Positions 1 to 60,759 of a DNA stretch of 60,759 nucleotides are shown one piece after another. Under the pieces are notes generated by a model that saw only the letters and a program-made list of their open reading frames with translations, searched no databases and had not been told where the DNA came from. Each line of letters begins with the position of its first letter. Positions within the stretch are counted from its first letter, which is position 1. The position numbers were made by a program, and so were the translations under genes. This stretch comes from an uncultured Dehalococcoidaceae bacterium (GTDB taxonomy: Bacteria > Chloroflexota > Dehalococcoidia > Dehalococcoidales > RBG-16-60-22). The stretch lies in NCBI GenBank assembly GCA_964545815.1, contig CAZJGR010000002.1:1-60759 (forward strand), in the 5' to 3' direction.

Positions 1-20
1 GAGGAGGGCTGGCAAGAGGC

Positions 21-215
21 ATGAATTATAGGGAGGTTTATAAGGCGGTCTGTAAACATGCCGCCGAGCACCTCGACAGCCTGGATATTTATGATGAATT
101 TGGTGACGAGGATGCTGACCGTATAGAGCGGGCCATCTGTGAGATACAAGGCCAACTACTCAGGAAGGCCGGTGACAACCAACAGGAGTGGGACGAATAT
201 GAAACAGGACCATGA
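21..215 (+). CDS. hypothetical acidic protein (64 aa)
   Basis: ATG at 21 preceded by AAGAGG. Overlaps the next ORF by 17 nt. Lies at the distal end of the rightward operon if the genome is circular. Confidence 0.5.
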   Translation: MNYREVYKAVCKHAAEHLDSLDIYDEFGDEDADRIERAICEIQGQLLRKAGDNQQEWDEYETGP

Positions 216-513
216 CGATGACCTGGTGACCTTCACCTACCGTTGTGAGGTCCAAATTTCATACAAGAAGCTGTTGACCTACCTGGAGAGGACGGGCTGG
301 AAACAAGCCGCTCAGCCCAACGCCCGCCATCTGATTTTTGAGAGGGAAGGGAGTATTATCGTTCTGCCCTCTTCCGATCCGCATCCTCGGGACATCAACC
401 ATTATGTGACCAGCGCCATTGAGACGCTGGCGGCCATCGAGAACGTGCCTCAGCCGCTTATCGTAGAGCGAATACAGGAGCCAGTATCCTATTTTTCCTA
501 CCTTCGTGATTGA
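199..513 (+). CDS. hypothetical protein (104 aa)
   Basis: ORF-track frame 139..513 trimmed to ATG 199, which has AGGAG about 10 nt upstream. Followed by a stack of hairpins/terminators. Confidence 0.6.
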   Translation: MKQDHDDDLVTFTYRCEVQISYKKLLTYLERTGWKQAAQPNARHLIFEREGSIIVLPSSDPHPRDINHYVTSAIETLAAIENVPQPLIVERIQEPVSYFSYLRD

Positions 514-546
514 GCCTTCATCCTTTTTTCCTACCTCCTTGTGGAA

Positions 547-605
547 GGGGCCGGCCTCCTGCCTGCCTGCGACAGGCAGGCGACGGGCAGGCGCCAACCG
601 GCCCC
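547..605. repeat. nested palindrome (GGGGCCGG...CCGGCCCC enclosing CCTGCCTG-CGA-CAGGCAGG at 562-580)
   Basis: 8-bp outer arms at 547-554 and 598-605. The inner 8-bp arms belong to the genome-wide CCTGCCTG/CAGGCAGG family. Confidence 0.8.
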
Positions 606-643
606 TGAGACCTCATCCTCTCAACATTCTCCTCCTTGCTTAA

Positions 644-678
644 GGGAGCCGGCCTCGCCAACCGGCTCCCTTCTCTTT
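644..678 (+). terminator. possible intrinsic terminator
   Basis: GGGAGCCGG-9 nt-CCGGCTCCC stem (644-670) followed by TTCTCTTT. Confidence 0.4.
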
Positions 679-686
679 ACCCGCTT

Positions 687-710
687 CTGGACTTTGCCTG
701 ATAAGTTCAG
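687..710. repeat. CTGGACTT...AAGTTCAG hairpin (outer-arm family)
   Basis: CTGGACTT at 687-694, 8-nt loop, AAGTTCAG at 703-710 (one G.U/mismatch). Confidence 0.7.
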
Positions 711-720
711 GAGATAGGCA

Positions 721-791
721 AAAAAAAGACCCGCAGGGAAGGGGGGCCTGCCTGCGACAGGCGGGTGCCCCTAACCCTGCGGGTCTTTTTT
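721..791. terminator. bidirectional rho-independent terminator
   Basis: AAAAAAAGACCCGCAGGG (721-738) pairs with CCCTGCGGGTCTTTTTT (774-791). An A-run on one side and a T-run on the other. Sits between the convergent plus-strand operon end and minus-strand gene 790..1059. Confidence 0.8.
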
Positions 792-1059
792 ATTTGATCC
801 AGATACGGTGCACATCTGCGAAGTCATACATCAGGTCCAACAATCTGTTGGCGTACTCAACCGGAGAAAAGAGGACGTCCCGCCGGGGGATGCGGCGGAA
901 CAGAGACCTGGCCGTAAAGCCAGAGAAACAAGGCGCTTTGTCCAGGATGTCCGCTACGGCCTTCATGCTTTTGTCTATGGTAGGATAATCCTCCACCTCG
1001 CCGGCCGCATCCAGGACGGCCCGAATACCCTCAACGGTGTATAACCATACCTGTGGCAC
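790..1059 (-). CDS. hypothetical protein (89 aa)
   Basis: GTG start at 1059 with AGGAGG 5 nt upstream. Last gene of the leftward operon. Confidence 0.6.
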   Translation of the reverse strand: MPQVWLYTVEGIRAVLDAAGEVEDYPTIDKSMKAVADILDKAPCFSGFTARSLFRRIPRRDVLFSPVEYANRLLDLMYDFADVHRIWIK

Positions 1060-1090
1060 ATTGACCTCCTTTCCTGCCTGCGCGGGCAGG

Positions 1091-1954
1091 CTACAGCAAC
1101 CTCACGGCCTCGGCCAGTTCAGAATCTACGACGTGGGTGTACAATTGAGTGGTGCTCAGGGAGTTGTGCCCAAGAAGGACCTGTACCACCCTGATGTTAG
1201 CTCCCCGTTGGAGTAGGCGGGTGGCAAAGGTATGCCTGAGCATGTGTGGAGAGAGCTTAAACCCGGCCTGTTCGCCCGCCTTTTGGACGACGTGCCCCAC
1301 GGCCCGCCTTTTCAGGCCGCCTCCCTGATACCCCTTTAGCAAAGGCTGATCGCCGTCCTTATAGGGGACGGATTGAAGGTAGAACAGGAGGGCCTCCTGT
1401 AAGGTGTCCTTGATAGGAACGGTCCGCTCCTTGTTCCCCTTGCCTCTGACTCGAATCTGCCCGCTCTCGAGGTCCAGAGAGCTTCTCTTCAGTCCCACGA
1501 CCTCGGACAGTCTGAGACCGGCAAAAAGCATGAGGTAGATGATCACCCTGTCGCGCCTCGACAGGGTGGCCCCGATCAGAGCCAGGACCTCCGACCCGGT
1601 CAGGACTCGGGGCAAGCGATACTGCGCCCCCCCTCTCCCGAGGGAAATCCCCTCCATCGGCGAGGATGCCATCCATCCATTGACTACAGCCCAAGAGTAG
1701 AAAGCCCTCAAAGCGGCCACGATCCGCCAAAGGCTGGCCTGCGCCAACCGTTGACCCTGGGATGTAATGAATTCCTCTATGTGCCGCGGCGTGGCCATCA
1801 GAAGCTCGCTGTGAGGCTCAGAGAAGATACGTGGCCGGACTCCCCTACTCGCCAGGAACCGCCAAAACCGCGTGACCTCGTAGAGATATGCCTTGACGGT
1901 TTGCGGACTATAGCGGGCCTTTAGATACAAACTCCATGCCTGTAGAGTTGGCAT
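1091..1954 (-). CDS. int: tyrosine recombinase / phage integrase (XerC/D-like)
   Basis: C-terminal HMLRHTFATRLL...LLGHNSLSTTQLYTHV (R..HxxR..Y catalytic signature). Start trimmed to ATG 1954 (MPTLQAW) behind GGAAAGGAGG. Confidence 0.93.
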   Translation of the reverse strand: MPTLQAWSLYLKARYSPQTVKAYLYEVTRFWRFLASRGVRPRIFSEPHSELLMATPRHIEEFITSQGQRLAQASLWRIVAALRAFYSWAVVNGWMASSPMEGISLGRGGAQYRLPRVLTGSEVLALIGATLSRRDRVIIYLMLFAGLRLSEVVGLKRSSLDLESGQIRVRGKGNKERTVPIKDTLQEALLFYLQSVPYKDGDQPLLKGYQGGGLKRRAVGHVVQKAGEQAGFKLSPHMLRHTFATRLLQRGANIRVVQVLLGHNSLSTTQLYTHVVDSELAEAVRLL

Positions 1955-2123
1955 CTTGAGTGACCTCCTTTCCACTGATTCTCCTATTCAGGTAACATGC
2001 GACGTGAGCCACCCCCTGGCCAGGGCGGGGGAACTGAACGTACCCGCTGCCCTTATAACACCCCTCCCCACAATAGATGCAGTTTCCCACGTGGGTGCCC
2101 TTGCCTTTGTTTTCATCGGCCAT
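1908..2123 (-). CDS. small Cys-rich protein (71 aa), possible Zn-binding recombination directionality factor / excisionase-like partner of the integrase
   Basis: ATG 2123 behind CCAGGAGG. CIYCGEGC...HVAC motif. Overlaps the integrase start by 47 nt. The function is a guess from position only. Confidence 0.45.
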   Translation of the reverse strand: MADENKGKGTHVGNCIYCGEGCYKGSGYVQFPRPGQGVAHVACYLNRRISGKEVTQDANSTGMEFVSKGPL

Positions 2124-2595
2124 AGAACACCTCCTGGATGGAACCGCCCCTCCCCGAAACAAAATAGTCCATCCACCGCGTGAAGGGAATACAGGAGCCG
2201 GGGCGTTCCCCGCCGATCAGCCGAAAAGTGAACTCAACCGGATTGCCCTGGTTATCCTGCCCCAACACGGCGGCCTCGAACAGCGCCTGCGGCAACCCGT
2301 CTAACCCATGCTGGACGATCTGGTGGCCATTGTTGGAGTGGTAGAAAGCCCTATAGAGGTGCTGCCCCAGGCGATGGATAGGCTCCCCGAACCAGAGGTC
2401 CCGCGTGTCCTCTCCATAGCACCCTGTGACCGAGCAGACCTCAATCCATTTTGCGGCCGAATTGGGATGAGACCGGCGCAGCTCGTACCGCGCCCCCCGT
2501 TCGGCGGCCATCAGCAGGTAATTGGCCAGGTTGGTGTACGGCCACAAGACAAAAACTTTACTCTGCGTCAAAACAACATCGAATTTGTACGGCAT
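2113..2595 (-). CDS. hypothetical protein (160 aa)
   Basis: ATG 2595 behind AAGGGGGA. No motif recognised. Confidence 0.65.
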   Translation of the reverse strand: MPYKFDVVLTQSKVFVLWPYTNLANYLLMAAERGARYELRRSHPNSAAKWIEVCSVTGCYGEDTRDLWFGEPIHRLGQHLYRAFYHSNNGHQIVQHGLDGLPQALFEAAVLGQDNQGNPVEFTFRLIGGERPGSCIPFTRWMDYFVSGRGGSIQEVFYGR

Positions 2596-2637
2596 AGAAC
2601 CGTCCCCCTTTCTTGGCTTGCCTACCTGACAGGTAGG

Positions 2638-2850
2638 TTAGAATTGCATCCACTCGTGGTGAGGTGCGATGCCTAAACTGAGATACCCCCTGGCCAGCGT
2701 GCCCCTGCGAATGGCAGAAGAAAAGACCACGTTACAGCCCTTTTTGCGGGCACGCCCGGCCCCGAAATGCCGATTGACCCAACGCGCTAACCGTTGAGCC
2801 GCCTCCCCTCCGTGAAACTCTACCTCGTAGACCAGGCAGTCGTTTTCCAT
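2638..2850 (-). CDS. hypothetical protein (70 aa)
   Basis: ATG 2850 behind GAAGGGAGG. Confidence 0.6.
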   Translation of the reverse strand: MENDCLVYEVEFHGGEAAQRLARWVNRHFGAGRARKKGCNVVFSSAIRRGTLARGYLSLGIAPHHEWMQF

Positions 2851-2892
2851 TGGTATGAACCTCCCTTCTTTTAGATTAGATTGTGTTAAAGA

Positions 2893-2930
2893 CCGCCCCC
2901 TGGACTTATCCTCATAAGTCCAGGGGGCGG
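2893..2930. repeat. perfect 17-bp hairpin CCGCCCCCTGGACTTAT-cctc-ATAAGTCCAGGGGGCGG
   Basis: Arms at 2893-2909 and 2914-2930 are exact reverse complements. Belongs to the outer-arm family. Confidence 0.9.
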
Positions 2931-3157
2931 GCTTTAGTCCGCCATTGATTCACTTCTTGACAGCCTGCTTGTGGGCTTTCTCCGCCCGGGCCGTCTCCTT
3001 TAGGCTTTCAGTTCTCCTCCGGCTTCCATTGCCCGTATTGGCTATTACAGCCATCCGGGGCTTCCCGCGTTGCCCTCGGGGGATGCTGACTCACCCCTGG
3101 CGCGTTCGGCCTCAGCCTGCGGCCTTGTTGCTTTAAGCCGCCTTGCTAACGGCCCGC

Positions 3158-3547
3158 TTATGATGGTACTTTCGCCAAATCCACCCGGCCATATTCTACC
3201 CCTCCTGCTGATTTGGGATGGTCCGCATCCATAAGCAGTGTGCTAGACCGGTCCAGCCAGTCGTAAAGCGCTTGAAGGCCATCCACGAGACCCCCCGGGG
3301 TTGGCGCCCCCTTGTCCAGTTCGTGGAACATGATACGGAAATCCTCCAGGGGCAGGTCCTCCATAGCTCCCTTCGCGGCATACAGCCCACGCCGCTCTAT
3401 AGGAGTGAATAGGTCCACCACCGTCTCCGCCTGGCACAGAGGGCAGACCAGAATCGTACCGGCATCCAGGACCTCGACCTCGCCCGGGACAACCTGTCCG
3501 CAACCAAAACACAGAAAGGGCACCTGATACCTCATTACCTCGTCCAT
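3158..3547 (-). CDS. Zn-ribbon protein (129 aa)
   Basis: CFGCG...CPLCQ pairs. ATG 3547 behind GGGGAGGG. TAATG stop/start overlap with the upstream gene. Confidence 0.65.
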   Translation of the reverse strand: MDEVMRYQVPFLCFGCGQVVPGEVEVLDAGTILVCPLCQAETVVDLFTPIERRGLYAAKGAMEDLPLEDFRIMFHELDKGAPTPGGLVDGLQALYDWLDRSSTLLMDADHPKSAGGVEYGRVDLAKVPS

Positions 3548-3753
3548 TATCCCTCCCCGACTCGATTATAGACGTTTTCCAGACCGGCGCCCACAAGATC
3601 GGGCAGCCGGTTCGCCTCCTCCGGCGTATACAGCCCTACGACCGTCACCCGCTCGCAACGGATGCAGTTAAGCATGGTCGACGGCTGCAGGACCGTACCG
3701 TTAGGGACGTCCTGGACTGCGCCACAGGTGGCGCAGACAAACTGAACTATCAT
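3547..3753 (-). CDS. Zn-ribbon protein (68 aa), paralog of 3158..3547
   Basis: Trimmed to ATG 3753 (MIVQFVCATCG) behind AAGGAGG. CATCG...CIRCE pairs, then GLYTPEE, matching DLFTPIE in the neighbouring gene. Confidence 0.6.
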   Translation of the reverse strand: MIVQFVCATCGAVQDVPNGTVLQPSTMLNCIRCERVTVVGLYTPEEANRLPDLVGAGLENVYNRVGEG

Positions 3754-3916
3754 GACCTGTACCTCCTTGCTCTGCAAGATTTTTGGTCCAGGGGGAAGAA
3801 CGAGCAATGTGTGACACAGTGCGTATCCCCCCTCCTTACGCACTGCCTCCTCTGCCGTTTGAGTTTTTCATCAGCGGTGAGAAGAACGATGCGACAAAAA
3901 CGGCATCTTGGCATGA

Positions 3917-4243
3917 TTAACCCCCTTTCAAGATACTATACAAAGCGCCCTCGCGGGGAAACCAGGCTGGCAGAAGCCAGAGGTCCATCTCGTGGAGGAG
4001 CGCCCATTCGGCAACCTCGAAACCTGAAGCCTCCCCCCCCCCATCACAGAGCGGGCAATCGAGGTCCGGCTCGCCTACACGGAGCGAGAGGTCATAGACA
4101 CACTCACCATTCTCCGTTAGGGCCGCCCCCTCGTCATCCGGAAAACAGAGCGGGCAGGAATAGGACTCCTGCAGCCACCCTCTGGTCTTGAGGTCCAGTT
4201 CGGCGATCTTGCGGGCCTTTGTGGAACCGAAGACGATACTCAT
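3917..4243 (-). CDS. Cys-rich hypothetical protein (108 aa)
   Basis: ATG 4243 behind AAAGGGGG. CPLC...CPLC pairs. Confidence 0.6.
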   Translation of the reverse strand: MSIVFGSTKARKIAELDLKTRGWLQESYSCPLCFPDDEGAALTENGECVYDLSLRVGEPDLDCPLCDGGGEASGFEVAEWALLHEMDLWLLPAWFPREGALYSILKGG

Positions 4244-4269
4244 AAGACGTTACCCCCTTTCCGGTGGAT

Positions 4270-4312
4270 TGCGTTAAATACCAATTTAACGCATTTCAAG
4301 ACGATGCTTGAA
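4270..4312. promoter_or_regulatory. two operator-like palindromes upstream of gene 3917..4243
   Basis: TGCGTTAAA (4270-4278)-6 nt-TTTAACGCA (4285-4293), and TTCAAG (4295-4300)-6 nt-CTTGAA (4307-4312). Both lie in the only A+T-rich patch of this intergenic region. Confidence 0.5.
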
Positions 4313-4599
4313 ATTGGAGTTCAGCACTCCTCTCTCCCGGTCCCCCGCCCCAGCTCACCATGCTCGCCATGAAACTTTCAGTTTCTGCGGCGTTGGCTCA
4401 TGTTTCTTTTGCCAGGGTGGGTATGCCTACCCACCTCGCTACCCACACAACCTCGGCCCGCGCTCCCGCGGGCCTCCTCGACTGTGCCTCTCGCGCAACG
4501 TGGGGGCCAGGAGAGAGCAGGGCTGAAAACCCTGCCCAGATAGGCGGGTTTGCTGCCCGCCTGCCTGTCGCCTGCCTGTCGGCAGACAGGGCAGACAGG

Positions 4600-4848
4600 T
4601 CAGACAGGCCCCAAACGACGCTGACTGCAAGGCCGCGCCGTCCCATCCCATAGCTCGCGTACAAAACCCTGCCCCGAGCGTTGAGAGGGAGCAAAACAGT
4701 GGCCGTAATACCCGCCACCTTCGCTCAGAAGCTCCTCCAGCGTCGGCCCGTCCGCGCGGCCTTTGTAAAACTGGCAGGATGGACAAAAGCCTTCGTGGTA
4801 CATCCTGGTGAACTTACCGGCCCTTTTTCTTTTTCGGACGTCGTGCAT
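4600..4848 (-). CDS. hypothetical basic protein (82 aa)
   Basis: Internal ATG 4848 (MHDVRKRK) behind AAAGGAGA. The upstream part of the ORF-track frame overlaps the neighbouring gene. Confidence 0.5.
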   Translation of the reverse strand: MHDVRKRKRAGKFTRMYHEGFCPSCQFYKGRADGPTLEELLSEGGGYYGHCFAPSQRSGQGFVRELWDGTARPCSQRRLGPV

Positions 4849-5113
4849 CTTCACTGTCTCCTTTCGTCCGCACCCAACCCGCCTCGGCCACCGCCCCCAT
4901 CGCCGAACCCGGGGGAGCAATAAGCCGCTGTATCTGCCGCGCCACATCCTCGGCGATCTGAGCCGTAGAGCCTGTATTACCAGGATGCCGTATAGCGAGT
5001 TGGATATTAGACATCACGACCCAGGCCTGTACCGGAGTTAGAGAAAGTATTACCCGCTCGTCGCCTTGCTGGAGAAGTCCAAGTTCTATCAATGCCCTGT
5101 CTTGCTCATCCAT
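4814..5113 (-). CDS. hypothetical protein (99 aa)
   Basis: ATG 5113. Overlaps the end of the exonuclease gene. Lys-rich tail. Confidence 0.55.
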   Translation of the reverse strand: MDEQDRALIELGLLQQGDERVILSLTPVQAWVVMSNIQLAIRHPGNTGSTAQIAEDVARQIQRLIAPPGSAMGAVAEAGWVRTKGDSEDARRPKKKKGR

Positions 5114-5831
5114 CGGATAACCACCCTGTGAACCGAGACCTCTCCCAGGGATTTTTGATCCAGTGGGGAGGGACAGGCTCCGGTAAGACCATAGCCTCGG
5201 CGACCGTTAAAAGCCCATCGAGGGACTGAACGTGATCCGCTCCACGCCGGTCCTGCCACCATATATAATGTCTCCCCTTGTCGCTTCCCCCCAAAGATAG
5301 AATCTTGTCGAACACAGCCCCGGTCACCCGCACGTCCTGGCTGACGTATTCGAGGACTTTGTCGTATTCTCCCGCCTCCCACAGTACCGGGGCCTGTGCG
5401 CCGCCCATCCCCGCCGTCTTGCCAGGGATGCCAAAGCCATGGGCAACGGCCTCGAGGCCAACTGCAAAACCATGTTCACAAAAGAACTGAAACATCGGGT
5501 CTATGGACCTCAGTGCCAGTGCTCTACACTCCGCCCACAGGCCCGACTCCTCGGCCAACACCCTGAAGTCGAACGAAAGGCCATTCCAGGTAACGATGGT
5601 ATACCCATCGCCCGTCATCCGCTCCAGGTATGCCACCAGGACCTGCACTTGAGATTGTGGCATAGACTGCCAGGGCTTGCCATCGGGAGCGCCTACCCCG
5701 TACCACAACCTGACCTCCCCGTCACAGGGAAGGGTGGCCGCTACCGAAATGCCAAAAGGACGATAAGCCTCCCAGTCCGCCCCCTCGGGTATAGTGGCCG
5801 CAATCTCTAAGTCAAACGCTAACCAGCGCAT
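5106..5831 (-). CDS. DEDD-type 3'-5' exonuclease (DnaQ/PolB-exo-like)
   Basis: FDLE (Exo I), WNGLSFDFRVL (Exo II), YVSQDV (Exo III). Trimmed to ATG 5831 behind TAAGGAGG. Confidence 0.8.
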   Translation of the reverse strand: MRWLAFDLEIAATIPEGADWEAYRPFGISVAATLPCDGEVRLWYGVGAPDGKPWQSMPQSQVQVLVAYLERMTGDGYTIVTWNGLSFDFRVLAEESGLWAECRALALRSIDPMFQFFCEHGFAVGLEAVAHGFGIPGKTAGMGGAQAPVLWEAGEYDKVLEYVSQDVRVTGAVFDKILSLGGSDKGRHYIWWQDRRGADHVQSLDGLLTVAEAMVLPEPVPPHWIKNPWERSRFTGWLSDG

Positions 5832-5857
5832 TTTGTAAACCTCCTTAATTGTAGATT

Positions 5858-6190
5858 TTACTGGCCGTCCCAACTATCACGAATCCGCTTGACCACCTCC
5901 TCTCGTATGCCGTGAATAGCAAAAGCCTCCGCCAGCCGTTGGACTGGCGGGCAGGAGCCGTCCAGGATGATCGCTTTGAACCAGACCTGATCGGAGATAC
6001 ACAAGAGCGACTGCACCTCCCACTGCCGGTGCCTCATCGCAATTAACACCTGCGCCTGCGCCTCGTTCTCGGCCAGTACCACGACCTGGAGGCATATTAA
6101 GGCCCCACGGCGCGGCTCAAAACTGGTCAAGACGGCGACATATAGATGGAGAGGGGTAATCTGTCTCTCGATAAGGATGTTATTCACCAT
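5858..6190 (-). CDS. hypothetical protein (110 aa)
   Basis: Trimmed to ATG 6190 (MVNNILIE) behind GGAAGGGGG. Confidence 0.55.
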   Translation of the reverse strand: MVNNILIERQITPLHLYVAVLTSFEPRRGALICLQVVVLAENEAQAQVLIAMRHRQWEVQSLLCISDQVWFKAIILDGSCPPVQRLAEAFAIHGIREEVVKRIRDSWDGQ

Positions 6191-6779
6191 GCCATACCCC
6201 CTTCCGCCGTCCATGCGAAGCGGACCCCAGGACATAGACCTTTAACTCCGGCTTGTATACCTGGAGTACGCCTCCCCGTTGAGGATGCGGCCGGGCATGG
6301 ATATAAGCCTGCTTGACCAGGTAACAAATGTGCGCCTCGGTTAGCTCGGTCAACCGCACTGCCTCCCGAACCGTGATCCAATTCGGGTCCTGGACCATAG
6401 CCTCCCTGACCAGCGTCTCGTGGGTTGGCATCAATACCACTACCTCCCGCAGAAGACCCTCAAGACGACGCCTGCGAACCGCGCCTCGCAACTTCCGCAA
6501 GGCCGCCGCCTCAATCTGCCGTACCCGTTCCCGAGTGATCCCCAGGAGAAGCCCGCACTCGTGAAGGGTCAGTCCATCCCCGAACCGGTAGATGACAACC
6601 AGGGCGTGCTTACTAGGCAAGCCCCTCACCCCTTCCAAAAGACACCCCTGGAGGGCGTCACTCCAACCCTGTTGTTCTCCGGCCCATGTGGCCTGTTGAT
6701 TGCCGGGGACGAACCCGCCGTGCGCCAACCGATAGACCAGCGCCGGGTTACGGACCGCGTTCATAATGCTGCTGCTCAT
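6180..6779 (-). CDS. sigma-70 region-4-only protein fused to an excisionase/MerR-type HTH
   Basis: LVVIYRFGDGLTLHECGLLLGITRERVRQIEAAALRKLR closely matches sigma region 4.1-4.2. No region 2/3 is visible. C-terminal WITVREAVRLTELTEAHICYLVKQ looks like an HTH_17-type helix-turn-helix. ATG behind AAAGGAG. Confidence 0.8.
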   Translation of the reverse strand: MSSSIMNAVRNPALVYRLAHGGFVPGNQQATWAGEQQGWSDALQGCLLEGVRGLPSKHALVVIYRFGDGLTLHECGLLLGITRERVRQIEAAALRKLRGAVRRRRLEGLLREVVVLMPTHETLVREAMVQDPNWITVREAVRLTELTEAHICYLVKQAYIHARPHPQRGGVLQVYKPELKVYVLGSASHGRRKGVWHGE

Positions 6780-6830
6780 CTTTTGTACTCCTTTCTTAAC
6801 CTAATTTAATTTGAGTGCCCACTGAGGCTT

Positions 6831-6860
6831 GCCCTGGACTTACCTTGATAAGTCCAGGGC
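6831..6860. repeat. outer-arm hairpin GCCCTGGACTTA-ccttga-TAAGTCCAGGGC
   Basis: Exact 12-bp arms. Confidence 0.9.
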
Positions 6861-6901
6861 AAAGTCAGAGGGTACTACACGGCAGACCTGCCTAGAGACA
6901 G

Positions 6902-6920
6902 GCCTACCTAACAGGTAGGC
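6902..6920. repeat. inner palindrome GCCTACCT-AAC-AGGTAGGC
   Basis: Exact 8-bp arms. Contains the stop codon of gene 6904..7470. Confidence 0.9.
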
Positions 6921-7470
6921 AGGCAGGGAGCCAGAAGACCGGCCCCCAACGCTTGAGAGACTTGACCTTGCTGAAAAACAGGTCGGCGGGTATCATCGCT
7001 GCGGACATACTCCTCTCTGGCAGCAGACCATAAACCGTCTGCCACGAGGCCGAGAAGCCGACCAGCCATTGATGGTTACAGAGAACGGCGAGGTCGTCCA
7101 TGGTGTAGTTAGGGATTTTGACTTTGACCGTCTCTGCCAGCTCGCAGAACGGCTTCAGAAGCCCATCCCAATCTAGCCGGGAGCGGGCAGACAAAGACCG
7201 CAGCCATTTACTAAGGGCACAACGCTGGTCCTCCGCATACTCCACACCGAGAATCCACCCCTTACCTTGATGCCATTCACCTACCAGCGGATGGATGGTA
7301 ACGCTCCTGGCTATGATAGCGTGATTGACCGTGGCGATGACATCACCGGAGCCGCCCACGCCCACGACTATCCCATTGGCCAGTCGTCGGCTTATACCAT
7401 AGTCTCGCCGTTCGTACCAGAGAGTGTCACCTGTGACGATGACCCCATTGACTGTTAGCTCTTGGGGCAT
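6904..7470 (-). CDS. hypothetical protein (188 aa)
   Basis: ATG 7470 behind AAAGGAGG. The C-terminus ...PACLPVR-stop is encoded by the palindromic element. Confidence 0.65.
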   Translation of the reverse strand: MPQELTVNGVIVTGDTLWYERRDYGISRRLANGIVVGVGGSGDVIATVNHAIIARSVTIHPLVGEWHQGKGWILGVEYAEDQRCALSKWLRSLSARSRLDWDGLLKPFCELAETVKVKIPNYTMDDLAVLCNHQWLVGFSASWQTVYGLLPERSMSAAMIPADLFFSKVKSLKRWGPVFWLPACLPVR

Positions 7471-7893
7471 TTAATTTACCTCCTTTTTGTTGAACTGGCT
7501 GCGTTTCCGGTCCACTTGAGCCAGAATCGGGGCAAGGTTGACATCACGACGCAGAAGCTGGGGCACAACCCAAAAAGCACCCGCTGCATCCACCAGGTCC
7601 ACAAACAGGGTAATGTCCGAGGTTGGCAAGGACCATTCCCCTGACCAGAAGGGCTGTAGCATTGCCTGCAGGACCTGGCCGTCCGGCTGAACGACGCCCG
7701 GGCCAACGGGAAACTGCTCACCATAGGCGGTGACGTGTAGCTCGCCGCCGCGCTGCGTGACATTCCAGTATTGGCAATGTTGCAGAACGGCCCATTCTGC
7801 CGCGGCCACCTTCGCCTCCATGAAGGACAAGTACAGCGCCGGACCGGAGTGCTGACCGACCAGGATTCCGATTGCAACCTGTGTATCAGCCAT
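7471..7893 (-). CDS. hypothetical protein (140 aa)
   Basis: ATG 7893. Tightly packed between its neighbours. Confidence 0.65.
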   Translation of the reverse strand: MADTQVAIGILVGQHSGPALYLSFMEAKVAAAEWAVLQHCQYWNVTQRGGELHVTAYGEQFPVGPGVVQPDGQVLQAMLQPFWSGEWSLPTSDITLFVDLVDAAGAFWVVPQLLRRDVNLAPILAQVDRKRSQFNKKEVN

Positions 7894-8488
7894 CGCTATC
7901 CTCCTCCCCGAAATCTTCCGGGTTGTGGTAGAGCATTCCCAGGTTTAACCGAACCCTGCGGCCCGCCCATTGCCGGAATTCCCCATCGAGGACAACGACC
8001 GTTTTACCCTTGAGGTCGGCCCGTCGCAGATTGCTGCCGTCCTCGATCATACCCGGTATCCCATGCGCCTGGATAGAAGTGGGGTACACGGCGATGGTAA
8101 AGCCTGGCTCCTCGCCCTCTCTGGCTGCCCGCGCCGCGCGGACGTAAGGGATAAACCGGCTGTCGTCCAACTCGATGCCCCAGGAAACAGCGTCGAAGAT
8201 TGACTTGAGGTAATTGTCGGCATCCCTGGTCCGCCCATCATTGGGAAAGATCATGACGACATCAACCATGATCTGGACGTCTGCGGGTAAGTCCAGGAAG
8301 GCCCCACGGCGGGCACCACCACGCAGAAGCTCCGCCGTGATGGACCAGGCTAATGCTTCCTGCCAGGCCTTGACCCTCGGACGTAGAAATACCCGATTAC
8401 CGATGGCTCTTATCGTGGTTCGATGGTTGACGCTGAGATTAGGCGCCCAGGGTGCCTTGACTGTGACAAACAACTCGTCTCTGTCCAT
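7886..8488 (-). CDS. rusA: RusA-like Holliday-junction resolvase (extended C-terminus)
   Basis: RDADNYLKSIFDAV...GIELDDSRF resembles the RusA D..DN..K...D...DD motif. ATG behind CAAGGAGG. Confidence 0.7.
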   Translation of the reverse strand: MDRDELFVTVKAPWAPNLSVNHRTTIRAIGNRVFLRPRVKAWQEALAWSITAELLRGGARRGAFLDLPADVQIMVDVVMIFPNDGRTRDADNYLKSIFDAVSWGIELDDSRFIPYVRAARAAREGEEPGFTIAVYPTSIQAHGIPGMIEDGSNLRRADLKGKTVVVLDGEFRQWAGRRVRLNLGMLYHNPEDFGEEDSDG

Positions 8489-8549
8489 GAAACACCTCCT
8501 TGTATTTTTGAGGCCCGTACTGCGGGAACCGAGCCGCCCACTTGTGGAA

Positions 8550-8589
8550 CCTGCCTGACGACAGGCCTACCTAACAGGTAGGCAGGCAG
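8550..8589. repeat. nested palindrome CCTGCCTG..CAGG + CCTACCT-AAC-AGGTAGG + CAGGCAG
   Basis: Same module set as 6881-6925. Confidence 0.85.
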
Positions 8590-8740
8590 TCGGCCCAGTC
8601 ACCCCGCCCCCTTGGTGGCTGTGAGTGGCACAACCTCGCCACCCTTCCGCCACCACCCATGTCCCATAACCCCTCCGGGCCTGCCTACCCGGCCGGTAGG
8701 CCGGTTTCCGAATCCGATTCGCGGGCTATACGAAGTCCCA

Positions 8741-9604
8741 CTATGACGTGCCCATTTTGTTGAGAAGCGTGACGTCTGCCGCGTTGTGTCGCTTGTAATG
8801 CAACCAGGACGACACCGCAAACACGGAACGCGCTCCCAACTCCATGCCCAGGAGCCCCTTTACCAGCAGGACCGGCTCTATATCTATGCCCTGCCGCTCC
8901 ATCTCCGCATGTAATGACGCGCAGATTTTATCGAGGTTGACTTTGTCCTCCTGGACCTTGTCCAGTCGGTCATACTCGGCCCTGGCGGCCGCCTGCATTT
9001 TGGACAGGGAGCCATACCCCGCTCCGTTGCCTGCCTGCCCGGCCGCGCCTACCTGCCCACCCTTGCCTGGCCGCGCCTTGCGGCGCTCGGCTGCCGCCCG
9101 AACGACCTCCGGACGAGGCTCCTCCTCGCCTTTGAAAACATCCTGGCCGACCCCTAATCGGGAGGCCGCCTTGCAGATGGCGTTAGTGACCGCGCCCTTG
9201 ATGGCGTCGGTCATCGGGACGGCGCCCTTGCGCTTGACTGTCCCCGAGCCACCGTTAGCAACGATCGCCTCAGACCAGACCAGGCCCGTCGTGAACGCCG
9301 GCCGGCAGATGAAGCCCTGCGCCTCGGCCGACCACTCGACCGGGGGGCATCCTGCCTCGCCATCTGGTAGGCGCCATTGCAGCGCTAGCCAGCACGTGGC
9401 TTCTTGACCGTCCAGGATGACGGGGGAGTGGACATACCTCCACCCATAGCCCGCCAGGCCGAAGACCCCATTCAGCCGCTCCAGGATGAACGCGGCTTTG
9501 ATAGAGGTCAGGTTAAACCCCCGGCTGTCATCCACCGACAAAGCCTCGCGGGGGAGAGGCTCCGTCAGCCGGCCGTAAAGACCGGATAACACATTCTTGT
9601 CCAT
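8741..9604 (-). CDS. Rad52/Sak-like single-strand annealing protein
   Basis: LTSIKAAFILERLNGVFGLAGYGW and AIKGAVTNAICKAASRLGVGQDVF resemble Rad52-family motifs. Trimmed to ATG 9604 behind GGAGG. Confidence 0.65.
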   Translation of the reverse strand: MDKNVLSGLYGRLTEPLPREALSVDDSRGFNLTSIKAAFILERLNGVFGLAGYGWRYVHSPVILDGQEATCWLALQWRLPDGEAGCPPVEWSAEAQGFICRPAFTTGLVWSEAIVANGGSGTVKRKGAVPMTDAIKGAVTNAICKAASRLGVGQDVFKGEEEPRPEVVRAAAERRKARPGKGGQVGAAGQAGNGAGYGSLSKMQAAARAEYDRLDKVQEDKVNLDKICASLHAEMERQGIDIEPVLLVKGLLGMELGARSVFAVSSWLHYKRHNAADVTLLNKMGTS

Positions 9605-9707
9605 TTGTACCTCCACGGAATAGATTGAACGATCCGGGGTAAGGTGGCCCCTCCAGAAAGCCCTTGACACCTCCTTAAAAAGGTTTAGCTCAATCCTGCC
9701 CATTTAC

Positions 9708-11051
9708 CTACAACTCCGGCGCCGCCTGAGCCTTAACTTGCCCACGGCGCGCCTGGATGACTAACAATTCAGGCACATCCTGCGTGCCTAACACCTGCCG
9801 GGACCTTTGGACGTCCCGCCGAGATACCCGCTTGCCCACACCCAGGACGGCATCTCTCTGCTCGAGTGACAGGTCGGGGTCCTTGACCTGCGGACGGCGA
9901 CCGAGATTATCCATAACCCCTTTGGCCACCTTGCCCATAGCCCCCAGGACCTCCACCATGTCTTCCCTCTCCCGGCCCTCTACGATATCCCTGGTTTTGG
10001 CCAACATAGCCGTAAACTCGGCGTCTTCAAGGATATTCATAGAGGACCCCCAGGAGAGCAAGCTCTGCAACTGCCTGAGCGACGGCTCCAGCAAGCGCCC
10101 CTGGTTGCGGCCCATCGTGGACAGGACCTGAGAAGAAACGTCGTAGACGTAACCGTAGGCTGTGGCTACAATCTCAGACATGAACTCATCCACCCTGCCC
10201 CGCTTTTGCTCCTGAGCATACTGCTCCAGGTCGCGCTCCATCTGCGACTTCTCCCGCAGCCGCTGAGACCGGAGGTCATCCTCCAGCAACATCGAAGGAA
10301 GCGGGATGAAGTTGATTTTGACAACCACGTCGAAGGACCGCCGTAACTCCTCGGCCTCGGGCATGGCCGCAAAGATACGCCCCACATACTCCTCGACAAA
10401 CCACCCAGGAACCTCGTCCAGGTTGTAGTCCGTGGCGGCCAGGCGGTTAGCACGACACCAGGCCACGCGCGCCTGATCCGTATACAGCCGCCGCAACTCA
10501 CCCCAACCCTTGCTGCCAGCCTTGATGGCCTCCAGGTTGGTGGCCAGCGTTTCACCAATAGCCTCAAACTGCACCTGGAGCTCGTCCTGCCTGGCCTTCC
10601 ATTCCGCATAAGCCCCCGCAGGAACGAAGCGACCCCAAAAGGTGCGGTAGGAGTACCGCTCCAGGTTGGCTCTCATCTGCGTGACTAAGGAGTTGGCCAT
10701 CTTGTGGAGGATGGGAGGCATCAGCAATTTGTCGCCCAGCCTGAAGGCCTTATTTTTTGCATGGCTTTCCAACCCCAGGTCGCGGCCCTCCAGCCGCTTG
10801 AAACCCGTCCACCTGTGAATATCCAGGTCCACGACCACGCCCTCCTGCATCAGCTCAAGGGCGATGTTTTCAAACGTAACCTGAATATCCGTGCTGTCGG
10901 CGCCCATCCGCTCCGCCAGGCGGTCCCTGGCGGCATAAGCGCCGCGCTGCGCATCGGTCAGGGGAACTTCATCCCCAACCGCCAAACCCGACCCAGGTGG
11001 CTGAGAGATAAACTCATCCAGCCAATCTTTAATCGTTACTTCCTCGCCCAT
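9708..11051 (-). CDS. hypothetical protein (447 aa), possibly DUF3150-like
   Basis: ATG behind CAAGGAGGG. DLDIHRWTGFKRL...LGDKLL recalls DUF3150. This is unverified. Confidence 0.7.
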   Translation of the reverse strand: MGEEVTIKDWLDEFISQPPGSGLAVGDEVPLTDAQRGAYAARDRLAERMGADSTDIQVTFENIALELMQEGVVVDLDIHRWTGFKRLEGRDLGLESHAKNKAFRLGDKLLMPPILHKMANSLVTQMRANLERYSYRTFWGRFVPAGAYAEWKARQDELQVQFEAIGETLATNLEAIKAGSKGWGELRRLYTDQARVAWCRANRLAATDYNLDEVPGWFVEEYVGRIFAAMPEAEELRRSFDVVVKINFIPLPSMLLEDDLRSQRLREKSQMERDLEQYAQEQKRGRVDEFMSEIVATAYGYVYDVSSQVLSTMGRNQGRLLEPSLRQLQSLLSWGSSMNILEDAEFTAMLAKTRDIVEGREREDMVEVLGAMGKVAKGVMDNLGRRPQVKDPDLSLEQRDAVLGVGKRVSRRDVQRSRQVLGTQDVPELLVIQARRGQVKAQAAPEL

Positions 11052-11094
11052 CGTTACCCTCCTTGTAGTACTTGATTTTGATTGCTAACCTGCC

Positions 11095-11136
11095 TGCCTA
11101 CCTGTTAGGTAGGTCTGCCTACCTGTTAGGTAGGTC
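11095..11136. repeat. tandem 21-bp unit x2 (CTGCCTACCTGTTAGGTAGGT)
   Basis: Inner palindromes at 11097-11113 and 11118-11134. Confidence 0.9.
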
Positions 11137-11156
11137 TGCAGACAGGCAGATGACCA

Positions 11157-11188
11157 CCCCCTGGACTTATTAGCATAAGCCCAGGGGG
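11157..11188. repeat. outer-arm hairpin CCCCCTGGACTTAT-tagc-ATAAGCCCAGGGGG
   Basis: 14-bp arms with one mismatch. Confidence 0.85.
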
Positions 11189-11218
11189 TGAGCATAAGCC
11201 CACCCATAGGCAGAAACC

Positions 11219-13000
11219 TTACAGCTCACGTACTCCACCACGGCGGCCCTCGGAAGCCTGCGCCTCCTTTTTTGCCGCCGCCGCCTGGACACGCATACTC
11301 TCAGGCACAAACTCAAGGTCGTTGACCTCGGCCAATGCCAGCCGCGCCATAAACTCGACGTCGGCCGTGGAAGGGATATACAGCGCCCGCGCGGTTTCCA
11401 AATCACTGGCAACCAGGTTGTCACGCCCCGCCCGCCGCGCCAATTGCACCGCCTTGAGAACCAGACCCTCGAGCTCGGCGCCGGTCCAGCCCCCCGTGTT
11501 TTCAGCGATAACAGCGATGGCTTTGTGGCCCTTCTTATCGCCTATCGTCACTCCGTACTTTTTGAGCATGACGTTGACCAGTACAGCCCGCTCGGCCGTA
11601 TACGCCGGAGGCAGAAGGGGTATCTTGACGTCAAACCTACCAGGACGCTTGAAAGCGGCATCCAGCAAGTCTGGCCTGTTGGTGGCCGCCAGGGTGAAAA
11701 TCCGTCCCCTGTGGCTGTTATCGCTCAAGAACTCCAACAGCCGCCCCAACTGATGACCACCCACGTCGCTGCCCTTGGGACCCTCGGACCGGGCCTGGAA
11801 CTTTTGGTCGATCTCATCAATGAATAGGATGCAGGGAGCAAGCGCCTCGATTGCCAGAAGCGTGCGCTCTAACTTTTGTTCAGATTGACCAACATACATC
11901 CCCAGGATTTTGGCGGGGTTGATTTTGGCACAATGGAACCCGGACTCGAACGCCAACGCCTCGGCGATGGCGGTCTTGCCAGTGCCAGCAGGACCCATCA
12001 ACAAGGCCCCCAGGGGCGCTTTTGGATCTCCGATCTGCAGGGCCTTGACGACGTCCGCAAAGAACGCTTTGGCCGCCTCGTGCCCCGCTACCATGTCGAA
12101 CCCGAATTGAGGCTCCCACAATTCCAGGATGTCCCCGAACTCAGACCGGACAATCGCGTCTTTACGCTCCTTGACCAATCTGGCATCCACCGGGCGCCCC
12201 TCGTACTGCGCCCGAAGGAAGACGTCCTCCAGGTTGACCAGGGACAGCAACGCCGTTGACCTGGCCAATTGCGGGAGGGGCATGTCTACCTCTTGACCCG
12301 ACTCCTGCACGTAAGCCTCCAACCATACCAACCGCTCGGCCTCGTTTGGTAGTGGGACCATGATGGCCTCGATGCCCGAACCGCTAACCCTCAGCGACTC
12401 GGCCACCTGGCCAAGATTGCGCGCCACGAGGATGATCAACCCGTTTTGACCGATTGCCATGTCCTGACTCCAGTTGGTCACCGAGGCAATGGCGACACGA
12501 TCTTCAGGCTGTAGATGGCCCGGGTCACCGGCCGGACATAGCATCTCGGCCTGGTTGAGAATAACCGCCACGCGTAACATCCTGACCTCGCCCCCGACGT
12601 CCTGTGGCTCAAGCCTCAGCAAACGCCCCAGGAGAGGGAAGACCTCGCCGGCCTTGCGTGGAAGCTCGACCTCCTGCGCAGACAGGCCGCCGCCGACCGC
12701 CTGATTCAACCCCATGGCCGCCGCCAGACTGCCTGCACCCATGGCCTCCAGACCGAGGACTTTGACGAATAATGCTTTTTGCTCATCGCCCCCAAATGTT
12801 AGACCACTCGCAACATCGTAACGAACCACGATGTCGCGCCGGACTAACATCTGCGAGAGGTAGTCCTGCACTCGAACCGTCCCCGACGCGTAGTCGTTGA
12901 CGTTGAAATGCAGGAGAAAAGTGTGCGCCAACTTCTGGCCGTACTTGGCGGCCAACTCGCTGGCCCACGCCACACCATTTGTCTTGACGCCGTTTTCCAT
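11219..13000 (-). CDS. classical-clade AAA+ ATPase (Ycf46/FtsH/Cdc48-like module, 593 aa)
   Basis: Walker A GPAGTGKT, Walker B ILFIDEID, ATNRPDLLDAAFKRPGRFD second region of homology. Confidence 0.9.
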   Translation of the reverse strand: MENGVKTNGVAWASELAAKYGQKLAHTFLLHFNVNDYASGTVRVQDYLSQMLVRRDIVVRYDVASGLTFGGDEQKALFVKVLGLEAMGAGSLAAAMGLNQAVGGGLSAQEVELPRKAGEVFPLLGRLLRLEPQDVGGEVRMLRVAVILNQAEMLCPAGDPGHLQPEDRVAIASVTNWSQDMAIGQNGLIILVARNLGQVAESLRVSGSGIEAIMVPLPNEAERLVWLEAYVQESGQEVDMPLPQLARSTALLSLVNLEDVFLRAQYEGRPVDARLVKERKDAIVRSEFGDILELWEPQFGFDMVAGHEAAKAFFADVVKALQIGDPKAPLGALLMGPAGTGKTAIAEALAFESGFHCAKINPAKILGMYVGQSEQKLERTLLAIEALAPCILFIDEIDQKFQARSEGPKGSDVGGHQLGRLLEFLSDNSHRGRIFTLAATNRPDLLDAAFKRPGRFDVKIPLLPPAYTAERAVLVNVMLKKYGVTIGDKKGHKAIAVIAENTGGWTGAELEGLVLKAVQLARRAGRDNLVASDLETARALYIPSTADVEFMARLALAEVNDLEFVPESMRVQAAAAKKEAQASEGRRGGVREL

Positions 13001-13039
13001 TGTAATACCCTCCTTGACTTGACCTTTGATTGCTAACTA

Positions 13040-13112
13040 CCCTCTAGACTTTTTCTCACCTGTCTGCCTACCTGTTAGGTAGGTCTGCCGCCAGGCAGAT
13101 AAGTCCAGAGGG
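13040..13112. repeat. full nested element (outer CCCTCTAGACTT/AAGTCCAGAGGG around CCTACCTGTTAGGTAGG at 13067-13083)
   Basis: Outer arms have one mismatch. The inner palindrome is exact. Confidence 0.85.
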
Positions 13113-13153
13113 CAGGCAGCAATCACCTGCCTGCCCAGGGTAAGGCCGAACCA

Positions 13154-13303
13154 CTAGCCGCATAGACCAACCGGCCCCAGGAGATTGAGCTCACCGTTGC
13201 CCAGGAGCGCCTCCAGGGCTTCGATAAGCTCCTCCGAGAGCCAATCGGCCATGATTTTGACCTTGCCATCCACGATGAGAAAGACCAACTCACGCTGCCC
13301 CAT
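13154..13303 (-). CDS. small ORF (49 aa), possible second DUF2997-like paralog
   Basis: Below the ORF-track cutoff. ATG 13303 behind GAGGAGG. ...EALEALLGNGELN resembles ...LAGLEALLGGASN of the next gene. Confidence 0.4.
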   Translation of the reverse strand: MGQRELVFLIVDGKVKIMADWLSEELIEALEALLGNGELNLLGPVGLCG

Positions 13304-13490
13304 CGCGCACCTCCTCGCTGGCCTGGCCGCCGGAACCTTGCCAGTATTCCGGCTTTAGTTCCGTGTTGGAAGCTCCACCCAGGAGCGCCTCCAGACCGGC
13401 CAACACCTCGGAGATACAGACGGGACCATGACCGCCCAGGACCTCGGCGGTAACCTTGCCGCCCTCACCGATTTTAATGATGATCTCCAT
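13290..13490 (-). CDS. DUF2997-like small protein (66 aa)
   Basis: Trimmed to ATG 13490 (MEIIIKIGEGGKVTAEVLGGHGPVC) behind AGGAGG. Confidence 0.55.
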   Translation of the reverse strand: MEIIIKIGEGGKVTAEVLGGHGPVCISEVLAGLEALLGGASNTELKPEYWQGSGGQASEEVRDGAA

Positions 13491-13671
13491 CAGAGCGACC
13501 TCCTGCAACCTTGATTCTGAATGCGATGGCCCGTAAGGTACGCTCGGACACCCAATCTCCATCTACCAGGTAGAGTGTGACCGGGCAACCAAACGTGCCG
13601 TCGCCATTTTTGAACGTGCCCACCCGCGTGTCTTCCGGCCTGACGCGCTCGATGACTTCCTGCAATTCCAT
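13474..13671 (-). CDS. hypothetical protein (65 aa)
   Basis: ATG 13671 behind GGAGGTG. Confidence 0.5.
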   Translation of the reverse strand: MELQEVIERVRPEDTRVGTFKNGDGTFGCPVTLYLVDGDWVSERTLRAIAFRIKVAGGRSDGDHH

Positions 13672-13672
13672 G

Positions 13673-14071
13673 CTACACCTCCATCCTGATTCTGAGGGCG
13701 AACCCGCCCTCGACTTGACCGGCCTGCAGGACCCGGCCGCGCTTTTGTTGCACGAATTTCAGCACGGCATGTTTTGCGTATGCCTCCTGGAGCCTGGAGA
13801 ACCAAGTCTCATTGAAACGACCTGAATCAAACTCGGACACGATAGGGATGAACCCCTGTCCGGCCCAGCGAAAGCCCACGTCGTTTGACATCGCGCCGAT
13901 CTGCTGACGTCGTATCACGATCTGAGCGACTTCTGGCCGGAGGTCACCCTTGTAACCATACAGCCCCAAAGTCGCGCCGACCTCCGGCTGAAACCCCAGC
14001 TCCTTAAGAGCTGCAACCAGGCAGTCGGCGTTAAGGAACTTGATGCTGTCAAACTCCTTATAAGCGGACAT
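13673..14071 (-). CDS. DUF1257 (Ycf35)-like protein
   Basis: CLVAALKELGFQPEV...LYGYKGDLRPEVAQIVIRR...DVGF fits my recollection of DUF1257. Confidence 0.65.
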   Translation of the reverse strand: MSAYKEFDSIKFLNADCLVAALKELGFQPEVGATLGLYGYKGDLRPEVAQIVIRRQQIGAMSNDVGFRWAGQGFIPIVSEFDSGRFNETWFSRLQEAYAKHAVLKFVQQKRGRVLQAGQVEGGFALRIRMEV

Positions 14072-14102
14072 TGCACACCTCCTTGATTTTGGATTAGAAC
14101 TG

Positions 14103-14154
14103 CCCCTTGCGGACTTTGCCTGCCTGTGGCAGACAGGTCAAAATCCGCAAGGGG
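14103..14154. repeat. CCCCTTGCGGACTTTG...CAAAATCCGCAAGGGG hairpin, copy 1
   Basis: 16-bp arms with one mismatch. The loop carries CCTGCCTGTGGCAGACAGG. Confidence 0.9.
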
Positions 14155-14168
14155 CAGGCCTGAGCCTG

Positions 14169-14543
14169 CTATCGAATCTGCGCACCTCCTGTGACCTTTC
14201 TGCGATACGCGGCATCTTGGCCGCTCAGTTCGTACTTTTCATATCGCAATTGCCTTTCTGATTTTTCGGGAAGGCCGCAGGCTGCTAAAGCCATAGTGGC
14301 TAGCTCGACGCATTGGGCCTTCACGACTTCCTGTAACCAGGCGCTGCCCGTATGGCTCTCAAGGACCGTCTTCCACTCGTCCATGATGCGGGGCAATTCC
14401 GCCTTCAGCGTTTCCCTGATAGCCGCCGTTAGTTTTTCCAACTCAGCGGTGGCCATCTTTGACGGTTGGGCTACCCCCTGCTGTTGGAGGATGATCCCGG
14501 CGGCCTTGATTGTACCTTCACACAACACCGTAATCGCGTCCAT
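14169..14543 (-). CDS. hypothetical helical protein (124 aa)
   Basis: ATG 14543 behind the conserved CAAGGAGGGTATTACA leader. Confidence 0.65.
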   Translation of the reverse strand: MDAITVLCEGTIKAAGIILQQQGVAQPSKMATAELEKLTAAIRETLKAELPRIMDEWKTVLESHTGSAWLQEVVKAQCVELATMALAACGLPEKSERQLRYEKYELSGQDAAYRRKVTGGAQIR

Positions 14544-14581
14544 TGTAATACCCTCCTTGATTTTAGACTAGATTAGAACTG

Positions 14582-14653
14582 CCCCTTGCGGACTTTGCCT
14601 GTCTGCGCCCTGTCTGCCTGACAGGCAGGAGGCAGGTCAAAATCCGCAAGGGG
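14582..14653. repeat. CCCCTTGCGGACTTTG...CAAAATCCGCAAGGGG hairpin, copy 2
   Basis: The loop contains a 34-mer (14603-14636) identical to 17695-17728 inside the FtsK-like gene. Confidence 0.9.
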
Positions 14654-14658
14654 CAGAC

Positions 14659-14907
14659 CTAAACCTGCCCTATCGTATATGACGCGCCGCATGATTCGCA
14701 CGTCACCCGATCCGAATCGCCGTCGGTTTCGAGTCCTAACAACCCCATGACACGCTCGCCGCAATTCGGACACGCAAATCCTGCAGGAACCAGGTCAACT
14801 CGTACGCCATCCACTATCAGCGCATCCGCCTCTTCTAACAAGGCTGTAAACGTGCTTGGCTTTTTCTCCTCAGCCACGACCTCAGACCATCTTTTTCTGC
14901 TACACAT
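14659..14907 (-). CDS. Zn-ribbon protein (82 aa)
   Basis: CPNCG...CESCG. ATG 14907 behind the conserved leader. Confidence 0.65.
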   Translation of the reverse strand: MCSRKRWSEVVAEEKKPSTFTALLEEADALIVDGVRVDLVPAGFACPNCGERVMGLLGLETDGDSDRVTCESCGASYTIGQV

Positions 14908-14942
14908 TGTACCCTCCTTGATTTTAGACTAGATTAGAACTG

Positions 14943-14985
14943 CCCCTTGCGGACTTTGCCATTTTACCGCAAAATCCGTAAGGGG
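14943..14985. repeat. CCCCTTGCGGACTTTG...CAAAATCCGTAAGGGG hairpin, copy 3
   Basis: Same arms with a short loop. Confidence 0.9.
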
Positions 14986-15001
14986 CAGACCTGATCCTGC
15001 C

Positions 15002-15274
15002 CTACCTTGCCCGGCTGATCCACACATTGTCGATCTCGTCCACGCACCGCCGGACTATCCGCAACCCCTCAATGGTGACCTCACCGTACCGAGCCACGAT
15101 GCTATTGATACCCACGCATTCCCGCGCCGGAAGGCAGACCGCTACCCGGGCCAGACGCCCCTGCACTTTTTTGGAGAACTCGGCATCGGTTTCGTCTGGA
15201 AATTGATATGCGCTGACGCGCACGGCGGCCTCTTGTGACTCCACCGCTCGGCGCAACTGATCAAGGATGTTCAT
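15002..15274 (-). CDS. hypothetical protein (90 aa), first gene of the leftward early operon
   Basis: ATG 15274 behind AAAGGAG. Confidence 0.65.
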   Translation of the reverse strand: MNILDQLRRAVESQEAAVRVSAYQFPDETDAEFSKKVQGRLARVAVCLPARECVGINSIVARYGEVTIEGLRIVRRCVDEIDNVWISRAR

Positions 15275-15291
15275 CTTATTAATCTCCTTTG

Positions 15292-15875
15292 ACTACGGAT
15301 TCCTCGGGCTTATCCACCCGTCAGGCTCTAGGAAGTCGGCGAGCCTCCTACATTTTACGCCTTACCTGACATAGCAGGTTAGAGCCTGGCGGAAGGATAA
15401 ACCGAAACTCCCGCTTTGTGTACGATTGCCATCATTGCACAGTATCCACCGCCGCTGGCCGCATAGTACAACGTACCAGCTATCGATGTAGCATTACCCC
15501 CGCGCTCGGCCTCACGTACCACTATCATCAGGCTGTTTTTGGAAGCTAACTTTGACCTGTTGGTCTATCCCATCTCTCCGAAGAGTCCCCCCCGACTAGG
15601 CGGGGTTACTTCACTCAGAAACTCCATCGCTGGAGGCTGCCTGAGTTGGACCGGTCTCCCTCCGTTTCCACTCTTTGGGAGAGAAGAAGCTTACGCTACC
15701 TTGACACCCCTCTTGTGGCTTACAATCCCCCCGCTTTCTCCGCCATGTTCTCGGCTGTTTCCCCCTCCGCTGGCCCGGTGGCTTTGCGAGTTTCCCCGCC
15801 TCCGTTTCTACACCTGGGCGACCTTCGGGCTGCCTACCCCACTGAGGGGCTTGAGGATTGCTCACTTTTAATTCT
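15292..15875 (-). ncRNA. candidate large structured RNA / 5' leader (~585 nt), class unknown
   Basis: No credible ORF on either strand. Begins ~7 nt downstream of a consensus extended -10 promoter. Minus-strand reading gives these hairpins: GCGGG-GAAA-CTCGC (15799-15786); two-tier ACTCAG..CTCCA-GCGA-TGGAG..CTGAGT (15646-15613); CTC-UUCG-GAG (15585-15576); TCTCCC...GGGAGA enclosing a G-GAAA-C loop (15682-15655); CCCCG-6 nt-CGGGG (15605-15590). A long-range helix pairs 15861-15853 with 15730-15722. A ~24-bp near-perfect duplex pairs 15404-15381 with 15330-15305. Confidence 0.6.
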
Positions 15876-15881
15876 ACCTTA

Positions 15882-15910
15882 ATTATACCAGGTGTTACAA
15901 TTAAATGCAA
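15882..15910 (-). promoter_or_regulatory. sigma70-type promoter P-earlyL (TTGCAT-17-TGgTATAAT)
   Basis: On the minus strand, -35 TTGCAT is at 15910-15905 and -10 TATAAT at 15887-15882. The spacer is exactly 17 nt and a TGn extended -10 is present. Confidence 0.75.
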
Positions 15911-15920
15911 TAGGAAAGAG

Positions 15921-15950
15921 GTACTATACCTCGTACTATACCTCGTACAC
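15921..15950. repeat. tandem 12-mer GTACTATACCTC x2.5 just upstream of the -35
   Basis: Units at 15921-15932, 15933-15944, and partial at 15945-15950. Confidence 0.9.
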
Positions 15951-16026
15951 TGCTTTTGCGAATAACGCAATTACAAATAACGTAAAGGCTGGCCACCTTG
16001 TAGCGCAATAAAACAGCCGCCCCTCG

Positions 16027-16200
16027 TAGGCAGAGCGTGACCTGCAGGACCTCGCTGTAACCGGCGCGACTTGCTCGACTTTGCGCCAACCGGCGTGGCT
16101 TGCTCGACTTTGAGCGGCAGAGCGCCTGACTGTAGTCAAAGGTAGGCAGAGCGCCGGACTGCGCGCGCCTGGATGCAGAGCGCCGGACTGAGGTAGGCAG
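16027..16200. repeat. block of ~29-bp periodic direct repeats (iteron/centromere-like)
   Basis: AACCGGCG(C/T)G(A/G)CTTGCTCGACTTTG at 16059 and 16088. GCAGAGCGCC(T/G)GACTG at 16118, 16147 and 16175, with a degenerate copy at 16031. The region is noncoding. Confidence 0.8.
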
Positions 16201-16310
16201 GCTGCATTTGGTTAGATTGCGCACTTTTAAGCCATAAGCCGTGCACGGCGCCTGCTTATCGCCAACATACCCCCCCCCACTTTACCGTGCTAGACTTTTG
16301 CCCCTATCCC

Positions 16311-16342
16311 CCCCCTGGACTTTGCCTAGTAAGTCCAGGGGG
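16311..16342. repeat. outer-arm hairpin CCCCCTGGACTT-tgcctagt-AAGTCCAGGGGG
   Basis: Exact 12-bp arms. Confidence 0.9.
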
Positions 16343-16344
16343 CA

Positions 16345-16380
16345 ATAAAAAAGAGAGCGCAGATGACCGCGCCCTCTTCA
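16345..16380 (-). terminator. rho-independent terminator of the second leftward operon
   Basis: Minus strand reads GAAGAGGGCGC-ggtcatct-GCGCTCTCTT followed by TTTTTATT. Confidence 0.75.
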
Positions 16381-16398
16381 CTAGTGAAGCCGCGTACT

Positions 16399-16782
16399 TT
16401 ATAAAAGGCCGTCTAGACCATCTCCGGCCTGGCCCAAGACCTCCCACTCTCGGACCTTGCGCCAGTTGGAGGGAGGAGTATTCGAGAACTCGCCCTGATC
16501 TTGTGGGGCAGGGAGCCCCAGCGCCTCGCGGCCTACAATGACCACCGGCGGTGGGGGAGGTGCACCCTGCCGGCCGCCGGGAGCTACAGACCATTGCAGA
16601 CTGCGCAGAAGCACCAGGCCCACGATGGCCAGCGCCGAGATAGCACCCAGACAAGCCCCAGCGCCGCCGATGGCGACGCCTACGACTACCCCTCGCGCTT
16701 GCGTGTCCAGTGAGAACCAGACTCCGACCGGGATGGCCAGACCAGCCGCGGTGATCAGAACACCTGCCAGAAAGCGATTCAT
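16399..16782 (-). CDS. small membrane protein (127 aa, 2-3 predicted TM segments, Pro-rich linker)
   Basis: Trimmed to ATG 16782 (MNRFLAGVLITAAGL) behind AAAGGGGGA. Confidence 0.6.
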   Translation of the reverse strand: MNRFLAGVLITAAGLAIPVGVWFSLDTQARGVVVGVAIGGAGACLGAISALAIVGLVLLRSLQWSVAPGGRQGAPPPPPVVIVGREALGLPAPQDQGEFSNTPPSNWRKVREWEVLGQAGDGLDGLL

Positions 16783-16891
16783 TCCACTAATCCCCCTTTC
16801 ATTGCCAGAACAGCCAGAATGGAATTGACTGCACCGTCTTCGATTGCGACTTTGACAGAGAAACGATATGCCGGCATCATTCCATTCCATT

Positions 16892-17323
16892 CTACCCGAT
16901 GCGCCTAACTTCCAAATCATCGGCCCGACTGCGAAACCTGGCAGACAGCAACCTCGCTATCGCCAGACGGTGGCAATCATGCGATAGGCGTTCAGAACAG
17001 AGCAAGACGACCGGAAGCCTCGACGTGCGGACTTTGGCCTCAAGAGCCTTCAACCCAAACTCGATGTCTTCAAACCGCCCCTTTTCATTCCGGCTCAGTT
17101 GAGGCAGCCAGATATAGTCGTGCCCGCGTTGTTTAGTGGCCCACTCTAACCCAGGACCATACAGCCGGCACCAACTGCGCCGACTGGCCCGAACATCTAT
17201 AACTAACCACCTGGCGTGAAAATCTTCCAGCCGCTGGAAAAGCTTTTCGGGCATCTGATTGCCATACCCGATCAGCCAAAGCTCGTACTGAGCCACCACG
17301 ACTTCTCCTTTACGCTTGCCCAT
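16892..17323 (-). CDS. DUF488-like protein
   Basis: Trimmed to ATG 17323. LIGYGN...WLVIDVRASRRS...IWLPQL...LLCSERLSHDCHRLAIARLL resembles DUF488. Confidence 0.6.
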   Translation of the reverse strand: MGKRKGEVVVAQYELWLIGYGNQMPEKLFQRLEDFHARWLVIDVRASRRSWCRLYGPGLEWATKQRGHDYIWLPQLSRNEKGRFEDIEFGLKALEAKVRTSRLPVVLLCSERLSHDCHRLAIARLLSARFRSRADDLEVRRIG

Positions 17324-17343
17324 CGTGAACCCTGCCCCTTGAC

Positions 17344-17409
17344 TCTGGACTTGCCTGCCTGTGGCAGACCTACCTAACAGGTAGGCAGACAGGTCAAGAC
17401 AAGTCCAGA
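17344..17409. repeat. full nested element (TCTGGACTT / AAGTCCAGA around GCCTGCCTG.. and CCTACCT-AAC-AGGTAGG)
   Basis: All three palindrome tiers are present. Overlaps the stop codon of the FtsK-like gene. Confidence 0.9.
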
Positions 17410-18704
17410 CTTTCATCAACTAACTGCTTTTTGACTGTTGCGATCGCGGCCGCAACACGAGGAGGATTGACGTCTGTCCCATACTGTTCGATATGCCACC
17501 TGCGGACCAACCGCTGCGAGCATTCTCCCGACGTCTGTAACTGCGCCTTGATAAAGGCTAACATCTCACTTTCAGCGATTGCACCAGGCCGACCAGGCCC
17601 GGGCATCGCCAAGACCTCCCGCAGTTCCTTTTCATCGCCCGAACCTGACCCCGGCTCCTTAACCGCGTGACATTCGACCCGCAAGCCGGCCTGCCTGCGC
17701 CCTGTCTGCCTGACAGGCAGGAGGCAGGCAAGATCGCTTTCGTGAACCAGAGCAGCCTTGAAGCGTGTTTTCTGCCCCTGGTGGACGACTAGCATGTCGC
17801 CCAACCCCAGGAGCCTTTCAGCGTTCGAACCCGGCACGCCTAGAGCGATAGAAGCTTCTGCCGCCGAGTTGACTGCCCCGCTGATCCGGACCGGAAAGTT
17901 AGCTCGCATAAGACCGGCCACAACATCGGCGGATGGCCTCTGCGTCGCAATAATGCAATGTATGCCGGCCTCACGCCCACGCTGCACCAGGCGAGCCAGA
18001 CCCACCTCGACAGGATGACCTCCTACCATGACGAGGTCCGCCACCTCGTCCACGAACAGATACAACGCAGGACGATTGAACCCCTGCCTATCCCGCCGCT
18101 CCAGAGTTTGCAGCAAATGTGTCAGAAGCCCTGTAGCCGACTGCGCATCCTTGCAGCAATCCTCCACCCCCCGCAAACTTGACAGCCCGGCCAACTTGCG
18201 GCCCTTGGGGTCCACGAGGAGAAACCTGGCGTCCTGGACTTTTGACCACAAGACCAGAGAAACCAGCATGGTACACAGAAGCTCTGTCTTCCCTGAGCCT
18301 GTCATGCCGCTTACCAAAGCGTGCGCTGCCGTTGGACTGGACATACACAACAAAAGAGGTACACCTCGATTTGACAGGCCCAGGAGCGCGCTTTGCCCAG
18401 GAGGAGCGCTTTTGAACCGGGTGATTACCTGGTTGAAGGGCACCGAAACCCCATCACTACGGGGGACCTCGATGATCACCCCATCGGGCTGGCTGTTGAC
18501 AATAATTTTAGGGACTTGAAGGGACAACGCAATCTCACGATTAAGACCTTCCAGCTCTCGAACCCGCCGCCCTCGGCCCAACTGAACACGATAGCAAACC
18601 ACCTGCGGCAAGATCTCCCCACCCAGGATGCGAACTGCTATCCCGTAGTCTTTGAGAACCTCTTCGAGTCGGTTTGACTGTAGCTCCAAAAGCCTTCTAT
18701 CCAT
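17394..18704 (-). CDS. soluble FtsK/SpoIIIE/TraB-like dsDNA translocase
   Basis: GMTGSGKTE Walker A, LFVDEVADL Walker B, IIATQRPSADVV, LLGLGDMLV. No TM segment. A ~100-aa C-terminal domain follows an in-frame palindromic element. Confidence 0.9.
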   Translation of the reverse strand: MDRRLLELQSNRLEEVLKDYGIAVRILGGEILPQVVCYRVQLGRGRRVRELEGLNREIALSLQVPKIIVNSQPDGVIIEVPRSDGVSVPFNQVITRFKSAPPGQSALLGLSNRGVPLLLCMSSPTAAHALVSGMTGSGKTELLCTMLVSLVLWSKVQDARFLLVDPKGRKLAGLSSLRGVEDCCKDAQSATGLLTHLLQTLERRDRQGFNRPALYLFVDEVADLVMVGGHPVEVGLARLVQRGREAGIHCIIATQRPSADVVAGLMRANFPVRISGAVNSAAEASIALGVPGSNAERLLGLGDMLVVHQGQKTRFKAALVHESDLACLLPVRQTGRRQAGLRVECHAVKEPGSGSGDEKELREVLAMPGPGRPGAIAESEMLAFIKAQLQTSGECSQRLVRRWHIEQYGTDVNPPRVAAAIATVKKQLVDESLDLS

Positions 18705-18705
18705 C

Positions 18706-19509
18706 TTACCTTACCCCCTCCAGAGCCTTGATGTCCCACAAGACGACTACCCCGTCTCCATTGCGACGGATAGCGCCCATGGCCGCCAACTTGCCAAGAT
18801 GCTGGCCGACCGCTTGACGGGAAACCCGCAACCCCTGGGCAACCTGGGCCTGCGACGCTTGCGGATTGCCGGCAAAAGCTTGCAGGACCGCTTTCGTACC
18901 TTGCCCCAACCTTGCGTATTGATTGCCGGCCTCTTGCCTGGCAATTGCCGCGCCTTGCTCTTTGCTTGCTTCTTGCTTGACAAGCGCTTGCCTGGCAAGC
19001 TCTTCCTCTTGCGCTGATCTTTCAGCTACCTTGACGGCCGCTTGCAGGGCAATTGACTTCTCTTGCCTCTCCCTTGCCTTTTCCTTGCGCTCCGCTTGCT
19101 TGTCAAGTTCGTACTTGCTGACGACTTGTGGCATGGCCAGACCAACCGCACAGGCCACCAGGAGCAGTGGGAACAGGAAACCGAGGAGAAGGTTGCCCCC
19201 AAACTCGTACCTATTGGCAATGACCGAAACCGAAAGAGATGGAACGGCCAGCAGGATGAACGCACCCAGGACGGCCCGATAGAAGCGCCGATCTTGCCGG
19301 GCAAGGTTAGACTCACTCAGCTTTTTGCCGACCTCCACGATAGACCAGGCGACCCACGCCGTATAAAGCTCGACCAGGGCAGCCGCAACCCAAAAGAACG
19401 AAGTGTCGTCTTTGGCCATCGCGAAGAAGAAGTTGGCCAGAGCATTGACCGAACAACCGGCAAACGCAACGATGCCGGCCACAGGCAGGACGTCCTTGTT
19501 AAGCCTCAT
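18706..19509 (-). CDS. membrane-anchored coiled-coil protein with C-terminal winged HTH (DUF2637-like architecture)
   Basis: Trimmed to ATG 19509 behind AAGGGGAGGGG. About 4 N-terminal TM segments, an E/K/Q-rich coiled coil, then QAQVAQGLRVSRQAVGQHLGKLAAMGAI. Confidence 0.7.
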   Translation of the reverse strand: MRLNKDVLPVAGIVAFAGCSVNALANFFFAMAKDDTSFFWVAAALVELYTAWVAWSIVEVGKKLSESNLARQDRRFYRAVLGAFILLAVPSLSVSVIANRYEFGGNLLLGFLFPLLLVACAVGLAMPQVVSKYELDKQAERKEKARERQEKSIALQAAVKVAERSAQEEELARQALVKQEASKEQGAAIARQEAGNQYARLGQGTKAVLQAFAGNPQASQAQVAQGLRVSRQAVGQHLGKLAAMGAIRRNGDGVVVLWDIKALEGVR

Positions 19510-19807
19510 CCACCCCTCCCCTTGTTCCGGCCTCTGGACTTGTCTTGACAAGCTCAGAGATAGTCAACGGCCTGACCAGATAGTGACCGGGTGCAACGTA
19601 CTTACACGCATGAACAGCCAGACCCTCCGGCGACTGAAACCCATCAGCAGCCGCGGGCGATAACCAGACCATCGAGAGCCAGCGTCCAATCTTTCTTTTG
19701 AATTGCACACACAGGTCGGCGATCACTTGCTCGATCTGCCGGCCGCTGTTGTCCCGATAGAGTACGCTCGAGGGCAGACCACTAGCTATCCTGCCTCCGC
19801 TTTTCAA
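19499..19807 (-). CDS. doubtful ORF (102 aa)
   Basis: TTG start and no clear SD. Its 3' end runs through the hairpin at 19532-19559 and the next gene's SD. Confidence 0.25.
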   Translation of the reverse strand: MKSGGRIASGLPSSVLYRDNSGRQIEQVIADLCVQFKRKIGRWLSMVWLSPAAADGFQSPEGLAVHACKYVAPGHYLVRPLTISELVKTSPEAGTRGGVDEA

Positions 19808-20018
19808 AAGTACACCCCCTCCAAAAGTACACCCAGGTATACCTGTTTTGCCCTAACCAGTAGGGCCTTTTGCTCACTTCCCTACTAGATATAAGCGGCC
19901 GCAAATGCCGGCGTACCGTTTGCACCGAACATCCAACAGCAAAGGCAATATTCTTCGATGTGATGGGCCAGTTGTGCCGCTGGAGAAAACTGGCTATCTC
20001 AGCCTGATAACTTTTCAT
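19782..20018 (-). CDS. winged-HTH protein (78 aa)
   Basis: ITSKNIAFAVGCSVQTVRRHLRPL. ATG behind GGAGGTG. ATGA overlap with the upstream gene. Confidence 0.7.
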   Translation of the reverse strand: MKSYQAEIASFLQRHNWPITSKNIAFAVGCSVQTVRRHLRPLISSREVSKRPYWLGQNRYTWVYFWRGCTFEKRRQDS

Positions 20019-20308
20019 CTCACACCTCCAGCCCTGTCTGACGCAGGCAGAAGGAACAGGACCTGAGAGGCCTCAATCCTATCCCCCGTATCTCTGACGT
20101 AAGGAATTTGAAGGGTAGGCGCAAACGATACCCCAAAGGCAAGGGCCACGACATACAGCGCCCGTTGATAACCCGCCTCGTAGGCTGATAGCAGGTCGGC
20201 CTTTTGTACGCCTGCCTGCCGGGCAGCGTCCATCGAGGACGCACTGGCCTCACCGGCAGCAGTCAGGGCGCGCTCAATATCCTCCAGAAAATAGAAGTCA
20301 AGGCCCAT
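20015..20308 (-). CDS. hypothetical protein (97 aa)
   Basis: Tightly coupled to its neighbours. Confidence 0.55.
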   Translation of the reverse strand: MGLDFYFLEDIERALTAAGEASASSMDAARQAGVQKADLLSAYEAGYQRALYVVALAFGVSFAPTLQIPYVRDTGDRIEASQVLFLLPASDRAGGVR

Positions 20309-20309
20309 C

Positions 20310-20525
20310 TTACCGCCTCTTTGCTCCTATCCATTGATAGATAGCCTGCCCCCTCTGTCCATACCAGGCAGGAAGGTTTTTAACTACCCCCGCCCGGACG
20401 AGCCTGCGAAGGCAGTGATAGACCGTTGACTTTGAACAGCCCACCTCCAGAGCGATGGTTTCCGCCGTCCAAAACCCGTCGTGCCTCTTGAGAAACGCAA
20501 CGACATCCATTAAACGGCTTCTCAT
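20310..20525 (-). CDS. winged-HTH protein (71 aa), paralog of 19782..20018
   Basis: Trimmed to ATG 20525 behind GAGGAGG. WTAETIALEVGCSKSTVYHCLRRL. Confidence 0.7.
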   Translation of the reverse strand: MRSRLMDVVAFLKRHDGFWTAETIALEVGCSKSTVYHCLRRLVRAGVVKNLPAWYGQRGQAIYQWIGAKRR

Positions 20526-20576
20526 CAGACTACCTCCTCGTCGGCCAACGCAATTGTCAGCCAACAGTGCCCCTTA

Positions 20577-20616
20577 CTCCTACCTGCGCCCTGTCTCCTG
20601 CCTGCGCAGGTAGGAG
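20577..20616. repeat. 13-bp perfect hairpin CTCCTACCTGCGC...GCGCAGGTAGGAG
   Basis: Arms at 20577-20589 and 20604-20616. A second 10-bp hairpin follows at 20628-20651. Confidence 0.9.
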
Positions 20617-20654
20617 GCAGGGAAGACCAGGGCCCCACGCCTGGGGCCCTGACC

Positions 20655-21266
20655 TTACACCACAAGCCGCGTACCCACTACTTGCTCTGGCTCGCCCGGA
20701 GCTACCGGGACCAGAGCGGAGAGGACCAGGGCCTCTTGTAGCGACGCCAGGATAAACAGATACTCGGCATCGTTGACGTGAGTGATGTCATCATCATGCA
20801 ACCGAACCATGCCGGCATAGGCCCGGCGCAGCAACCGGTTGGCTTGCGTAAATTCCTGGTGGCCTTTGTGAAGCTCCCGGGCCTTAAACGAGATACCGGC
20901 CCTGTAGACATCCATAATGTTAGCGACCTCCTGGCTTACGACCGCCACGGGGTGCAGGACGTCAATGAACTGATCCCACGCGTGAATGGTAAACCGGGTC
21001 AAAACGAACCGACCTTGCTGCGCCCGCCAATCCACCGTAACCTGCCCCACATTTGTCTCAGCGAGCATTGAGATTGTAGACACCAGATACCGGCCGATTA
21101 GGTCCTTATTGACGCCTGGCATAGAGTGACCGTTAGCGTCCAATTGGACGGGCGGCCGATACAACGTAACATTGCGGCCGGCAACGAGACCGGCTTCCTG
21201 GTGGGCCTCGCGCCCATCATAGATTGTTACATTCGTGTCCCGTTTCTTTCTAAACAAACCGAACAT
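20655..21266 (-). CDS. hypothetical protein (203 aa)
   Basis: ATG behind GAAGGGAGG. Confidence 0.65.
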   Translation of the reverse strand: MFGLFRKKRDTNVTIYDGREAHQEAGLVAGRNVTLYRPPVQLDANGHSMPGVNKDLIGRYLVSTISMLAETNVGQVTVDWRAQQGRFVLTRFTIHAWDQFIDVLHPVAVVSQEVANIMDVYRAGISFKARELHKGHQEFTQANRLLRRAYAGMVRLHDDDITHVNDAEYLFILASLQEALVLSALVPVAPGEPEQVVGTRLVV

Positions 21267-21316
21267 CGTCGAGTACCTCCCTTCAAATTTGACTTTAACG
21301 AGAAACTAACCTGCCT

Positions 21317-21335
21317 GCCTACCTGTTAGGTAGGC
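21317..21335. repeat. inner palindrome GCCTACCT-GTT-AGGTAGGC
   Basis: Exact arms. Confidence 0.9.
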
Positions 21336-21344
21336 CTGCCCACC

Positions 21345-21656
21345 TCACCCCATACTCACCTCCTTGCCCTCATCGGCTAACATGATTGTAAGACCACATA
21401 AGCCGCCCTCAGCGATGCGACCCACGATCTTAACGGGCAGAAACTTTTGAGACCCGAACCGAACATGGAACGGGATAACCAGGCCCGGGTCGAGCATGTC
21501 CTGTTTGAGATAGTCACGAATAGCCCGCCTGGCCTGGCGCAACACAACCCTGACCCGCTTTCCTAACCCTGGCCCTTGCAGGACCTCGACCAGCCTGGCC
21601 GAGAACTTGACCGGATAATTGAACCGCAACCCCTGAGCCGCCTTTGTGACGTCCAT
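21345..21656 (-). CDS. hypothetical protein (103 aa)
   Basis: ATG 21656 shares its A with the TAA stop of the upstream membrane-protein gene (TAATG coupling). Confidence 0.55.
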   Translation of the reverse strand: MDVTKAAQGLRFNYPVKFSARLVEVLQGPGLGKRVRVVLRQARRAIRDYLKQDMLDPGLVIPFHVRFGSQKFLPVKIVGRIAEGGLCGLTIMLADEGKEVSMG

Positions 21657-22498
21657 TAAGTCTTTTCCCCTACCAGACAGCCTGCCGTGGCCAGCACCGG
21701 CCATAGACTGAAAATACCGAAGTAAGGGCTGATCAGAAGCCCCAAGAGTAAGCATAGCCAGACCTCCCTGCGGAAGCACTGGACTTTGCTTGCTAACCAC
21801 AGAACAGGGACAAGCCAGAGAAGCGAGAACGGCCCCAGGAGCCTCCACAAGCTGGCGTTCCAACCCATGTTCATACTGCCGGCAACCTGCAACCCCTGGA
21901 CAAACGGGACGATCCACCACTGCCCTGTTAGTAGATAGTCGGCAAGAGTAGTCACTACCCCCATCATGAAGGGGACGAGCAATGCGCGACGCATCCCGGG
22001 CCAGAAAGCTACCATAAGGAAAAACATCAGGCAGGGGACCCAGGCCAGCTGCGGCTTGAATAGCATTAAGGCCATCCCCGAACCTACCCAGTCCCATCGG
22101 GAGGGCACATACTCCCATCCCAATAAGGCCAGCGTTAGACCGGCCAGAAATACCGCATCGAAAAGGTGCCCGTAGACCAATGCCGGCAAGAAGACCGGGC
22201 TAAGAAGCACAACCCAGGCAGGAGTCCGCCAGACCTTACATGCCCACAGGCAGACCAGGATGTCAATCAGCCAGACCACGATCAGCGCCACCTCCCGAGG
22301 CAGGAGCCCCAGGAGCCGCAAGACCCAGGTGCACGGTACGGGGTACCAGTACCGCGTCACCGAGTACGGTTGCAGAGTCCTCCCGGCCGGCCAGAGGTGC
22401 ACCGAGAAATCGTCCCTGCCCGTTGGCAAGACCATGATCACCATGGCCACCAGCAACCCCAGGGCGATACCCCACTCGATTGCCTTGCTCATGCTCAT
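21656..22498 (-). CDS. polytopic membrane protein (~9-10 TM), possibly GT-C/DUF2029-like glycosyltransferase
   Basis: Hydrophobic segments run throughout. The family call is a weak impression only. Confidence 0.7.
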   Translation of the reverse strand: MSMSKAIEWGIALGLLVAMVIMVLPTGRDDFSVHLWPAGRTLQPYSVTRYWYPVPCTWVLRLLGLLPREVALIVVWLIDILVCLWACKVWRTPAWVVLLSPVFLPALVYGHLFDAVFLAGLTLALLGWEYVPSRWDWVGSGMALMLFKPQLAWVPCLMFFLMVAFWPGMRRALLVPFMMGVVTTLADYLLTGQWWIVPFVQGLQVAGSMNMGWNASLWRLLGPFSLLWLVPVLWLASKVQCFRREVWLCLLLGLLISPYFGIFSLWPVLATAGCLVGEKT

Positions 22499-22824
22499 AA
22501 GGCCCTCCAGATTACCCTCGGTGGGTCCACGTCGTCCCTAAACAAAGCCATACTTTCATCCGGGCAGGGCAGGGGCTTGTCTTCGCCTACACGAGGCAGA
22601 GCAGACGGCATCCGATACAGACGGGCCCCTTGCCATTCCTCAACCTTCTCCATGTTTTCGACCCCCAGGACGACCTTTTTGACCGCCGCATTGAAGCCGA
22701 GAGCGTCGCATACATCGGCCAGGACGAGCAATACCGGCGCCTCTGTTTCTGCCAGGTTTGCGCCGTCTTTTTCCAGGTCCTCCCGTAGACGGCGTAACCC
22801 CTTAAGCATACCCAAATAGTCCAT
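22495..22824 (-). CDS. hypothetical protein (109 aa)
   Basis: ATG behind AAGGGGG. Confidence 0.6.
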   Translation of the reverse strand: MDYLGMLKGLRRLREDLEKDGANLAETEAPVLLVLADVCDALGFNAAVKKVVLGVENMEKVEEWQGARLYRMPSALPRVGEDKPLPCPDESMALFRDDVDPPRVIWRAL

Positions 22825-22862
22825 CTAACTATACCCCCTTATTGCTTAATTTAATCCTTCTC

Positions 22863-23114
22863 TTACCGGGCTTGAGGAGGGGCTTCCTTGACCGCCTCTT
22901 TCTCACTGGTCAGTCGGGCTTCGTATTCGTTCATCGCTTTGGTCAGGACCCCAATGTCCTGCCGGCCCAACCACTCATCCACAAGCCCCCGAACGATCTC
23001 CGCAACAGATAGTCCTCGCGCCAGGCAGACCAGCTTTAGCAAGCGATGGGTCTTTACAGAGACCGGGATAACAAGCACTGATTGAGATGACCTCTTGACT
23101 CTTTGCTTTGGCAT
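22863..23114 (-). CDS. ribbon-helix-helix (CopG/Arc-like) regulator
   Basis: SVLVIPVSVKTHRLLKLVCLARGLSVAEIVRGLVDEWL. First gene downstream of promoter 23148-23176. Confidence 0.75.
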   Translation of the reverse strand: MPKQRVKRSSQSVLVIPVSVKTHRLLKLVCLARGLSVAEIVRGLVDEWLGRQDIGVLTKAMNEYEARLTSEKEAVKEAPPQAR

Positions 23115-23134
23115 GTACCCTTCCCTCCCTTATA

Positions 23135-23147
23135 AGTACTATGTACT
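23135..23147. promoter_or_regulatory. operator-like palindrome AGTAC-TAT-GTACT over the leftward transcription start
   Basis: Exact 5-bp arms. Also reads as tandem GTACTAT GTACTAT (23136-23149). Confidence 0.6.
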
Positions 23148-23176
23148 ATTGTATCACAAACCACTGTTCTTGTCAA
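23148..23176 (-). promoter_or_regulatory. sigma70-type promoter P-L2 (TTGACA-17-TGaTACAAT)
   Basis: On the minus strand, -35 is at 23176-23171 and -10 at 23153-23148. 17-nt spacer with TGn. Confidence 0.75.
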
Positions 23177-23219
23177 TAGCGAAGTATATAAAACTAGTAA
23201 CTTTTACCTCTGTAAACCT

Positions 23220-23243
23220 CTGAATTTATCATGATAAGTCCAG
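23220..23243. repeat. 24-bp element CTGAATTTATCATGATAAGTCCAG (core palindrome TTATCATGATAA)
   Basis: Exact reverse complement of 56930-56953. Ends 5 nt before the -35 of the late promoter. Confidence 0.9.
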
Positions 23244-23248
23244 GGCGC

Positions 23249-23277
23249 TTGACAAAATGTACCAACGGGAGTATACT
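23249..23277 (+). promoter_or_regulatory. sigma70-type promoter P-late (TTGACA-17-TATACT)
   Basis: -35 at 23249-23254, -10 at 23272-23277, spacer exactly 17 nt. Confidence 0.75.
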
Positions 23278-23470
23278 AGGATGCAAGGGATGGTGTACCT
23301 TGCCCGCCGTCCCTCGTACCCCCCTTGGATTGGGGCGGCTCTGCGTGTCGGACGGGCCTGCACCGGAGGCCGCCCCTGGCTAACCCGTATGCGCAAGGCT
23401 GGTCCGAGCCCCACCCGCCCCTTCGTCTCTCTTTGGCCAGGGCCGGCCTTGCGCAGTGACAGAGGAAAGG

Positions 23471-24394
23471 ATGACAATACTCAAGCATGTCCCGTTAAAC
23501 AGTATGCAGGACCACCCCCTGAACGCTCATGCCGTTTCAGAGAAGGACCGAAAGAAGATTGCTAACAACATCCGGCGTACGGGGAAATATCCGCCCTTGA
23601 TTGTCAGAGAACTGACAGAGTTGTCCGAGTACTGGCCCGGCGCACCAGGACACTACCAGATACTGGACGGCCACCAGCGCCGTTTGATTTTTGAAGACCT
23701 GGTGGCTGAGGGCCTGACTCAGTTCGAGCAGGTGGCCGTTGACGACTGGTCACCCCTGACCGATGACGAGGCCCTGATCGCACTGGCTACCCTTAACACC
23801 TGGGGCGACAATATCCCACGTAGACGCGCCGAACTCCTCCATGCCATTCTCAAGACCGTTGAACTGCAAGAAGCCGCTAACGTCCTCCCCGAAGATGTCC
23901 ATGCCATCACCGATGCCGTTAAACTCCTCAAACAGCCCCTGGCCGATATACAACGCCTGATTGACGAAGCCCAACGCCCTGACGAGATAGCCATCAGTTT
24001 TGTACTGAGCGCATCCCAAAAATCGGCCCTGGCCAAGTTTACGGCGGCCATACAACTTTTTGCCTCCTACTACGGGGCAGACATGGTCAAGGTTGAAGTA
24101 AAGGAAGGCGGAGAACATGGCCGCGTGGTTGTCTTGACTTTTAACCTGGTCAATGCCGCTCACACGCTGGTGGAGGAGGCCATCCGGCGCGCCTCGGAAG
24201 AACTACCCCCAGGAGGTAAGAACCGGCGAGGACAGGCCCTGGAGGTCATAGCCGCACAGTACCTGGCTACCGCATTGAAATGGAAAGACCAGGTCGACAT
24301 AGAACCGGTAGAAACGGAACGCACCGCCCCACCTCCTGCCAGGCGCAAGCGAACCCGCAAACCGGTGCCTGAAATCGCCATCGCCGCATCCTGA
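23471..24394 (+). CDS. ParB-like nuclease-domain protein
   Basis: YQILDGHQRR (ParB/Srx DGHHR-type motif). Trimmed to ATG 23471 behind GAGG. Confidence 0.8.
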   Translation: MTILKHVPLNSMQDHPLNAHAVSEKDRKKIANNIRRTGKYPPLIVRELTELSEYWPGAPGHYQILDGHQRRLIFEDLVAEGLTQFEQVAVDDWSPLTDDEALIALATLNTWGDNIPRRRAELLHAILKTVELQEAANVLPEDVHAITDAVKLLKQPLADIQRLIDEAQRPDEIAISFVLSASQKSALAKFTAAIQLFASYYGADMVKVEVKEGGEHGRVVVLTFNLVNAAHTLVEEAIRRASEELPPGGKNRRGQALEVIAAQYLATALKWKDQVDIEPVETERTAPPPARRKRTRKPVPEIAIAAS

Positions 24395-24417
24395 ACTTAT
24401 CAAGGAAAGGCCAGAAC

Positions 24418-25455
24418 ATGACCTGGAAACCGTTCCTGGCCCTGCCCAATTATTTTGGAGGGAAACGCCGTCTGGCTCCTACCATATTCAAAGAGATAGC
24501 CGGCATTTACCCGGCCAGAACCTGGCCAGACCTGACCCTCCTGGACCCATTCGCGGGAGCTTGTAGCCTGGCTCTTTACGCCAAGGCCCAGGGGATGCGA
24601 GTTATCTGCGGCGATGCGGCCGAACGCTCTTATATCATTCAGCGGGCATTCATCGCTAATGATACCGAAACCTTAACAGAAGAAGACCAATCGCTGGTTT
24701 TTCAGAAGCGTAATGCGTATAACCACTTTGCCTGTAACGCCCTGGTGCCTAACCACTTCCCGGCCGCCTTCGCCGACTTTCTGGATCTGGCTATGGCTAA
24801 CCTGGCCGACCACTCATCGCTAACCAGACAGGCCCTCTTGAAAGTCGTTGTGTATAAGGCCATGCTGGGGCCGGTCATCCATCATGGCATTACCTGTCTA
24901 TCCAGGGCCGCCGATAGCGACAACCTGGAAAGCCTGACCTGGCATAATGCTAAACGCATCGAACCCTGGTGGCTAACCCCGCCTCCGTTGATTGTACGCC
25001 GTCTAGCCAGAGCTATAAACAAAGCCGTCTTTGCCAACGGCTACGATAACCTGGTCCACCAGACCGACGCCCTGAACCTGGTAAGCGAGTTTGCAGACCA
25101 GGCAGACATTTTGTACCTGGACCCGCCATACCCCGAGGTAACCGGGTACGAAACCTATTGGGTCATCGATTCGGTTCTGGCTGGCAAGCTGATCAGACAG
25201 GACATCTCGCCCTGGAGCAGTGCTTCACAATTTACTGCTCACCTGCACCAACTACTGGAGCAAGCCGAAACGGTCCCGCTCTGGCTAATCAGCTACGGTA
25301 ATGTGGGGACTACCCTGGCCTACTTGCTAGAGGTTGTCCGGTCTCATCGCCCGGGAGCTCGAGCTGTCACCGTTGCCTTTCCTCACTTACAGGCCCTGGC
25401 CCGCACCGATGTAAGCGACGCAAATAAGGAGTTTTTGATTATTGGTGCCAAATGA
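24418..25455 (+). CDS. N6-adenine DNA methyltransferase, Dam/D12-class-like (copy 1)
   Basis: NYFGGKRRL, DPFAGACS (motif I), LYLDPPYP (motif IV). Confidence 0.85.
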   Translation: MTWKPFLALPNYFGGKRRLAPTIFKEIAGIYPARTWPDLTLLDPFAGACSLALYAKAQGMRVICGDAAERSYIIQRAFIANDTETLTEEDQSLVFQKRNAYNHFACNALVPNHFPAAFADFLDLAMANLADHSSLTRQALLKVVVYKAMLGPVIHHGITCLSRAADSDNLESLTWHNAKRIEPWWLTPPPLIVRRLARAINKAVFANGYDNLVHQTDALNLVSEFADQADILYLDPPYPEVTGYETYWVIDSVLAGKLIRQDISPWSSASQFTAHLHQLLEQAETVPLWLISYGNVGTTLAYLLEVVRSHRPGARAVTVAFPHLQALARTDVSDANKEFLIIGAK

Positions 25456-25781
25456 ACCTGGAAACCCTGCCTTTCCAATTACTGAGCCTGGCAGCCGGCA
25501 TATCCGGCCTGTTGCTGGCCTGGAAGACCTGGTGGAAACAGGCTAGAGATACCTCCTTTGATGACCAGCAAAAGCTCATCGAAACCTATCGCGTCGAAAA
25601 TGACCGCCTCCGGGCTGACCTCGACCGCCTGGAGGATAAGCTGGTTATGGCCAACAAACGCATCCTCGAAGCCAGAAGTGCCGCTGCTGTCTGGCAACAA
25701 CGGCTAACCGAGGAGCGGAAAATATACGGAGAGCGCGTTGATACGCTCGAACAAACCCTAAAGGAAGAAAGGAGTAAGTAA
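25452..25781 (+). CDS. N-terminal TM + coiled-coil protein (109 aa; i-spanin-like architecture)
   Basis: LLSLAAGISGLLLAW, then heptad-rich RLRADLDRLEDKL. ATGA overlap with the upstream gene. Confidence 0.6.
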   Translation: MNLETLPFQLLSLAAGISGLLLAWKTWWKQARDTSFDDQQKLIETYRVENDRLRADLDRLEDKLVMANKRILEARSAAAVWQQRLTEERKIYGERVDTLEQTLKEERSK

Positions 25782-25784
25782 CAA

Positions 25785-26096
25785 ATGGACCTGAGTATTG
25801 GAGGCATCCCTATCATGGCCGTCATCGTAGGCCTGATTGAGTACCTCAAGAAAGACATTGGAGTGCCGGCCGCACTTTGCCCTGCCTTGAGCATGATCAT
25901 GGGGGTATGCGCAGGCATTGGAAACGAGTTCTTGAAGGCCTGGCCGGTTACCCCTGACTTGCCCGCGCTGATCACCGGCGCAATCGTTGGCCTGGCCCTG
26001 GGTATGGCTGCCACCGGACTTTACAAGGTGGCTATGAAGGTATCAGGTAACGGGAGCCGCCCTGCTTTACAAGGTGGCTATGAAGGTATCAGGTAA
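25785..26096 (+). CDS. holin-like small membrane protein
   Basis: 2-3 TM segments. GLALGMAATGLYKV. The 3' end lies in a 46-bp tandem duplication. Confidence 0.6.
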   Translation: MDLSIGGIPIMAVIVGLIEYLKKDIGVPAALCPALSMIMGVCAGIGNEFLKAWPVTPDLPALITGAIVGLALGMAATGLYKVAMKVSGNGSRPALQGGYEGIR

Positions 26097-26111
26097 CGGG
26101 AGCCGCCCTGC
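26020..26111. repeat. perfect 46-bp tandem duplication
   Basis: 26020-26065 is identical to 26066-26111 (TTTACAAGGTGGCTATGAAGGTATCAGGTAACGGGAGCCGCCCTGC). Confidence 0.95.
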
Positions 26112-26133
26112 CTGACGCAGGCAGGTAACCACT

Positions 26134-26781
26134 ATGGCACAATCCGACTCGGCTATACTAGCCACCCCTGCCAGCCCGAATGGGGTAACGACCCTCGGCC
26201 CGTCAAAGAGCAACGGTAACGGCAACCTGAAAGCTCCACCGCCGCAGGAGGTACACGGAGTCATTCTCTACCACTCCGACCCCGCCATCGATGACCGTAT
26301 AAGAGAGGTCCGGTCGCTGCGGGAGGAATACGGCTTTGACGTGTCCTATATCGCTCAGGCCGTTAGAGTGTCGCGCGCCCAGGCGTTTGCCTACCTGAAA
26401 CAAATCAGGCTGGCCCGCAAAGCGTATATGGCCGCGTTTCCCGAAGACTTTATCTCCGGCATGGAAGCGATGGTTACAGCCATCGAACAACGGCGGGAAA
26501 TGGACACCATGCTGCGGCGGGAACTTGGCAAGTCCTCCGGCGATAACAATCCGTCAAACCGAGTCGGATTGTACAAACTGATCATGAGAAACATGCGGGA
26601 GTTGGAGGAACTCTGCGGCCTTTTGGTTAACCGCATTGAGCACGGCGGGGAAATCGCTATAAATGACATGAAGACCGCCCTGGACCAGGCTCCCGCCCCA
26701 CTACGGGAGGCCTACCTTGACGCTCTCGCAGCTGTGGTTCATGCAACAGCACCAGCAGCTAACCAGGGACCAGGCAGTTGA
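26134..26781 (+). CDS. terS: putative terminase small subunit
   Basis: Position directly upstream of and overlapping TerL. HTH-like GFDVSYIAQAVRVSRAQAFAYLKQ plus a helical C-terminal half. Confidence 0.55.
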   Translation: MAQSDSAILATPASPNGVTTLGPSKSNGNGNLKAPPPQEVHGVILYHSDPAIDDRIREVRSLREEYGFDVSYIAQAVRVSRAQAFAYLKQIRLARKAYMAAFPEDFISGMEAMVTAIEQRREMDTMLRRELGKSSGDNNPSNRVGLYKLIMRNMRELEELCGLLVNRIEHGGEIAINDMKTALDQAPAPLREAYLDALAAVVHATAPAANQGPGS

Positions 26782-28474
26782 CCTGCTGGCTTATTACGGC
26801 CATTCGCGCCCGGTAAGCTTACTGGCCTGGGCCCTGACCTATCGCGCCCTGGACGGCCACCCCTTCACCCTGGATAAATACCCGTCCAGTGTAGCACTTT
26901 ACAAAGACGAAGCCCCCTTTATCGTCGTAGAGAAACCTAACCAGGTAGGAATTTCAGAGTGGCTTATCAATACCGCCCTCCATGCGCTGGATATGGGGGC
27001 GGGCTATTTCGGGATTGAACACCTGAAAAAAAGCCTGAACGTAGGCTACATTTTTCCTACCTGGATAGCCCTGCGGGATTTTTCCAAAGACCGCGTCCGA
27101 AGAATCGCTCTGGAAACCGGGTATCTGTCCGCCCTCTTGGCGCCGGTGCGAAAGGCCGGCTCCCTGCGACGGGAAAGCGACCTGGGGCTGTACTTCATAC
27201 GAGCAAGCGCACTTTACCTGCGAGGCGCGCACCGGCCCGATGAACAATTGGCCTCCTTTCCCGTAGACATCCTCCTGGTGGACGAGTACGACCTGATCAC
27301 TCTGCGGGCCATCGCCCTGGCCGAGAAGAGGTTGAGGGCCTCCCCCCTCCGGCTGAAACGATACATCTCCAAGCCGACCTTGCCTAATATGGGGGTTGAT
27401 AAACTCTACCAGGAGAGCGACCAGCACCAATGGGAAATCCGGTGTCCCACCTGCGGGGACTGGCAACCGCCCGATTTTTGGGACAACGTGTTCCTGGTGG
27501 ATAGGGGGAAAAAGCTACCTTATGCAGAGTGGTCGAAACGGGACCGCAACGACCTCCTGCAAAGCTGTTTTGAGTTTGCCTGCCGCCGTTGCCAGACGCC
27601 CCTGCACCATATCAGTCCTGGCCGCTGGCAACCCCAAAACCAGGGAGCGCCGATCAGGGGCTATCGTATCCCTGGCCTGGTCAGCCCTTACGTTCCTTTA
27701 ATAGAGATAGTTAAGGGCAGCCTGGCCGAGGAGCCGGACATCCTCCTGGAATGGTACAGAGCTGACCTGGGCCTGCCCAAAGCCCCGGAGGGCGGGCAGC
27801 TAAAGTGGGACGATCTCCAGGCTTGCCAATCCGCCGACTGCCACCTGCAGCAGAGAGCCCACCGTTGCACCATGGGTGTAGACATCGGAGTCAATCTCCA
27901 TGTCCGCGTGAGTTCGTACCAAAAGGGAACCTGGCAAACCGTCTGGATAGGAGAGGTAGACGAGTTCGAGCAGCTAGACGAACTCATGACCCGCTATGAA
28001 GTCCGGGCCGCGGTCATCGATGCCCTACCCGAAACCCGGTCGAGTAGAAATTTTTGCCTGCGCTGGCCGGGACGAGCCTGGATGGCCTACTACTCTGACA
28101 CCCAAAAAGAGGTCTATGTCTGGAAAGACCCGCCAGAGGGAGAACGACACAGAGAGGCGGGCAAGGTGCTAATCACCCGCACCGAGGCGATGGACCGCGT
28201 GGCCGCCAACCACCGGGAGGGGAAGGACGTCCTCCCGCTTGAGGCCCATGCCGTCCCAGGGTTTTTCAGACACCTGTGCGCGCCGGTGCGCGTAATGACC
28301 ACCAGAACCAAAACGGATGGAACCCACTACAGTGTAGCCGTCTACCTGGAGAGCGGACCGGACCACTACTATCATGCCAGCGTTTACGAGCTGGCGGCCA
28401 GGGAGCGACTCAAGCCGGCATTGCTGAACCTGACGGCCGGCATAACCACTGAGCAATCCGCCTTTGAGGTCTGA
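26717..28474 (+). CDS. terL: terminase large subunit (lambda GpA-like)
   Basis: EKPNQVGISE (Walker A-like), ILLVDEYD (Walker B), CPTCG...CRRCQ Zn-finger as in the GpA family. TTG 26717 behind GGGAGG (alternative ATG 26741). Confidence 0.8.
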   Translation: MTLSQLWFMQQHQQLTRDQAVDLLAYYGHSRPVSLLAWALTYRALDGHPFTLDKYPSSVALYKDEAPFIVVEKPNQVGISEWLINTALHALDMGAGYFGIEHLKKSLNVGYIFPTWIALRDFSKDRVRRIALETGYLSALLAPVRKAGSLRRESDLGLYFIRASALYLRGAHRPDEQLASFPVDILLVDEYDLITLRAIALAEKRLRASPLRLKRYISKPTLPNMGVDKLYQESDQHQWEIRCPTCGDWQPPDFWDNVFLVDRGKKLPYAEWSKRDRNDLLQSCFEFACRRCQTPLHHISPGRWQPQNQGAPIRGYRIPGLVSPYVPLIEIVKGSLAEEPDILLEWYRADLGLPKAPEGGQLKWDDLQACQSADCHLQQRAHRCTMGVDIGVNLHVRVSSYQKGTWQTVWIGEVDEFEQLDELMTRYEVRAAVIDALPETRSSRNFCLRWPGRAWMAYYSDTQKEVYVWKDPPEGERHREAGKVLITRTEAMDRVAANHREGKDVLPLEAHAVPGFFRHLCAPVRVMTTRTKTDGTHYSVAVYLESGPDHYYHASVYELAARERLKPALLNLTAGITTEQSAFEV

Positions 28475-28497
28475 GCTTTGTAGGAGAAGCCCAGAGT

Positions 28498-29556
28498 ATG
28501 ACCTGGAAACCTTTTTCAGCCCTGCCTAACTACTATGGTGGGAAGCGCCGCCTGGTCCCTGTTATATTTCGGGAAATCGCCAGAATCTACCCGCCCCGAA
28601 CCTGGCCGGGCCTGACCCTTCTGGACCCCTTCATGGGCGCGGGCAGTGTTAGTCTGTACGCCAAAGCCCAGGGATTCAATGTCCTGGCCAATGACTACGC
28701 CTGGCGCTGCTACCAAATCGGACAGGGCATCATCGAGAACAATGGCCGTACCCTGACTGACGAAGACCTGAGTTTGCTTTTACGGGAGGCAGGAGGTTAT
28801 GACCACTTTGTGGAAAACCACTATGTGCCTCACACCTTCTCTCCCAGGCTGGCGCGTGAACTGGACCTCGCCCTGGCCAATATCAGACAGGAAGAGAGAG
28901 AGGAACACCACGACGCGCTTTTGTATGCTACCCTGATTCGATTGATGCTGATCAACCGCATCGGCGGCCAGATGACTAACCGGGCCTGGATGACCAATAT
29001 CTCCACCGGCAACTTTGATGCCCTGACGCCGGGCCAGACCTCGACTCGCGGAGGATGGACTCAATCCCTGGCCCAACGCTTGCGCACCTTGCAGACCTAT
29101 ATTAACCGGGCGATCTTCGCCGGCCGCGCCCAAGTTTTCCAGGAGGACGCTTTCGCCTGGCTCCCTGAACAGCAGGGGGACATCGTTTACCTGGACCCGC
29201 CTTACAGCGGCTCGACCGCGTATGAAAGCACCTACTACCACCTGGATTGCATCCTGGCCGGTCGTAAATTGCCCTATTCAGGCCCCAGCCCGTTTAATAG
29301 ACCGGCCACGGCCTGGAACAGCCTGTGCGCCATGTTTGCCGTCGTCGAGCACATCCCTACCTGGATATTTTCATTCGCCGACCAGGTAGGAGCGTTCACG
29401 GCTCAACAGTTATGCGATCTTATTGCCCAATTCGGGCGCAAACCCCGAGTTGTGCCTTTACGCCATCAGTGGTCCATGAACATGGCCGGTGACCATTACG
29501 ACACCGGAGCCAAAGAACTTCTGATCATCGCTCCTGCCTGCCTACCTAATAGGTAG
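28498..29556 (+). CDS. N6-adenine DNA methyltransferase, Dam/D12-class-like (copy 2, paralog of 24418..25455)
   Basis: NYYGGKRRL, DPFMGAGS, VYLDPPYS. The first ~60 residues are near-identical to copy 1. The C-terminal PACLPNR-stop is encoded by a palindromic element. Confidence 0.85.
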   Translation: MTWKPFSALPNYYGGKRRLVPVIFREIARIYPPRTWPGLTLLDPFMGAGSVSLYAKAQGFNVLANDYAWRCYQIGQGIIENNGRTLTDEDLSLLLREAGGYDHFVENHYVPHTFSPRLARELDLALANIRQEEREEHHDALLYATLIRLMLINRIGGQMTNRAWMTNISTGNFDALTPGQTSTRGGWTQSLAQRLRTLQTYINRAIFAGRAQVFQEDAFAWLPEQQGDIVYLDPPYSGSTAYESTYYHLDCILAGRKLPYSGPSPFNRPATAWNSLCAMFAVVEHIPTWIFSFADQVGAFTAQQLCDLIAQFGRKPRVVPLRHQWSMNMAGDHYDTGAKELLIIAPACLPNR

Positions 29557-29572
29557 GCCTGCGACAGGCAGG
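29533..29572. repeat. 40-bp composite palindrome CCTGCCTGCCTACCTAATAGGTAGGCCTGCGACAGGCAGG
   Basis: Identical to 48138-48177. Confidence 0.95.
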
Positions 29573-29582
29573 TAAGGAAGCT

Positions 29583-31733
29583 ATGGCCGAAGAAGACAAA
29601 AAAATCCTTCAAGAATTTGGGGTATCTCAGGCCGCAATCTGGGCGCTCAGCGGTGAGGAGATTGAAACCGAAGCCGCCCTGCAGGGGACTCAGGGCATCG
29701 CTACCTGGGATGAAATGCGCCGCACAGACCACAACGCAGCCGCTATCATCGCCGGCCTGACCCTGCCCATCCGCCGCGCCTCCTGGACCGTAGAACCAAC
29801 CAGCGAAGAAGATATTGACCAGGAAGCCGCCGAGTTCCTGGAACAGGCTATGGAGGATATGTCTGTCTCCTGGAGCTCAATGATCGTTGATGCCCTGACT
29901 TTTTTCCCGTTTGGTTGGGCCTTCCTGGAACAGGTCATGAAGCGCCGGGACGGCCCAAACCCTGCCGGAAAAGACGCCGCGGCCAGCAAGTACAGCGACG
30001 GCCGCATTGGCTGGCGCAAGATCACCCTCCGGCCGCAGACGTCGCTCGCCTATTGGGTGATAGATGAAAGCGGTGGCATCCAGGGCCTGGCCCAAACCGT
30101 ACCCAAACAGCAAGAGCCGGTCCGCATTCCAATTCAACGCGCCCTGCTGTTCAGAACTACCACTGAGGGCAATTACCCCGAAGGGGTATCCATCTTCAGG
30201 CCCTCCTGGCGACCCTGGCTGCACAGGAAACGCCTGGAGATGGTGGAGGGCATGGCCCTCACCCGCAACCTGGCGGGAATCCTGAAGGTCACCCTCGGGC
30301 CTGGAGCTTCGACCATTCAGGACTCGGGGCAGGAGTCTGACGAGGGCAAAGCCCGGCAGCTAATCAAGGATGCTTATAATGACCGCCTGGTGGGTGCCGT
30401 GGAAACGGAAGCGGTCAAGATCGGTATCCTGGAGGGGCCGAAAGGCACTGACTTTGACGCCCTGACGGCGGCCATCACCCGCAAAGATCACGAGATGGCC
30501 CGCGCCACCCTGGCCCATTTCATTGTCCTGGCCCTCCAGGAACGAGGCAGCTACAGCCTGGCCAAAGACGAATCGGACCTGTTCCTGATGGCCGTCATGG
30601 CCTACCTGGATGCCATGACCGATGTCATCCAGCGATTCGCGGTCGACCGCCTCTTCAGATTAAATATCTTCCCTGGCCTGACTGCGATCCCACAAATACG
30701 GGCCTCGGCCGTCTACAAGCCTGACATCGGAGCAGTGGCCACGGCGGTTAACGATCTGGCCCAGGCCCAAGTCCTGACCATAGACGATAGCCTGGAAGCC
30801 TATATTCGGAGCGTGGCCGGTTTCCCTGAACTGCCGGTGGACATGACCCGCGCCGAACAGGCCAAGAAGAAAGAAGCGATACCAACGAGAAAAACCCCCT
30901 CTTGGGGTGAAGAAGATATAACCGAAAGCATACCCGATGAAGACCTGGAAACCGTCCTGGAGAGCATGGCCAATTACCTGCCTCGCCGTCAGGCAGGTGA
31001 CCCGCTGGCCGGACCGCCACCCAGACTCGGCAAGAAAGCCCGAACCTATAGAGACTCTACCAAACAGTATGAAGCTGACCTGCAGCAAATTTATCGGGAG
31101 TGGGCAGCCGAAGCCGGAGATCTCGACGTCGGCCCCGATACCACCGAGGTCGACCTGGGCGACAAACTGGACGATTACCTGGGAGTCGGCCTTCTCCTCC
31201 TGATGGAGAAAGGCTATCAAGACCTCCTGGCCGCCTACCTGTTAGGCTTTGGCGCCCCCTCGATCGGACCGGAGGGCCTGAAGCTGATCGAGAGCGCTCA
31301 GCAAAAAAATGATACCTACCTGGCCGGGTCTTTGTTTAAGGACATCCGGGGCAAGCTGGACGGCGAGATAGCGGCTATTCTACTACTGCTGAAACAGGGC
31401 CGTGAAGACGACGCTTTCCAGTTAATAGAACGGACCATCCTGACACTGGACTACCGCCTACCGTACTACGGGGGCACTTATTGGGAAATGATCCATGAGG
31501 GCATCGGGATGCGCATCACCGAACGCGGCACAGTTATCGGCCCTCCCGTCCTGCGTTATCTGGACCCCCTGGCCAGACACTGCACCACCTGCCCGCCCAA
31601 GGCCAAACAATACCCATCCTGGGAGGCCATGGTCGCCGAGGCCGGAATTCCGGGCGATGGCTCGGACGAATGTGACGGAAACTGCCGCTGTGGATTCATG
31701 ATCCTATCCCAAGGAGCCTGGATATGGCCTTGA
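29583..31733 (+). CDS. portal protein with C-terminal Cys-rich (MuF/SPP1 gp7-like?) extension
   Basis: Size and position after TerL. C-terminal HCTTCPP...DECDGNCRCGF. Confidence 0.65.
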   Translation: MAEEDKKILQEFGVSQAAIWALSGEEIETEAALQGTQGIATWDEMRRTDHNAAAIIAGLTLPIRRASWTVEPTSEEDIDQEAAEFLEQAMEDMSVSWSSMIVDALTFFPFGWAFLEQVMKRRDGPNPAGKDAAASKYSDGRIGWRKITLRPQTSLAYWVIDESGGIQGLAQTVPKQQEPVRIPIQRALLFRTTTEGNYPEGVSIFRPSWRPWLHRKRLEMVEGMALTRNLAGILKVTLGPGASTIQDSGQESDEGKARQLIKDAYNDRLVGAVETEAVKIGILEGPKGTDFDALTAAITRKDHEMARATLAHFIVLALQERGSYSLAKDESDLFLMAVMAYLDAMTDVIQRFAVDRLFRLNIFPGLTAIPQIRASAVYKPDIGAVATAVNDLAQAQVLTIDDSLEAYIRSVAGFPELPVDMTRAEQAKKKEAIPTRKTPSWGEEDITESIPDEDLETVLESMANYLPRRQAGDPLAGPPPRLGKKARTYRDSTKQYEADLQQIYREWAAEAGDLDVGPDTTEVDLGDKLDDYLGVGLLLLMEKGYQDLLAAYLLGFGAPSIGPEGLKLIESAQQKNDTYLAGSLFKDIRGKLDGEIAAILLLLKQGREDDAFQLIERTILTLDYRLPYYGGTYWEMIHEGIGMRITERGTVIGPPVLRYLDPLARHCTTCPPKAKQYPSWEAMVAEAGIPGDGSDECDGNCRCGFMILSQGAWIWP

Positions 31734-32194
31734 GAGTTACAACCGGCATACCGCCGATATTCATCGTCACTTCACAGCTCAAGGATTATGCTTGCAGGGA
31801 TGACAGGGGAAGCCTTTACCCCATTTTGCCCACCACGACCAGAGAGGAGTTGTATTGTACCAAATGCCAGTATTATCAGAACGGCATGAGGCAGGCCGGC
31901 TGCCTATTTGTGCCCTCGTGGGAAGAGCCGTCTATGGCCGCCCGCCGCAAACGGAGGCAGTCCGAGACCGCTGAAAAGCGACGGGCCGCCTTGCGTTCTG
32001 CCGGCCGCAATGCCGGAGGCGGGCAGCTTAAGCGGACCTGCTGGAATTGCGTAGAGATACGGCACGCCACAAATGGCGGCTACACCTGTCCATTTTTGCC
32101 GGCGCCGTGTACGCGCTCGGCGGGTTCGATGCAGCAACACCAGGGCTGCGAAATGTTTGCCTGGCGGACCGAAGAAATTCTGCCCTTGTCCTAA
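31724..32194 (+). CDS. Cys-rich hypothetical protein (156 aa)
   Basis: ATG overlaps the portal stop. CTKCQ...CWNC...C motifs and a basic central stretch. Confidence 0.55.
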   Translation: MALRVTTGIPPIFIVTSQLKDYACRDDRGSLYPILPTTTREELYCTKCQYYQNGMRQAGCLFVPSWEEPSMAARRKRRQSETAEKRRAALRSAGRNAGGGQLKRTCWNCVEIRHATNGGYTCPFLPAPCTRSAGSMQQHQGCEMFAWRTEEILPLS

Positions 32195-32218
32195 TAAGTC
32201 CAGAAGGGAGGATAAACT

Positions 32219-33883
32219 ATGCCATACAAGACGATTGAGGAAGCCAATCCCGCCCTGCGCGGTATTGAGCCGCCCATTACCCTGGAACAGGCCAACATGA
32301 TCGCGGCCTGGGCCGATAAGATCGAGGCCAAGGGCCAGGACGCCAATCCCTGGGCCGTGGCTATAAGCCTGTTCAAAAAGACTCACCATGTGGAAGAGGA
32401 CAAGTGGGTCAAGAACGAGGGGAGCGAGGCCGAATTTAGCGCCTTCCTGAGAGGCCAGGAGGAACCCGACCAACCTTATATCGTAGACCTCCTGTCCGCT
32501 CTGCCCTCTGATAAGAGCGGCAAGCCCGACTTCTCCCAGCCCTTCCGCATCCTGCCGGTGGGCGACATCCACCGGATGGGCCGGCGACAGGTAACTCCTC
32601 AAACCATTGAAGAGTTCGCCCAAAATTGGCTCAACAGGGAGAAACGGGGCATCCGCCGCAAGCGAGTGGTCATTGATGCCGAACACCAGACCGGTGGCAT
32701 CGGCTGGTACACGGCCATCTTCAGCCGCGGTCAAGACGGCCTGTGGGCTACCATTGCCCTGAGCAATGCCGGAGAAAAGCTCCTGGCCGAGCGGGACTTT
32801 TCCTTTTTCTCCCCCGCCGTGGCCTGGCAAATAGAGGATGCCGTTACCGGAGAGATTGTCAGGAACCAGATAGTCGGAGGCGCATTGACCAACTACCCCG
32901 TCCTGGGCGACGCTACCCGCCTGCCCGTTATGGGCTATTCCTGGCGCTACACAGCACCGGCCGGCCGGGATGATCAAGACAAGTATGCCGCCACCAAAGC
33001 TGAAGGGGATGGTGACTACCCCGCCGAAGCTTATCTGGTTGTAGAGGACCCTGAGAAACCGACTACCTGGCATCTCAGAGTTAAGGAGCGAGTCAACGGC
33101 AAGCTCGAATACACCGCTAATATGTGCGGTAAGGCCGCCGCCGCCCTCGGCCCGAAGGGATTCCGGGGGCAACAGGTACAGCTTTCCGAGGAGGACCGCG
33201 CCGCCGCCAAGAAGAAGCTCCTGGCCATTTACCGCAATGAACTTAAGGTTGAGGATGACCAAATCCCCAAACAACTATTTTCGGAGAAAGGAGATGACGA
33301 CATGACAGTGGAATTCAGCGAACAGGAAAGAGGCCTCCTGCGCCAACTGGTTACCGGCCTGGGCAATCTGTTAAAAGGCCAGGAGAAGAAACCGGACGTG
33401 GAACTGCCGGAGGAGTTCACGGCCATGCAGGGCCTGGTCGAGCAGCTTAAGGCCAAAGTCGAAACGTTGGGCACGGAGAAGACCGCCCTGCAGCAACAGG
33501 TCGCGGCCGAAACTTATGCCCGCCAGTTGCAGGAAATGAGGGGCTTTGTCCAGATGTTCTCCCACCTGCCGCTGCCGGTGGAGTTGCCCAAGGACGCTCC
33601 GGCCGGAAGCATGACGACCCAGGAGCACCTGCTATGGCTGCGTGACTCGGACAGCACCGAAGGGAAAAAGCACTGGGCCTTTTTTGCCGCCCTGCTGGCC
33701 ACCCTGGAGAACACCCTGAAGGAAGTGGCCCTCTATGGCGAGTTAGGCGCTTCTTCCGGTGCACCGGCCAGCCCCGATGCCGCGCTGGACCTCCTGGCGC
33801 AGAAGTATGCCACCGATCACAAAGTGCCTTACCTCGAGGCGCTCAAGGCCGTGGCGGCCACCAGCCCACGCCAGGCGGCCTGA
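32219..33883 (+). CDS. putative prohead protease-scaffold protein (Mu gpI-like N-terminal half, coiled-coil C-terminal half)
   Basis: FRILPVGDIHRMGRRQVTPQTIEEF...VVIDAEHQ recalls Mu-like prophage protein I. Lies between portal and capsid. GGGAGG SD. Confidence 0.55.
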   Translation: MPYKTIEEANPALRGIEPPITLEQANMIAAWADKIEAKGQDANPWAVAISLFKKTHHVEEDKWVKNEGSEAEFSAFLRGQEEPDQPYIVDLLSALPSDKSGKPDFSQPFRILPVGDIHRMGRRQVTPQTIEEFAQNWLNREKRGIRRKRVVIDAEHQTGGIGWYTAIFSRGQDGLWATIALSNAGEKLLAERDFSFFSPAVAWQIEDAVTGEIVRNQIVGGALTNYPVLGDATRLPVMGYSWRYTAPAGRDDQDKYAATKAEGDGDYPAEAYLVVEDPEKPTTWHLRVKERVNGKLEYTANMCGKAAAALGPKGFRGQQVQLSEEDRAAAKKKLLAIYRNELKVEDDQIPKQLFSEKGDDDMTVEFSEQERGLLRQLVTGLGNLLKGQEKKPDVELPEEFTAMQGLVEQLKAKVETLGTEKTALQQQVAAETYARQLQEMRGFVQMFSHLPLPVELPKDAPAGSMTTQEHLLWLRDSDSTEGKKHWAFFAALLATLENTLKEVALYGELGASSGAPASPDAALDLLAQKYATDHKVPYLEALKAVAATSPRQAA

Positions 33884-33922
33884 CGCCATCTGGCTTAATA
33901 CCATACGAAAGGAGAGCAAACC

Positions 33923-34330
33923 ATGTACCAAGTGGGACCCGCTGAAGTTACCGGTGCTGATCGCACCTTCAAGGTCAAAGCCGACGTGGACATCGTAAAG
34001 TACTCCGCCGTGATACAGAGTTCGGGCGAAGACGGCGAGGTTGACGTGCCGGCCGCGGCCGGAGCGGCCATCTGGGGGATCGCCCAGGAAGAGGTTGACT
34101 ACTCCGAAGGGCAGCACCACGTCCGGGTGCGGACCATGGGCTTTAGTCATGCCCTGGCCTTTGATGGCAACATCGTGGCCGGCGACTGGCTCCAGGTAGG
34201 AGATACCTCGGGCCGTCTGGACACCGCCGCCTCAGGCGACTACGTAGTCGCCCGCTCTACCCAGGCCTCCGCTACCCAGGATGACCTGATCGTTGTCATG
34301 ATCATCCCCGGTGGCTACCAAATCCCGTAA
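33923..34330 (+). CDS. head decoration / DUF2190-like protein
   Basis: 135 aa, located immediately upstream of the major capsid gene. AAAGGAG SD. Confidence 0.5.
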   Translation: MYQVGPAEVTGADRTFKVKADVDIVKYSAVIQSSGEDGEVDVPAAAGAAIWGIAQEEVDYSEGQHHVRVRTMGFSHALAFDGNIVAGDWLQVGDTSGRLDTAASGDYVVARSTQASATQDDLIVVMIIPGGYQIP

Positions 34331-34373
34331 AGCCCTATAGAGGGATAACCGACAGAGAAAGGAGAACTTAACC

Positions 34374-35372
34374 ATGCCGCAATATGAGACCGTGCATGTA
34401 AAAACCACCCTGTCTAATGTGGCCCTGGCTTACTTTCAAACGGAGGCCGGGTTCATTGCAGACAAGGTGTCCCCACCTGTGAAGGTGGCCAAAGGAAGTG
34501 ACTATTATTTCGTCTTTGGCCGTGAGCACTTCCGGGTGGTAGATGCTGTCCGCCGACCCATGACGACCCCGGTCGAGATTGAGCATACCGTCTCGACCGA
34601 CCAGTATGTCTGCCAGGAGTATGCCATGCGGGAGGCAATCGCGGACGAGGAGATTGAGGCCGCCGATTCGCCCATTGAACCGGAAGCCGATGCCGCTCTC
34701 TATACCTCGGAGCGTCTACGCCTCTCGAGGGAATCCCGCATCGCTACCCAGTTGACCACTGCTGCCAACTATGACGCCACGATGCGGACGACCCTGGTGG
34801 GCGATGACCAATGGAACGAGTACACCACCTCCGACCCGATCGGGGTCATCCAGACGGGGATTGATGCTGTCGCCGCCAAGGGCAAACGGCCCAACACCCT
34901 GTGGCTCGGCTACGAGGTCTGGAGCAAGTTAAAGCACCACCCAGACTTCATCGCCCGCCTGCCGGACCAGCAAACCCGCATCGTAACTCCCAAACTCCTG
35001 CAGACGATATGGGAGGAAATCACCCAGGTTTGCATCGGCGAAGCGCTTTATGATACCTCCGTCGAGGGCCAGACCGAAAGCCTGGGCTACGTTTGGGGCA
35101 AGTACTGTGGCATCTGCTACGTGAACAACGTCATGCCCAACAAGAAAGTGCCCAGCTTCAACTACTCGTTTATCTGGCCGTACAAAGCGGCCCAGGGACG
35201 GGTGCGTGCCGAGAACCAGCCGGGCGCAGCCAACGGCGTGATCTACCAGGCCAGGACCTACCGCCATGCGGACGAAGGCGCCCGCGCTACCTGGGTAGAG
35301 GTGGGCCTGCGAGAAGGATTCAAGATCACCGGCGCCCTGATGGGCTATCTGATCTCGGCTGCCGTGGCGTAA
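34374..35372 (+). CDS. major capsid protein (lambda gpE-like family)
   Basis: 332 aa. N-terminal ...LSNVALAYFQTEAGFIADKVSPPVKV... pattern and position. AAAGGAG SD. Confidence 0.8.
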   Translation: MPQYETVHVKTTLSNVALAYFQTEAGFIADKVSPPVKVAKGSDYYFVFGREHFRVVDAVRRPMTTPVEIEHTVSTDQYVCQEYAMREAIADEEIEAADSPIEPEADAALYTSERLRLSRESRIATQLTTAANYDATMRTTLVGDDQWNEYTTSDPIGVIQTGIDAVAAKGKRPNTLWLGYEVWSKLKHHPDFIARLPDQQTRIVTPKLLQTIWEEITQVCIGEALYDTSVEGQTESLGYVWGKYCGICYVNNVMPNKKVPSFNYSFIWPYKAAQGRVRAENQPGAANGVIYQARTYRHADEGARATWVEVGLREGFKITGALMGYLISAAVA

Positions 35373-35389
35373 GCGTTACCCGCCATCTA

Positions 35390-35436
35390 CTCTGGACTTT
35401 GCCTGCCTGCGACAGGCAGGCAAGATAAGCTCAGAG
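35390..35436. repeat. nested element (CTCTGGACTT / AAGCTCAGAG around GCCTGCCTG-CGA-CAGGCAGGC)
   Basis: The inner 9-bp arms are exact (35401-35421). Confidence 0.85.
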
Positions 35437-35448
35437 AAAGGAGAAACC

Positions 35449-36315
35449 ATGACCCAAACCAGACTGCGTGATGCTGCGATCATCGCCTGCCTGCTGGCCG
35501 TCTGCGTCCTGGCGTACTTTCACTTTTCCCAACCGCCAAGCCTGCCGGCCTGGGTAGGCGCCAAAGAAGGGCCGATCGCTCACGGTATAGACAAGTTCTA
35601 CAGGTCGGTCTATATCAAAGGCAACGTGGAAACCGCCGGGAGCTCAATCGTAGGAGAGGACCTGACCGTTGGAGGCAACGTCTCGGTGACCGGAGTGATC
35701 ACCGCTGACAGTTGGATTACCCAATCCACCAGCCTGGACCTGACCGGAGGCTTGACGGTTGACGGAGCTACCGTGCTATCAGGCACAACGACTGCCAGCA
35801 GCACCTTGACCGCGCCGACCATCAACGTTACAACCCTGGCCGCAACGACAGGCAATGTCACAACCCTGACTGCGGCCGGGACCACCGTGCTGTCCGGCAC
35901 AACGACTGTCAGCAGCACCCTGACCGCGCCTACGGCCAACATTACAACCCTGGCTATATCAGGTAATGAGACCGTGGCCGGCAATGCAACCATCACCGGC
36001 AATACCCTGCTGACAGGGACGTTGAGCCTGTCAGAGGCCACCGGGACCATTACCACCACCGGGACCTTGACACCGACTGCCAGTTTCTATGAACTGAGTC
36101 CGGCGCCCCACGTTGCCAGCGAAATCACTATCACCCTGTCGGCCTGCACCCAACCGGGGCAGTTGTTGTCACTGTACGACGTCACGACCCCGACTATAAA
36201 CATTCCCGATGACAACCTGTTGCCCGGGTCCCTGTTTACCATGACTCAATACGAAAGCGCGGTGCTGCTCTGCAACGGCACAGGATGGGTTAAAGTTGTC
36301 CTTCCCACGCCCTAG
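35449..36315 (+). CDS. TM-anchored Thr/Gly-rich beta-helix-like repeat protein
   Basis: N-terminal AAIIACLLAVCVLAYF. Repeated LSGTTT(A/V)SSTLTAPT(I/A)N(V/I)TTLA units. Confidence 0.7.
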   Translation: MTQTRLRDAAIIACLLAVCVLAYFHFSQPPSLPAWVGAKEGPIAHGIDKFYRSVYIKGNVETAGSSIVGEDLTVGGNVSVTGVITADSWITQSTSLDLTGGLTVDGATVLSGTTTASSTLTAPTINVTTLAATTGNVTTLTAAGTTVLSGTTTVSSTLTAPTANITTLAISGNETVAGNATITGNTLLTGTLSLSEATGTITTTGTLTPTASFYELSPAPHVASEITITLSACTQPGQLLSLYDVTTPTINIPDDNLLPGSLFTMTQYESAVLLCNGTGWVKVVLPTP

Positions 36316-36877
36316 CACTAACCGCATCGTTGCAATGCTGCAGGGGGACCGCTTTGTCTACTGTTCCCAGGCCTGGCAACGAGTCGCGGCCCTGATAGCC
36401 ATGCGCATCCCGATTACCTGCCCGCCCGTAACCGCGGCCACGTTCAGGCCGCAGTGGATGGCCGGTAAGAAAGTGCTGATCTTTAAGCTCCACGGTTATC
36501 CTGACCACCCGGACTGGTTCGGCCTGGATAACCAGGGGGAGCGCCACGAGGCCCTGACACCGGCCCTGGTAGAATGCGCCGACCTGACCGGCGCTATCGT
36601 TATCGCGCTGGTTTGCTACAGCCTGCGAAGCCCCATGTCGGCGGCTTTTTTCAGAGCAGGTGCAAAAGCCTTCTTTGGCGCCCCGGGAGAGCTGCGGGCC
36701 AGAGAAACCAAACCCGGGGAAGCGGACAACCTGGCAATCCATCTCCTGCGCACCTTGAGAAGCGCACCACTTGACCAGGCCCTGGCCCTGGCCAAGGAGC
36801 GTTTTGGCCAGAAACCTGACTTGAGCGAACATGACCGCTACACGTTGGACACCTTTGGAGGAAGCTATGCGGTATAA
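36296..36877 (+). CDS. minimal CHAT/caspase-like domain protein (start uncertain: TTG 36296 or ATG 36335)
   Basis: KVLIFKLHGYPD...LTPALVECADLTGAIVIALVCYS...AAFFRAGAKAFFGAPGEL...AIHLLRTL...LDQALALAKERF follows the His-Gly ... Cys ... aGA pattern of CHAT domains. Confidence 0.55.
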   Translation: MSFPRPSTNRIVAMLQGDRFVYCSQAWQRVAALIAMRIPITCPPVTAATFRPQWMAGKKVLIFKLHGYPDHPDWFGLDNQGERHEALTPALVECADLTGAIVIALVCYSLRSPMSAAFFRAGAKAFFGAPGELRARETKPGEADNLAIHLLRTLRSAPLDQALALAKERFGQKPDLSEHDRYTLDTFGGSYAV

Positions 36878-37178
36878 GGTACTCGAACCTCTTATCCTAC
36901 ACCGTAAATACTACAGAATCGGCGACGTCATCGAGGCCCCCGAAAGCGACCGGCAAACCTGGACAGACCTGACCGGCCGCGGCCTGGCCGAACCGGTAGA
37001 AGCTGAGGTGCCGCCGGCAATTGCCCCGGGCGAGGAAATAGTGACCCGCCCGCTTCAACCATTACCTTACACCTCCGGGCGACTGCGCCTTTCCGGTCGC
37101 GGCCTGGCCGAACCGGTAGAAGCTGAGGCGCCGCCGTCCACCAGACCCAGGCGTAAGAGGAAGGGACACAACGGATGA
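36867..37178 (+). CDS. hypothetical protein (103 aa) with internal GRGLAEPVEAE(V/A)PP repeat
   Basis: ATG 36867 behind GGAGGAAG. Confidence 0.6.
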   Translation: MRYKVLEPLILHRKYYRIGDVIEAPESDRQTWTDLTGRGLAEPVEAEVPPAIAPGEEIVTRPLQPLPYTSGRLRLSGRGLAEPVEAEAPPSTRPRRKRKGHNG

Positions 37179-37744
37179 CGCTGAGCGACCTGGACTATAT
37201 CCGCCTGGTCCTGACCTTACCTCGTCATGTCATCTTTGACGAGGTCGTGGGACAGGGTAACGACACAGCCACGAAATTCAAGACCCGGCTGTGCCCTCTT
37301 CTCAACGATACCGTCATTCTCAGAGTCGCCGGAGTCGTGGTTGACCCGACCGACTACACGGTGGACGAGGAAACCGGCTTACTGACCCTGACCACAGCGC
37401 CGACCGATGGTGACCAGGTGGATGTCGACTATTCCTGGTCCGTTTTCAGCGATGACCAGATTGACGGCTTACTGGACCGTTATTCTAACAGCGTGGTCGC
37501 GGTCTTGAAGGACCTCATCACCGCTCTGCTGTCCAACACCGATCTATTTATCAAGTACACCCTGGGCATGGAGAGCGTGGACCGAAGCGCCGCCCTTGAT
37601 GCCCTGAAAGCTATCAAGGAAAGCGTCGACGGCAAGTCCGCCGCCGCCGCCGCCCAGGCCGTGATCTGGACCCAAACCGAGATTGACCTCTATGAGAGGG
37701 ACGTTAGATGGGAACCTTTTATAAGCTCGACGCCCGAAGGCTAG
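37175..37744 (+). CDS. putative head-tail connector/adaptor
   Basis: Position. ATGA overlap with the upstream gene. Confidence 0.5.
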   Translation: MTLSDLDYIRLVLTLPRHVIFDEVVGQGNDTATKFKTRLCPLLNDTVILRVAGVVVDPTDYTVDEETGLLTLTTAPTDGDQVDVDYSWSVFSDDQIDGLLDRYSNSVVAVLKDLITALLSNTDLFIKYTLGMESVDRSAALDALKAIKESVDGKSAAAAAQAVIWTQTEIDLYERDVRWEPFISSTPEG

Positions 37745-38064
37745 CGCAGGACACCCTCACCATCGTAAGCGACAGGCGGGACCTTTGTGTTATATACCGC
37801 CGCGCTGCGGGGCAATCGGGCGAAACCAAGATCGGCGTGTTTTGGGCCAGAATCGCCAACCTGGGCCGCTCCTCGACCGGCCTGGAGAGCTATGTCAAGG
37901 CCAGCGGCACAGAAACAGAAGCGGTCTGGGTCATGAGGACTACTCCCGAGGCTCCAACCTTACAACATGATGACGAAATCCGTACCGATGCGGACCGCTG
38001 GCGAGTGATCCATGTCCGCGCCATAGCCGATGGCCAACTGGCCATGTTGACCAACATTCAGTGA
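37708..38064 (+). CDS. putative head-closure / head-tail joining protein
   Basis: Position. ATG behind GAGAGGGA. Confidence 0.5.
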   Translation: MGTFYKLDARRLAQDTLTIVSDRRDLCVIYRRAAGQSGETKIGVFWARIANLGRSSTGLESYVKASGTETEAVWVMRTTPEAPTLQHDDEIRTDADRWRVIHVRAIADGQLAMLTNIQ

Positions 38065-38081
38065 AAAGAAAGGAGTAAATC

Positions 38082-38603
38082 ATGTCTAAAAGTGAACGAA
38101 CCCTCAGACTGGTGTCTACCCTGGTGCTGGCCGCCTTGCTGATCGTCACCCTTGGGGGTGGGCTGGCCAGAGGAAGCACCCTGCCTGTCAGGCAGACAGG
38201 TAACCGGCCCGTTGACGAGGTGATCACCTCCCAACCTGCCTCGCCGTCAGGCAGGCAGTTGGCGCCGGAAGCCCAGCGCGCCGCACCTTATGGCCAGTAC
38301 ATTGTCACGCACAACAATGTGAACATCACCTCGACGGCGCAGACGGGCGTGGTTGCCCGCACCTCGGGCTATGACTACCACAAGGCCATTCTCTGCGATG
38401 TGGGTGCGACCGATATCACCGGGACCCTCTATGCCAGAATCTCATCTACAGGAAACGTCTTTACCCTGGCCCAAACCCTCGTCTTTCCGGCCAACACCAG
38501 GACATACAGCGAACAAAATTATATCGCACCCTGGATGACTTTGAGCTTGACCGGTTCGACCGGCTCGACCACCACCTGCGGCATTTGGGTACAGACCCCA
38601 TAA
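38082..38603 (+). CDS. hypothetical protein with N-terminal signal/TM segment (173 aa)
   Basis: AAAGGAG SD. Carries two in-frame CTGCCTG/CAGGCAG palindromes (38181-38195, 38235-38255). Confidence 0.6.
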   Translation: MSKSERTLRLVSTLVLAALLIVTLGGGLARGSTLPVRQTGNRPVDEVITSQPASPSGRQLAPEAQRAAPYGQYIVTHNNVNITSTAQTGVVARTSGYDYHKAILCDVGATDITGTLYARISSTGNVFTLAQTLVFPANTRTYSEQNYIAPWMTLSLTGSTGSTTTCGIWVQTP

Positions 38604-38614
38604 AAGGAGGGGCT

Positions 38615-38941
38615 ATGCCAAGAGCCTACATTTACCCTACCCTGCGTGCGGTCCGGGCCGTCATGGCCCTGGAGTGCACCCGTTTGTACACAGGAGAAGC
38701 CACTGTACCTGGCAACGTTGACCTGAGCAGCCTGCAGCCGGGCATGATCTTGAGGCCTGCCGGTAAAGACGGGAAACCCGACTTCACTAAATACCAGGTC
38801 ATCTCAGAGGTCAGCCAGCGCAAAGGTGGCTCGACCATCAGGATGGGACAGAGGATGCCCAAAGAGGAGATGCCTCCGGAAGTCGTGGACGTCTGGAAAG
38901 GCGAGCTCGCTATCCCACCCGATGAGGCGCTGAAAACCTGA
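38615..38941 (+). CDS. hypothetical structural protein (108 aa)
   Basis: Trimmed to ATG 38615 behind AAAGGAGGGG. Confidence 0.55.
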   Translation: MPRAYIYPTLRAVRAVMALECTRLYTGEATVPGNVDLSSLQPGMILRPAGKDGKPDFTKYQVISEVSQRKGGSTIRMGQRMPKEEMPPEVVDVWKGELAIPPDEALKT

Positions 38942-39411
38942 TGGCCAGCGATGCCACCGCCTACGTCATAGAAACCCTCAAGGCCGCCGATTCTGTAACC
39001 GACCTGATCATGGGTGCAGAAGACGGGATTTTTGAGAGTGGTGACCTCGACATGAGCTATGTCGCTCAAGCCGAGGATTCCCGTCGCATCGTGGAAACCC
39101 CGACCAAAATCCTGGCCGTCGTGGTCCAGGATGGAGGAGAGACGGCCACAACCGAAACCCGCCACAACCAGACCGTGAATGTTTGGCTCTATGACCGGCA
39201 ACGAGGCTATGCTAACATCAGGGCAGTCAGGAACGCAATTTACCTGGTCCTCGATGGCCGCACCTCCGCCCTGGAGGACCCGGCCGGCATCCGGACGGGC
39301 ATCCTGGACCTGCACTTCCAGGACCGCTCAGGGCATTTACACGCTCTGAAACTGGCCCTGGATTATGAACTGTTGACCTATGAAGCCACCGTGCATCTGG
39401 ACTTATCCTAG
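38941..39411 (+). CDS. putative tail completion/terminator protein (DUF3168-like)
   Basis: Position upstream of the tail tube gene. ATGA-type coupling. Confidence 0.5.
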   Translation: MASDATAYVIETLKAADSVTDLIMGAEDGIFESGDLDMSYVAQAEDSRRIVETPTKILAVVVQDGGETATTETRHNQTVNVWLYDRQRGYANIRAVRNAIYLVLDGRTSALEDPAGIRTGILDLHFQDRSGHLHALKLALDYELLTYEATVHLDLS

Positions 39412-39420
39412 TAAGTCCAG
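39397..39420. repeat. outer-arm hairpin CTGGACTTA-tcctag-TAAGTCCAG
   Basis: Exact 9-bp arms. Contains the stop codon of the preceding gene. Confidence 0.9.
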
Positions 39421-39444
39421 AAGATAAGACAGAAAGGAGTTACC

Positions 39445-40287
39445 ATGACCCAAATTACAACCGGAATCGGACTGCGACACGTGCGAGTGGGCCCACGCGC
39501 CTCTGCCGGGACCATGGCCATGCCCGATGACCACGTGGTCGGGACTTGCTACCCCGGTATCCAACTGAGCGGGGCGGCCACCCTGACCCTGACTCCACCC
39601 GAACCGGAACGTGTCCAGGCCCGGGGCGATGACCGGGTGTACCACACGTTCCACATGCCCCCCACCGAGGGGTGGACGGGGGAGCTGACCTGCAGCAAAC
39701 GAGATATCCAGGCCGTGGCCCTTATCACCGACGTCCTGGCCTGGGGCGAAGACGCTCTTTTTCACGGCGTCGCAATGGGCACGGACAAAGAGGGCCTGGA
39801 GCCTGACCTGATCATGTGGGCACAGCGCAAAGGCGCCGATACCGACCCCGCCTCGGACACCTATGGGCAGGAAGTGTGGGAAGCCTACGAGATTCTCTGT
39901 TGCAAGGCGACCCCCATGCCGCCCTCCCAGGAGCAATCGGCGGTGGGCGAAATGCGCTATGCCGTGACTATGCAGCAGGTGGCTACCCGCATCGTCGGCG
40001 AAGAGTTTACCGAACTCGACCACGGCTGCACCAAGGCGACCATCTTCCCCGTCGTGGCCAGACCCGGCAAGATTTTTTATGACTTTGACGAAGGGGATGC
40101 CGCCACCGATGACTTTGTGCTGACCCACACGCCTACCTCCGCCACCGATATCAAGGTCTACGTGGACGGCGTGGACGAACCCGCCGGGTGGACGCTCGAC
40201 GTGGCCACCAAGACCGTGACCTTTATCGCCGCTCCTGCGGACGGCGCCACCCTGGCCTTTATGTATTGTACCCCTGATACCCTGTAA
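39445..40287 (+). CDS. putative major tail (tube) protein
   Basis: 280 aa, immediately upstream of the frameshifted chaperone pair. AAAGGAG SD. Confidence 0.6.
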   Translation: MTQITTGIGLRHVRVGPRASAGTMAMPDDHVVGTCYPGIQLSGAATLTLTPPEPERVQARGDDRVYHTFHMPPTEGWTGELTCSKRDIQAVALITDVLAWGEDALFHGVAMGTDKEGLEPDLIMWAQRKGADTDPASDTYGQEVWEAYEILCCKATPMPPSQEQSAVGEMRYAVTMQQVATRIVGEEFTELDHGCTKATIFPVVARPGKIFYDFDEGDAATDDFVLTHTPTSATDIKVYVDGVDEPAGWTLDVATKTVTFIAAPADGATLAFMYCTPDTL

Positions 40288-40299
40288 GCGGGAGGACCA

Positions 40300-40713
40300 A
40301 TGCGTACACAAACCGTCACTTTTGGTGACGAGGCGAACCGCCTATCCGTCACCATTAGTGAGGCTAACGTTCTACAAGGGATGCAACACACCCTCCTGGT
40401 TACAGGTGCCATCTCTAGCATCCAGAAAGAGGACGGGAAGGGCGTTGACATACCGGAGGGAGAGGGCTGGGCCGTATACCTGGTCCGTCGCCACGTCTGG
40501 CCCCATTGCCGCGCCTCCGCCGTTTCGGCCGAGGGCTTTGATTTGACTGCTCTGACCCTGGAGCTATTCCTTCAACTGCCGGAGGGCTTCGTGGCCCGGT
40601 GGGAGAAAGCGGCCCTCGAGCTCAATCCCCACTGGAAGCCCGAAGCCGCCGAGGAGCCGGAGGAAAAAAAAGACGAGAGCGCACCAGGGAGCGAGTTAAC
40701 CGAGACCTCCTAG
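40300..40713 (+). CDS. tail assembly chaperone (G-like, zero-frame product)
   Basis: Position, acidic C-terminus, slippery site near the 3' end. Confidence 0.75.
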   Translation: MRTQTVTFGDEANRLSVTISEANVLQGMQHTLLVTGAISSIQKEDGKGVDIPEGEGWAVYLVRRHVWPHCRASAVSAEGFDLTALTLELFLQLPEGFVARWEKAALELNPHWKPEAAEEPEEKKDESAPGSELTETS

Positions 40714-40979
40714 AGTGGGTGCGCCACCAAAGTGGAGCCCCGACCGAAGGCGATGAGGAGTGGATTCTACACCGCCCCGATCTTTCCCTGGCCATTTGGA
40801 AAGCGATGGAGGCAACGGAGTGGCGGCATTTGCCATTCCCTGGCGGGGTATTAGACCAACCGGACTGGTTGATTCACGACCTCTATACCCTATCCTGGCG
40901 TAAAGGGGTCCTGCGCCAGTTGATAACATCCCCCACTGCCGCTTTACCGCGGGGGAGGAAAGGGGCGCCGTTTGGATGA
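40300..40979 (+). CDS. tail assembly chaperone -1 frameshift fusion (GT-like)
   Basis: A AAA AAA heptamer within the A8 run at 40664-40671. The -1 frame stays open to 40979. Confidence 0.65.
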
Positions 40980-41476
40980 TCGTCGGCCTTGAGATGACTG
41001 AAGCCCCCAATGAAGCCTGGGACCAAATAGAACACATCATGGACCTGGGCCCTAAAGAGAGGCGGAAGGTTGCTGAGGCTGTCCGCCTCGGCATTGCCTG
41101 GAACTTTGCCCACGAATCGGCCGGAGGAGAACCCTGGCGGCAATTGGCGCCCATGACGGTCGGCATTCGCCGCAAGCTCGGCTTTGCCGGAGAACACCCC
41201 ATCCTGCAACGGACCAGGGAATTGAAACGAAGTCTGGTCGAGGCCGGACACCCCTACAACCTCTATGAAGAAACCGAACAGGATGGTGATATTACCATGC
41301 TATTTGGTTCCGAGGACCCCCGTTTCCCCATCCTCCACGCCGGTGGCTACACCGAAACAGGCCGCAACGTCCCTGCCCGCCCCATGACCGTCCTGGGAAC
41401 ACAAGCCGTCTCCCGCCTGGAAAGTACGATCATTTACGTCCTGCGGGAACGATGGCGACGCCTCCCCCATGAATAG
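40976..41476 (+). CDS. putative virion/tail morphogenesis protein (Mu gpG / P2 S-like)
   Basis: GEPWRQLAPMTVGIRRKLG...PILQRTRELKRSL. Confidence 0.5.
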   Translation: MIVGLEMTEAPNEAWDQIEHIMDLGPKERRKVAEAVRLGIAWNFAHESAGGEPWRQLAPMTVGIRRKLGFAGEHPILQRTRELKRSLVEAGHPYNLYEETEQDGDITMLFGSEDPRFPILHAGGYTETGRNVPARPMTVLGTQAVSRLESTIIYVLRERWRRLPHE

Positions 41477-41478
41477 CC

Positions 41479-41502
41479 CTGAGCTTATCAGGATAAGTCC
41501 AG
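41479..41502. repeat. outer-arm hairpin CTGAGCTTATC-ag-GATAAGTCCAG
   Basis: 11-bp arms with 2 mismatches. Confidence 0.7.
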
Positions 41503-41514
41503 AAGGTATTTATC

Positions 41515-44500
41515 ATGCCTAGCGATTCCTATGTTTTCCGAGTAAAACTGGAGGGCGGTGACGCCGTTAAACAGGCCATTGCCATCCGCAAGGAAGTCGA
41601 GAAAGAACTCGGCCAGGCGGCCGGCTTTGATCTGGGCGGCATTGAGACCGCTACCGGACAGCTGAAGGAACTGGCTGCGTCCGCTCGCGGTGTTGGACGG
41701 GCCATGACCGCCGGATTCAGGGAGTCGGTTAATCTCCTCCTGACCGATATCGGCACGCTACAACAGCAAGTCAACCAGGTAGTTCGCGCCGGGACCGGCC
41801 CCGTCGAGGAGGCCATGAAGGAACTCGGCGTGGTTGGCCTCGATGCCCTGAACATCGTAGATACCGGCTCGACCCAAGCCACGCAGAAAATGGCCCGCCT
41901 GACCACCGAAATCAAGGGTGCCCAGGCGCAGATTCAGGCCCTACAAACCCGCATGGCTCAACTCGGCGCCCAACCCATGGTCGTCCCCGGATCTCTGAGT
42001 GGCGAAGTCAAAACAGTTGGAGCTTTGTTTAAGGAGCTAACCACCAGCCGCTGGCAAGAAGTCCGCCGTATGTTTAGAGCGGCCAAAGAGGAGCTGGCCC
42101 CCCTGCGGGCCGAAATCGAGGCTCAGGCCGAAGCCCTCCGCACCCAAACCGCCCCCGCTTATGCCGCCGCCAAATCCGAAGTCGACCAACTGGCCGCCGC
42201 TCAAGATAAGCTGATCGAGGAACAAGCTCAGTATCAGCGTGCTCAACAAGAATTGGGAAGAAGCCTGCGCATCGCGCCCCGCTACAAGGAACTCAGCGCC
42301 GAAATCAAGCTCTACGGCGAGGCGATTATAGCTGCCACAGATAACCTGACCGCACTCCGGTCCATCATGGTCACCGGAGGCATGACCGAAGAACAGGCCG
42401 AATTGGCCGCCAAAGAGAAACAGTATGCCCAGAGCCTGGAACAAAGCACCGTCTGGTGGAAAGTCCTGACCGAAAGCGCCGGAGAACATAGCAAGGCCGT
42501 CGAATATGTAGCACTCAGTGACGAGAACGCAGCCAAAGCCCTGCGCGGGATGTTGGAGGCGTACGAGCAAATCAGCAAATTGCAGACCGGCATCAGCAGG
42601 GGCATCGGCACAATGGGCCGCCTGGGAGAAAAGGTCGAACTACCGGCCGCCGCCGAAGGGACCCTGGCTACATTTGTCATCGCCGAAAGGCAGTTAGGTA
42701 CAGATACCCGACTGGCCAGCGATGAACTACTCAGGCAGAAAAGAGAACTTGTCGGATTGACCAAGGCCCTGGACGAAGCCGCCCTGGCCGCCCAAGGGCT
42801 GGACAAGGTCCAGCGCGCCGCCGTCTCTCGCGTCCAGGCTATCGGTATCAGGGAAGTCAAGACGGCCACCCCCCTGCGTGGCCGGACCGTAGAGGAAGCC
42901 GGAGCCACCCTAACACCCGTTCTGGCGCAGATTATGGCGCAGACCGAGGCCATCAAAAAAGGTGCCCTTGTCGAGCTGGACCGCCTCGAACAAGAGGGCA
43001 TCAAGCGGCAACCCTTTGGCTTCCTGATCCGCTTTGCTCAAAAAGCCCGCGCCGTTATCGTCGGCGAATCCATCATCCCCGATATGGTCACCGCCATCAA
43101 TGAGTGGCTGGCCAAAATCGGACTCGAAAACCCCTTCCAACCCCTCGCCATACAGGCCAACCAGGCCGGAGCCATGATCCAAACCGGCCTGCAGGAACGC
43201 CTCTCTGCTATCAATACCGACCAGGCCGAACAAGAACTGAAGGACCTCCGCGCCGAACTGCAGCGCACCGCCAACGCCATCGAAAGCCAGCTGGTTGTAA
43301 CCGGCGAAGCCTCACAATCCTACAAGATGGCTTATGCCGGCTATGCCGCCGAAGTGAAACGGGTCAGAGGAGAAGACCCGACCGCCATGGGCCTGCTGGC
43401 CCAGGGTAAGGCCCTGAAGGGAACCGGCGTCCGTGGCGAATTCAATGAACTCGCAATCATTGACGAGGGTTACCAGGCGATAAAGACCACCGTGGAGGAG
43501 CGCCAACGATTCAGCCAGGAAGAAACGGCCAAACTCCTCGAACTGGAGCACCGTTACTCGGCCATGCGACAGGTAGAACTCTCACTCGATCAGGAACTGG
43601 CCCAACGTAAGGTCACGGCCCTGAAACTGGCAATGGAACAGGCCTTTGAGACCGGCGACTTTGACCAGTTCGAGGCCCTGACCAAAGAGGCCGTGGCCGA
43701 AGACGAGCGCCTGGGTGAGATACAAAAGGAGTTGGCTTACCAGCGAGAGTCCGTTACCGGTTACGCTATGGAAGCCGCCGAGGAACAGCTGGCCCAATCC
43801 AAAGCCCTGGCCAAACGGACCATCCCCGTCGCTGCCCCTGCCGCCGCTGTAGGTACGGCCGTGGCCGGCGAAATGATCATGCCTCACATCACCGCAACCC
43901 AGGTCAAGAACGTCGAGAGCTATGCTGCAGCCATCAGAGACCTGGGACAGGCCATGACCGAGACCCGCCGTGTACTCCCCATCATCACGGAGGCCGAGCA
44001 AGAACGGGCCGTCGCGGCCGCTAAAGCCGTCGCTGAAGTCGAAGAGGCCGAGAAACGCCGCACTGTCGCCGCCCAAAAGACCCTCGTCGAGACCGAGGCC
44101 ATTGAACAGCGCCTGACCGCAACCCGGGCATCTCACCTCCGGGTCAGAGAGGAAGCTATTCGCCTCAGCGCCGCCTTTGAATTGGAAGCTCTACGGCAAA
44201 CAGCTATCGGCATGGAGGGAGAAGAAACCCGCAAGACGGCCGAAGTCCAGCACCATGCCCGCGTGCGAGAAATCGCCGTCGAGAAGGGAGCAGACCTGGA
44301 AGTCCAGGCCTCCCGCCGCAAGACCATCGCCGTCTCGGCCGAGGAGCGCCGCTTACTCCAGGAACAACGCTCCCAACAGCGCCTGCGAGAGATGGCCGTC
44401 AAAGCCTCCATCCAGGTCACGATGGAGCAGGAGAAACGGAAAACCCTCGCCCTGTCCGAGGAAGAGCGACGGCGCACTATCGCTCAGCAGGGAGAACTTA

Positions 44501-47500
44501 ATGACCGGGTCTCCAATGAGAAGAAGGCCATCCAGCAGACAACCGCGGCTGCGGCCGCGGGTGGACGTGGCGTCGGACCCACCGCGGCCGATATCGCCCG
44601 CTACGGCGGTGGAGGATTAGGAACCCTGTCCTGGGCCGTCCAGGAAGCCCAAAGCGCACAAATGGGCATCAGAATGTTATCCTACGACATTCAGTATATG
44701 TCCCGCTCGCTGCTCATGGCCGGTGCGGCTATGACCGGCCCGCCCATCCTGGCCATGAAGCGCTTTAACGACTATACCGCCACCACCAACCGCGCCGCGC
44801 GGGCCATGGGCCTGGCCCGTTCAGAGAGCGATTACTTGCGAGGAGCGATCATTGACCAGAGCCGCGCTATGGCCCTGGTCCGCCCCGAAGAAATGGCGCA
44901 GGGATTGTACCTGTGGGCCACCGGCGTGGGCGCCGCCGCCAAGAACCAGGCCCAGTTGAGGGACGTCATAGCCCAAACCATCCCCATCCAAAAATTGGCT
45001 TACATGCAGCAGATTGAGCTACCGGCTGCCGTTACCGCTGTAGCCGGCATCATGGCCGAATTCAGGATGGAATCCACCGAAACCGAGCGAGTTGTCTCCG
45101 TCCTGGACTCGACCGCCGACCGAACCTTTGCCACCGTTGACGACCTGGCTGAAGCCTTCAAATTTGTCGGCCCCATTGCCCACGACCTGGGCATCTCGAT
45201 GGAAGAGGTCGCCGGTGTGTTTGGCCTCCTGGCCGACGCCAATATCCGGGGGAGCATGGCCGGCCGCGCTTTTCGCCAGATGACCATCTCGTTCACCAAG
45301 ACCTCGGCCGAAGAAGACGAGGTCCTGAACCGCCTCCTGCGCCGCAATGTAGAGTTGGGAGAGACCTGGAGAGACCTCGTTTTCCCCAACGGCAAGTTTA
45401 TCGGCCTGACCCGCTACATAGACCTCCTGGCGGCCGCCACCGAAGACTTGACCGACCAGGAACGCGCCCAGACATTCGCCACCCTGTCCACCGCTAACGA
45501 ATTGCCCGTCCTGACCGCTTTGGTCTCTAAACAGATTGCGGCCAGGGAAAAAGGTATCAACGTCATCCGCGCCGAAGCCAACCAGACCATGGGGGTCATC
45601 GATAGCGAGGTGCGCGCCTACGCTATGTGGGAGAAAGAAACCACCGGCAACTATCGCACCCTGGAAGGCGCCCAGGAGTCCTTCAACCGCAAATTCACCG
45701 ATGCCACCGAGAGCGAGAACTACCAGATTAAAAAACTGCAAGTCCAGTGGGATGCTGCCATGCTCTCCCTGGGCCAGAGCACAATGGAGCTGGCTCTGCC
45801 CTACCTGGATGACCTGGGGCAGACCATAGATACCCTGACCAAATACCTGACAGAGAATCCGTGGGTGGTTACGGCCCTGCTGGCGGCCGGGGCAACCCTG
45901 ACCACTATCGGAGTTCTAGGCTCAACTGTAGGAACCCTCCTGCGAGTGGCAACGGCCATGCGGCAACTGGGCACAATGAAACGCCTCCTGGATGCCGCCC
46001 ATGCGGCCGCTGCTGTCCAACAGGCCGCAGCAGCCGCTGCCGCTGCCACCACCGAAGGTGCCGCCGTCGCGGCCGCAGCCACGACCGAAACCGCTGCCGT
46101 CGCGGCCGGGGCAACCGAAGAAGCCGCCGCCCTGGCTGCCGGTGTAACCGATGAAGGTGCGGCCCTGATTGCCGGGGCAACCGAAGAAGCCGCTGCCCTG
46201 GCTGCCGGTGTAACCGCCGAAGGTGCGGCTATAACTGCCGGCATAACCACCGAAGCCGCGGCCCTGACTGCTGCAGCCACGACCGAAGCTGCAGCCATAA
46301 CCGCTGCGGCCACGACTGAGGCGGGGGCCGTAACTGCCGCCGCCACAACTACAGCCGGTGCCACGACAGCCGGAGGCATCCTGTCAGGTATATTGGGTAC
46401 GGCCGGGACTATCCTGTCTGGCGCAGCCGCCGTCCTGGCCGGTGTAGGTCTGACAGTCGGCGGCCTTTTGGTCGGTTTCCTGGGCGCTACCGGCCTGGTA
46501 GACCTCCTCCGCCTGGCCAAAGGCGAAGAACTCCTCGGCCCGTTGGAGTCCCTCAATCTTTTGTGGGATTCCATACGAGGGAGTATTGCCCTGACCGTTG
46601 GCACAGGGGGCGGTATAGCTTCCTGGATCATGGGAGAAGATGCCGTCGAACAGGCTGAAGCCTTTGACCGCGCCGCCTTCGAAGCTGCCAAGACCCTGGG
46701 GCTGATCGACAAAAACCTGCAATGGATAGACCAGAACACACAAGCCGTAACCGCCTCGGTCGAGGAATTGCCTGCCGATACCGAAGCCTGGCGTAAGGAA
46801 CTGCGGGACGGTGGCGACGATATGGAGAACATGAAGAAGCAAACCGAACGCGCCGCCGACGAAGCCCGCCGCCTGGGGGATAACCTGGAACAACTTCCGG
46901 CCCTGACCGGCCTGGGCCTGGCTGCCTTCAGCGAAGCCGAGCTACAGGCCATTGACGAATTGGAGGATTACCTAAAACGGCGTAACGAAATGGTCGAAGA
47001 TCAGAATGAGGACCTGGCCAAGATGGCCCGGGGCTATGCCAAAGAGGATAGAGATGCTGAAGCGAAATACCTGGCCGACCGCGCCAAGCTGGAAGCCGAA
47101 CTCGGAGCGGTGCAGGAGGAACCTCTGTGGAGAACCGGCGAGGAGGCACAGCGTGCGGCCAAGGCAGAAGCCAAAGCACTCAAGGACTACCAGCAGAGCG
47201 TGGAAAGAGCCACCGCAGATCACCTGAAGAAGCTGGCCGATATGGCCCTCGACCATGATGATAAAATGGAGGATCTCGAGGCGGCCAGGGATGCCAAGGG
47301 TATCATCCAGGAACAACGGCGCTATAGCCGCCAGGTCAGGGATGAAGAAGACCAGTTCGGTGAGCAATTGACCGACCTCCAAACCCGCCTGGAGGAAACC
47401 CGGCAGGAAGAAAGAACTAAGCTGGAGGAAACCCGCCAGGAACGGCGAAAAGACCTCCAGGACAAGCTGGCCGAATTGGACGCCACGTATGCCCAGGAGA

Positions 47501-48126
47501 AAGCGGGCCGGCAAGCCGATTACCAGGAAAAGGTCGCCGAGAAAAAGCTACAGGGCCAACAGGACCTGATAGACCTGGAACAGAGCCATGCCGAGAAGCT
47601 GGCAAAGATCATGGGCTGGGAGGATGAAATCAGACAACAACTCCGGCTGAAGTACGTCGACCGCGCCGCCGACCTGCGCGCCCACCTGGCTGAGATGGAG
47701 AAAATCTATGCGGCCATGTATGACCTGGCCACCCAGCCCGCCGCCGTACCGGCCGTCGGCACGCTCGCCCCCAGGGAGGCCAGCGCCACAGCCTGGGCCG
47801 CCCACGGCCTCACGCGCACTACCCGCCGCAGACAGGCCGGAGGCTATGCCGATTATGGCTCCTATGTGCTGGGTGAGACGGGACGGGAATTTGTCCTGAG
47901 CAGTGGCACAACCGGCGCTCTCGAGCGCGCCATCGGCACACTGACTCAACAGCGGGTCGCGGGCCTGGCTACCCAGGAAGGCTATAATCGCCTGGACATC
48001 CGGGTAACAGCCGATAGACATTTCAGCCCCGACTTCGCCGAACAGACCGAGGAAATGGTCAGGCAGCAAATAGCAACCCTGGCCGACCGGGTATCTCGCA
48101 ACCGGCCGGGAGCCTACCGTCAATAA
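41515..48126 (+). CDS. tape measure protein (2203 aa)
   Basis: Size, position, long coiled-coil content, central hydrophobic segments, Ala/Thr 11-mer repeats. Confidence 0.9.
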   Translation: MPSDSYVFRVKLEGGDAVKQAIAIRKEVEKELGQAAGFDLGGIETATGQLKELAASARGVGRAMTAGFRESVNLLLTDIGTLQQQVNQVVRAGTGPVEEAMKELGVVGLDALNIVDTGSTQATQKMARLTTEIKGAQAQIQALQTRMAQLGAQPMVVPGSLSGEVKTVGALFKELTTSRWQEVRRMFRAAKEELAPLRAEIEAQAEALRTQTAPAYAAAKSEVDQLAAAQDKLIEEQAQYQRAQQELGRSLRIAPRYKELSAEIKLYGEAIIAATDNLTALRSIMVTGGMTEEQAELAAKEKQYAQSLEQSTVWWKVLTESAGEHSKAVEYVALSDENAAKALRGMLEAYEQISKLQTGISRGIGTMGRLGEKVELPAAAEGTLATFVIAERQLGTDTRLASDELLRQKRELVGLTKALDEAALAAQGLDKVQRAAVSRVQAIGIREVKTATPLRGRTVEEAGATLTPVLAQIMAQTEAIKKGALVELDRLEQEGIKRQPFGFLIRFAQKARAVIVGESIIPDMVTAINEWLAKIGLENPFQPLAIQANQAGAMIQTGLQERLSAINTDQAEQELKDLRAELQRTANAIESQLVVTGEASQSYKMAYAGYAAEVKRVRGEDPTAMGLLAQGKALKGTGVRGEFNELAIIDEGYQAIKTTVEERQRFSQEETAKLLELEHRYSAMRQVELSLDQELAQRKVTALKLAMEQAFETGDFDQFEALTKEAVAEDERLGEIQKELAYQRESVTGYAMEAAEEQLAQSKALAKRTIPVAAPAAAVGTAVAGEMIMPHITATQVKNVESYAAAIRDLGQAMTETRRVLPIITEAEQERAVAAAKAVAEVEEAEKRRTVAAQKTLVETEAIEQRLTATRASHLRVREEAIRLSAAFELEALRQTAIGMEGEETRKTAEVQHHARVREIAVEKGADLEVQASRRKTIAVSAEERRLLQEQRSQQRLREMAVKASIQVTMEQEKRKTLALSEEERRRTIAQQGELNDRVSNEKKAIQQTTAAAAAGGRGVGPTAADIARYGGGGLGTLSWAVQEAQSAQMGIRMLSYDIQYMSRSLLMAGAAMTGPPILAMKRFNDYTATTNRAARAMGLARSESDYLRGAIIDQSRAMALVRPEEMAQGLYLWATGVGAAAKNQAQLRDVIAQTIPIQKLAYMQQIELPAAVTAVAGIMAEFRMESTETERVVSVLDSTADRTFATVDDLAEAFKFVGPIAHDLGISMEEVAGVFGLLADANIRGSMAGRAFRQMTISFTKTSAEEDEVLNRLLRRNVELGETWRDLVFPNGKFIGLTRYIDLLAAATEDLTDQERAQTFATLSTANELPVLTALVSKQIAAREKGINVIRAEANQTMGVIDSEVRAYAMWEKETTGNYRTLEGAQESFNRKFTDATESENYQIKKLQVQWDAAMLSLGQSTMELALPYLDDLGQTIDTLTKYLTENPWVVTALLAAGATLTTIGVLGSTVGTLLRVATAMRQLGTMKRLLDAAHAAAAVQQAAAAAAAATTEGAAVAAAATTETAAVAAGATEEAAALAAGVTDEGAALIAGATEEAAALAAGVTAEGAAITAGITTEAAALTAAATTEAAAITAAATTEAGAVTAAATTTAGATTAGGILSGILGTAGTILSGAAAVLAGVGLTVGGLLVGFLGATGLVDLLRLAKGEELLGPLESLNLLWDSIRGSIALTVGTGGGIASWIMGEDAVEQAEAFDRAAFEAAKTLGLIDKNLQWIDQNTQAVTASVEELPADTEAWRKELRDGGDDMENMKKQTERAADEARRLGDNLEQLPALTGLGLAAFSEAELQAIDELEDYLKRRNEMVEDQNEDLAKMARGYAKEDRDAEAKYLADRAKLEAELGAVQEEPLWRTGEEAQRAAKAEAKALKDYQQSVERATADHLKKLADMALDHDDKMEDLEAARDAKGIIQEQRRYSRQVRDEEDQFGEQLTDLQTRLEETRQEERTKLEETRQERRKDLQDKLAELDATYAQEKAGRQADYQEKVAEKKLQGQQDLIDLEQSHAEKLAKIMGWEDEIRQQLRLKYVDRAADLRAHLAEMEKIYAAMYDLATQPAAVPAVGTLAPREASATAWAAHGLTRTTRRRQAGGYADYGSYVLGETGREFVLSSGTTGALERAIGTLTQQRVAGLATQEGYNRLDIRVTADRHFSPDFAEQTEEMVRQQIATLADRVSRNRPGAYRQ
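46048..46377 (+). repeat. 10 x 11-aa Ala/Thr/Glu repeats inside the tape measure gene
   Basis: TTEGAAVAAAA / TTETAAVAAGA / TEEAAALAAGV ... TTTAGATTAGG. Confidence 0.85.
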
Positions 48127-48137
48127 CCCTGGACTTA

Positions 48138-48177
48138 CCTGCCTGCCTACCTAATAGGTAGGCCTGCGACAGGCAGG
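48138..48177. repeat. 40-bp composite palindrome, second exact copy
   Basis: Identical to 29533-29572. Flanked by CCCTGGACTTA on the 5' side. Confidence 0.95.
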
Positions 48178-48204
48178 TCAAGAAAAGCTCGGAGAGGAGA
48201 GGTT

Positions 48205-48651
48205 ATGGGAATAGACCTGGAAATGACCATGCAGTGGGAACCGTTGGTGGCAGAACTGGCGAAACCCTACGGCATCGAGGTTTCCGAAGTACTGGCTATC
48301 ATCTACATGGAGAGTAAGGGTGACCCTATAGCTGTCAACCGGATTAGCAAAGCCACCGGATTGATGCAGGTGATGCCCAAAGAGGCCGGAGAGCCGTTTT
48401 TAGATCGGCCCACCCAGGAGGACCTCAAGGACCCCCGCATCAACATCCAGTGGGGTTGTAAAATCCTGGCCGAAGCCCATGCTAAAGCGGCCGAGATAGG
48501 GAAGGGACGCCGGAGAGCTATTTACTTTTACACCGGAGGAGAGGCCTGGTCCTCAGAGGAAGATTTTTTGAACCGCTACTGGGCGCCCTTTCTGTTGGTC
48601 AAGTCATCTATTGCTATGAACACCAGGCGATTTTATAAGGGCGGGCACTAA
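48205..48651 (+). CDS. lytic transglycosylase (SLT domain)
   Basis: IIYMESKGDPIAVNRISKATGLMQVMP. Confidence 0.85.
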   Translation: MGIDLEMTMQWEPLVAELAKPYGIEVSEVLAIIYMESKGDPIAVNRISKATGLMQVMPKEAGEPFLDRPTQEDLKDPRINIQWGCKILAEAHAKAAEIGKGRRRAIYFYTGGEAWSSEEDFLNRYWAPFLLVKSSIAMNTRRFYKGGH

Positions 48652-49044
48652 ATGGCCGATTACGAATATGCCATCGGCCTGACGGCCGAAACTCTACAGA
48701 ACCTGGAGGACGACCTGGGCCTGCCGCCGCCCCATCCCGCCGTCTTCCAGGAGTGGTCCACCTCCTACACGGCCGGAGATGGCAGCGTTTACGGCGACGG
48801 CTGGCCCTCGGTTGAATGGCATTTTGACTATCTGTCTGCCGTCCACGTGGCTGCCCTGCGCACCTTCTGCACCGGCAAAAGTGCGCCGGTGTACATCCGA
48901 ACCATCCAGGCAGACGGGACGACCTACGGCAATTACAGCGCCGTCATGACCTGGCCGACCATGCCGGAGGATGCCGCTTTTCAGATGGGCCGCGCCGTGA
49001 CCGACTTTGTGCTGAAAATGACTCACCTGGAGGTGGTAACGTAA
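48652..49044 (+). CDS. minor tail protein (130 aa)
   Basis: Position only. Confidence 0.55.
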   Translation: MADYEYAIGLTAETLQNLEDDLGLPPPHPAVFQEWSTSYTAGDGSVYGDGWPSVEWHFDYLSAVHVAALRTFCTGKSAPVYIRTIQADGTTYGNYSAVMTWPTMPEDAAFQMGRAVTDFVLKMTHLEVVT

Positions 49045-52000
49045 TGCCTGAGCTAAGCCCTGGCGACCTGGCCCTCCTGCGCACCCATCCCCACAAAAGC
49101 GAAGAATGCCTGGCCGTGCTACACCCTGCCACCATGTTGACCTGCCTCCTGGACGGCGTCCCAACCGGCGACCCCGTAACCCAAATCAGCTACAGCGACA
49201 TCGATGAGGGCGACCCTTTGAATGTCATCGCCGGCATGACTCTATATGTGGGGACCTCTGAGGGAGGGAGGCAGAAGGGAACCTGCCGCATCCGCAAGGC
49301 GCCGGCCGATAGCATCCTCTACATAGCCGAAGACTCCAAAATTGAGTGGGAGGACGATGATTACCTGACCGTCGTGGAAAACTACGAGTTGTGGGTCAAA
49401 TATCCCCGCCTGGTCGTGGCGGGAGAGACCCTGACCATCTACAAGGACTGGGAGCAAGCTTACAACGGCGAACACTCCAACTGGCCGCCGGTCGCTATCC
49501 TGGGGCCTCCCGATTGCCAGTTCATTGACCCCGATACCGGCCTGGCCACCTGCAGCTTTGTGGGAGAGAGAAGCTATGCCGTCGCCCCAGGAGCGACCAT
49601 CCCCGGCGCTAACTATACCTGGTACTTTCCAGACGGGACCCCCGAGGTGTCTACCGACCCGGGCACGGAAGCGGCCCCAATTGTGGTGACCTGGGATGCC
49701 CCTGGGACCTATTGGGTACAGCTCGAGGTTGAGGATTCTAACGGCAAGACTCACCTGGGCCGCCGCCCCGTTTTCATCTTTGACAGGACCGGTACAGACG
49801 CACCTTATACCCGTTTCAAGATGGGCAGCCGCTCAGGAAGCATTGGCCAACATGGACACCAGGCCTCATTCGAGGTTTACGGCGATGCCGACCAGGCCGA
49901 GTTTCCGGACGGTGCCCTGGTTGTCTATTTCACTCAGGACGGGTATGGCGATACCCAACAGAGCATTGGAGGCAACTTTCCTTTCAGGTCGCATATCAAG
50001 TTTGTGGGTTATATCCAGCGAGAGTCCACGCAAAAGGACCCTGAGACCTCCACCGTAACCTTTGAGGCCGCCACCATCAACAGCCTCATGGCAGCCCGGG
50101 AGGGCTTTAGCTGCTGGATAAAAACCCGGGGGACGGCCACCACCTGGAGCGATGCGGTGGCCCTTACCGCCGACCGCGCCGCCCTTTCCCTCTGCCGTCA
50201 CCACTCGACCATCCTGGATATTTGTGACGTCATAATTTCAGGAAATACCCTGTACATCAAGTCCCAGGAATTCGCTGCCAAGACCAACCTTCTACAGCAG
50301 CTGCAGACTCTCTATGATGACCTTTTCGCTCACGTGGCCTGCGACAAACAGGGACGGCTTTACTTTGACCTCGACCCGCAAATGAGACCGGTGAGCGAGA
50401 GGGATGACATTGATGTCATCGTCGACCTGACCCACGCCGACTGGCGGGACAAACTCGGCCTGCCTCGCCCCCAGGAGCCCAAGACGTCATTTATCAACCT
50501 GGCGGGAGTGGCCTACCCCGGCTACCCCCACGACGTCATCCCTATCCTGTCTAAAGCCCCCGGCGATGCCCCCGCCTACGGCGGCTCGACCAGGGAGATC
50601 TCCGGCCTGATTTTATCTACCCAGGCCGATGGCAACGAAAAGGCCGGCCTGGCCCTGGCCGCCGATAACAATGAGTTTCCCCAGGTGAGTATACCCCTGG
50701 CTGGTCATTGGGACGTTTTTGACATCGTGCCCCAGGAGTACGTCCGCCTGTCCCTGGCGGCCGGCGACACCAAACGCGGCATCGTCTGGACCAACCAGAA
50801 GCTCATCCCGAGGCAAGTCAATTACCGCGTCGAGGAAGGGGATAGCGGCCGCGCCATCCAGGTAGACATCGAGGTCGAGAAGGATTCTTTCGGACCGGCC
50901 GGAGTAGACGGCGATTACCCGACCGACGTCCCGCCCGTTACGACTACCACCACTGCCCCACCCCCCACACCTCCACCTGGCGGCTATGAGGGAGAGGCCG
51001 GGACCGTCGTCGCAGCTCACAGCGAGGACGGCGTGTACTGGAGTGACTTCATGGGCGAATCCTGGGAGAACCGCCTGGCAGGAGCGGTGCTCGACCTGAT
51101 CTGGGACCCCTGGTGGTTCACCAATGAGCGCGCCGGAAACCATGATCCGGCCAACTGCATCCTGTGGGCCTGCGGCCCTGGCTTTATCAAGGTAAGTCCA
51201 GACGCGGGAGAAACCTGGACTGGCCGCACCCCGACCGATGATCCTCCTAATACCTGGGAGGACACCACCCCGCCCACGGCTACCGGTGTAACTTACAAAC
51301 AGCTGCACGGCGACATCTACAACCTGGACGTCTTCTATGCCCTGGTGGAATGGCAGGAGGTAGATAGCGGCCTGGACAAGTGGCGGGGTTGGGTGGCCAA
51401 GACTCTTGACAACGGCCTGCACTGGACCTGGTATGAACTGGCCTCGTTTATCGGAGGCCCAACCTATACCTTCGATTGGGCCGGTGGACCCGAAGGATTC
51501 ACCCCTGTGGGTGAAACGTTTTGGGCGCAGGAAAGTATAGCAACCTGGTACGATGGCGTCTGGCCATCCTGCCCTGACGGCGGGGATGGTTACTGGTTGG
51601 CTAACGCCGTCTCGCCGGGCGGCCCTTGGGCAGATTGGGAAACGTATATCTGTCTGCAATACGCCACCAAAATGAGCTTTGACACGGTAAACTGGCTTTA
51701 CCGGCAATGGGGTGGCCTCAACGTAGGCGGTCAAAGACTGGAGGTTTATACCTCGGTTAACGGCGTAGACTGGGTTCAGGCCTATACTACCTACTGGGAA
51801 TCCGACCAACCCTGCCCTTATGCCTCGGGCGCCGTTCCTCTGGTTGTGGCAGATAAGTATGCCCGCTTTGTTGTGTGGGGGCATGGCGCTTTCGGGCACG
51901 TCCCTGAGAACGCTTTTTTTGCCCTGACCCTGACGAATCTGATCGCGGGCACAGTACAAATGCGGCCGCTGGCCTTCGATCTGGACATGGAAACCGGAGG

Positions 52001-52619
52001 GAAACTTTACCTGACCGCCTGGGCAGACGATACCCTGTCTCTGGCCGCGCGTGACTCCGGCGATCTGACCGCCATACAAACCACCACCATCGGCGCTTGC
52101 AGCAAGGCCGAAATGGAGGACCAGACCTACCAGATTGTGCCCCGCTGCATCTTCCTGCCTGGAACAAGCGGCTTCGGCGATTATGTGTGGGTCTTCGGTT
52201 GCTGGGACGACGGCGCCGTCAAACACCTGGCTTACTCGAGCGACGGAGGGGCAACCTTCGATAACAAAGGAAGCGCTACCTGGACGATTGACCACCGCCT
52301 GGGAGCTCTGGAGGTTTTCTATGACAACCAGACCCTCATGGCCGTTGTCAACCATGCCGTCAACCCCGCCCTCTGGCAAACTATCAACCAGGGCACAACC
52401 TGGGCCAACGTCAAAGCTGCCCCGTTCGGGGTAGAGTTTGAAGCGATCACTCGCTGCACCTGGGCGGCTGATGAACTGTTCATCGGCGCTAACGCGGCCG
52501 GAGCCGTCATGGCCGCCTGGATTGAGGCCCCCTATACCGGCGATTGGGTTGACGGCACAGGCGACCCCTCCCTGCCGACTGCCAGTGGAGAGATTACCGC
52601 CATCATTTTTGTAGGATGA
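49044..52619 (+). CDS. large tail tip / host-specificity protein with PKD-like domain and BNR/Asp-box repeats
   Basis: YTWYFPDGT...VVTWDAPGTYWVQLEVEDSNG (PKD-like). SPDAGETW, SSDGGATF, LDNGLHW, INQGTTW (Asp-box-like). Confidence 0.8.
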   Translation: MPELSPGDLALLRTHPHKSEECLAVLHPATMLTCLLDGVPTGDPVTQISYSDIDEGDPLNVIAGMTLYVGTSEGGRQKGTCRIRKAPADSILYIAEDSKIEWEDDDYLTVVENYELWVKYPRLVVAGETLTIYKDWEQAYNGEHSNWPPVAILGPPDCQFIDPDTGLATCSFVGERSYAVAPGATIPGANYTWYFPDGTPEVSTDPGTEAAPIVVTWDAPGTYWVQLEVEDSNGKTHLGRRPVFIFDRTGTDAPYTRFKMGSRSGSIGQHGHQASFEVYGDADQAEFPDGALVVYFTQDGYGDTQQSIGGNFPFRSHIKFVGYIQRESTQKDPETSTVTFEAATINSLMAAREGFSCWIKTRGTATTWSDAVALTADRAALSLCRHHSTILDICDVIISGNTLYIKSQEFAAKTNLLQQLQTLYDDLFAHVACDKQGRLYFDLDPQMRPVSERDDIDVIVDLTHADWRDKLGLPRPQEPKTSFINLAGVAYPGYPHDVIPILSKAPGDAPAYGGSTREISGLILSTQADGNEKAGLALAADNNEFPQVSIPLAGHWDVFDIVPQEYVRLSLAAGDTKRGIVWTNQKLIPRQVNYRVEEGDSGRAIQVDIEVEKDSFGPAGVDGDYPTDVPPVTTTTTAPPPTPPPGGYEGEAGTVVAAHSEDGVYWSDFMGESWENRLAGAVLDLIWDPWWFTNERAGNHDPANCILWACGPGFIKVSPDAGETWTGRTPTDDPPNTWEDTTPPTATGVTYKQLHGDIYNLDVFYALVEWQEVDSGLDKWRGWVAKTLDNGLHWTWYELASFIGGPTYTFDWAGGPEGFTPVGETFWAQESIATWYDGVWPSCPDGGDGYWLANAVSPGGPWADWETYICLQYATKMSFDTVNWLYRQWGGLNVGGQRLEVYTSVNGVDWVQAYTTYWESDQPCPYASGAVPLVVADKYARFVVWGHGAFGHVPENAFFALTLTNLIAGTVQMRPLAFDLDMETGGKLYLTAWADDTLSLAARDSGDLTAIQTTTIGACSKAEMEDQTYQIVPRCIFLPGTSGFGDYVWVFGCWDDGAVKHLAYSSDGGATFDNKGSATWTIDHRLGALEVFYDNQTLMAVVNHAVNPALWQTINQGTTWANVKAAPFGVEFEAITRCTWAADELFIGANAAGAVMAAWIEAPYTGDWVDGTGDPSLPTASGEITAIIFVG

Positions 52620-52623
52620 AATC

Positions 52624-53484
52624 ATGACCACACCACAAGAAGCGACACGCGCCCTGTTTGAACTGATCATCACCAGGGAACAGTATAGACCCGTCTGGAC
52701 CGCCCTCATGGGTGACGGGACAGGAACGGTTGAGGACCCTGACGACCCTGATAAGGTTTTCGTGCGAGTACATGGCCTGCAATCGTCTGTCGCATCTGTA
52801 TTCAACAAGGCCGTGCCCACCAACCGGCCCGACCTGCCTGTCATGATCGGAGTCACCAGGGAACAGCCCTATTTAGTCCAGGTGCTGGGTGTAGACTGGT
52901 CGGCTCTGCCGACCTGGAACGGGACACCCATGCTGCCGCTACATGGCCCCGAACACCAGCTACCGAACGGCTCTGACCCGGTTTACATCCAGAAGCGAGC
53001 GATCATCCCCCTGCGGGCCTCACCGCAGGACCCGCCTGATATGACCCTCCATATCTACCCCGACTATTACCCGTTCCTTGACGGCTGGCAGCTTTTTGAG
53101 GAAACGGACAGCGAGGACCTGACGGCCCGCGTGCCGGCCACAGCCAACATGGGGCGCTTTGTCACTCTCTACGTGGACGGAGCTACTAATACCCTGGCCT
53201 ACCAGAACGGCGCTGAGGGCATAGCCTACCCGCCACCCATGGCCGAGCCGCTTGAAATACCCATGCCGCCGGCCGGCAGCGTACCCGTCTGCGCCGTCCG
53301 GCTCTACAATGGCATGGCCGCCGTCTACGAGGATGACATCTATGACGTCCGAATCCTGATCTCCCCCCTGGGGGGCAGTCTGACGCCGGCCACCCATCCC
53401 CTGGACCCCCTGGGAGGCCAGCACAGCGGGCGCCTTGACACCCGTCACCTGTGGGCCTCGGTCGCGTGTTGTGGTGCACAATGA
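52624..53484 (+). CDS. tail protein (286 aa)
   Basis: Position only. Confidence 0.6.
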   Translation: MTTPQEATRALFELIITREQYRPVWTALMGDGTGTVEDPDDPDKVFVRVHGLQSSVASVFNKAVPTNRPDLPVMIGVTREQPYLVQVLGVDWSALPTWNGTPMLPLHGPEHQLPNGSDPVYIQKRAIIPLRASPQDPPDMTLHIYPDYYPFLDGWQLFEETDSEDLTARVPATANMGRFVTLYVDGATNTLAYQNGAEGIAYPPPMAEPLEIPMPPAGSVPVCAVRLYNGMAAVYEDDIYDVRILISPLGGSLTPATHPLDPLGGQHSGRLDTRHLWASVACCGAQ

Positions 53485-53486
53485 TT

Positions 53487-53530
53487 CTGGACTTATCCTG
53501 ACCTGCCTGACGACAGGCGGGTAAGTCCAG
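53487..53530. repeat. nested element CTGGACTTA...CCTGCCTG-acga-CAGGCGGG...TAAGTCCAG
   Basis: Exact 9-bp outer arms. Confidence 0.9.
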
Positions 53531-53533
53531 AGG

Positions 53534-54028
53534 TTAGAGTTTATGATGCCGAATGCGATGGCACTTTACGCAAAGCGGAATTACATCCAATGGCCGATTG
53601 TAGTCTGGATGGTGATACTCCTTTGCCTGCTGGCCACAATCAGCACAGTTGGGGGTGGAAGGAGAAGGTATTTTGCCTGCCGTGATAGCGTGATTAACGC
53701 TACGCACAGCCAGGTGTTTTTGAGGCCGCTGCGAACGATAACGATAAGTACGGACATGACTGGACGCCTTACCTTGGCTACTATGCACATAGTCACGTTC
53801 GGTGGCTTGTCCCTTTTCACTTTGTCTGTATCTCTGCTTCTTTGCCTTACCCTTTTCACTTTGGTCATACCGGCGTTGGATCATTTTACCCTGCTCGGTT
53901 TGTACATACGCCCGGCCATATACAGCCTGACAACGCTTACAGTAGTTTTGATAGCCATCTCTATTTGTTGTTCCTCGATTGAACGCATCGAGCGGTTTCA
54001 TTTGTTTACAGCCAGAACAACGCTTCAT
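53534..54028 (-). CDS. HNH homing-type endonuclease
   Basis: CADCG...EYHHPDYNRPLDVIPLCVKCHRIRHH. N-terminal CSGCK...CKRC. Repeated (Y/R)xQSEKGK motifs. Trimmed to ATG 54028. Confidence 0.85.
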   Translation of the reverse strand: MKRCSGCKQMKPLDAFNRGTTNRDGYQNYCKRCQAVYGRAYVQTEQGKMIQRRYDQSEKGKAKKQRYRQSEKGQATERDYVHSSQGKASSHVRTYRYRSQRPQKHLAVRSVNHAITAGKIPSPSTPNCADCGQQAKEYHHPDYNRPLDVIPLCVKCHRIRHHKL

Positions 54029-54177
54029 TATTCCCCCCAAAAAGGAGCCCCCGGGCTGCCGGCAGTTTGTGTCTAGCAACCTGCACATTTGCAGCCCAGG
54101 GGCATAAAATAAAAACTGCCTGAGTGCATCGGGTTGCTAGACACCTTAATGATAGCATCGAAAGAGAGGATTGTCAA

Positions 54178-54660
54178 ATGGGTATGGTATTAACAGACAC
54201 GCTTCCGGTAGATGCAGGAACCCAAAAATTTGTTGCACCAATTGACTCGACCACAGCCCTATTCGTCCTGCTTCGCGCCCTGAACGTGGAAACGGTTGAT
54301 ACCCTGGACTATGGCGACCAGGGCGTCAGTTTAGGGGCAGGGCAGGGGGCCACCACCCAGACCCATGACGCCGTAACCGTAACCACCGCCGAAAGCGTGG
54401 GAACTCAGGTCATCTCGGCGGGCTATAGCAAGGCCGCCATCTTTGTCGAGGTGGAAGCCGGGGCAGACATAGCCATCACCGTCTATGGCCGCCTGATCAC
54501 GGCCGGAGATAACTACACCCTGGCCATACTGGAGACCCAGGAAGCCTCCAGCCGTCACGTCTATCTAGTGGAGATTGCCTGCCCCTACCTGGCCATCGGA
54601 TTGACCGCCGTGGCCGATAGCGCCGTCTGTTCATGCAGTGTCCACCTGCTACCTGCCTGA
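54178..54660 (+). CDS. hypothetical tail-associated protein (160 aa)
   Basis: Trimmed to ATG 54178 behind GAGAGGA. Confidence 0.6.
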   Translation: MGMVLTDTLPVDAGTQKFVAPIDSTTALFVLLRALNVETVDTLDYGDQGVSLGAGQGATTQTHDAVTVTTAESVGTQVISAGYSKAAIFVEVEAGADIAITVYGRLITAGDNYTLAILETQEASSRHVYLVEIACPYLAIGLTAVADSAVCSCSVHLLPA

Positions 54661-54738
54661 CCTGCCTGTCGCAGGCAGGCCTGACAGGCCATACAGTGCT
54701 TGAATTTTGCCTGCCTGACGACAGGCAGGGAGGGAACC

Positions 54739-56499
54739 ATGACCATCCGCCCGCTGGCCGACCGGTGGGGAAGGCTCAGAAACTTTAGCTTTTCTTCCGA
54801 GACTGAGCCGACCCAAACCTGGCCCGGCTGCACCTGGATAAACCCGGCCACCGGAGTCATCCGCGTGCGCAACGCGGCCGATAGCGCCTGGGTTGTAGCC
54901 GGAGGTGGTACGGCCGGACCCCATCATGAGAACCATGAAAACGGAGGCGATGACGAGGTCAACGTCGCCGGGCTTTCGGGAGTCCTGGCCGACCCACAAA
55001 CGCCGGCCGCTCATCATGGCTCCCACGAAAACGGCGCCGGCGATGAAATCAGCGTCGCCGGACTTTCGGGAGAACTGGCCGACCTCCAGCCGCCCAAGGC
55101 CCACGACCATTCGGACGCGGCGACACAGGGCGGCCAGAACTTGCGGCAGATTCTTGAGTTGGAAATGGAAAACGCCACCGTCCTGGTCCCTGTCGCCGGA
55201 GTTATCACCCGAACTCAGACATACCACCGAGTAGACCCTGACGGTGGCAGTGCCGACCTCCACACCATCCTCGGGGGAACCGAGGGCGACATCCTTTTCT
55301 TGCAACCCCTGGGCTACGCCGATATCGTCCATGTATTGCAGTACCAGATACCAGGCAACATCATGCTCACCCGGCTTCAAAATGCCGACTTGCTCAAGTG
55401 GCAAATCGCAGGATTTATCTACGATGGCACGTGGTGGCACGATTTTAGCTGGATTGGAATCAAGACCCATAACCACACCAGCCTTGCCGAGGGCAGCGTA
55501 CTACTCCATGCAAACCTGTCTGGTCTTGGGAATGATGAACACACCCAATACCTCAAAGAAAAAGCGTCGGGAGGTACAGCAGCGGAGATACCGGTCCACG
55601 CCCACACCTCGGCCGATGAAGGTGGCATATCGCCTGGGCGCAACCAATTGACCAATGGCGGCCACGAGCTCTGGCAACGAGGAGCCGGAGCCTTCACGGC
55701 GAACAACGCCTACTGCGCTGACCGCTGGCAAATTTATCTGGCCGGCACCGATACGCTCTCTATAACCAGGAGTGCCACTAAGAAAACCAACTCGCTCTAC
55801 GCCTCGGCCTGTGCCTTTGTCCTCGGCAACGGCGCAGGGGCGACACAGTACCAGCAGAAGCTGGTCATCTCCACCAGTGACGAGTACCACCACCTGCTGG
55901 GCCAGGTTGTTTCTCTGACCATCTCGGTTAAGCTATTGGCCGGTGTAGCCAGCGCCGTCCGCTCTTTTATCACCTACGATGGGACGGGCGGGGCAACGAC
56001 TTATAGCAGCTATCATGGCAATAACACCGATTGGGAAGACCTGACCGTCCTCAACGTGACCGTGCCGACTGATGCGACTTATGTCCTGGTTGGCGTGGCC
56101 CTTGCCGCCTCCTGCACAGCCTACATTGATAACTGCGCCCTGACCCTGGGGCCACAAGCGCCGGTCTACGAGGGCGAGCACCCCGCCGAGTTGTGGGACA
56201 GATGCCAGCGGTACTATGAAATTCAGGCCGGGACGGTAGGAGGGCAGCCCTGGGTCGTAAACAACAATGGCGGTGCCGCAGGTTACATCGCGTGCTCCCC
56301 CGTCTTTACAACCCGTAAAACAGTGGCTCCTACGATGACCAAAAGCGGCACCTGGATCGTGAATAAAGTCGGCCAACCCGTCGCCAGGGCCAGCAGCGTT
56401 ATCGGATATAACCTCTATGCACAAATTTCGAGTGCGGGGAATCAATACTTTCAACCCGATAGTGTAGATGACACCGTAACAGCGGAGGCCAACCCATGA
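54739..56499 (+). CDS. tail fibre protein
   Basis: Trimmed to ATG 54739 behind GGGAGGGA. Tandem His-rich units HxNHENGGxDEVxVAGLSGxLADxQ. Confidence 0.75.
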   Translation: MTIRPLADRWGRLRNFSFSSETEPTQTWPGCTWINPATGVIRVRNAADSAWVVAGGGTAGPHHENHENGGDDEVNVAGLSGVLADPQTPAAHHGSHENGAGDEISVAGLSGELADLQPPKAHDHSDAATQGGQNLRQILELEMENATVLVPVAGVITRTQTYHRVDPDGGSADLHTILGGTEGDILFLQPLGYADIVHVLQYQIPGNIMLTRLQNADLLKWQIAGFIYDGTWWHDFSWIGIKTHNHTSLAEGSVLLHANLSGLGNDEHTQYLKEKASGGTAAEIPVHAHTSADEGGISPGRNQLTNGGHELWQRGAGAFTANNAYCADRWQIYLAGTDTLSITRSATKKTNSLYASACAFVLGNGAGATQYQQKLVISTSDEYHHLLGQVVSLTISVKLLAGVASAVRSFITYDGTGGATTYSSYHGNNTDWEDLTVLNVTVPTDATYVLVGVALAASCTAYIDNCALTLGPQAPVYEGEHPAELWDRCQRYYEIQAGTVGGQPWVVNNNGGAAGYIACSPVFTTRKTVAPTMTKSGTWIVNKVGQPVARASSVIGYNLYAQISSAGNQYFQPDSVDDTVTAEANP

Positions 56500-56915
56500 A
56501 CATCTCAACCAGGAACAAGGACGACACGATCACTTTCTGCCAGGGGATGCACATCTACACAGTGGACCTCAAGACCCTGGCCTTCGGCAAGCGATTGACC
56601 GATAGCAAGGAGAAGCCCACAGAAGTCGTGTTCGAGGGTGAGATATTTTGCATCCGCCCTGATTGCCCGGCCTGTGCCGCCGCCGCCCAGGAACACGGCC
56701 TCCCGGGCTACAAGGTTCCCGTTCACTCCATAGCCTGGCCCATCCTGGGCGATATCGAAGCGTTGGAAATCCACCTGCGCCATAGGATGCAGAAGGGGGG
56801 AAAGAATCTTGAAACCGCTATCACCGAAATCGAACCCTACCTGCCAGATACCTACGCCCGCGCCCGCTTGCAAGAAGCCGTCAAAGAAGTCCGGAAAGCC
56901 CCGCCTACCCTTTAG
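56496..56915 (+). CDS. hypothetical protein (139 aa; fibre chaperone?)
   Basis: ATGA overlap with the fibre gene. Confidence 0.55.
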   Translation: MNISTRNKDDTITFCQGMHIYTVDLKTLAFGKRLTDSKEKPTEVVFEGEIFCIRPDCPACAAAAQEHGLPGYKVPVHSIAWPILGDIEALEIHLRHRMQKGGKNLETAITEIEPYLPDTYARARLQEAVKEVRKAPPTL

Positions 56916-56929
56916 GTAGTCCGCCTGTT

Positions 56930-56953
56930 CTGGACTTATCATGATAAATTCAG
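56930..56953. repeat. 24-bp element CTGGACTTATCATGATAAATTCAG
   Basis: Reverse complement of 23220-23243. Ends 11 nt before the -35 of the next promoter. Confidence 0.9.
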
Positions 56954-56964
56954 TGCAGGACCTA

Positions 56965-56993
56965 TTGACAGAAACCCCTTTCTGTGCTAAAAT
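56965..56993 (+). promoter_or_regulatory. sigma70-type promoter P-rep (TTGACA-17-TGcTAAAAT)
   Basis: -35 at 56965-56970, -10 at 56988-56993, TGn extended -10. GTGCTAA (56984-56990) and TTAGCAC (57009-57015) form inverted repeats bracketing the transcription start. Confidence 0.75.
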
Positions 56994-57028
56994 TAGTATA
57001 GAACGAGATTAGCACGGAAGGGGAAACC

Positions 57029-57349
57029 ATGCACGATCCCATAAAGCTCATGCAGGGCCGCTCAAAGCCCATCAACGTGAGCCTGACCACTAACTTGGAA
57101 CAGGCTCTGCGAGCGCAATCCCGCAAAGAGAACCGGCCTATCTCCCGCATTGTCCGCCTGGCCGTTCTCCACTACCTGATCGCCCGGGACCGGCCGCCCA
57201 GGGAGGAACTCCATGACCACGGCGAGGAGTGTGAATACCAGGAACACGACGGCACTTTCTGTGCATGGGCCTGGGAGTCCTGCAACGGCCCGACCGATGG
57301 GTGCGGTTTTTTTCCAAGACGTCCCCGAAAGACCGTAGATGAGAATTAA
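57029..57349 (+). CDS. ribbon-helix-helix protein
   Basis: PINVSLTTNLEQALRAQSRKENRPISRIVRLAVLHYL. Confidence 0.7.
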   Translation: MHDPIKLMQGRSKPINVSLTTNLEQALRAQSRKENRPISRIVRLAVLHYLIARDRPPREELHDHGEECEYQEHDGTFCAWAWESCNGPTDGCGFFPRRPRKTVDEN

Positions 57350-58277
57350 ACCCCTAGCCCGCCCTGGTTACACCATGATGTCCAATTTCACGTTGGACTA
57401 TATCATGCCTCACCTATCCCCCAACGGATGGAAGGTCCTCTGTGTAGCCATTCGGCGTACCATAGGCTGGGTGCACCCTGACGACCCTACCCGCCGCAAA
57501 GAACGGGACCGTATCTCCCTCAGCCAGTTTATGGCCGGGACGGGAATTGCCTCGAAGGAAACAGTACTCCGCGCTCTACGAGAGTGCCTGGGCGAAAACA
57601 GTGAGCACCTTGAATATCTATGCCGCCTGCCGGCGCCCGATCACGCCCAGGCATTTTTATATTACCTCAATACGGAATTGGAGATTGAGGTGCCAGAAAC
57701 CGGTACGGAAATTGTACCCGTTAAGGGAACCGGTACGGAAATTGTACCGGTTGACGAAAAAACCGGTACGGAAATTGTACCGGTTGACGAAAAAACCGGT
57801 ACGGAAACTGTACACACAAAAGAAAAGGGGGATAAAGAAACAGGGGATAAAGAAACAGGGGCCGATCCGCTTCTTTTTGAGCTTGAGAGGGCAACCCTGA
57901 CAGCTCAGGAATCCGAAGGGAACTGGGCTGACCCCGAAACCAACAGCCTGGCCGATAACCTGGTGAAATTGTACTGCGCCCTACAAGGCCAGGCAGAACC
58001 GAAAGGAAACACCAGGCGCACCTGGCGTCTGGCCCTCGGGGAAATCCTCAAGGCCTGGGGCCTGTCCCAGGATGGGGAAACGGCAGCTGCAGCCTTGCGA
58101 ATTCTCCTCGATCCGGAGGGGGAGTTCACCTATCAACGCCGGACCTACCACCCCCTCAAGCCCGGTTTCCAGGGGGACCTGGCCACCGTCATCGGCCGCC
58201 TCCTGGCCGGAGGGACGGGTTATCTGGATGCCCAGGATGAACCGGCCGATATGCCCGGTATTCAATTTGAGCATTAG
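57339..58277 (+). CDS. replication initiator, lambda O-like N-terminal domain
   Basis: YTMMSNFTLDYIMPHLSPNGWKVLCVAIRRTIGW...DRISLSQFMAGTGIASKETVLRALREC. Iterons lie inside the gene. Confidence 0.8.
   Translation: MRIKPLARPGYTMMSNFTLDYIMPHLSPNGWKVLCVAIRRTIGWVHPDDPTRRKERDRISLSQFMAGTGIASKETVLRALRECLGENSEHLEYLCRLPAPDHAQAFLYYLNTELEIEVPETGTEIVPVKGTGTEIVPVDEKTGTEIVPVDEKTGTETVHTKEKGDKETGDKETGADPLLFELERATLTAQESEGNWADPETNSLADNLVKLYCALQGQAEPKGNTRRTWRLALGEILKAWGLSQDGETAAAALRILLDPEGEFTYQRRTYHPLKPGFQGDLATVIGRLLAGGTGYLDAQDEPADMPGIQFEH
57699..57857. promoter_or_regulatory. candidate origin of replication: 4 iterons plus an A-rich tandem 15-mer tract
   Basis: ACCGGTACGGAAATTGTACC at 57699, 57729 and 57762, with a variant at 57795. 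Each contains GGTAC-N7-GTACC. GGGGATAAAGAAACA x2 at 57828-57857. Confidence 0.7.
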
Positions 58278-58285
58278 AAAGGAGA

Positions 58286-58564
58286 TTGCCCATGCCAACA
58301 TCACCATACAATCCTGGAACCTATAGCCGAAAGGATGTAGCCGGCATCCTGGAGCTCACCCGGCATGACCTGGAGTACATCTCGACCCCGCGGTGGGAAG
58401 AGCTTGATGGGAAATCCATCCACGTGCATGACTGGCGGCGATACATTCCCCCCCCCGTAAAGACGCTATGGCCCCGCCTGGCCTGGGAAACAAGAACCGT
58501 TGCCTACTATCTGGCACAACTGGCCGCCGAGGCCGAGGAGCCTGCCTTGCCAGCAGGCAGGTAG
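58286..58564 (+). CDS. hypothetical protein (92 aa)
   Basis: AAAGGAG SD. The C-terminus and stop come from a CCTGCC...GGCAGGTAG palindrome. Confidence 0.6.
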   Translation: MPMPTSPYNPGTYSRKDVAGILELTRHDLEYISTPRWEELDGKSIHVHDWRRYIPPPVKTLWPRLAWETRTVAYYLAQLAAEAEEPALPAGR

Positions 58565-58569
58565 GATTG

Positions 58570-59358
58570 ATGGCTAAACGAGATTGCCCGACCTGTCACG
58601 GCGCAGGATTCACCGCCCGGGACGTGCCCACAGGACATCCCGACTTTGGAAGGATATACCCCTGCGATTGCTACAGGGAGGAGCTGGCGGCCCTCGCCTT
58701 ACAGAAGGCCATCGGGAAAGCGGGCCTGCCCCCTGATCTGCGCAGGATGAATTTCGACAATTTCCACCCCGATCGGGCCGTGCCTCCGATGGCCCCGACG
58801 CCGGGAGACCGCAGCACCTGGGCCAGACGGGCCAAAGCCCGCCTGGATAGGGCCGCCGCCTTGCCCTCCCTGGAGGAACACGTGAAACGGGTCAAACAGT
58901 ACTGCGTCGACTTTGTGCAGGGCCCGACCTACTTTCTCCTCCTTACCGGAGGAACCGGCTGTGGTAAGACTCACCTGGCAGCGGCCATGGCCAACCACTG
59001 CCTGGAGAATCGTCTATCCGCCGTCTGCCTGGTGGTAGTGCCCGACTTGCTGGACAGCCTGCGGGCCTCAATGAAGGCCGAAAGTAAGGTTGGCTTTGAC
59101 CAACTTTTCGCTGCCTACAAAATGGCCCATCTGCTGATCCTGGATGATGCCGGAGTGGAGAAGCCCACGCCCTGGGTGGGAGAGAAGCTCTATCAGTTAT
59201 TTAACTACCGCTACAATCATTGCCTGCCCACGGTGATCACCTCCAACGACACCCCAGGAGCCTTTGACCCTCGGCTACAGAGCCGCTTATTTGACAGGCG
59301 TAACCGACGCCTTGAAATCCTGGCCGGTGATTACCGGCTAAGGAGTGACGGGGGATGA
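58570..59358 (+). CDS. DnaC/IstB-like helicase loader with N-terminal Zn finger
   Basis: Trimmed to ATG 58570. CPTCHGAG. LLLTGGTGCGKTHLAAAMA (Walker A), LLILDDAG (Walker B). Confidence 0.85.
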   Translation: MAKRDCPTCHGAGFTARDVPTGHPDFGRIYPCDCYREELAALALQKAIGKAGLPPDLRRMNFDNFHPDRAVPPMAPTPGDRSTWARRAKARLDRAAALPSLEEHVKRVKQYCVDFVQGPTYFLLLTGGTGCGKTHLAAAMANHCLENRLSAVCLVVVPDLLDSLRASMKAESKVGFDQLFAAYKMAHLLILDDAGVEKPTPWVGEKLYQLFNYRYNHCLPTVITSNDTPGAFDPRLQSRLFDRRNRRLEILAGDYRLRSDGG

Positions 59359-59567
59359 CCAACATGATCCTGATCGTCCCCGGCCTGAAGGGGAGAAAGA
59401 TTGAGCATGACGTGCGGGCACTCCGTACGGCCGGGTGCGTTGTGGAACTTAATCCCGGCCAGCTATTTTGTAGCACCCCAGGAGCATGGGAGATTTGGAA
59501 TACTAAACCCTGGCGACTGGTACACCGTATCCCCCGCCTCCGCGTGCTGCTTGTTCTTGAAAATTGA
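59355..59567 (+). CDS. hypothetical protein (70 aa)
   Basis: ATGA overlap with the upstream gene. Confidence 0.5.
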   Translation: MTNMILIVPGLKGRKIEHDVRALRTAGCVVELNPGQLFCSTPGAWEIWNTKPWRLVHRIPRLRVLLVLEN

Positions 59568-59582
59568 GGGGGAGGAGGACCG

Positions 59583-59810
59583 ATGAACGAAAGAGATGAC
59601 ATCAAGATTACATTGATAGATAAGAGGGGGGGCAGAAAGCTGCACCTGGACCTCATCGAACGAGACGCCGTCATTACAATAGGGGACGAATCCATTCTGA
59701 TTAACCTGGACAAGCTATCTGCCGCCTGCAGGGCGCTCCAGGAGCTACGGGATGCTGAGGCAGGGGACAGATGGCAGCGGCTAACCGTGTTTGACTCCCC
59801 TGCCAGGTAG
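59583..59810 (+). CDS. hypothetical protein (75 aa)
   Basis: GGGGGAGGAGG SD. Confidence 0.55.
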   Translation: MNERDDIKITLIDKRGGRKLHLDLIERDAVITIGDESILINLDKLSAACRALQELRDAEAGDRWQRLTVFDSPAR

Positions 59811-59838
59811 GCGCAAACAGGGACAGGTGGGATGGGGG

Positions 59839-60156
59839 ATGCCGATTAAGGACCCTGACCTTTACCCGCCCGACTGGTGGCGAATCAGCCTGCAGGAGCG
59901 TGTGAACAGCGGCTGGCGCTGCCGGTTTTGCAGGGCCGAACAGGGAGAACCGCACCCGGTCACCGGCTCCAGAGTAGTCCTGACCGTGGCTCACCTGGAC
60001 CACAACCCGCAAAACAACGACCCGGACAACCTGGCGGCTTTGTGCCAAAAGTGTCATCTGGCCTACGATCAGCAGGAACACCTACACCACGCCGCTCAGA
60101 CCAGGCGAAGAAGGAAAGTGGAAGCCGGGCAACTAGAGCTATTAGAGGCCCCATAG
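59839..60156 (+). CDS. HNH endonuclease (phage packaging-associated type)
   Basis: CRFC...VLTVAHLDHNPQNNDPDNLAALCQKCHLAYD. Trimmed to ATG 59839. Confidence 0.85.
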   Translation: MPIKDPDLYPPDWWRISLQERVNSGWRCRFCRAEQGEPHPVTGSRVVLTVAHLDHNPQNNDPDNLAALCQKCHLAYDQQEHLHHAAQTRRRRKVEAGQLELLEAP

Positions 60157-60220
60157 CTCAAATGGGAGAGCAACGGTCTCCAAAACCGTGAGGTGAGGGT
60201 TCGAGGCCCTCTGTGGGCCG
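60147..60220 (+). tRNA. tRNA-Trp (anticodon CCA)
   Basis: Manual fold gives: D arm GCTC/GAGC; anticodon arm ACGGT-CTCCAAA-ACCGT; variable loop GAGGT; T arm GAGGG-TTCGAGG-CCCTC; G discriminator. The acceptor stem GGCCCCA/TG(T)GGGCC needs one bulged base. Overall close to bacterial tRNA-Trp. Confidence 0.7.
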
Positions 60221-60387
60221 CCTCCTGGCAGGTGGGAAAGTCCGAGGCGTGGCAGCCCTGGGGAATATCGGACAGTATGCAGGAGCCAGCAGACCAATGG
60301 CCAGCACCGAAACCACCCTGGTGACGCAACAGCCAAAAGCGTGACAGGTCGGAGAGACGGCCGCTAAATTACGGAAGGGAGAAACCG

Positions 60388-60759
60388 ATGGAAGCGACTG
60401 AGAAACTTGAGAGGTCATGGGCAATTGTAGAACTGTTTGGCCATCAGAAGATAGCGGGACAGGTAGAGGAGACCTCTATCTTGGGTGGTGGCTTTCTGCG
60501 GGTAGACGTTCCTGGAGATGGGGCAGAGGTCACCTTTACCCGTTTCTACTCGAAAGAAGCGATCTACAGCCTGACCCCTGTCAGCGAGGACGTCGCTCGC
60601 CTGGCGGCCAAAGAACTCCAGACCAGACCTGTCACGGTCTGGATTCCCACGGCCCGTTTCCTGCCCGCCCACCCTACCCTGCCTCCTGCCTGTGCCCCGG
60701 AAGAACTTGATGACTACGAGGAACCTGATGATTACGAGGAGGGCTGGCAATACTACTAC
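60388..60759 (+). CDS. conserved phage protein, 3'-truncated by the window end (>=124 aa)
   Basis: ATG 60388 behind GGAAGGGAG and open to the last base. SWAIVELFGHQKIAGQVEE..GGGFLRVDVP resembles a widespread phage family of unknown function. Acidic DDYEE repeats at the C-terminus. Confidence 0.65.
   Translation, partial: MEATEKLERSWAIVELFGHQKIAGQVEETSILGGGFLRVDVPGDGAEVTFTRFYSKEAIYSLTPVSEDVARLAAKELQTRPVTVWIPTARFLPAHPTLPPACAPEELDDYEEPDDYEEGWQYYY

Follow-up and report, generated by a model that had tools for sequence, protein, structure and literature searches.

Palindromic repeats taken up in frame by protein genes are best known from Rickettsia. The stretch of DNA analyzed here (60,759 nt, referred to below as the window) raises the question of how a palindromic module came to lie in frame within a phage gene for an FtsK/SpoIIIE-like ATPase, and why it has persisted there. 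The gene, the module, and two related intergenic copies are as follows.

17394..18704, minus strand: FtsK/SpoIIIE-like ATPase gene, 436 aa, with an alpha-beta motor, a disordered linker, and a helical C-terminal domain
17689..17728, minus strand: 40-nt hairpin module in frame in the FtsK-like gene, encoding residues 326-339, ACLLPVRQTGRRQA
14597..14636, minus strand: intergenic twin of the 40-nt module (39/40), at the tip of the cassette 2 hairpin
20578..20617, no strand assigned: diverged third family member, intergenic, 65% identical, with GACAGGGCGCAGG in common

The initial annotation had reported an exact 34-mer shared between the FtsK-like gene and an intergenic hairpin. This identity was confirmed, with the intergenic copy forming the apex of a 91-nt hairpin. 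The window contains exactly two occurrences of the 34-mer (CTGCGCCCTGTCTGCCTGACAGGCAGGAGGCAGG), at 14603-14636 and 17695-17728, and 0 occurrences were expected from shuffled sequences, even with 3 mismatches allowed. The true common unit is 40 nt long, and its sole mismatch (T at 14602, C at 17694) is synonymous in the FtsK-like gene (AGA versus AGG, Arg337). Among all exact repeats 20 nt or longer, this pair was the longest dispersed repeat to involve the interior of a coding region, and while its two copies agree at 39 of 40 positions, other members of the module family are only 65 to 85% alike. Judged from these comparisons, the near-identity, the chance expectation of zero, and the lone synonymous difference argue for the 40-nt segment being a recent copy.

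The host open reading frame is intact, with the element in frame, and has Pfam matches to FtsK_alpha (PF17854) and FtsK_SpoIIIE (PF01580). Walker motifs GSGKT and DE(V/L)AD are conserved in the homologue alignment, as expected of an FtsK/SpoIIIE ATPase, and the predicted structure matches the FtsK motor structures 6t8g and 2iut in Foldseek (E about 1e-28). The AlphaFold (AF2) model has a mean pLDDT of 87.8, falling below 50 at residues 333-353. The element begins at the end of a short helix (residues 322-328) and continues into this disordered tether, so that structure prediction bears out its proposed placement in an inter-domain linker. The C-terminal domain, first described as about 100 aa, is closer to 80 aa (helices 355-433, with the signature PGRP...CSQR..WH..DVNPPR), and no Pfam match to FtsK gamma was found in it. 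The element sits where FtsK-type motors tether the motor to a small DNA-binding domain, as in the FtsK beta-gamma linker, but the domain tethered here is a different helical one. Two other accounts of this region were examined and set aside. An earlier gene fusion, in which the hairpin once lay between the motor gene and a separate HTH gene, was rejected because 24 of 24 homologues are already fused. A possible internal start for the C-terminal domain (17604-17622, GGAGG-N8-ATG, Met367) is probably no real start, as the Met is not conserved in the 24 homologues.

Comparison with homologues separated the element from the conserved parts of the protein. The set comprised 24 FtsK-like sequences of 395 to 458 aa, the closest 44 to 53% identical (best about 51%), and the C-terminal domain is kept in all of them except P0025, a C-terminally truncated sequence. 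It had been stated beforehand that an ancestral linker would appear in orthologues as the same peptide with synonymous drift; the peptide was found in 0 of 24 homologues. Measured between the invariant landmarks RF(Q/K) and GRP, the linker is hypervariable, spanning 39 to 50 aa in the homologues; at 55 aa, that of the window exceeds all others in the set of 25, and subtracting codons 326 to 339 leaves 41 aa. Absence from all homologues and the longest linker agree with the insertion that had first been proposed, but with the nearest relative only about 51% identical, the linker does not align base by base and no clean empty site is seen. Because 40 is not a multiple of 3, a simple insertion would need 2 extra bases or 1 fewer. 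The first four element codons (ACLL) also fit a helix end, DLxxLL, that is conserved in the homologues, and part of the element may be ancestral, or the event may have been a replacement or overwriting of similar sequence instead of a pure insertion.

Five related loci that keep the FtsK-DUF488 gene order (L001, L003, L006, L007, and L008) were also compared at the DNA level. None of the five carries a dispersed repeat in its FtsK linker, and only 0 to 1 twelve-mers are common to the linker and the rest of the same locus, versus 35 in the window. The window had no nucleotide match in the phage collection, viral_contigs held no relative by protein search or by 28-mer or 21-mer, and the 34-mer was absent from metagenome_contigs.

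The intergenic twin lies in one of three successive intergenic cassettes on the minus strand, here the strand of the mRNA. The same outer stem (CTGCCCCTTGCGGATTTTG / CAAAGTCCGCAAGGGGCAG) recurs in all three, as do a leader and the ribosome-binding site AAGGAGG.

14072..14168, minus strand: cassette 1, same stem and leader with a 19-nt tip, CCTGTCTGCCACAGGCAGG; -51.4 kcal/mol, z -9.0
14544..14658, minus strand: cassette 2, same stem with a 40-nt tip, leader, and AAGGAGG; 91-nt hairpin at -58.3 kcal/mol, z -7.3
14908..15001, minus strand: cassette 3, same stem and leader with an 11-nt loop, without a CCTG module; -36 kcal/mol, z -6.3

Cassettes 2 and 3 share a 51-nt exact repeat. Since three cassettes with one outer stem carry tips of 19, 40, and 11 nt, the tip behaves as a swappable module. 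No promoter-like or terminator-like site was predicted at 14072-15001 or 17689-17728, and no Rfam family was found for the window hairpins, which returned only sub-threshold miRNA-like hairpin matches. Analogous cassettes, each a long hairpin followed by a GGCAGTTCAAATCC leader and AAGGAGG, are present in a related phage (L003:13900-19300) with different stem sequences; in that comparison the punctuation architecture is kept and the stem sequence turns over.

Repeated intergenic stem-loop cassettes inside a phage genome recall the PeSLs of T4-type phages, which are substrates for recombination and modular shuffling (PMC2839356, PMC4122927). PeSLs, however, join a strong sigma-70 early promoter to a terminator stem-loop, whereas neither a promoter nor a U-tract terminator was predicted here, and PeSLs are not reported inside open reading frames.

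Taken with the homologue comparison, these cassettes point to an origin for the genic segment. It is probably a recent DNA-level copy of a hairpin tip module into a tolerant FtsK linker, where it is likely a passenger. The source would be one tip module of the phage's nested (CCTG)n/(CAGG)n hairpin family, and the copy would have landed in, or overwritten part of, the disordered linker of hypervariable sequence that joins motor and C-terminal domain. The direction would run from intergenic region to gene. The opposite, in which the linker evolved in place within FtsK (for example, by quasi-palindrome correction) and was then exported to the cassette 2 tip, is quite unlikely. The fit of the first element codons to DLxxLL, the more perfect palindrome of the FtsK copy, and the clearly swappable slot at the cassette tip would all suit such an export. 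They are outweighed by the construction of the module, which resembles dozens of intergenic family members, by the recurrence of its 21-nt core in a second phage gene and in bacterial intergenic repeats (see below), and by the lack of anything similar in the linker of any homologue. A repeat-induced mis-join during assembly, which would have created one of the two copies, seems extremely improbable. The window is a metagenomic contig, and no sequencing reads were found to map on it; still, the context of each copy was checked independently: the genic copy is flanked by a motor and a C-terminal domain that share one frame and both have homology to relatives, and the outer stem of the cassette is intact on both sides of the intergenic one.

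The same pattern recurs in gp38082 and the portal gene.

38180..38200, plus strand: exact 21-nt module core CCTGCCTGTCAGGCAGACAGG in gp38082 (reading LPVRQTG), located in the linker that follows the signal/TM segment
38234..38255, plus strand: second gp38082 palindrome, ACCTGCCTCGCCGTCAGGCAGG, read PASPSGRQ
30976..30997, plus strand: exact 22-nt twin of 38234-38255 in the portal gene, read in another frame as LPRRQAG, in the acidic, variable linker that follows Portal_Mu

The 21-mer in gp38082 matches the core of the FtsK element exactly. Both gp38082 palindromes had been described as encoding LPVRQTG; this holds for the first, but the second reads PASPSGRQ. Because one 22-mer is read in two frames in two genes, the repeat is a DNA entity and not a peptide motif, and the presence of LPVRQTG in two proteins reflects nothing more than the repeat DNA that encodes it. 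Repeat-encoded segments of this kind should not be counted as conserved peptide motifs in annotation. In the only relative of gp38082 (P0122, locus L005, 66% identical), the segment before the domain is 18 aa shorter and lacks the palindromes. The portal linker after Portal_Mu is 66 aa long, versus 24 to 55 aa in 17 relatives (63 to 66% identical), and a 12-residue insert found only in the window adjoins the palindrome. In all three genes with an embedded module (FtsK-like, gp38082, and portal), the linker is the longest among relatives.

The sequence of the repeats offers a reason for which modules enter genes. (CCTG)n/(CAGG)n is free of stop codons in every frame, and the modules located inside genes have 5 of 6 frames open, while the CCTACCT..AGGTAGG module and composites have only 2 of 6. 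Stop-free frames thus act as a simple selective filter, which explains why genes hold only CCTG-type modules. This suggests that intergenic hairpin families can seed new variable linkers in phage proteins, with stop-free tetranucleotide repeats pre-adapted to this role.

Rickettsia palindromic elements (RPEs), with which the segment had been compared, are dispersed palindromic repeats that lie in frame inside unrelated protein genes and add a peptide without destroying the protein (MITE review, PMC10969869). The comparison holds for the outcome, as palindromic DNA is tolerated in frame, within a disordered linker, in an otherwise conserved open reading frame. It does not extend to size or family: RPEs are about 100 to 150 bp and belong to defined Rickettsia families, whereas the units here are 21 to 40 nt, reside in a phage, and have no sequence relationship to RPEs. 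Each RPE family also encodes one conserved peptide, unlike the 22-mer read here as both LPRRQAG and PASPSGRQ. Here the same outcome is seen in a tailed phage with REP-sized, stop-free units.

The embedded copies belong to a family that extends across the window. Nested GC-rich hairpins of CCTG/CAGG repeats fill most intergenic gaps, with outer arms CTGGACTT/AAGTCCAG or the cassette stem and inner units CCTGCCTG..CAGGCAGG and CCTACCTG..CAGGTAGG. Perfect hairpins with a stem of at least 8 bp number 38, versus 8.2 in shuffles; intergenic positions account for 20 of the 38. Another exact long pair (41 nt, at 29533 and 48138) is present, and such further pairs indicate that copying or homogenization is ongoing. 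Several genes end inside hairpin modules (6904-6927, 29533-29556, 54653-54660, and 58540-58564), with their last residues (e.g., ...LPACLP and ...LPAGR*) and stop codons encoded by repeat DNA. A tandem duplication at 26019-26111, in which 47 nt are directly and exactly repeated at an offset of 46 nt, covers the 3' end of gene 25785-26096 and extends into the next hairpin.

The heptamer CTGCCTG occurs 72 times on both strands, versus 13.9 +/- 3.5 expected, a 5-fold over-representation, and by a rough gene map half of its copies fall in the non-coding 13.6% of the window. Such enrichment could mean that CTGCCTG/CAGGCAG are sites for a DNA-binding protein, such as a KOPS/SRS/clt-like guide for the motor's own C-terminal domain, with the genic copy acting as a cis site. 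In Streptomyces plasmids, clt lies near traB, and the C-terminal helical domain of this motor is DNA-binding-like in the predicted model. We nevertheless consider such a role very unlikely. The heptamers are divided 38 versus 34 between strands, with a similar split in both arms, and KOPS-like polarity was rejected for lack of strand skew. The motifs are mainly paired as hairpin arms, and relatives with the same C-terminal domain show no heptamer enrichment. Heptamer density is 0.15 to 0.46 per kb in the related loci versus 1.18 per kb in the window, and because it is so much lower in those loci, the CCTG-type family has expanded in this lineage only.

Another possibility is that the hairpin in the FtsK mRNA is functional as RNA (in RNase III-type processing, as a ribosome pause between motor and C-terminal domain, or as an attenuator of downstream genes), having been recruited from the cassettes and kept by selection. 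Placement of the cassettes between genes, as processing sites are placed, is compatible with this, as is folding of the genic 40-mer at -24 kcal/mol on the mRNA strand versus -17.2 kcal/mol for the intergenic 40-mer. The genic copy is more stable because the single base difference completes the outer stem; the 41-nt genic unit reaches -28.9 kcal/mol with an 8-bp outer stem (GCCTGCCT/AGGCAGGC). The z score of the genic 40-mer alone is only -2.4, however, and the 40-nt tip is present in just one of three cassettes, so that it is not needed for cassette function. Four of the five related loci have no notable linker hairpin, and the stable hairpin at the start of the linker in the fifth is unrelated.

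A strand comparison of the leftward (1-23100) and rightward (23400-60759) parts of the window bears on the same question. In intergenic hairpins of the leftward operons, folding is stronger on the sense strand in 21 of 28 cases (Wilcoxon p 0.004), and in 17 of 20 among strong gaps (MFE below -15 kcal/mol), but in only about half of rightward gaps. The leftward bias could stem from selection on RNA in early operons or from strand composition, and its absence from the rightward half counts against the RNA reading. While an RNA-level function of the intergenic hairpins is plausible, selection for an RNA function of the FtsK copy is unlikely. Under the favored reading as a copied tip module, persistence would most likely be that of a passenger: the encoded peptide would be neutral, the linker would tolerate any flexible peptide, and the motor and C-terminal domain would stay in frame.

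How the copy was made can be narrowed by what accompanies it. The repeat family had been proposed to be recently mobile. Recent copying fits the 39/40 identity, but the mobility may be ectopic templated copying and not transposition. No transposase, HUH, or RAYT was found in 48 window open reading frames scanned with Pfam (about 27 small open reading frames and the host genome were outside the scan); the 48 include an integrase, RusA, an exonuclease, and a DnaC-like loader. Flanks of the two 40-nt copies differ and contain no target-site duplication beyond a 4-nt CAAG that could be due to chance, and neither copy has terminal inverted repeats. MITEs are defined by terminal inverted repeats and target-site duplications at 50 to 500 bp, a description that a 40-nt unit with neither does not fit. 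Because no transposase was found among the scanned reading frames and target-site duplication and terminal inverted repeats are lacking, ectopic templated copying is favored over transposition. As the phage replicates, one dispersed hairpin would serve as template for another through short homology, or the two would undergo gene conversion.

Canonical REP/REPIN elements also offer a likeness, being short (20 to 40 nt), imperfect, GC-rich palindromes in multiple copies, mostly extragenic and near gene ends, as are the modules here. The modules differ in beginning with (G)CCTG and lacking the GT[AG]G head (no GTAG or GTGG), in the absence of the RAYT that mobilizes REPs among the 48 scanned open reading frames, and in residing in a phage genome with some copies within coding sequence. 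The feature is real, lineage specific, and recently copied, like RPEs in outcome yet distinct from RPEs, MITEs, canonical REPs, and PeSLs.

Of further interest is a possible bacterial source for the modules. Matches to the 21-nt core numbered 37 stretches in genome_contigs and 27 in metagenome_contigs, with none in viral_contigs; a control 21-mer from another phage module (CCTACCTAACAGGTAGGCAGG) had 0 matches in genome_contigs. A separate 20-mer (GCCTGCCTGCGACAGGCAGG) was treated as a generic hairpin, since 28 unrelated genomes without homology to the phage have a single copy apiece. At least 4 core copies each were present in three MAGs, Kiritimatiellae M55B167, Kiritimatiellia BLK5-3.bin.166, and Lentisphaeraceae SRP067234_co1_252. 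Kiritimatiellia and Lentisphaeria belong to the PVC superphylum (Planctomycetota-Verrucomicrobiota-Chlamydiota and allies). In these MAGs the core forms part of a conserved nested hairpin of about 60 nt, present in multiple intergenic copies (GCCGCCTGTCTGCG-CCTGCCTGTCAGGCAGACAGG-TGCGTACGCACAGGCAGGCAACC, -33 kcal/mol), mostly located just upstream of unrelated housekeeping genes (L040, L060, L067, L069, L049, L052, L056, L071, L048, L061, L066, and L070, with further loci at L082, L084, L091, L093, and L097). No Rfam family was found for these loci, and the nested hairpin looks like an undescribed REP-like repeat.

Alignment of the phage 40-mer with the PVC element extends beyond the core, through an outer arm CCTGYCT and then ..GCRCAGRCAGGCAA, and local alignment scores of the right flank against the phage average 8.1 to 8.7 for PVC copies versus 4.7 to 5.0 for all other matches. 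As a sequence match, this is a lead, not proof, concerning module origin and host clade, and it provides a testable host clue for an uncultured phage lineage otherwise without one. A portal profile search of genome_contigs returned no prophage relatives, and an FtsK profile search returned only cellular FtsK at about 30% identity. It is conceivable, though rather doubtful, that the phage modules derive from REP-like intergenic repeats of a bacterial host clade (with PVC as the candidate, given the shared core and nested-hairpin layout), have since expanded, and are still copied by host machinery or phage recombination. If so, bacterial repeats would build linker segments of at least three phage proteins, and the phage would be both a colonized target and a possible vehicle of a bacterial repeat family.

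Similar repeats were encountered in two other bacterial settings. A Gammaproteobacteria MAG (OZ251218.1, L021:140-1070) contains six CCTGCCTGCTGCAGGCAGG-type palindromes in about 1 kb, at irregular spacings of 125 to 251 nt, forming a local group of REP-like hairpins. In the WOR-3 MAG JZ-2, the 21-mer lies at or near five contig ends with identical flanks (L038, L042, L050, L064, and L073), and resembles the terminus of a repeated IS-like element at which the assembly breaks.

Follow-up and report, generated by a model that had tools for sequence, protein, structure and literature searches.

On the IncP plasmid RK2, the palindromic operators of the ParB-family repressor KorB are either promoter-proximal, 4–10 bp from a –35 box on its upstream side, or distant, and they act together with KorA operators, which overlap –10 hexamers (PMC11790492). 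Mycobacteriophage repressors of the L5 type (Cluster A) use 13-bp asymmetric sites that are bound by a monomer and strictly oriented in the direction of transcription, with the operator overlapping the promoter (PMC9283540). Cluster O mycobacteriophages carry more than 30 copies of a 17-bp dyad repeat, TGTTCGGNNNCCGAACA, many of them between genes or near gene ends, as well as strong SigA-type promoters (PMC4351075), and the ESAS of Cluster K phages is conserved at homologous genes of related phages and tied to a 13-bp start-associated sequence (PMC3203893).

Here we describe a 24-bp element that stands, as an identical pair, upstream of two strong promoters, P-late and P-rep, in a 60,759-nucleotide stretch of DNA (the window), which is an entire 60.8-kb contig within a 1.64-Mb, 118-contig assembly and is the genome of a tailed phage. 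We give roughly even odds (a probability of about 0.5) to the reading that the two 24-mers are duplex-DNA binding sites of a phage-encoded regulator, probably a repressor, that acts at both control regions.

By analogy, the KorB operators of RK2 would be the closest mechanistic counterpart of this element. As in RK2, the phage palindromes are repeated around one replicon and the target promoters are strong. The phage element is found 5, 7, 8, 10 and 11 nt from –35 boxes, compared with 4–10 bp for the promoter-proximal KorB operators, and other copies in both replicons lie tens to thousands of base pairs from any promoter. RK2 has a second class of operators inside its promoters, to which repeated boxes at +1 and within the spacer would correspond in the phage, and a ParB-family gene is located on the same phage replicon, adjoining one of the sites. 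The two systems also differ in several ways: the phage site is 24 bp long with conserved outer CTG/CAG triplets, and its binding is predicted, whereas the KorB operator spans 13–16 bp; most phage copies are intercistronic, beside ribosome-binding sites; and the replicon is a tailed phage rather than a conjugative plasmid.

The phage motif can likewise be set beside the other dispersed sequences. With more than 20 copies of a short motif at promoters and in short intergenic spaces throughout the genome, it resembles the L5 stoperators, and this spread suggests, again by analogy, that one protein might control both initiation and elongation genome-wide. Unlike the stoperators, however, the motif is dyad-symmetric, with asymmetry confined to its promoter subclass, and at promoters its copies precede the –35 box instead of overlapping the promoter. 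As a purely descriptive class, the family belongs with the dispersed dyad repeats exemplified by the Cluster O 17-mer and the Cluster K ESAS, being multi-copy, with conserved arms, mostly at gene boundaries and at homologous positions in related genomes. It shares with the Cluster O repeat invariant arms and a variable centre, but the sequences and hosts are unrelated, and neither a promoter-linked asymmetric subclass nor a fixed –35 spacing has been described there. The ESAS has not been reported upstream of promoters, whereas our two copies are linked to promoters, in spacers where transcription is unlikely. Finally, Noc-binding sites and parS are also short palindromes dispersed on a replicon and recognised by ParB-fold proteins, and the model of the ParB-like phage protein best matches a Noc–DNA complex; the sequence motifs differ, and CTP binding, spreading and a membrane or partition function would be putative for the phage protein.

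The identical pair and the promoters beside it

The first-pass annotation had described the two elements (Table 1) as exact reverse complements of one another, sharing a perfect 12-bp palindrome and ending 5 and 11 nt upstream of –35 boxes, and each of these observations holds. None of 100 dinucleotide-preserving shuffles yielded such a match (0/100); the palindrome, TTATCATGATAA, is present inside both copies; and the gaps measure 5 nt (23244–23248) before the –35 box of P-late and 11 nt (56954–56964) before that of P-rep. The arms of the element are not alike. In the P-late copy the A/T-rich arm, CTGAATTTA, points to the left and the other arm, TAAGTCCAG, which is of the type found throughout the family described below, is the one 5 nt from the –35 box; in the P-rep copy it is the A/T-rich arm that stands 11 nt from the –35 box.

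Table 1. Positions in the window of the elements, promoters, genes and operons discussed in the text.
Feature	Position	Strand	Description
P-late	23249..23277	+	TTGACA-17-TATACT; 11/12 sigma-70 match
P-rep	56965..56993	+	TTGACA-17-(TG)TAAAAT; 11/12 sigma-70 match
Leftward promoter of small RHH gene	23148..23176	-	TTGACA-17-(TG)TACAAT; third strong promoter
24-bp element, P-late copy	23220..23243	.	CTGAATTTATCATGATAAGTCCAG on + strand; homologous element in 9 related contigs
24-bp element, P-rep copy	56930..56953	.	exact reverse complement of 23220–23243
[quoted passage not shown]
Intercistronic copy	24391..24414	+	CTGA contains the TGA stop of the ParB-like gene; CCAG 3 nt before the methyltransferase ATG
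Intercistronic copy	28471..28494	+	spans terminase stop to ATG of second methyltransferase
Leftward-operon copy	2900..2923	.	perfect palindrome extended by 7 bp of complementary G+C flank; strong hairpin, -31 to -32 kcal/mol
Long-form copy	53487..53530	.	outer arms CTGGACTTA and TAAGTCCAG 26 nt apart, with inner hairpin; between convergent genes
Small RHH protein, weak ParG match	22863..23114	-	first gene of leftward operon; weakly homologous to the RHH protein of sc97
RHH protein with Cys/His-rich tail	57029..57349	+	first gene after P-rep; conserved after the P-rep element in 4 genomes
ParB/Noc-like protein	23456..24394	+	first gene after P-late; family copies on both sides (23220, 24391)
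Late operon from P-late			ParB-like, D12 methyltransferase, GpA-type terminase, Mu-type portal, capsid, 2203-aa protein, tail genes
Replication operon from P-rep			RHH gene, O-like initiator, DnaC-like loader

P-late and P-rep are the only 11/12 matches to the sigma-70 consensus on the plus strand of the window. The small RHH gene, with which a long operon to the left of P-late begins, has a strong leftward promoter of its own, so the P-late copy sits between divergent promoters, its A/T-rich arm 43 nt from the leftward –35 box. Repeated boxes are also found inside the promoters: GTAC(T/C)A in the window, and in relatives TAGGCA, which is found within the spacer, at +1 and next to the –35 box of the leftward promoter. 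These boxes are probably local operators, with the upstream element providing a second, shared layer of control. We also weighed an extended –10 promoter borne by the element itself (TGnTAAATT, directed outwards from the A/T-rich arm) and set it aside as not conserved, since only 2 of the 4 P-rep copies and 6 of the 10 P-late copies fit it.

The identity of the pair ends precisely at the borders of the element, beyond which the flanks are unrelated. At 24/24 positions it tops the 78 pairwise comparisons between the window's copies of the family, where the median is 19 and the runner-up 22. Apart from the window, only one genome gave us both control regions, that of scaffold_97 (hereafter sc97; ENA assembly ERZ23498930), and its two promoter copies match the window 24-mer at 21 and 19 positions. 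Because these two copies match each other at only ~16/24 positions (a hand count), the perfect identity in the window most likely reflects recent copying or gene conversion in this genome rather than a functional requirement.

The window gene calls are crude, with over-long ORF choices, and the late-operon assignments rest on profile matches and synteny with sc97. The 2203-aa protein is taken to be the tape measure, its sc97 counterpart matching PF10145. A minus-strand ORF at 56505–56942, whose ATG falls in the centre of the palindrome of the P-rep copy, was judged spurious, with a GC3 of 0.58 compared with 0.74 in the overlapping plus-strand ORF; the latter joins its upstream gene by an ATGA overlap. 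In a search of Rfam over the whole window the sole match was a tRNA (60147–60219), and the sites of the 24-bp element gave none.

A repeat family of one phage clade

The 24-mer belongs to a family with the pattern CTG-N3-TTA-N6-TAA-N3-CAG, of which ~20 copies with paired arms are found on the contig, occupying most of its intergenic gaps. Short forms have the structure CTGGACTTA-N6-TAAGTCCAG, and long forms have their arms 25–47 nt apart with inner hairpins between them. The centres of 13 of 22 elements fall in non-coding DNA, which makes up 10% of the contig (P ~3e-8, obtained despite the over-long ORF calls). In the rightward operon the elements span the gaps from stop to start codon, and in several of them CTGA supplies the TGA stop of the upstream gene and CCAG lies 3 nt before the next ATG. 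Within the assembly, neither the 24-mer (allowing ≤5 mismatches) nor the pattern CTGRRYTTATCAKGATAAGTCCAG is present in any of the other contigs, and of the occurrences of the arm CTGGACTTA, 18 are in the window and 3 in the remaining 1.58 Mb. When copies were oriented by transcription, mirrored positions had mirrored base composition, and the motif is therefore without intrinsic polarity; a KOPS-like polarity signal for an FtsK-like motor was dropped because the motif is symmetric.

A search for DNA similarity to isolated phages gave none, scans of viral contigs with single proteins (the ParB-like protein and the O-like initiator) returned no match, and the structure CTGGACTTA-N6-TAAGTCCAG has no exact match in IMG/VR viral contigs. 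Syntenic relatives were reached through homologues of the ParB-like protein with 45–60% identity, which led to sc97 (followed to 44 kb via L004, L061, L062 and L063), to L006 and L007 and to the JGI contigs L012–L020; two further relatives (L010 and L064) were found with O-like initiator homologues. As a guide to relatives, the 599-aa gene that precedes P-rep was rejected, as its homologues are modular tail-fibre fragments, and the two loci fetched with it (L008 and L009) fall outside the motif-bearing clade. Allowing ≤1 mismatch, the loose motif occurs at 2–9 copies per 10 kb in loci of the clade and is absent from ~330 kb of other loci, including those of distant ParB homologues. The family is thus characteristic of this phage clade. 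Dehalococcoidia MAGs contain distant ParB homologues, which hints at the host group as a pointer rather than as proof.

Conservation and character of the promoter-linked copies

All nine related contigs that extend upstream of the ParB-like gene have a homologous element upstream of P-late, ten copies in total because one of them (L012) carries two in tandem. In these relatives the element reads CTAAATTTAT-N5/6-WAAGYYCAG and again lies between a leftward and a rightward promoter. In their alignment (A2) the element and the –35 and –10 hexamers are equally invariant, column by column, and the spacers vary and contain indels. The distance from the element to the rightward –35 box ranges widely (5, 7, 8, 10, 11, 19, 29, 30 and 30 nt); in six of eight sequences, 42–43 nt separate the A/T-rich arm from the –35 box of the leftward promoter. 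The 5–30-nt spread speaks against an activator bound on a fixed helical face at P-late and means that a stereospecific contact with RNA polymerase cannot be general there.

At P-rep the spacing of the element is invariant. In the four genomes where it is kept (the window, sc97/L063, L010 and L064; alignment A3) the element ends exactly 11 nt before TTGACA, the alignment is free of gaps from the element through the –10 hexamer, and the downstream RHH gene is homologous. In sc97, L010 and L064 the P-rep element, too, is found between divergent promoters, 5, 26 and 19 nt, respectively, from the leftward –35 box, and in L010 and L064 the divergent promoters around it match the consensus. The leftward promoter of sc97 (TTGACA-17-TATGAT) drives a gene for a cI-like HTH repressor, and the replication control region doubles as the immunity region in the relatives. 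The 5-nt arrangement at the cI-like promoter of sc97 is the same as that at P-late in the window. The cI-like repressor was rejected as the binder of the family, since the window has no homologue of it.

Oriented with the A/T-rich arm first, the promoter-linked copies form a distinct subclass. In 12 of 13 of them, three or four of arm positions 3–6 are A or T, whereas none of 46 intercistronic copies exceeds two in either arm, and a TCATGA centre is common to many of the promoter-linked copies. In every genome the A/T-rich arm is the one farther from P-late but the one nearer to P-rep, and at both promoters it faces the RHH-led operon. The opposite orientations of the two elements are therefore a conserved feature.

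The arms vary as a sequence would rather than as a stem would. Among 42 copies from the relatives, the free arm positions 4–6 could pair with positions 19–21 at frequencies of 0.48, 0.36 and 0.45, compared with 0.49, 0.38 and 0.45 for shuffled columns; no compensatory change between the arms was found in these copies, and the triplets are conserved. The motif thus appears to act as a recognition sequence and not as a structure.

A proposed shared regulatory site and its alternatives

Where a conserved dyad sequence precedes strong promoters by a distance that is fixed or nearly so, the best reading is a site on duplex DNA to which a protein binds, and we infer that the protein is encoded by the phage and that its effect is repressive. 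The binder would be a dimeric or tetrameric DNA-binding protein, and its sites the asymmetric, promoter-linked subclass of the clade-wide 24-bp dyad, each with one A/T-rich arm and, in the window, the core TTATCATGATAA. One such site would serve the control region of the late and small-RHH operons and the other that of replication. Once bound, the protein would repress or silence promoters that are intrinsically strong and thereby place late and replication transcription under one regulator, perhaps by contacting or excluding the C-terminal domain of the RNA polymerase alpha subunit or by co-operating with proteins at the operators inside the promoters, as KorB does on RK2.

The first-pass annotation had proposed a shared activator or repressor site, with a terminator or insulator hairpin as the alternative. 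The idea of a shared site is strengthened by its placement in relatives, which is kept in nine contigs at P-late and in four genomes at P-rep with conserved orientation, and it has to be amended in that the two promoters are not alone in having the element, which is a specialised subclass of a genome-wide repeat. Activation is the less plausible half of the proposal. Promoters matching 11 of 12 consensus positions should fire unaided, and repression or silencing is therefore the likelier effect.

Three proteins encoded beside the two sites are candidate binders (Table 1), and the two RHH proteins are as plausible in this role as the ParB-like protein. The window also encodes wHTH proteins (19782–20018 and 20310–20564) and a sigma-region-4 protein (6180–6779). 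Sequence comparison offers weak evidence against the replication RHH protein, which does not co-vary with the site: that of L064 is only 20% identical to its window homologue and the core there is still TTATCATGATAA, and that of L010 is closer (34%) and its site is the most divergent. The ParB-like protein matches a PHROG ParB-like family (E 1.3e-8), and a Pfam search with it gave no match. The top Foldseek match of its model (mean pLDDT 66.5) is the Noc–DNA complex 7ol9_B (E 2e-6 over 168 columns), followed by sulfiredoxin. The protein has the motif DGHQRR where CTP-clamp ParB proteins carry GERRxR, and its C-terminal part is ACT-like; in both respects it departs from KorB. A more specific proposal, which we consider distinctly improbable, is that this ParB/Noc-like protein loads at the ~20 sites and silences the late and replication promoters, possibly from intercistronic sites as well. 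The family would then form a global silencing network of the KorB type, run by a tailed phage or phage-plasmid whose uncultured host probably belongs to the Dehalococcoidia, with the A/T-arm subclass marking the two master regions.

Several explanations dispense with a phage regulator. In one of them the architecture is passive: the A/T-rich arm and core would be an UP element or a phased A-tract (curved DNA) that stimulates transcription through the alpha subunit of the host RNA polymerase with no phage protein involved, and the likeness to the family would reflect descent. The UP-element zone of E. coli promoters, at about –40 to –60, is where the A/T-rich segment of P-rep always falls in the four genomes (about –46 to –59); the window P-late also has such a segment within the zone, and A/T tracts recur every ~11 bp to the left of the P-late copy in the window and its relatives (as read by eye). 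Such A/T-rich sequences are conspicuous in a genome of 58% G+C. At P-late, however, the A/T-rich arm is the distal one, and in L013, L016, L018 and L020, where the element is 19–30 nt from the –35 box, the arm lies at about –75 to –90, outside the range of UP elements. Nor would an UP element explain the CTG/CAG and TTA/TAA triplets or the dyad symmetry, and the promoters in question already match the consensus at 11 of 12 positions. We regard this explanation as unlikely.

No better placed, and in our judgement improbable, is the possibility that the element works as an RNA or single-stranded hairpin, be it a 3′-end stabiliser, a processing site or a terminator/insulator, and that its proximity to promoters is incidental, gaps being common to both. 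Some members of the family do resemble genuine hairpins. Those in the leftward operon have flank extensions that differ from one another in sequence but are complementary and G+C-rich, giving strong hairpins of –24 to –32 kcal/mol, and the long forms retain their arms around inserted inner hairpins. Most family members, moreover, lie in stop-to-start gaps, and the P-rep copy itself lies 14 nt past the stop codon of the gene at 56496–56915. The two promoter-linked copies make poor hairpins by comparison, folding at only –7 to –12 kcal/mol (–7.2/–8.4 and –12.3/–9.2) with A/U-rich stems and no U-tract after them, and a terminator scan of the plus strand made no call at either site. The arms of the family lack covariation, and divergent promoters enclose the P-late copy in nine contigs and likewise the P-rep copy in sc97, L010 and L064. 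The terminator reading thus fails because no upstream transcript is expected at such places, the hairpin is weak and the distance to the –35 box at P-rep is exact, an invariance that would be unexpected for a terminator.

We consider it quite unlikely that the element is a selfish or neutral dispersed palindromic repeat of the MITE, REP or RPE kind, recently copied, of which the identical pair is functionless. A pair identity that stops at the element ends amid unrelated flanks is what such a repeat would show, as is the confinement of copies to one contig of the assembly. Phages with no more than 20–60% protein identity nonetheless have the element in the same two places, with its orientation, its A/T-rich arm and its spacing at P-rep all kept, which argues for purifying selection on position and against random insertion.

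A centromere-like (parC/parS) site of a plasmid-prophage partition system, with dispersed copies as in phage N15, is very unlikely. In relatives an RHH gene and then an ALP_N/MreB-like ATPase gene are found directly to the left of the element and a ParB-like gene to its right, and the near-constant 42–43 nt to the leftward promoter would suit such a site. But the window retains the element while having no homologue of the actin-like ATPase (by tblastn). The type II, ParMRC-like centromeres (parC of R1 and of pSK41) are arrays of direct repeats, whereas the phage element is a single palindrome that is paired in tandem only in L012, and a centromere would account neither for the ~20 intercistronic copies nor for the fixed 11-nt spacing at P-rep. 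Scarcely credible is an inversion of the 33.7-kb late segment by a site-specific recombinase acting on the two identical inverted dyads, even though a gene for a large serine recombinase is found close to the P-rep element of L010: none of the relatives examined differs in gene order or in the orientation of the element, the sc97 sites are far from identical to each other, the central dinucleotide AT is itself symmetric, and the ~20 additional copies would also be substrates.

If a single phage protein reads the motif as a regulatory site, it would link late expression, replication (together with immunity in the relatives) and perhaps every intercistronic junction of a ~60-kb phage. The clade is known only from metagenomes, but the 24-bp probe and the short list of candidate binders allow in vitro tests; culture of the host is unnecessary for these because consensus sigma-70 promoters should be readable by E. 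coli RNA polymerase. More broadly, a dispersed intergenic repeat can specialise into a promoter-linked operator subclass, which bears on the unexplained dyad repeats of the Cluster O and Cluster K phages.

Family copies between genes

In copies of the intergenic repeat family (CTG-N3-TTA-N6-TAA-N3-CAG) that lie between adjacent genes, CTGA... repeatedly contributes the TGA stop codon for the gene before it, and the other end of the copy falls 1–4 nt 5′ of the next ATG. At such junctions the element is the entire intergenic spacer, in which the only possible Shine-Dalgarno sequence is an internal AAGG/AGGA-like stretch.

Coordinates of features in the window and in related phages (L004 and L063 are parts of scaffold_97 of ENA assembly ERZ23498930; L006, L007, L010 and L012 are loci from other related phage contigs)
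Feature	Window	Related phages
Stop-to-start family copies	24391-24414, 28471-28494	L004 11615, 13596; L006 15329; L007 11039, 14995
Box regions	23130-23160, 23255-23266	
Tandem promoter-linked elements		L012 2853-2938
Leftward promoters with TAGTACTAAAGTACTA		L006 about 4414; L007 about 3726; L010 about 2145
P-late leader	23284-23455	L004 6180-6306; L006 9860-10000
ParB-like gene	23456-24394	
ALP_N/MreB-like ATPase gene		L004 4698-5777
Region in place of the ATPase gene	21345-22824	
Overlapping ORFs	21345-22118 / 21656-22498	
cI-like repressor gene		L063 17575-18162
tRNA gene	60147-60219	
GAGGAGGGCTGGCAA	1-15, 60733-60747	

Boxes, palindromes and leader at the promoters

Upstream regions from four related phage loci (L012, L013, L018 and L020) carry TAGGCA boxes repeated at three sites: in the spacer of P-late (the promoter of the ParB-like and late genes), at +1, and in an inverted repeat, TAGGCAnnTGCCTA, adjoining the −35 box of the divergent leftward promoter. 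At the corresponding positions the window carries GTAC(T/C)A boxes, and the two box types look like local operators of the divergent promoters whose specificity has changed in the window. In L012 the 24-bp promoter-linked element is itself doubled in tandem upstream of P-late, its two copies lying 38 nt apart and both containing the core TTATCATGATAAGCTCAG.

The relatives also have a third class of consensus promoter, with a different palindrome, TAGTACTAAAGTACTA, directly against the −35 box and without the 24-bp element. The presence of TAGTACTAAAGTACTA instead of that element implies that the leftward early leader promoter is under a separate, putative regulator.

Downstream of P-late lies an untranslated G+C-rich leader of about 130–280 nt. 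In both scaffold_97 and L006 its ends are complementary (GAGAGGCGACCGG pairing with CCGGTCGCCTCTC) and are followed by a T-run directly 5′ of the start codon of the ParB-like gene. If P-late were strong and constitutive, with a terminator in its leader, the arrangement would resemble the antitermination-controlled PR′-tR′ of lambda.

The ParB-like protein and other features of the contig

In the predicted model of the ParB-like protein, a ParB/Srx domain at the N-terminus is followed by a helical central part and, at the C-terminus, an ACT-like beta-alpha-beta domain; the motif ILDGHQRR is invariant. Among isolated phages, homologues are limited to Thermus phages P23-45, P74-26 and G20c, where the similarity is confined to the N-terminal 82 residues of their ParB-like proteins.

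The sole Rfam match on the contig is a tRNA gene. The 15-mer GAGGAGGGCTGGCAA at the contig start recurs 12 nt short of its end, which does not amount to a clean terminal overlap.

Gene content within the clade

In relatives, an ALP_N/MreB-like (ParM-type) ATPase gene directly follows the small RHH gene. No homologue of this ATPase was detectable by tblastn at the matching place in the window, which is occupied by ORFs without a Pfam match, two of them overlapping in different frames. In scaffold_97 a gene for a cI-like HTH_19/HTH_31 repressor is transcribed divergently from the replication promoter; it is missing from the window, where tail-fibre-like genes lie instead upstream of P-rep, the promoter of the replication genes. 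The set-up for immunity or lysogeny is thus not uniform across the clade.

Follow-up and report, generated by a model that had tools for sequence, protein, structure and literature searches.

The window analysed here is a 60,759-nucleotide stretch of a contig from an uncultured Dehalococcoidaceae bacterium. It carries the head module of a phage: a portal gene (29583-31733), a Mu-I-type prohead protease gene whose product has a scaffold-like C-terminus (32219-33883, + strand; PF10123, E 1.4e-10; phrog_328; phrog_73 weakly), and the gene for the major capsid protein (34374-35372, + strand; phrog_1005, E 7e-71; Phage_cap_E weakly). The Mu-I-type protein is the phage's canonical maturation protease. 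Beyond the capsid gene lie two further + strand genes, which overlap by 20 nucleotides. The first (35449-36315) encodes a polymorphic spike/fibre-like protein of 288 residues, hereafter the partner, which has homologues in the corresponding upstream position of distant loci. The second (36296-36877) encodes a putative mini clan-CD, C25-like cysteine peptidase. An earlier first-pass annotation, made from the sequence alone, had placed the small gene in a head-morphogenesis module with a Mu-I-like protease upstream; both statements hold, the former through the portal and capsid genes.

The peptidase reading frame extends from TTG 36296 to the stop codon TAA at 36875-36877, giving 193 residues, or 180 if translation starts instead at ATG 36335. 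The first-pass annotation left this choice open. Initiation at TTG 36296 is favoured because a Shine-Dalgarno-like element read from the sequence, AGGATGGG (36282-36289, + strand), lies 6-10 nucleotides 5' of it; because the residues R-I/V-V (10-12), encoded upstream of ATG 36335, are kept in close homologues; and because those homologues lack a Met where ATG 36335 would place one. Inspection of the sequence upstream of ATG 36335 for a Shine-Dalgarno-like element found none, and this start was rejected because of the N-terminal conservation in close homologues.

Eleven close homologues share 54-63% identity with the peptidase. In comparisons with three homologues, codon position 3 shows about twice as many differences as positions 1 and 2, indicating that the frame is a real gene under purifying selection on the + strand. 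An antisense frame of 180 codons (36290-36832) was considered and rejected as a gene; the codon-position pattern favours the + frame, so the antisense frame is probably an artefact of base composition (59% G+C). The peptides on which the first-pass annotation relied are all present in the product: IFKLHG (residues 62-67), LTPALVECADLTGAIVIALVCYS (87-109), AAFFRAGAKAFFGAPGEL, AIHLLRTL, and LDQALALAKERF.

The next gene is a small one (36867-37178, + strand; phrog_16445, DUF7210-like), whose likely start codon, ATG 36867, overlaps the peptidase stop; GGAGGAAG stands at 36857-36864. The N-termini of its homologues ('KYKTLDQH') match from MRYKVLEP onward, and the protein carries the sequence GRGLAEPVEAE[VA]PP, repeated twice.

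A minimal clan-CD fold with a conserved dyad

The AlphaFold2 model of the peptidase (pLDDT 77.7, pTM 0.78) was compared with solved structures by Foldseek. The top PDB matches all belong to clan CD (probability 1.00; query-normalised TM-score, TMq, 0.50-0.59; E 1.6e-4 to 7e-3), and include Craspase TPR-CHAT, SAVED-CHAT, separase, the DdvA CHAT domain, MALT1, gingipain K, and caspase-4. CHAT and separase (C50) structures match best (7xsr_C, E 1.6e-4; 8tl0_B, TMq 0.59; also 9hma, 5fc2, and 5mz6), and five CHAT structures stand within the top 12 (7xsr_C, 8tl0_B, 7zoq_A, 7y84_C, and 8rot_A). Matches in BFVD include giant-virus caspase-domain proteins. The protein is thus predicted to adopt the caspase-hemoglobinase fold of clan CD.

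The proposed general base, His66 (codon 36491-36493, + strand), lies in the sequence LIFKLHG and follows β-strand 60-63 in the DSSP assignment of the model. The proposed nucleophile, Cys107 (codon 36614-36616, + strand), lies in IVIALVCYS and follows β-strand 101-104. This arrangement is that of clan CD: His precedes Cys, each residue ends a hydrophobic strand, and Gly comes directly after His (VLIFKLH66G; AIVIALVC107). Both dyad residues are invariant in the close family. Among 163 diverse relatives, the His is retained in 161, the Cys in 162, and Gly67 in 154. The sole relative lacking the Cys is a fragment of 93 residues, and the His is replaced in two members, by Asn in P0092 and by Glu in P0089; P0092 is nonetheless encoded within an intact cassette. 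The family alignment (A2) has a mean column identity of 24%, and among 81 diverged members no column except that of the Cys is invariant.

The first-pass annotation had staked its caspase-like reading on two outcomes, recovery of the fold by structure search and conservation of the His/Cys pair in homologues, and the reading survives on both counts. Catalytic activity as a peptidase is inferred.

Relatives are numerous. A deep profile search gathered 514 clusters (50% identity) at E<=1e-3, most of them proteins of 170-200 residues. Searches with the window peptidase of Pfam (E<=1), PHROGs, NCBIfam, PADLOC, and PDB sequences returned nothing, and tblastn with four family members against 50,697 deposited phage genomes, some of which encode relatives of this capsid protein, gave no match. 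A scan of GTDB genomes for the close family likewise found none. The family therefore is a blind spot in phage annotation: its 514 clusters are matched above threshold by none of the models in Pfam, PHROG, NCBIfam, or PADLOC, and it is missing from the deposited phage genomes. Judged from these searches, it appears to be large, unannotated, and confined to uncultured phages. Anaerolineae and Deltaproteobacteria are the hosts that MAGs suggest for phages of this group.

Closer to C25 than to CHAT in sequence

The first-pass annotation had read the protein as a CHAT protease. The structural likeness to solved CHAT domains stands, and the Cys strand of the phage family aligns with that of DdvA CHAT. 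The sequence, however, does not support membership. Against the Pfam CHAT model (PF12770), the window protein is unmatched at E<=1, and only four of 81 relatives match, weakly (best E 1.1e-3); a search of PDB sequences with the A2 profile gave non-significant matches only, the DdvA CHAT domain at E 0.18. The family label was rejected on the failed Pfam CHAT match. Moreover, CHAT proteases such as Craspase Csx29 (TPR-CHAT), SAVED-CHAT, and DdvA usually occur in conflict loci, fused to or associated with sensor or repeat domains (TPR, SAVED, and others), whereas the phage protein stands alone, has no sensor or regulatory domain, and is encoded in a virion module rather than a defence locus.

By sequence, the nearest family is instead Peptidase_C25, the gingipain family, and the link runs through longer bacterial relatives. 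These match Pfam Peptidase_C25 above the gathering threshold, to E 1e-16; one of them, P0101, scores 58.4 bits against a cutoff of 23 (and found nothing among PDB sequences). Comparison of the phage and long families by hhalign gives 99.9% probability and E 1.5e-34, placing the HG of the phage family on the invariant NLHG, and its Cys on the invariant ACYG, of the long C25-type relatives. Only the C-terminal part of the long family is covered, at approximately columns 176-369 of 481. Of this C25-like family from bacteria, the phage protein represents only the catalytic subdomain at the C-terminus. TPR arrays at the N-terminus, as in TPR-CHAT, are carried by the long bacterial relatives only.

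In a weak alignment with gingipain R (RgpB; E 0.009), the Cys of the long family falls exactly on Cys244, and its His lies two residues off register from His211, with loops of differing length. A direct comparison of A2 with the RgpB segment was uninformative. The Peptidase_C25 model itself does not match the window protein, and matches only three of 81 short relatives, weakly. The peptidase is therefore best described as a remote C25 homologue that falls outside the family by the PF01364 threshold. It shares with C25 (gingipains R and K, PorU; PF01364, clan CD) the His-then-Cys dyad after hydrophobic strands, and with the long relatives that pass the C25 threshold the elements 'HG...W.G', 'AC', 'GA.A..GS', and a C-terminal '..F..(Y/F)GDP'-like segment. 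Unlike C25 enzymes, it lacks the N-terminal subdomain A, Ig-like domain, signal peptide, propeptide, and T9SS C-terminal domain; it is phage-encoded and cytoplasmic, and has 193 residues compared with approximately 350 for the C25 catalytic domain.

A near-constant pairing with a spike/fibre-like gene

Wherever the upstream gene is complete in a sampled phage locus, the peptidase gene follows a spike/fibre-like partner. The two genes abut or overlap, and the peptidase gene keeps a conserved place, with the partner on one side and the connector genes on the other. The pairing holds in phages with a Mu-I protease (the window and L001) and equally in one with an S78 protease and Phage_portal (L011). 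It is essentially constant, and both the pairing and its persistence with another type of prohead protease are new here. At L045, a 318-residue reading frame separates partner from peptidase, and at L041 the small downstream gene comes straight after a partner-like gene of 806 residues; no peptidase gene intervenes.

Partners share an architecture: a basic N-terminus, a hydrophobic helix, a P/E linker, a clade-specific motif, β-solenoid repeats, and a variable, swappable C-terminal knob. In the window partner, the AlphaFold2 secondary structure places the hydrophobic helix at residues 3-27 (35455-35529, + strand), after the basic N-terminus. N-terminal alignments of the four clades place the motif EGPIAHGIDKFYRS at residues 40-53. 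The knob, a predicted β-sandwich at approximately residues 200-285 (36046-36303, + strand; 'TPTASFY..ITL..C..GQ..QYE..LCNGTGW'), is a moderately confident part of a model that is otherwise poor (pLDDT 53.5). The same knob type occurs at L001, L011, L012, and other loci, and the knobs of the L001 and L015 partners match PF25692 (Phage_depo_C) above the gathering threshold. Partner proteins also match fibre PHROGs. A protein search with the partner gave five matches, dominated by low-complexity words.

At this pLDDT the partner fold search is suggestive at most: its weak matches are to tailspikes, the Pa223 capsid spike, and a fibre-chaperone complex. The Pa223 spike, gp52, has the same layout as the partner (N-terminal attachment, β-helix, knob), and matches approximately 100 columns of the low-confidence model (9ny6_C, E 4e-3). 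Its attachment domain, by contrast, is polar where the partner has a hydrophobic helix, and reports of it mention no associated peptidase. The partner probably is mounted on the capsid or elsewhere on the virion.

A neighbor-joining tree of 22 peptidases resolves four clades, which correspond one-to-one with the type of N-terminal motif in the partner. The partner C-terminal domain, encoded nearer to the peptidase gene, is by comparison shuffled across these clades. Vertical descent of the module backbone, with exchange of the knob alone, could account for this correspondence.

Proposed partner processing and its alternatives

The first-pass annotation offered three roles for the protein: a second maturation protease, an effector that cleaves a host defence protein, or an inactive scaffold. 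None of them draws on the strongest contextual signal, the pairing with a spike/fibre-like gene across differing types of prohead protease. The preferred reading, to which we assign a probability of roughly one half, is that the peptidase is a dedicated processing enzyme for its partner, the two forming a cassette of two genes. In this model, a stand-alone minimal cysteine peptidase, with His66 as general base and Cys107 as nucleophile, would be translationally coupled to the upstream gene, and would cleave the partner at a specific site during late-stage assembly. We infer the identity of the substrate and the position of cleavage, the latter most plausibly within the conserved N-terminal region of the partner. 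For example, removal of the hydrophobic N-terminal helix may allow the mature spike to assemble. The idea is directly testable because a concrete candidate substrate is encoded next door.

Several clan CD families are Arg-specific, and specificity in the clan is driven by the P1 residue (PMC12445089). In two partner clades, a conserved Arg lies 6-10 residues past the helix ('EEPVAR|SY', 'EVEPR|G'), and is a candidate cleavage site. The closest functional precedent for a cysteine protease that removes an N-terminal extension from a structural protein is Prp, with its counterpart in phage Cp-1 (C108, clan CR), a small phage-associated His/Cys enzyme that shortens a virion protein at its N-terminus (PMC12445089). 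Its fold and clan are unrelated to those of the present peptidase, and it acts on the major capsid protein (and on scaffold or L27) rather than on a spike-like protein.

Some features of the partners count against cleavage. The candidate Arg is not conserved in LGxTHF partners, and lies approximately 25 residues past the helix in the window's own clade. Several partners carry a lipobox-like L-x-[AGS]-C in the N-terminal region; if the helix were a true Sec signal or anchor, the region past it would be outside the cytoplasm, out of reach of a peptidase without a signal. Also on this side are the L041 locus without a peptidase, the intervening frame at L045, the loss of His in P0092 and P0089, and the low pLDDT (53.5) of the partner model.

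To our knowledge, no clan-CD peptidase (caspase, separase, gingipain, or CHAT protease) has been recognised as a morphogenetic enzyme of phages, and searches of the literature found no earlier description of a structural module in a phage that includes a clan-CD, C25, or CHAT peptidase. Because the gene is so regularly paired with a spike/fibre-like gene that evolves fast, the mounting of host-recognition or decoration proteins on virions may include an enzyme-dependent step that has so far escaped notice. At 170-200 residues, the family would rank among the smallest clan-CD catalytic domains. It would then help to delimit the minimal caspase fold, and might serve as a compact protease with site specificity.

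Alternatively, the enzyme might be an auxiliary head-maturation protease, that is, a second prohead protease acting on capsid, scaffold, cement, or portal proteins. Its gene lies in the head module directly past the capsid and decoration genes, and the Prp/Cp-1 enzymes of clan CR demonstrate that phage cysteine proteases can trim capsid N-termini (PMC12445089). This reading is unlikely: every examined genome with enough sequence already encodes a canonical prohead protease (Mu-I in the window and L001, S78 in L011), and the peptidase accompanies the spike-like gene, not a given capsid or protease type. Deposited phages with relatives of this capsid protein are among the genomes that lack it. 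Nor do Pfam and PHROG searches reveal any likeness to known prohead protease families (Mu-I PF10123, S78 PF04586, and others).

Similarly doubtful is a host-directed or anti-defence effector, perhaps packaged in the virion, with a host protein (for instance an immune sensor or effector) as the target of cleavage. Among solved structures, the nearest are indeed CHAT and caspase-like proteases of conflict systems, and the long relatives carry TPR arrays as in TPR-CHAT. However, a PADLOC search with the peptidase found no match, the strictly conserved slot between partner and connector genes is atypical for counter-defence genes, and the peptidase phylogeny tracks the N-terminal motif of the partner.

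Less expected still is a transpeptidase, in effect a phage sortase, which would recognise and cleave an N-terminal signal of the spike (the helix plus motif), and join the spike covalently to a capsid, cement, or other virion protein. Family C25 includes the T9SS sortase PorU, and clan CD includes several natural transpeptidases (legumain, GPI8). The evidence from fold, dyad, and pairing is equal to that for a processing peptidase, to which is added the sequence link to C25; the partner's hydrophobic helix followed by a P/E-rich motif is also loosely reminiscent of a sorting signal. However, sorting signals of the known type lie at the C-terminus and the partner's at the N-terminus, the data do not separate ligation from hydrolysis, and an acceptor motif was not identified. 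If true, this would represent clan-CD-catalysed covalent decoration of a phage capsid, by the smallest known clan-CD catalytic domain.

Finally, the protein might be a non-catalytic spike chaperone or structural adaptor, a pseudo-peptidase that binds the partner through its old substrate groove. Genes directly 3' of fibre genes often encode fibre chaperones, and the peptidase gene occupies just such a position; a fibre-chaperone complex is among the weak fold matches of the partner, and two members have lost the His, one of them (P0092) in an intact cassette. We consider this role improbable, and with it the inactive scaffold proposed earlier, which is unlikely because the His/Cys dyad is conserved. 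The protein shows no likeness to known fibre-assembly (Tfa/chaperone) families in Pfam or PHROG, and it would be difficult, without catalysis, to account for a near-universal dyad in an alignment whose mean column identity is 24%.

The peptidase gene and its predicted fold

The open reading frame at 36296-36877 (+) is a genuine gene, encoding the protein here called the peptidase (193 aa; residues numbered from TTG 36296), and every motif quoted for it in the first-pass annotation is present in the window sequence. It lies in a tailed-phage genome: the window codes for a gpA-type terminase, a Mu-type portal, a Mu-I-type protease/scaffold, a cement-like protein, a major capsid protein, and a 2203-aa tape measure, and no promoter or terminator consensus on the + strand interrupts 33.8-39.5 kb. 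Eleven close homologues share 54-63% identity with the peptidase, and a profile search of 1.84 billion representatives returned 514 clusters at E<=1e-3 (168 at E<=1e-10). Differences from three homologues are about twice as frequent at codon position 3 as at positions 1 and 2. Because this excess favours the peptidase frame, an antisense 180-aa ORF (36290-36832) is probably a by-product of high G+C (59%). The start had been left in doubt between TTG 36296 and ATG 36335. Homologue N-termini, together with AGGATGGG 6-10 nt ahead of the TTG, make that codon the most likely start: close homologues lack Met at the ATG position and conserve R-(I/V)-V upstream of it.

Searches of the peptidase against Pfam, PHROG, NCBIfam, PADLOC, and PDB sequences gave zero matches, permissive thresholds included. 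An AlphaFold2 model, made from a 12-sequence alignment, has a mean pLDDT of 77.7 and a pTM of 0.78, and is good from about residue 45 on. Its top PDB matches are all clan-CD domains (probability 1.00; query-normalised TM-score 0.50-0.59): Craspase TPR-CHAT, SAVED-CHAT, separase, the DdvA CHAT domain, MALT1, gingipain K, and caspase-4. In a viral structure library, the model matches an uncharacterised metagenomic myovirus protein and giant-virus caspase-domain proteins. The clan-CD fold assignment is almost certainly right, and the structure search bears out the caspase-type fold proposed earlier.

The clan-CD hallmark is present as well: one hydrophobic strand leads into His-Gly (VLIFKLH66G), and a second into Cys (AIVIALVC107). 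Conservation of this dyad, on which the earlier proposal depended, is nearly complete. Among 163 retrieved relatives, 161 retain the His and 162 the Cys, the sole exception to the latter being a 93-aa fragment; across 81 stand-alone members (mean column identity 24%), Cys is the only invariant column. The peptidase is probably catalytically active. Two family members keep the Cys and replace the His, with Asn in P0092 and Glu in P0089; these could be pseudo-enzymes, or enzymes with a modified mechanism. The P0092 gene (10001-10561 of the related locus L011) still lies within an intact partner-peptidase cassette.

Relationship to C25 and CHAT

Among characterised families, Peptidase_C25 (gingipains) rather than CHAT comes closest in sequence. 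Longer bacterial relatives (360-1028 aa), one of them in an ordinary bacterial chromosomal context, carry the peptidase domain internally or at the C-terminus, and 7 of the 10 scanned exceed the PF01364 gathering threshold, with E-values down to 1e-16. Profile-profile comparison aligns the short phage family with this long family at 99.9% probability (E 1.5e-34), placing H66-G67 on an invariant NLHG and C107 on an invariant ACYG. The long-family profile aligns weakly (E 0.009) with gingipain R (segment checked against 4ief_B and 1cvr_A; His211 and Cys244 in chain numbering): 'SEACYG' falls exactly on 'DVAC244VNG', and the His is two residues out of register, an offset consistent with a loop-length difference.

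The 81 short members gave weak Pfam matches only (CHAT, 4/81, best 1e-3; C25, 3/81, best 0.03) and no PHROG matches; formal membership of either Pfam family was rejected, the peptidase itself falling outside both models. It corresponds to the caspase-like C-terminal subdomain of C25-type proteins, without their N-terminal subdomain, and is therefore classed as a reduced, remote homologue of C25 with the clan-CD fold. The original CHAT label fits the structure but not the sequence family: CHAT domains are among the top structural matches, whereas the Pfam CHAT model does not recover the protein and its sequence lies nearer C25. Many long relatives bear N-terminal TPR arrays. In five bacterial proteins (P0052, P0055, P0074, P0085, and P0135; 685-912 aa), the C25-like domain is fused to long arrays of this kind, an architecture parallel to that of TPR-CHAT (Csx29), but with a C25-type sequence signature.

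The fold and catalytic type are known; the reduced architecture and biological setting are new. Literature searches turned up no clan-CD peptidase described from a phage structural module, and Prp/Cp-1, the phage cysteine protease known to act on virion proteins, belongs to another clan (PMC12445089). Four different family members had no match among 50,697 deposited phage genomes. The family reveals a large gap in the annotation of uncultured phages, and may define the smallest clan-CD catalytic domain.

The peptidase and its spike-like partner

Close homologues keep one gene order: portal, Mu-I protease, 138-aa protein, 332-aa capsid protein, variable-length gene, peptidase, small gene, and 190-aa and 118-aa genes. 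The slot, whose synteny the first-pass annotation had marked for checking, is conserved in distant relatives too: peptidases of ~30% identity occupy it in loci L011 and L012, and the L011 head machinery differs (Phage_portal/Mu_F plus S78 protease). The same arrangement recurs in 22 IMG/VR loci (another subfamily) and two MAG contigs. The gene directly upstream, the partner (35449..36315, +, 288 aa in the window), is homologous across loci (blastp 6e-38 to 1e-9, plus HMM matches), and abuts or overlaps the peptidase gene; the overlap is 20 nt in the window and one nucleotide in several other loci. In L041, a partner-like gene has no peptidase gene directly downstream and is followed at once by a similar small gene; in L045, from a contig assigned to a Deltaproteobacteria MAG, the two genes are separated by a 318-aa ORF (8048-9004).

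All sampled loci with a complete upstream gene encode one partner architecture (161-683 aa): a short basic N-terminus; a hydrophobic helix of ~20 residues, ending in several cases in a lipobox-like L-x-[AGS]-C; a Pro/Glu-rich linker; a clade-specific motif (GIDKFYR, LGxTHF, ARSYxTxCY, or RxVRERI); Thr/Gly-rich beta-solenoid repeats of very variable length; and one of at least three interchangeable C-terminal domains. Most often this last domain is PF25692 ('phage depolymerase C-terminal beta-sandwich'), which scores above threshold in L001 and L015; the repeats weakly match tail-fibre and structural PHROGs. The window partner gave a poor AlphaFold2 model (pLDDT 53.5), in which residues 3-27 form an N-terminal helix and the C-terminal part a sandwich; the sandwich weakly matches CBA120 TSP4, a tailspike depolymerase, and the Pa223 capsid spike. 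The Pa223 spike (295 aa) shares the partner's layout: it attaches to the capsid by an N-terminal segment, continues as a triple beta-helix, and has a knob at its C-terminus. Lipobox-like helix ends (LVAC, LVSC, LVGC, LIGC, FTAC, VVGC) occur in partners at L011 9192-10001, L012 810-1472, L014 ~5500, L018 4055-5611, L022 7036-8991, L026 8255-8956, and L044 6942-8993; these motifs suggest that some partners may be exported lipoproteins, instead of or besides virion components.

In a neighbour-joining tree, 22 peptidases fall into four clades, in one-to-one agreement with partner N-terminal motif type. Partner C-terminal domain types are scattered over these clades, though that end adjoins the peptidase gene. 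The pattern is consistent with a functional link of the peptidase to the partner N-terminal region; vertical inheritance of that region with the peptidase, with knobs exchanged, could also produce it. Clan-CD enzymes cleave at specific sites, with the P1 residue driving specificity, and several families are specific for Arg (PMC12445089). Partners of the ARSY and RERI clades have a conserved Arg 6-10 residues past the helix ('EEPVAR|SY', 'EQPEAR|G', 'EVEPR|G', 'EDPEAR|L'). This candidate site is not general: it is absent in the LGxTHF clade, and the conserved Arg of the window clade (DKFYR52) is further from the helix.

We propose that the peptidase is a minimal clan-CD cysteine enzyme that serves only the spike/fibre-like protein encoded next to it, which it would most plausibly cleave within the conserved N-terminal region late in assembly, for example by taking off the hydrophobic helix. 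That the neighbour is the substrate or functional partner has a probability of roughly 0.5; helix removal specifically is a tentative and rather unlikely version. Should the helix truly serve as an export or lipoprotein signal, a cytoplasmic enzyme could not reach the region past it. Further caveats on a dedicated peptidase are L041, the inserted ORF of L045, and the two His-less members. A sortase-like transpeptidase, for which PorU and legumain offer precedent, is a less likely alternative. Two roles suggested at first are disfavoured: a second capsid-maturation protease because the peptidase gene tracks the spike-like gene, not capsid or protease type, and a host-directed or anti-defence effector because the structural slot is fixed and the PADLOC search is empty. 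A pseudo-enzyme chaperone is disfavoured because the dyad is conserved. The pairing suggests a testable enzyme-dependent step in the mounting of variable spike proteins on virions.

Other genes of the window

The small gene 3' of the peptidase (36831-37178, +; phrog_16445/DUF7210-like) has its probable start codon at ATG 36867, preceded by GGAGGAAG. It overlaps the peptidase stop and encodes two GRGLAEPVEAE[VA]PP copies, then a basic tail. In the portal ORF (29583-31733, +; 716 aa), the Portal_Mu match is limited to residues 41-401, and the C-terminal ~300 residues end Cys-rich (CTTCPP...CDGNCRCG). Because its L011 counterpart is a Phage_portal plus Phage_Mu_F fusion, this ORF may be a portal fused to a minor head protein. 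An unannotated Cys-rich 156-aa ORF (31724-32194, +; …CTKCQYY…CWNC…CPFLPAPC…) lies between the portal and protease genes.

Two D12-class N6-adenine DNA methyltransferase genes are present (24418-25455 and 28498-29556, both +), the second between the large terminase (26717-28474) and the portal. The early, leftward region encodes an FtsK/SpoIIIE-family ATPase (17394-18704, -) and an AAA+ ATPase (11219-13000, -), and the right end an IstB/DnaA-like ATPase (58468-59358, +). The second half of the tape-measure-like ORF (41515-48126, +; 2203 aa) contains a long Ala/Thr/Glu-rich low-complexity repeat block (…AAATTEGAAVAAAATTETAAVAAGATEEAAALAAG…).

Follow-up and report, generated by a model that had tools for sequence, protein, structure and literature searches.

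The question raised by this locus is whether the DNA that encodes the linker of a replication initiator is at the same time the site at which replication of its phage begins. The window, which is the whole stretch of 60,759 nucleotides analyzed here, represents a temperate phage that is uncultured and was sorted into the bin of a Chloroflexota genome, and this phage very probably has its predicted origin within a lambda-O-like initiator gene. On the basis of sequence comparison, it is highly probable that positions 57698 to 57861 are the theta-type replication origin of this temperate siphovirus-like phage of about 60.7 kb, situated in the linker of its own initiator in the fashion of phage lambda. 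The gene that contains the candidate origin is as follows.

57339 to 58277, forward strand: lambda-O-like replication initiator gene, 312 aa, assigned by PHROG and hhalign

The start at position 57339 is supported because the motif IKPLARPGYT is conserved in homologues. The product is composed of a winged-helix N-domain (aa 1 to 120), a predicted disordered linker (aa 121 to 175) whose coding sequence is the candidate origin, and a C-terminal domain that is helical and has GIQFEH at its end. Two PHROG families annotated as “replication initiation O-like” were matched, phrog_18020 (1.7e-8) and phrog_678 (2.3e-8), and hhalign paired aa 9 to 96 with residues 27 to 101 of lambda O (93.2%, E value of 2.8e-7). 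A Pfam scan of the initiator gave no match at an E value of ≤0.01; the Phage_rep_O model PF04492 scored 13.9 bits over aa 10 to 73 (E value of 0.08) and did not reach its gathering threshold of 28.7 bits. All 24 aligned relatives matched PF04492 at an E value of ≤0.1, the best of them with 8.5e-23. The O-like initiator proposed in the first-pass annotation is consequently backed by hhalign, by the PHROG values of about 2e-8 and by the relatives matching PF04492, but not by the Pfam threshold, and the N-domain is, judged from these profile comparisons, a remote homologue of lambda O.

In the AF2 model, the pLDDT values were 78 to 97 for aa 1 to 120 and 38 to 55 for aa 121 to 175, with a confident predicted winged-helix fold of the topology H-H-E-H-H-E-E for the N-domain. 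A Foldseek search with this domain returned MarR-type wHTH dimers at the top, with a probability of about 1 and weak E values (≥0.09). These MarR-type regulators, the nearest folds to the N-domain, are dimers that bind palindromes. A tblastn search with the N-domain had no match among 50,697 GenBank phage records, and when the family profile was run against PDB sequences, only insignificant wHTH matches and no O-protein structure came up. No homology of the C-terminal domain to that of lambda O was found.

Directly behind the part encoding the N-domain, four repeats occupy positions 57698 to 57813, corresponding to aa 121 to 159 of the open reading frame.

57698 to 57722, no strand: iteron 1, AACCGGTAC-GGAAATT-GTACCCGTT, arms complementary at 8 of 9 positions
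57728 to 57752, no strand: iteron 2, AACCGGTAC-GGAAATT-GTACCGGTT, perfect 9-bp arms
57761 to 57785, no strand: iteron 3, same sequence as iteron 2
57794 to 57813, no strand: iteron 4, AACCGGTAC-GGAAACT-GTAC, right arm truncated

The core ACCGGTACGGAAATTGTACC is present as an exact copy at 57699 to 57718, 57729 to 57748 and 57762 to 57781 and, with 2 mismatches, as ACCGGTACGGAAACTGTACA at 57795 to 57814. It had no match in 100 dinucleotide shuffles, and no further copy exists elsewhere in the contig or in the assembly of 118 contigs and 1.64 Mb. Between iterons 2 and 3, the identity is 100% across 33 nt. The distances from start to start and from center to center are 30, 33 and 33 bp, or 2.9, 3.1 and 3.1 helical turns, so that the sites are phased by whole turns. 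The number of four iterons and the spacing of 30 to 33 bp given by the first-pass annotation stand, with three exact copies and one carrying 2 mismatches; its length of 20 bp does not, since the full unit is a 25-bp dyad, AACCGGTAC-GGAAATT-GTACCGGTT, with 9-bp arms. Likewise, the inverted pair GGTAC-N7-GTACC assigned to each iteron is found in copies 1 to 3, but copy 4 reads GGTAC-N7-GTACA. Complementarity of the arms is perfect in copies 2 and 3 and extends to 8 of 9 positions in copy 1; copy 4 has a shortened right arm, as does the last iteron of every relative. In the frame of the initiator on the forward strand, the iterons are read as PETGTEIVPV, KGTGTEIVPV, DEKTGTEIVPV and DEKTGTETVH-TKEK, which agrees with the (K/E)TGTEIVPV-type peptides previously assigned to the linker.

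The last iteron leads into a short conserved box and a purine-rich tract.

57814 to 57825, forward strand: junction box ACACAAAAGAAA, common to lambda, P22 and most relatives
57814 to 57861, forward strand: purine/A-rich tract, candidate unwinding element, with the 15-bp-spaced units ACAAAAGAAAAGGGGG, ATAAAGAAACAGGGG and ATAAAGAAACAGGGG

Two copies of GGGGATAAAGAAACA are located at 57828 to 57842 and 57843 to 57857, and TRF reported a period of 15 with 2.8 copies at 57819 to 57861. No 48-mer of the contig has a stronger purine skew than this tract (0.875). In stability, it ranks with the lowest 0.6% of 40-mers, yet it has an A+T content of only 56% and contains runs of G4 to G5; the A-rich tract with a doubled motif behind the iterons was therefore rightly described with respect to the motif but less so with respect to its composition. 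A lower stability than that of this candidate unwinding tract is found in several intergenic stretches (15867, 23167). The G+C content is 43 to 49% at 57650 to 57900 compared to about 58% for the contig.

In 15 of 22 loci, the box ACAAAAGAAA, with one mismatch at most, was found 19 to 26 nt past the first position of the last iteron, where 0.004 per zone would be expected. It is read in frame 0 in most loci, in frame 2 in five and in frame 1 in one, and the codon-usage probability of ACA-AAA-GAA in G+C-rich loci is about 0.03. These data indicate that the junction box is conserved as DNA. Iteron 4 and the box together (34 nt) are 94 to 97% identical to the related loci L002, L006 and L007 and are the best-conserved DNA of the initiator gene, the N-domain DNA being about 63 to 66% identical. 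A test of 15-nt periodicity in the A-rich tracts of 27 loci yielded a z value of 4.1 at lag 15, which is not separable from codon periodicity because lag 6 scores a z value of 4.2 as well. Box repeats of the form ACA(C)AAAAGAAA occur at intervals of about 15 bp in the window, lambda, P22 and the loci L036, L051 and L052.

The relatives allow an evaluation of whether the repeats are kept as DNA or as peptide. The exact pattern of iteron plus box had no match in IMG/VR and two matches in genome contigs, both in Chloroflexota MAGs, and these two loci were included in the comparison. Relatives from about 25 other contigs possess 3 to 7 repeats in the corresponding part of the gene; at least 3 repeats are present in 23 of 39 related loci and 2 in several more, 255 to 460 nt past the start of the N-domain. 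The register of the repeat is an arm, a 7-nt A-tract spacer and the complementary arm. Five forms of the inner 4-nt arm were found, GTAC|GTAC, CTTC|GAAG, GTCC|GGAC, GTTC|GAAC and TATC|GATA. The inner arms are complementary in 56 of 56 cases from 14 loci and none of 20,000 permutations equaled this value, in a register that maximizes complementarity and with loci that are not phylogenetically independent. In loci with a 23-nt spacing, one DNA repeat is translated in differing frames; in L006, for instance, QYRKCT and STEIVP both come from the core GTACAGAAA. The arms stay palindromic by compensatory changes while the peptide shifts from TGTEIVPV to TSSEIEEV and TGPKTGLV. By this comparison, the repeats are DNA elements and not peptide repeats, and selection accordingly acts on the DNA. 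When residues of the recognition helix were set beside the arm type, L001 with its CTTC arms had SSATLNTA and the GTAC loci S(K/R)xT(L/V)xxA; no recognition code was called because the independent cases are too few.

The layout of the candidate origin was compared with that of known origins, using for the biology of lambda the sources PMC5043065, PMC3349717 and PMC7466680. As far as sequence can tell, it matches ori-lambda (NC_001416, 39034 to 39160, in gene O). Both origins are intragenic and located just past the region for the N-terminal DNA-binding domain, with repeats beginning 348 nt into lambda gene O and 359 nt into the window gene, and the N-domains are homologous (hhalign 93%). Both contain four dyad iterons with an A-tract center, TCCCTC-AAAA-GAGGGA in lambda and CCGGTAC-GGAAATT-GTACCGG in the window. 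In both, ACACAAAAGA abuts the last iteron and a purine-rich A tract follows with a second copy of the box 15 nt on, and both have rightward transcription through the origin, from a putative promoter in case of the window, and a helicase-loading gene downstream. The hallmarks of ori-lambda that could be tested at the level of the sequence are present, with a purine/A-rich tract of only 56% A+T in the place of the easily melted A+T-rich region on the promoter-distal side of the iterons; the lambda-style origin in an O-like initiator gene proposed by the first-pass annotation is supported to this extent.

The two systems differ in dimensions and parts. The window iterons are 25 bp long with 9-bp arms and are spaced by 30 to 33 bp, or three turns, whereas those of lambda have 18 to 19 bp and a spacing of 20 to 24 bp, or two turns. 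The window iterons are all in one frame and therefore appear as a peptide repeat, while those of lambda are in different frames. The tract of the window has 56% A+T with G runs, compared to 38 to 40 bp of highly AT-rich DNA in lambda. The loader is a DnaC/IstB AAA+ protein instead of lambda P, with an additional 90-aa open reading frame between the genes. Unlike in the lambda system, the initiator is below the PF04492 threshold and the host is a Chloroflexota-type bacterium. Phage P22 (NC_002371, rep_origin 32840 to 32984, gene 18) also has an intragenic origin in an O-like initiator gene; its iterons have an A-tract center (TCGGTAAAAC...), followed directly by AACACAAAAGACA, and the box is repeated (ACAAAAGACAATAT and ACAAAAGACAATAAAT). 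The iteron sequence of P22 differs from that of the window, and its partner is the DnaB-type helicase gene 12 downstream instead of a loader. In the Stx lambdoid phages 933W and P27, the iteron number varies within one family (six versus four), and extra iterons lengthen the O linker (PMC7466680). The iteron number of the window relatives varies similarly, between 3 and 7, but 933W and P27 are close to lambda in sequence while the homology of the window gene is only remote. Iteron-containing theta plasmids such as R6K, RK2, pPS10 and P1 share helically phased initiator-binding repeats beside an unwinding element that is AT-rich (PMC5043065). In the plasmids, Rep monomers bind iterons that are direct repeats and are located outside the rep gene, in contrast to the palindromes inside the gene of the window; this palindromic structure implies binding of dimers, as for lambda O.

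The candidate origin is embedded in a row of genes that are all on the forward strand.

56965 to 56993, forward strand: promoter-like site TTGACA-17-TAAAAT, 11 of 12 positions plus TG extension, a consensus match only
57029 to 57349, forward strand: small open reading frame, 106 aa, with a ribbon-helix-helix-like N terminus assigned by eye
58292 to 58564, forward strand: small open reading frame, 90 aa, between initiator and loader genes, marginal PHROG matches only
58570 to 59358, forward strand: DnaC/IstB-type AAA+ helicase-loader gene, 262 aa, Cys-rich motif at the N terminus (PF01695, phrog_50)

The promoter-like site, one of 2 in the region where 1.3 were expected, may direct rightward transcription into the ribbon-helix-helix gene, the initiator gene and the origin. 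The 106-aa open reading frame overlaps the start of the initiator gene by 11 nt, sits in the slot of a cro/cII-like regulator and had no Pfam or PHROG match; in L005, an RHH_1 gene is likewise upstream in the same operon. A DnaC-like loader gene downstream of the initiator, as annotated before, was recovered with 51 bits for PF01695 (cutoff of 24.1) and 1e-43 for phrog_50. The same loader gene follows the initiator in L002, and in L006 and L008 the relatives of the initiator are paired with DnaB or a primase. No other initiator, primase or helicase was present among the scanned open reading frames of the contig, and no GenBank phage was matched in a blastn search with the module.

Initiation at this site could proceed as follows. 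Dimers of the N-terminal winged-helix domain would bind the four 25-bp dyad iterons, which are three helical turns apart and would therefore all be on one face of the DNA. By analogy to lambda, the nucleoprotein complex, aided by the negative supercoiling that transcription to the right from the promoter-like site upstream would generate, may destabilize the adjoining purine/A-rich tract, which starts with the conserved box ACACAAAAGAAA. Judged from the gene content, the C-terminal part of the initiator may recruit the DnaC/IstB-type loader of the phage, and this loader would deliver the host DnaB helicase onto the opened DNA.

Other explanations of the repeats need to be considered. They may be true sites of the initiator that serve another role, such as autoregulation, copy-number “handcuffing,” incompatibility or exclusion, with replication starting elsewhere. 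In lambda, replication can be silenced by cloned iterons alone (PMC3349717), so that a regulatory effect of iterons is possible; moreover, the A-rich tract has 56% A+T only, less stable AT-rich intergenic regions exist on the contig, and a second phased repeat array is present at 16027 to 16200. This 29-bp array was rejected as an alternative origin, being G+C-rich, without an adjoining AT-rich tract and of unrelated sequence. A non-origin role is unlikely, however, when the full layout of iterons, box and purine-rich tract inside an initiator gene is shared with lambda and P22 and forms the origin of these two phages, when the scanned open reading frames of the contig include no second initiator gene, and when no half-sites of the iteron, which autoregulation might suggest, were found near the promoter. 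The GC skew is negative over the whole contig, dominated by gene orientation, and gives no support as an origin marker.

Instead of being sites at all, the repeats could be a tandem peptide, (K/E)TGTEIVPV, born by slippage in a flexible linker and without a function of the DNA. The spacings in the window and its three closest relatives are all multiples of 3, so that a peptide repeat results, and the complete identity of copies 2 and 3 is what a recent duplication would give. The comparative data already contradict this explanation, which is very unlikely: one and the same DNA repeat is translated in more than one frame in relatives, the palindromic arms are maintained by compensatory changes although the peptide changes, synonymous positions are conserved, and the segment is predicted to be disordered. 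It is extremely improbable that the palindromes are dispersed hairpin-forming repeats of the phage inserted in frame into the linker. Those repeats are G+C-rich, of the type CCTGCCTG...CAGGCAGG, and unrelated to AACCGGTAC-GGAAATT-GTACCGGTT, which led to rejection of this candidate; the iteron 20-mer occurs at this locus only, and relatives from other samples have homologous arrays in the corresponding position. Equally remote are intrinsic terminators of antisense transcription, for which iterons 2 and 3 might be taken because of the T6 run behind each of them on the minus strand. A terminator scan indeed listed 57785 to 57761 on the reverse strand, with a 9-pair stem, a 7-nt loop and the tail TTTTTTCG, but the A6/T6 run between the iterons is absent from L001, L002, L005 and other relatives, the 6 terminator-like sites found compare with 3.8 expected in shuffles, and no leftward promoter is evident downstream. 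Antisense terminators were rejected on account of the T-run that is not conserved.

The reading as a lambda-type origin is well supported but conceptually ordinary: it is the textbook arrangement of phage lambda, and the new part is the host group. It provides a candidate origin and an initiator-loader module for an uncultured temperate phage from a bacterial group with very few genetic tools, and shuttle vectors are usually developed from modules of this kind. The relatives form a natural specificity series, composed of AACC, 5 variable nt, the 7-nt A-tract spacer, 5 complementary nt and GGTT, with at least five co-varying arm types, which could help to clarify how winged-helix initiators of the O type recognize DNA. 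A more far-reaching and tentative possibility, less likely than not, is that the ACA(C)AAAAGAAA box may be a sequence-specific origin-opening element that coliphage lambda and the phages of Chloroflexota and Bacteroidota-type hosts have in common. O-type initiators would then recognize it, for instance, as single-stranded DNA, by means of a conserved surface. If true, the box would be analogous to the DnaA-trio and 13-mer elements of bacterial oriC and would mark the start of unwinding and helicase entry. Since the box is letter-for-letter alike in lambda, P22 and these phages, the so-called “AT-rich region” of lambda-type origins may hold unexplained sequence information.

The repeats are located within the open reading frame (ORF) 57339-58277 on the plus strand. 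Exact copies of the 20-mer ACCGGTACGGAAATTGTACC start at 57699, 57729, and 57762, and a copy with two changes starts at 57795, which gives start-to-start distances of 30, 33, and 33 bp. Dinucleotide shuffling of the window (100 times) produced no match to it, and no further copy was present in the assembly of 118 contigs and 1.64 Mb. The first-pass annotation had proposed four 20-bp iterons at a 30- to 33-bp spacing; copies and spacing were borne out, but the unit is longer, a 25-bp dyad, AACCGGTAC-GGAAATT-GTACCGGTT, with 9-bp complementary arms flanking a 7-bp A-tract spacer. Copies 2 and 3 have perfect arms, copy 1 has arms complementary at 8/9 positions, and the right arm of copy 4 ends after GTAC.

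Features of the contig around the initiator gene and at its other end.
1091-1975, minus strand: tyrosine integrase
56965-56993, upstream of the initiator gene: strong sigma-70-like site (11/12, with TG)
57029-57349, upstream of the initiator gene: small RHH-like ORF
Between initiator and loader genes: 90-aa ORF
58570-59358: DnaC/IstB-type AAA+ loader (PF01695, 51 bits; phrog_50, 1e-43), the DnaC-like gene already suspected downstream

The window, a whole contig, is a temperate siphovirus-type phage with a large terminase, a portal, a major head protein, a 2203-aa tape-measure protein, an exonuclease-like protein, RusA, a sigma-like factor, and methyltransferases; related sequences derive from Chloroflexota and Anaerolineae MAGs. 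Both contig ends (1-15 and 60736-60750) carry the 15 nt GAGGAGGGCTGGCAA in one and the same frame (EEGWQ). The genome is therefore probably circular or permuted, and its assembly probably broke within a short DDYEE repeat; continued across the contig start, the last ORF, which is open, would end as EEGWQEA-stop. A scan of the larger ORFs on the contig revealed no further initiator and no primase or helicase, and the GC skew was uninformative as to the origin position.

The gene caller product P0001 (300 aa) begins 12 codons later than the initiator ORF, at a second ATG cluster. Since homologues keep the upstream (R/K)IKPLARPG(Y/F)T motif (IKPLARPGYT), the true start is ATG 57339, giving an overlap of 11 nt with the stop of the RHH-like ORF. 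A Pfam search gave no match at an E value of ≤0.01, with the lambda O N-terminal family PF04492 (Phage_rep_O) reaching only 0.08, and tblastn found no match among GenBank phage records. The gene is nevertheless homologous to O: two PHROG "replication initiation O-like" families matched aa 9-83 (about 2e-8), a profile of the seven closest homologues matched lambda O residues 27-101 (93.2% probability, E value 2.8e-7), and PF04492 was matched by 24 of 24 aligned relatives (best, 8.5e-23). AlphaFold2, run on the alignment of relatives, predicted a confident winged-helix domain (aa 1-120, pLDDT 78-97), a segment without structure (aa 121-175, pLDDT 38-55), and a helical C-terminal domain at medium confidence. 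The nearest solved folds were MarR-type dimeric winged-helix regulators, with a probability of about 1 and weak E values. The disordered linker matches the repeat-plus-A-tract segment (57699-57863) almost base for base. The extreme C terminus, G(I/V)x(F/V)E(H/I), is conserved (GIQFEH, GVRVEI, GVKVEH) and may be a loader-docking peptide; the gene right after the initiator gene is IstB-like in the related locus L002 and truncated and unannotated in L005. Yet P0002 and P0003, the proteins from these loci (178 and 188 aa), are without the entire C-terminal domain of about 130 aa seen in the window protein.

Only four close homologues of the initiator were present in an index of 5.8 billion proteins, each with four repeats at the same place. 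The search for relatives was widened to 29 viral and 5 genomic loci. In a blind scan, 23 of 39 loci contained at least three copies of an 18-mer 255-460 nt past the start of the N-domain, and several more contained two copies in this zone.

Iterons, C-terminal tails, and cassette partners in the window and related loci.
Iteron of L002: AACCGGTAC-AGAAACT-GTACCAGTT
Iteron of L005: AACCGGTCC-CAAAACT-GGACTGGTT
Iteron of L001: AACCTCTTC-AGAAATT-GAAGAGGTT
C-terminal tail motif: window, 58260-58277; L002, 2555-2572; L005, 4452-4469
Partner in L001 (2875-4151): ParM/ALP-like actin
Partner in L006 (797-2098): DnaB-type helicase
Partner in L008 (207-2214, minus strand): primase and DnaB-like helicase
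Partner in the window and L002: DnaC/IstB loaders

Once in register, all arrays consisted of an arm, a 7-nt A-rich spacer (nGAAAnT or AAAAAAT), and a complementary arm. The arms varied by locus, with the innermost four positions complementary in 56/56 cases over five arm types, a value equalled by 0 of 20,000 cross-locus permutations, albeit with a register picked to maximise complementarity and loci that are mutually related. Iteron spacings among the relatives were 21-24 or 30-37 nt, which are two or three helical turns. A 23-nt spacing places the same DNA repeat into different frames, so that QYRKCT and STEIVP in L006 both come from the core GTACAGAAA, and the peptide shifts from TGTEIVPV to TSSEIEEV to TGPKTGLV with the palindrome retained. 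Given these frame changes and the change of peptide under a kept palindrome, it is the DNA dyads that are under selection, as expected for sites of a dimeric protein. PF04492 loci were also scanned crudely in 301 genomes from the same phylum; 22 genomes had a match, and additional, similarly built arrays were found in L048, L051, L052, L053, L061, and L064. The different partners of one initiator-plus-origin cassette represent modular shuffling, which is known from lambdoid phages. In L011 (3260-3460), a segment of about 90 bp with three iterons is tandemly duplicated, yielding seven iterons with spacings of 34, 23, 33, 34, 23, and 33, an example of iteron-number change through duplication within the gene.

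In the relatives, the repeats shift frame and their arms undergo compensatory changes, which contradicts a pure peptide repeat. An in-frame insertion of the dispersed hairpin repeats of the phage is contradicted by these being G+C rich (CCTGCCTG/CAGGCAGG) and unrelated to the iterons, and by the array being ancestral to the gene family. Between the iterons lie A6 runs (57752-57760 and 57785-57793), at a distance of 1.5 helical turns from the AAATT centres, and because of them iterons 2 and 3 resemble intrinsic terminators on the minus strand; the runs are missing in relatives, and this lack of T-run conservation contradicts an antisense terminator. The iterons could also be regulatory with the true origin elsewhere, for instance, at 16027-16200, where a non-coding gap contains an array of units of about 29 bp (GCAGAGCGCCGGACTG...). 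This has a low probability: that array is G+C rich, unrelated to the iterons, has no A+T-rich tract adjacent to it, and probably serves another DNA-binding protein.

In the preferred reading, the iterons and the sequence behind them form the candidate origin. ACACAAAAGAAAAGGGGG and then two copies of ATAAAGAAACAGGGG come after the array, with a period of 15 at 57819-57861 (TRF). The duplicated unit of the A-rich tract was thereby confirmed, but the A+T content of 57814-57861 is only 56%. This tract has the top purine skew (0.875) among all 48-mers of the contig and is within the 0.6% least stable 40-mers, some intergenic stretches being less stable; the G+C content at the array and tract is 43-49% versus about 58% contig-wide. 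In L025 and L031 (IMG/VR), the iterons are closely preceded by perfect DnaA boxes (TGTGGATAA), which recur about 60 nt past the box region; this suggests that host DnaA may take part at some O-type origins; the GGGGATAAA units of the window fit a DnaA box at only 7/9 positions.

In every array, the right arm of the last repeat is truncated. The junction box ACAAAAGAAA (at most 1 mismatch) follows 19-26 nt from the last-repeat start in 15 of 22 curated loci, with 0.004 expected per zone. Most loci read it in frame 0 (Thr-Lys-Glu), five in frame 2, and one in frame 1, and for G+C-rich loci codon usage gives ACA-AAA-GAA a probability of about 0.03; the box is therefore conserved as DNA. Last iteron plus box (34 nt) of the window share 94-97% identity with L002, L006, and L007, compared to just about 63-66% for the N-domain DNA. 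Lambda continues after iteron 4 with ...ATCCCTCAAAACAGGGGGA-CACAAAAGACACTATTACAAAAGAAAAAAGAAAAG, and P22 has ...AACACAAAAGACAATATACAAAAGACAATAAATACAAATACC within its annotated rep_origin, so the window segment is continuous in design, and in part of its sequence, with these two lambdoid origins, which are the best studied. The AT-rich part was reportedly found conserved among lambda, phi80, and 82 in comparisons from 1979. The box repeats at about 15 bp in several origins, a periodicity the test could not separate from that of codons. In L012, L013, and L016 (prophage-like contigs of IMG/VR isolates), ACAC(A/T)ACAGAAATACAT stands in for the box.

In lambda, dimers of O sit on four iterons with inverted repeats, the neighbouring AT-rich region of 38-40 bp is opened by the bent complex when the DNA is supercoiled, and O recruits the P-DnaB complex (PMC5043065, PMC7466680, PMC3349717). 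The proposed likeness to ori-lambda holds in the gene homologous to O, the dyads conserved as DNA, and the box common with lambda and P22. By analogy, winged-helix domain dimers would occupy the four 25-bp dyads on one helix face, this complex, helped by transcription running rightward from the promoter-like site at 56965, would open the purine/A-rich tract from the box, and the DnaC-like protein would load host DnaB. Differences exist: the window iterons are 25 bp and three turns apart, those of lambda 18-19 bp and two; the tract is far less A+T rich and holds G-runs; a loader of the DnaC/IstB type stands in place of P; and the protein is too divergent for the Pfam threshold. Unlike in lambda, all spacings in the window subclade are multiples of three, and the peptide repeat therefore arises.

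That an origin can lie within an initiator gene of the lambda O type is textbook knowledge; the candidate origin of the window adds a new, divergent member, from phages of Chloroflexota-type hosts. The sole feature possibly beyond the textbook is the box: its letter-for-letter conservation across very distant hosts hints at a sequence-specific role in opening.
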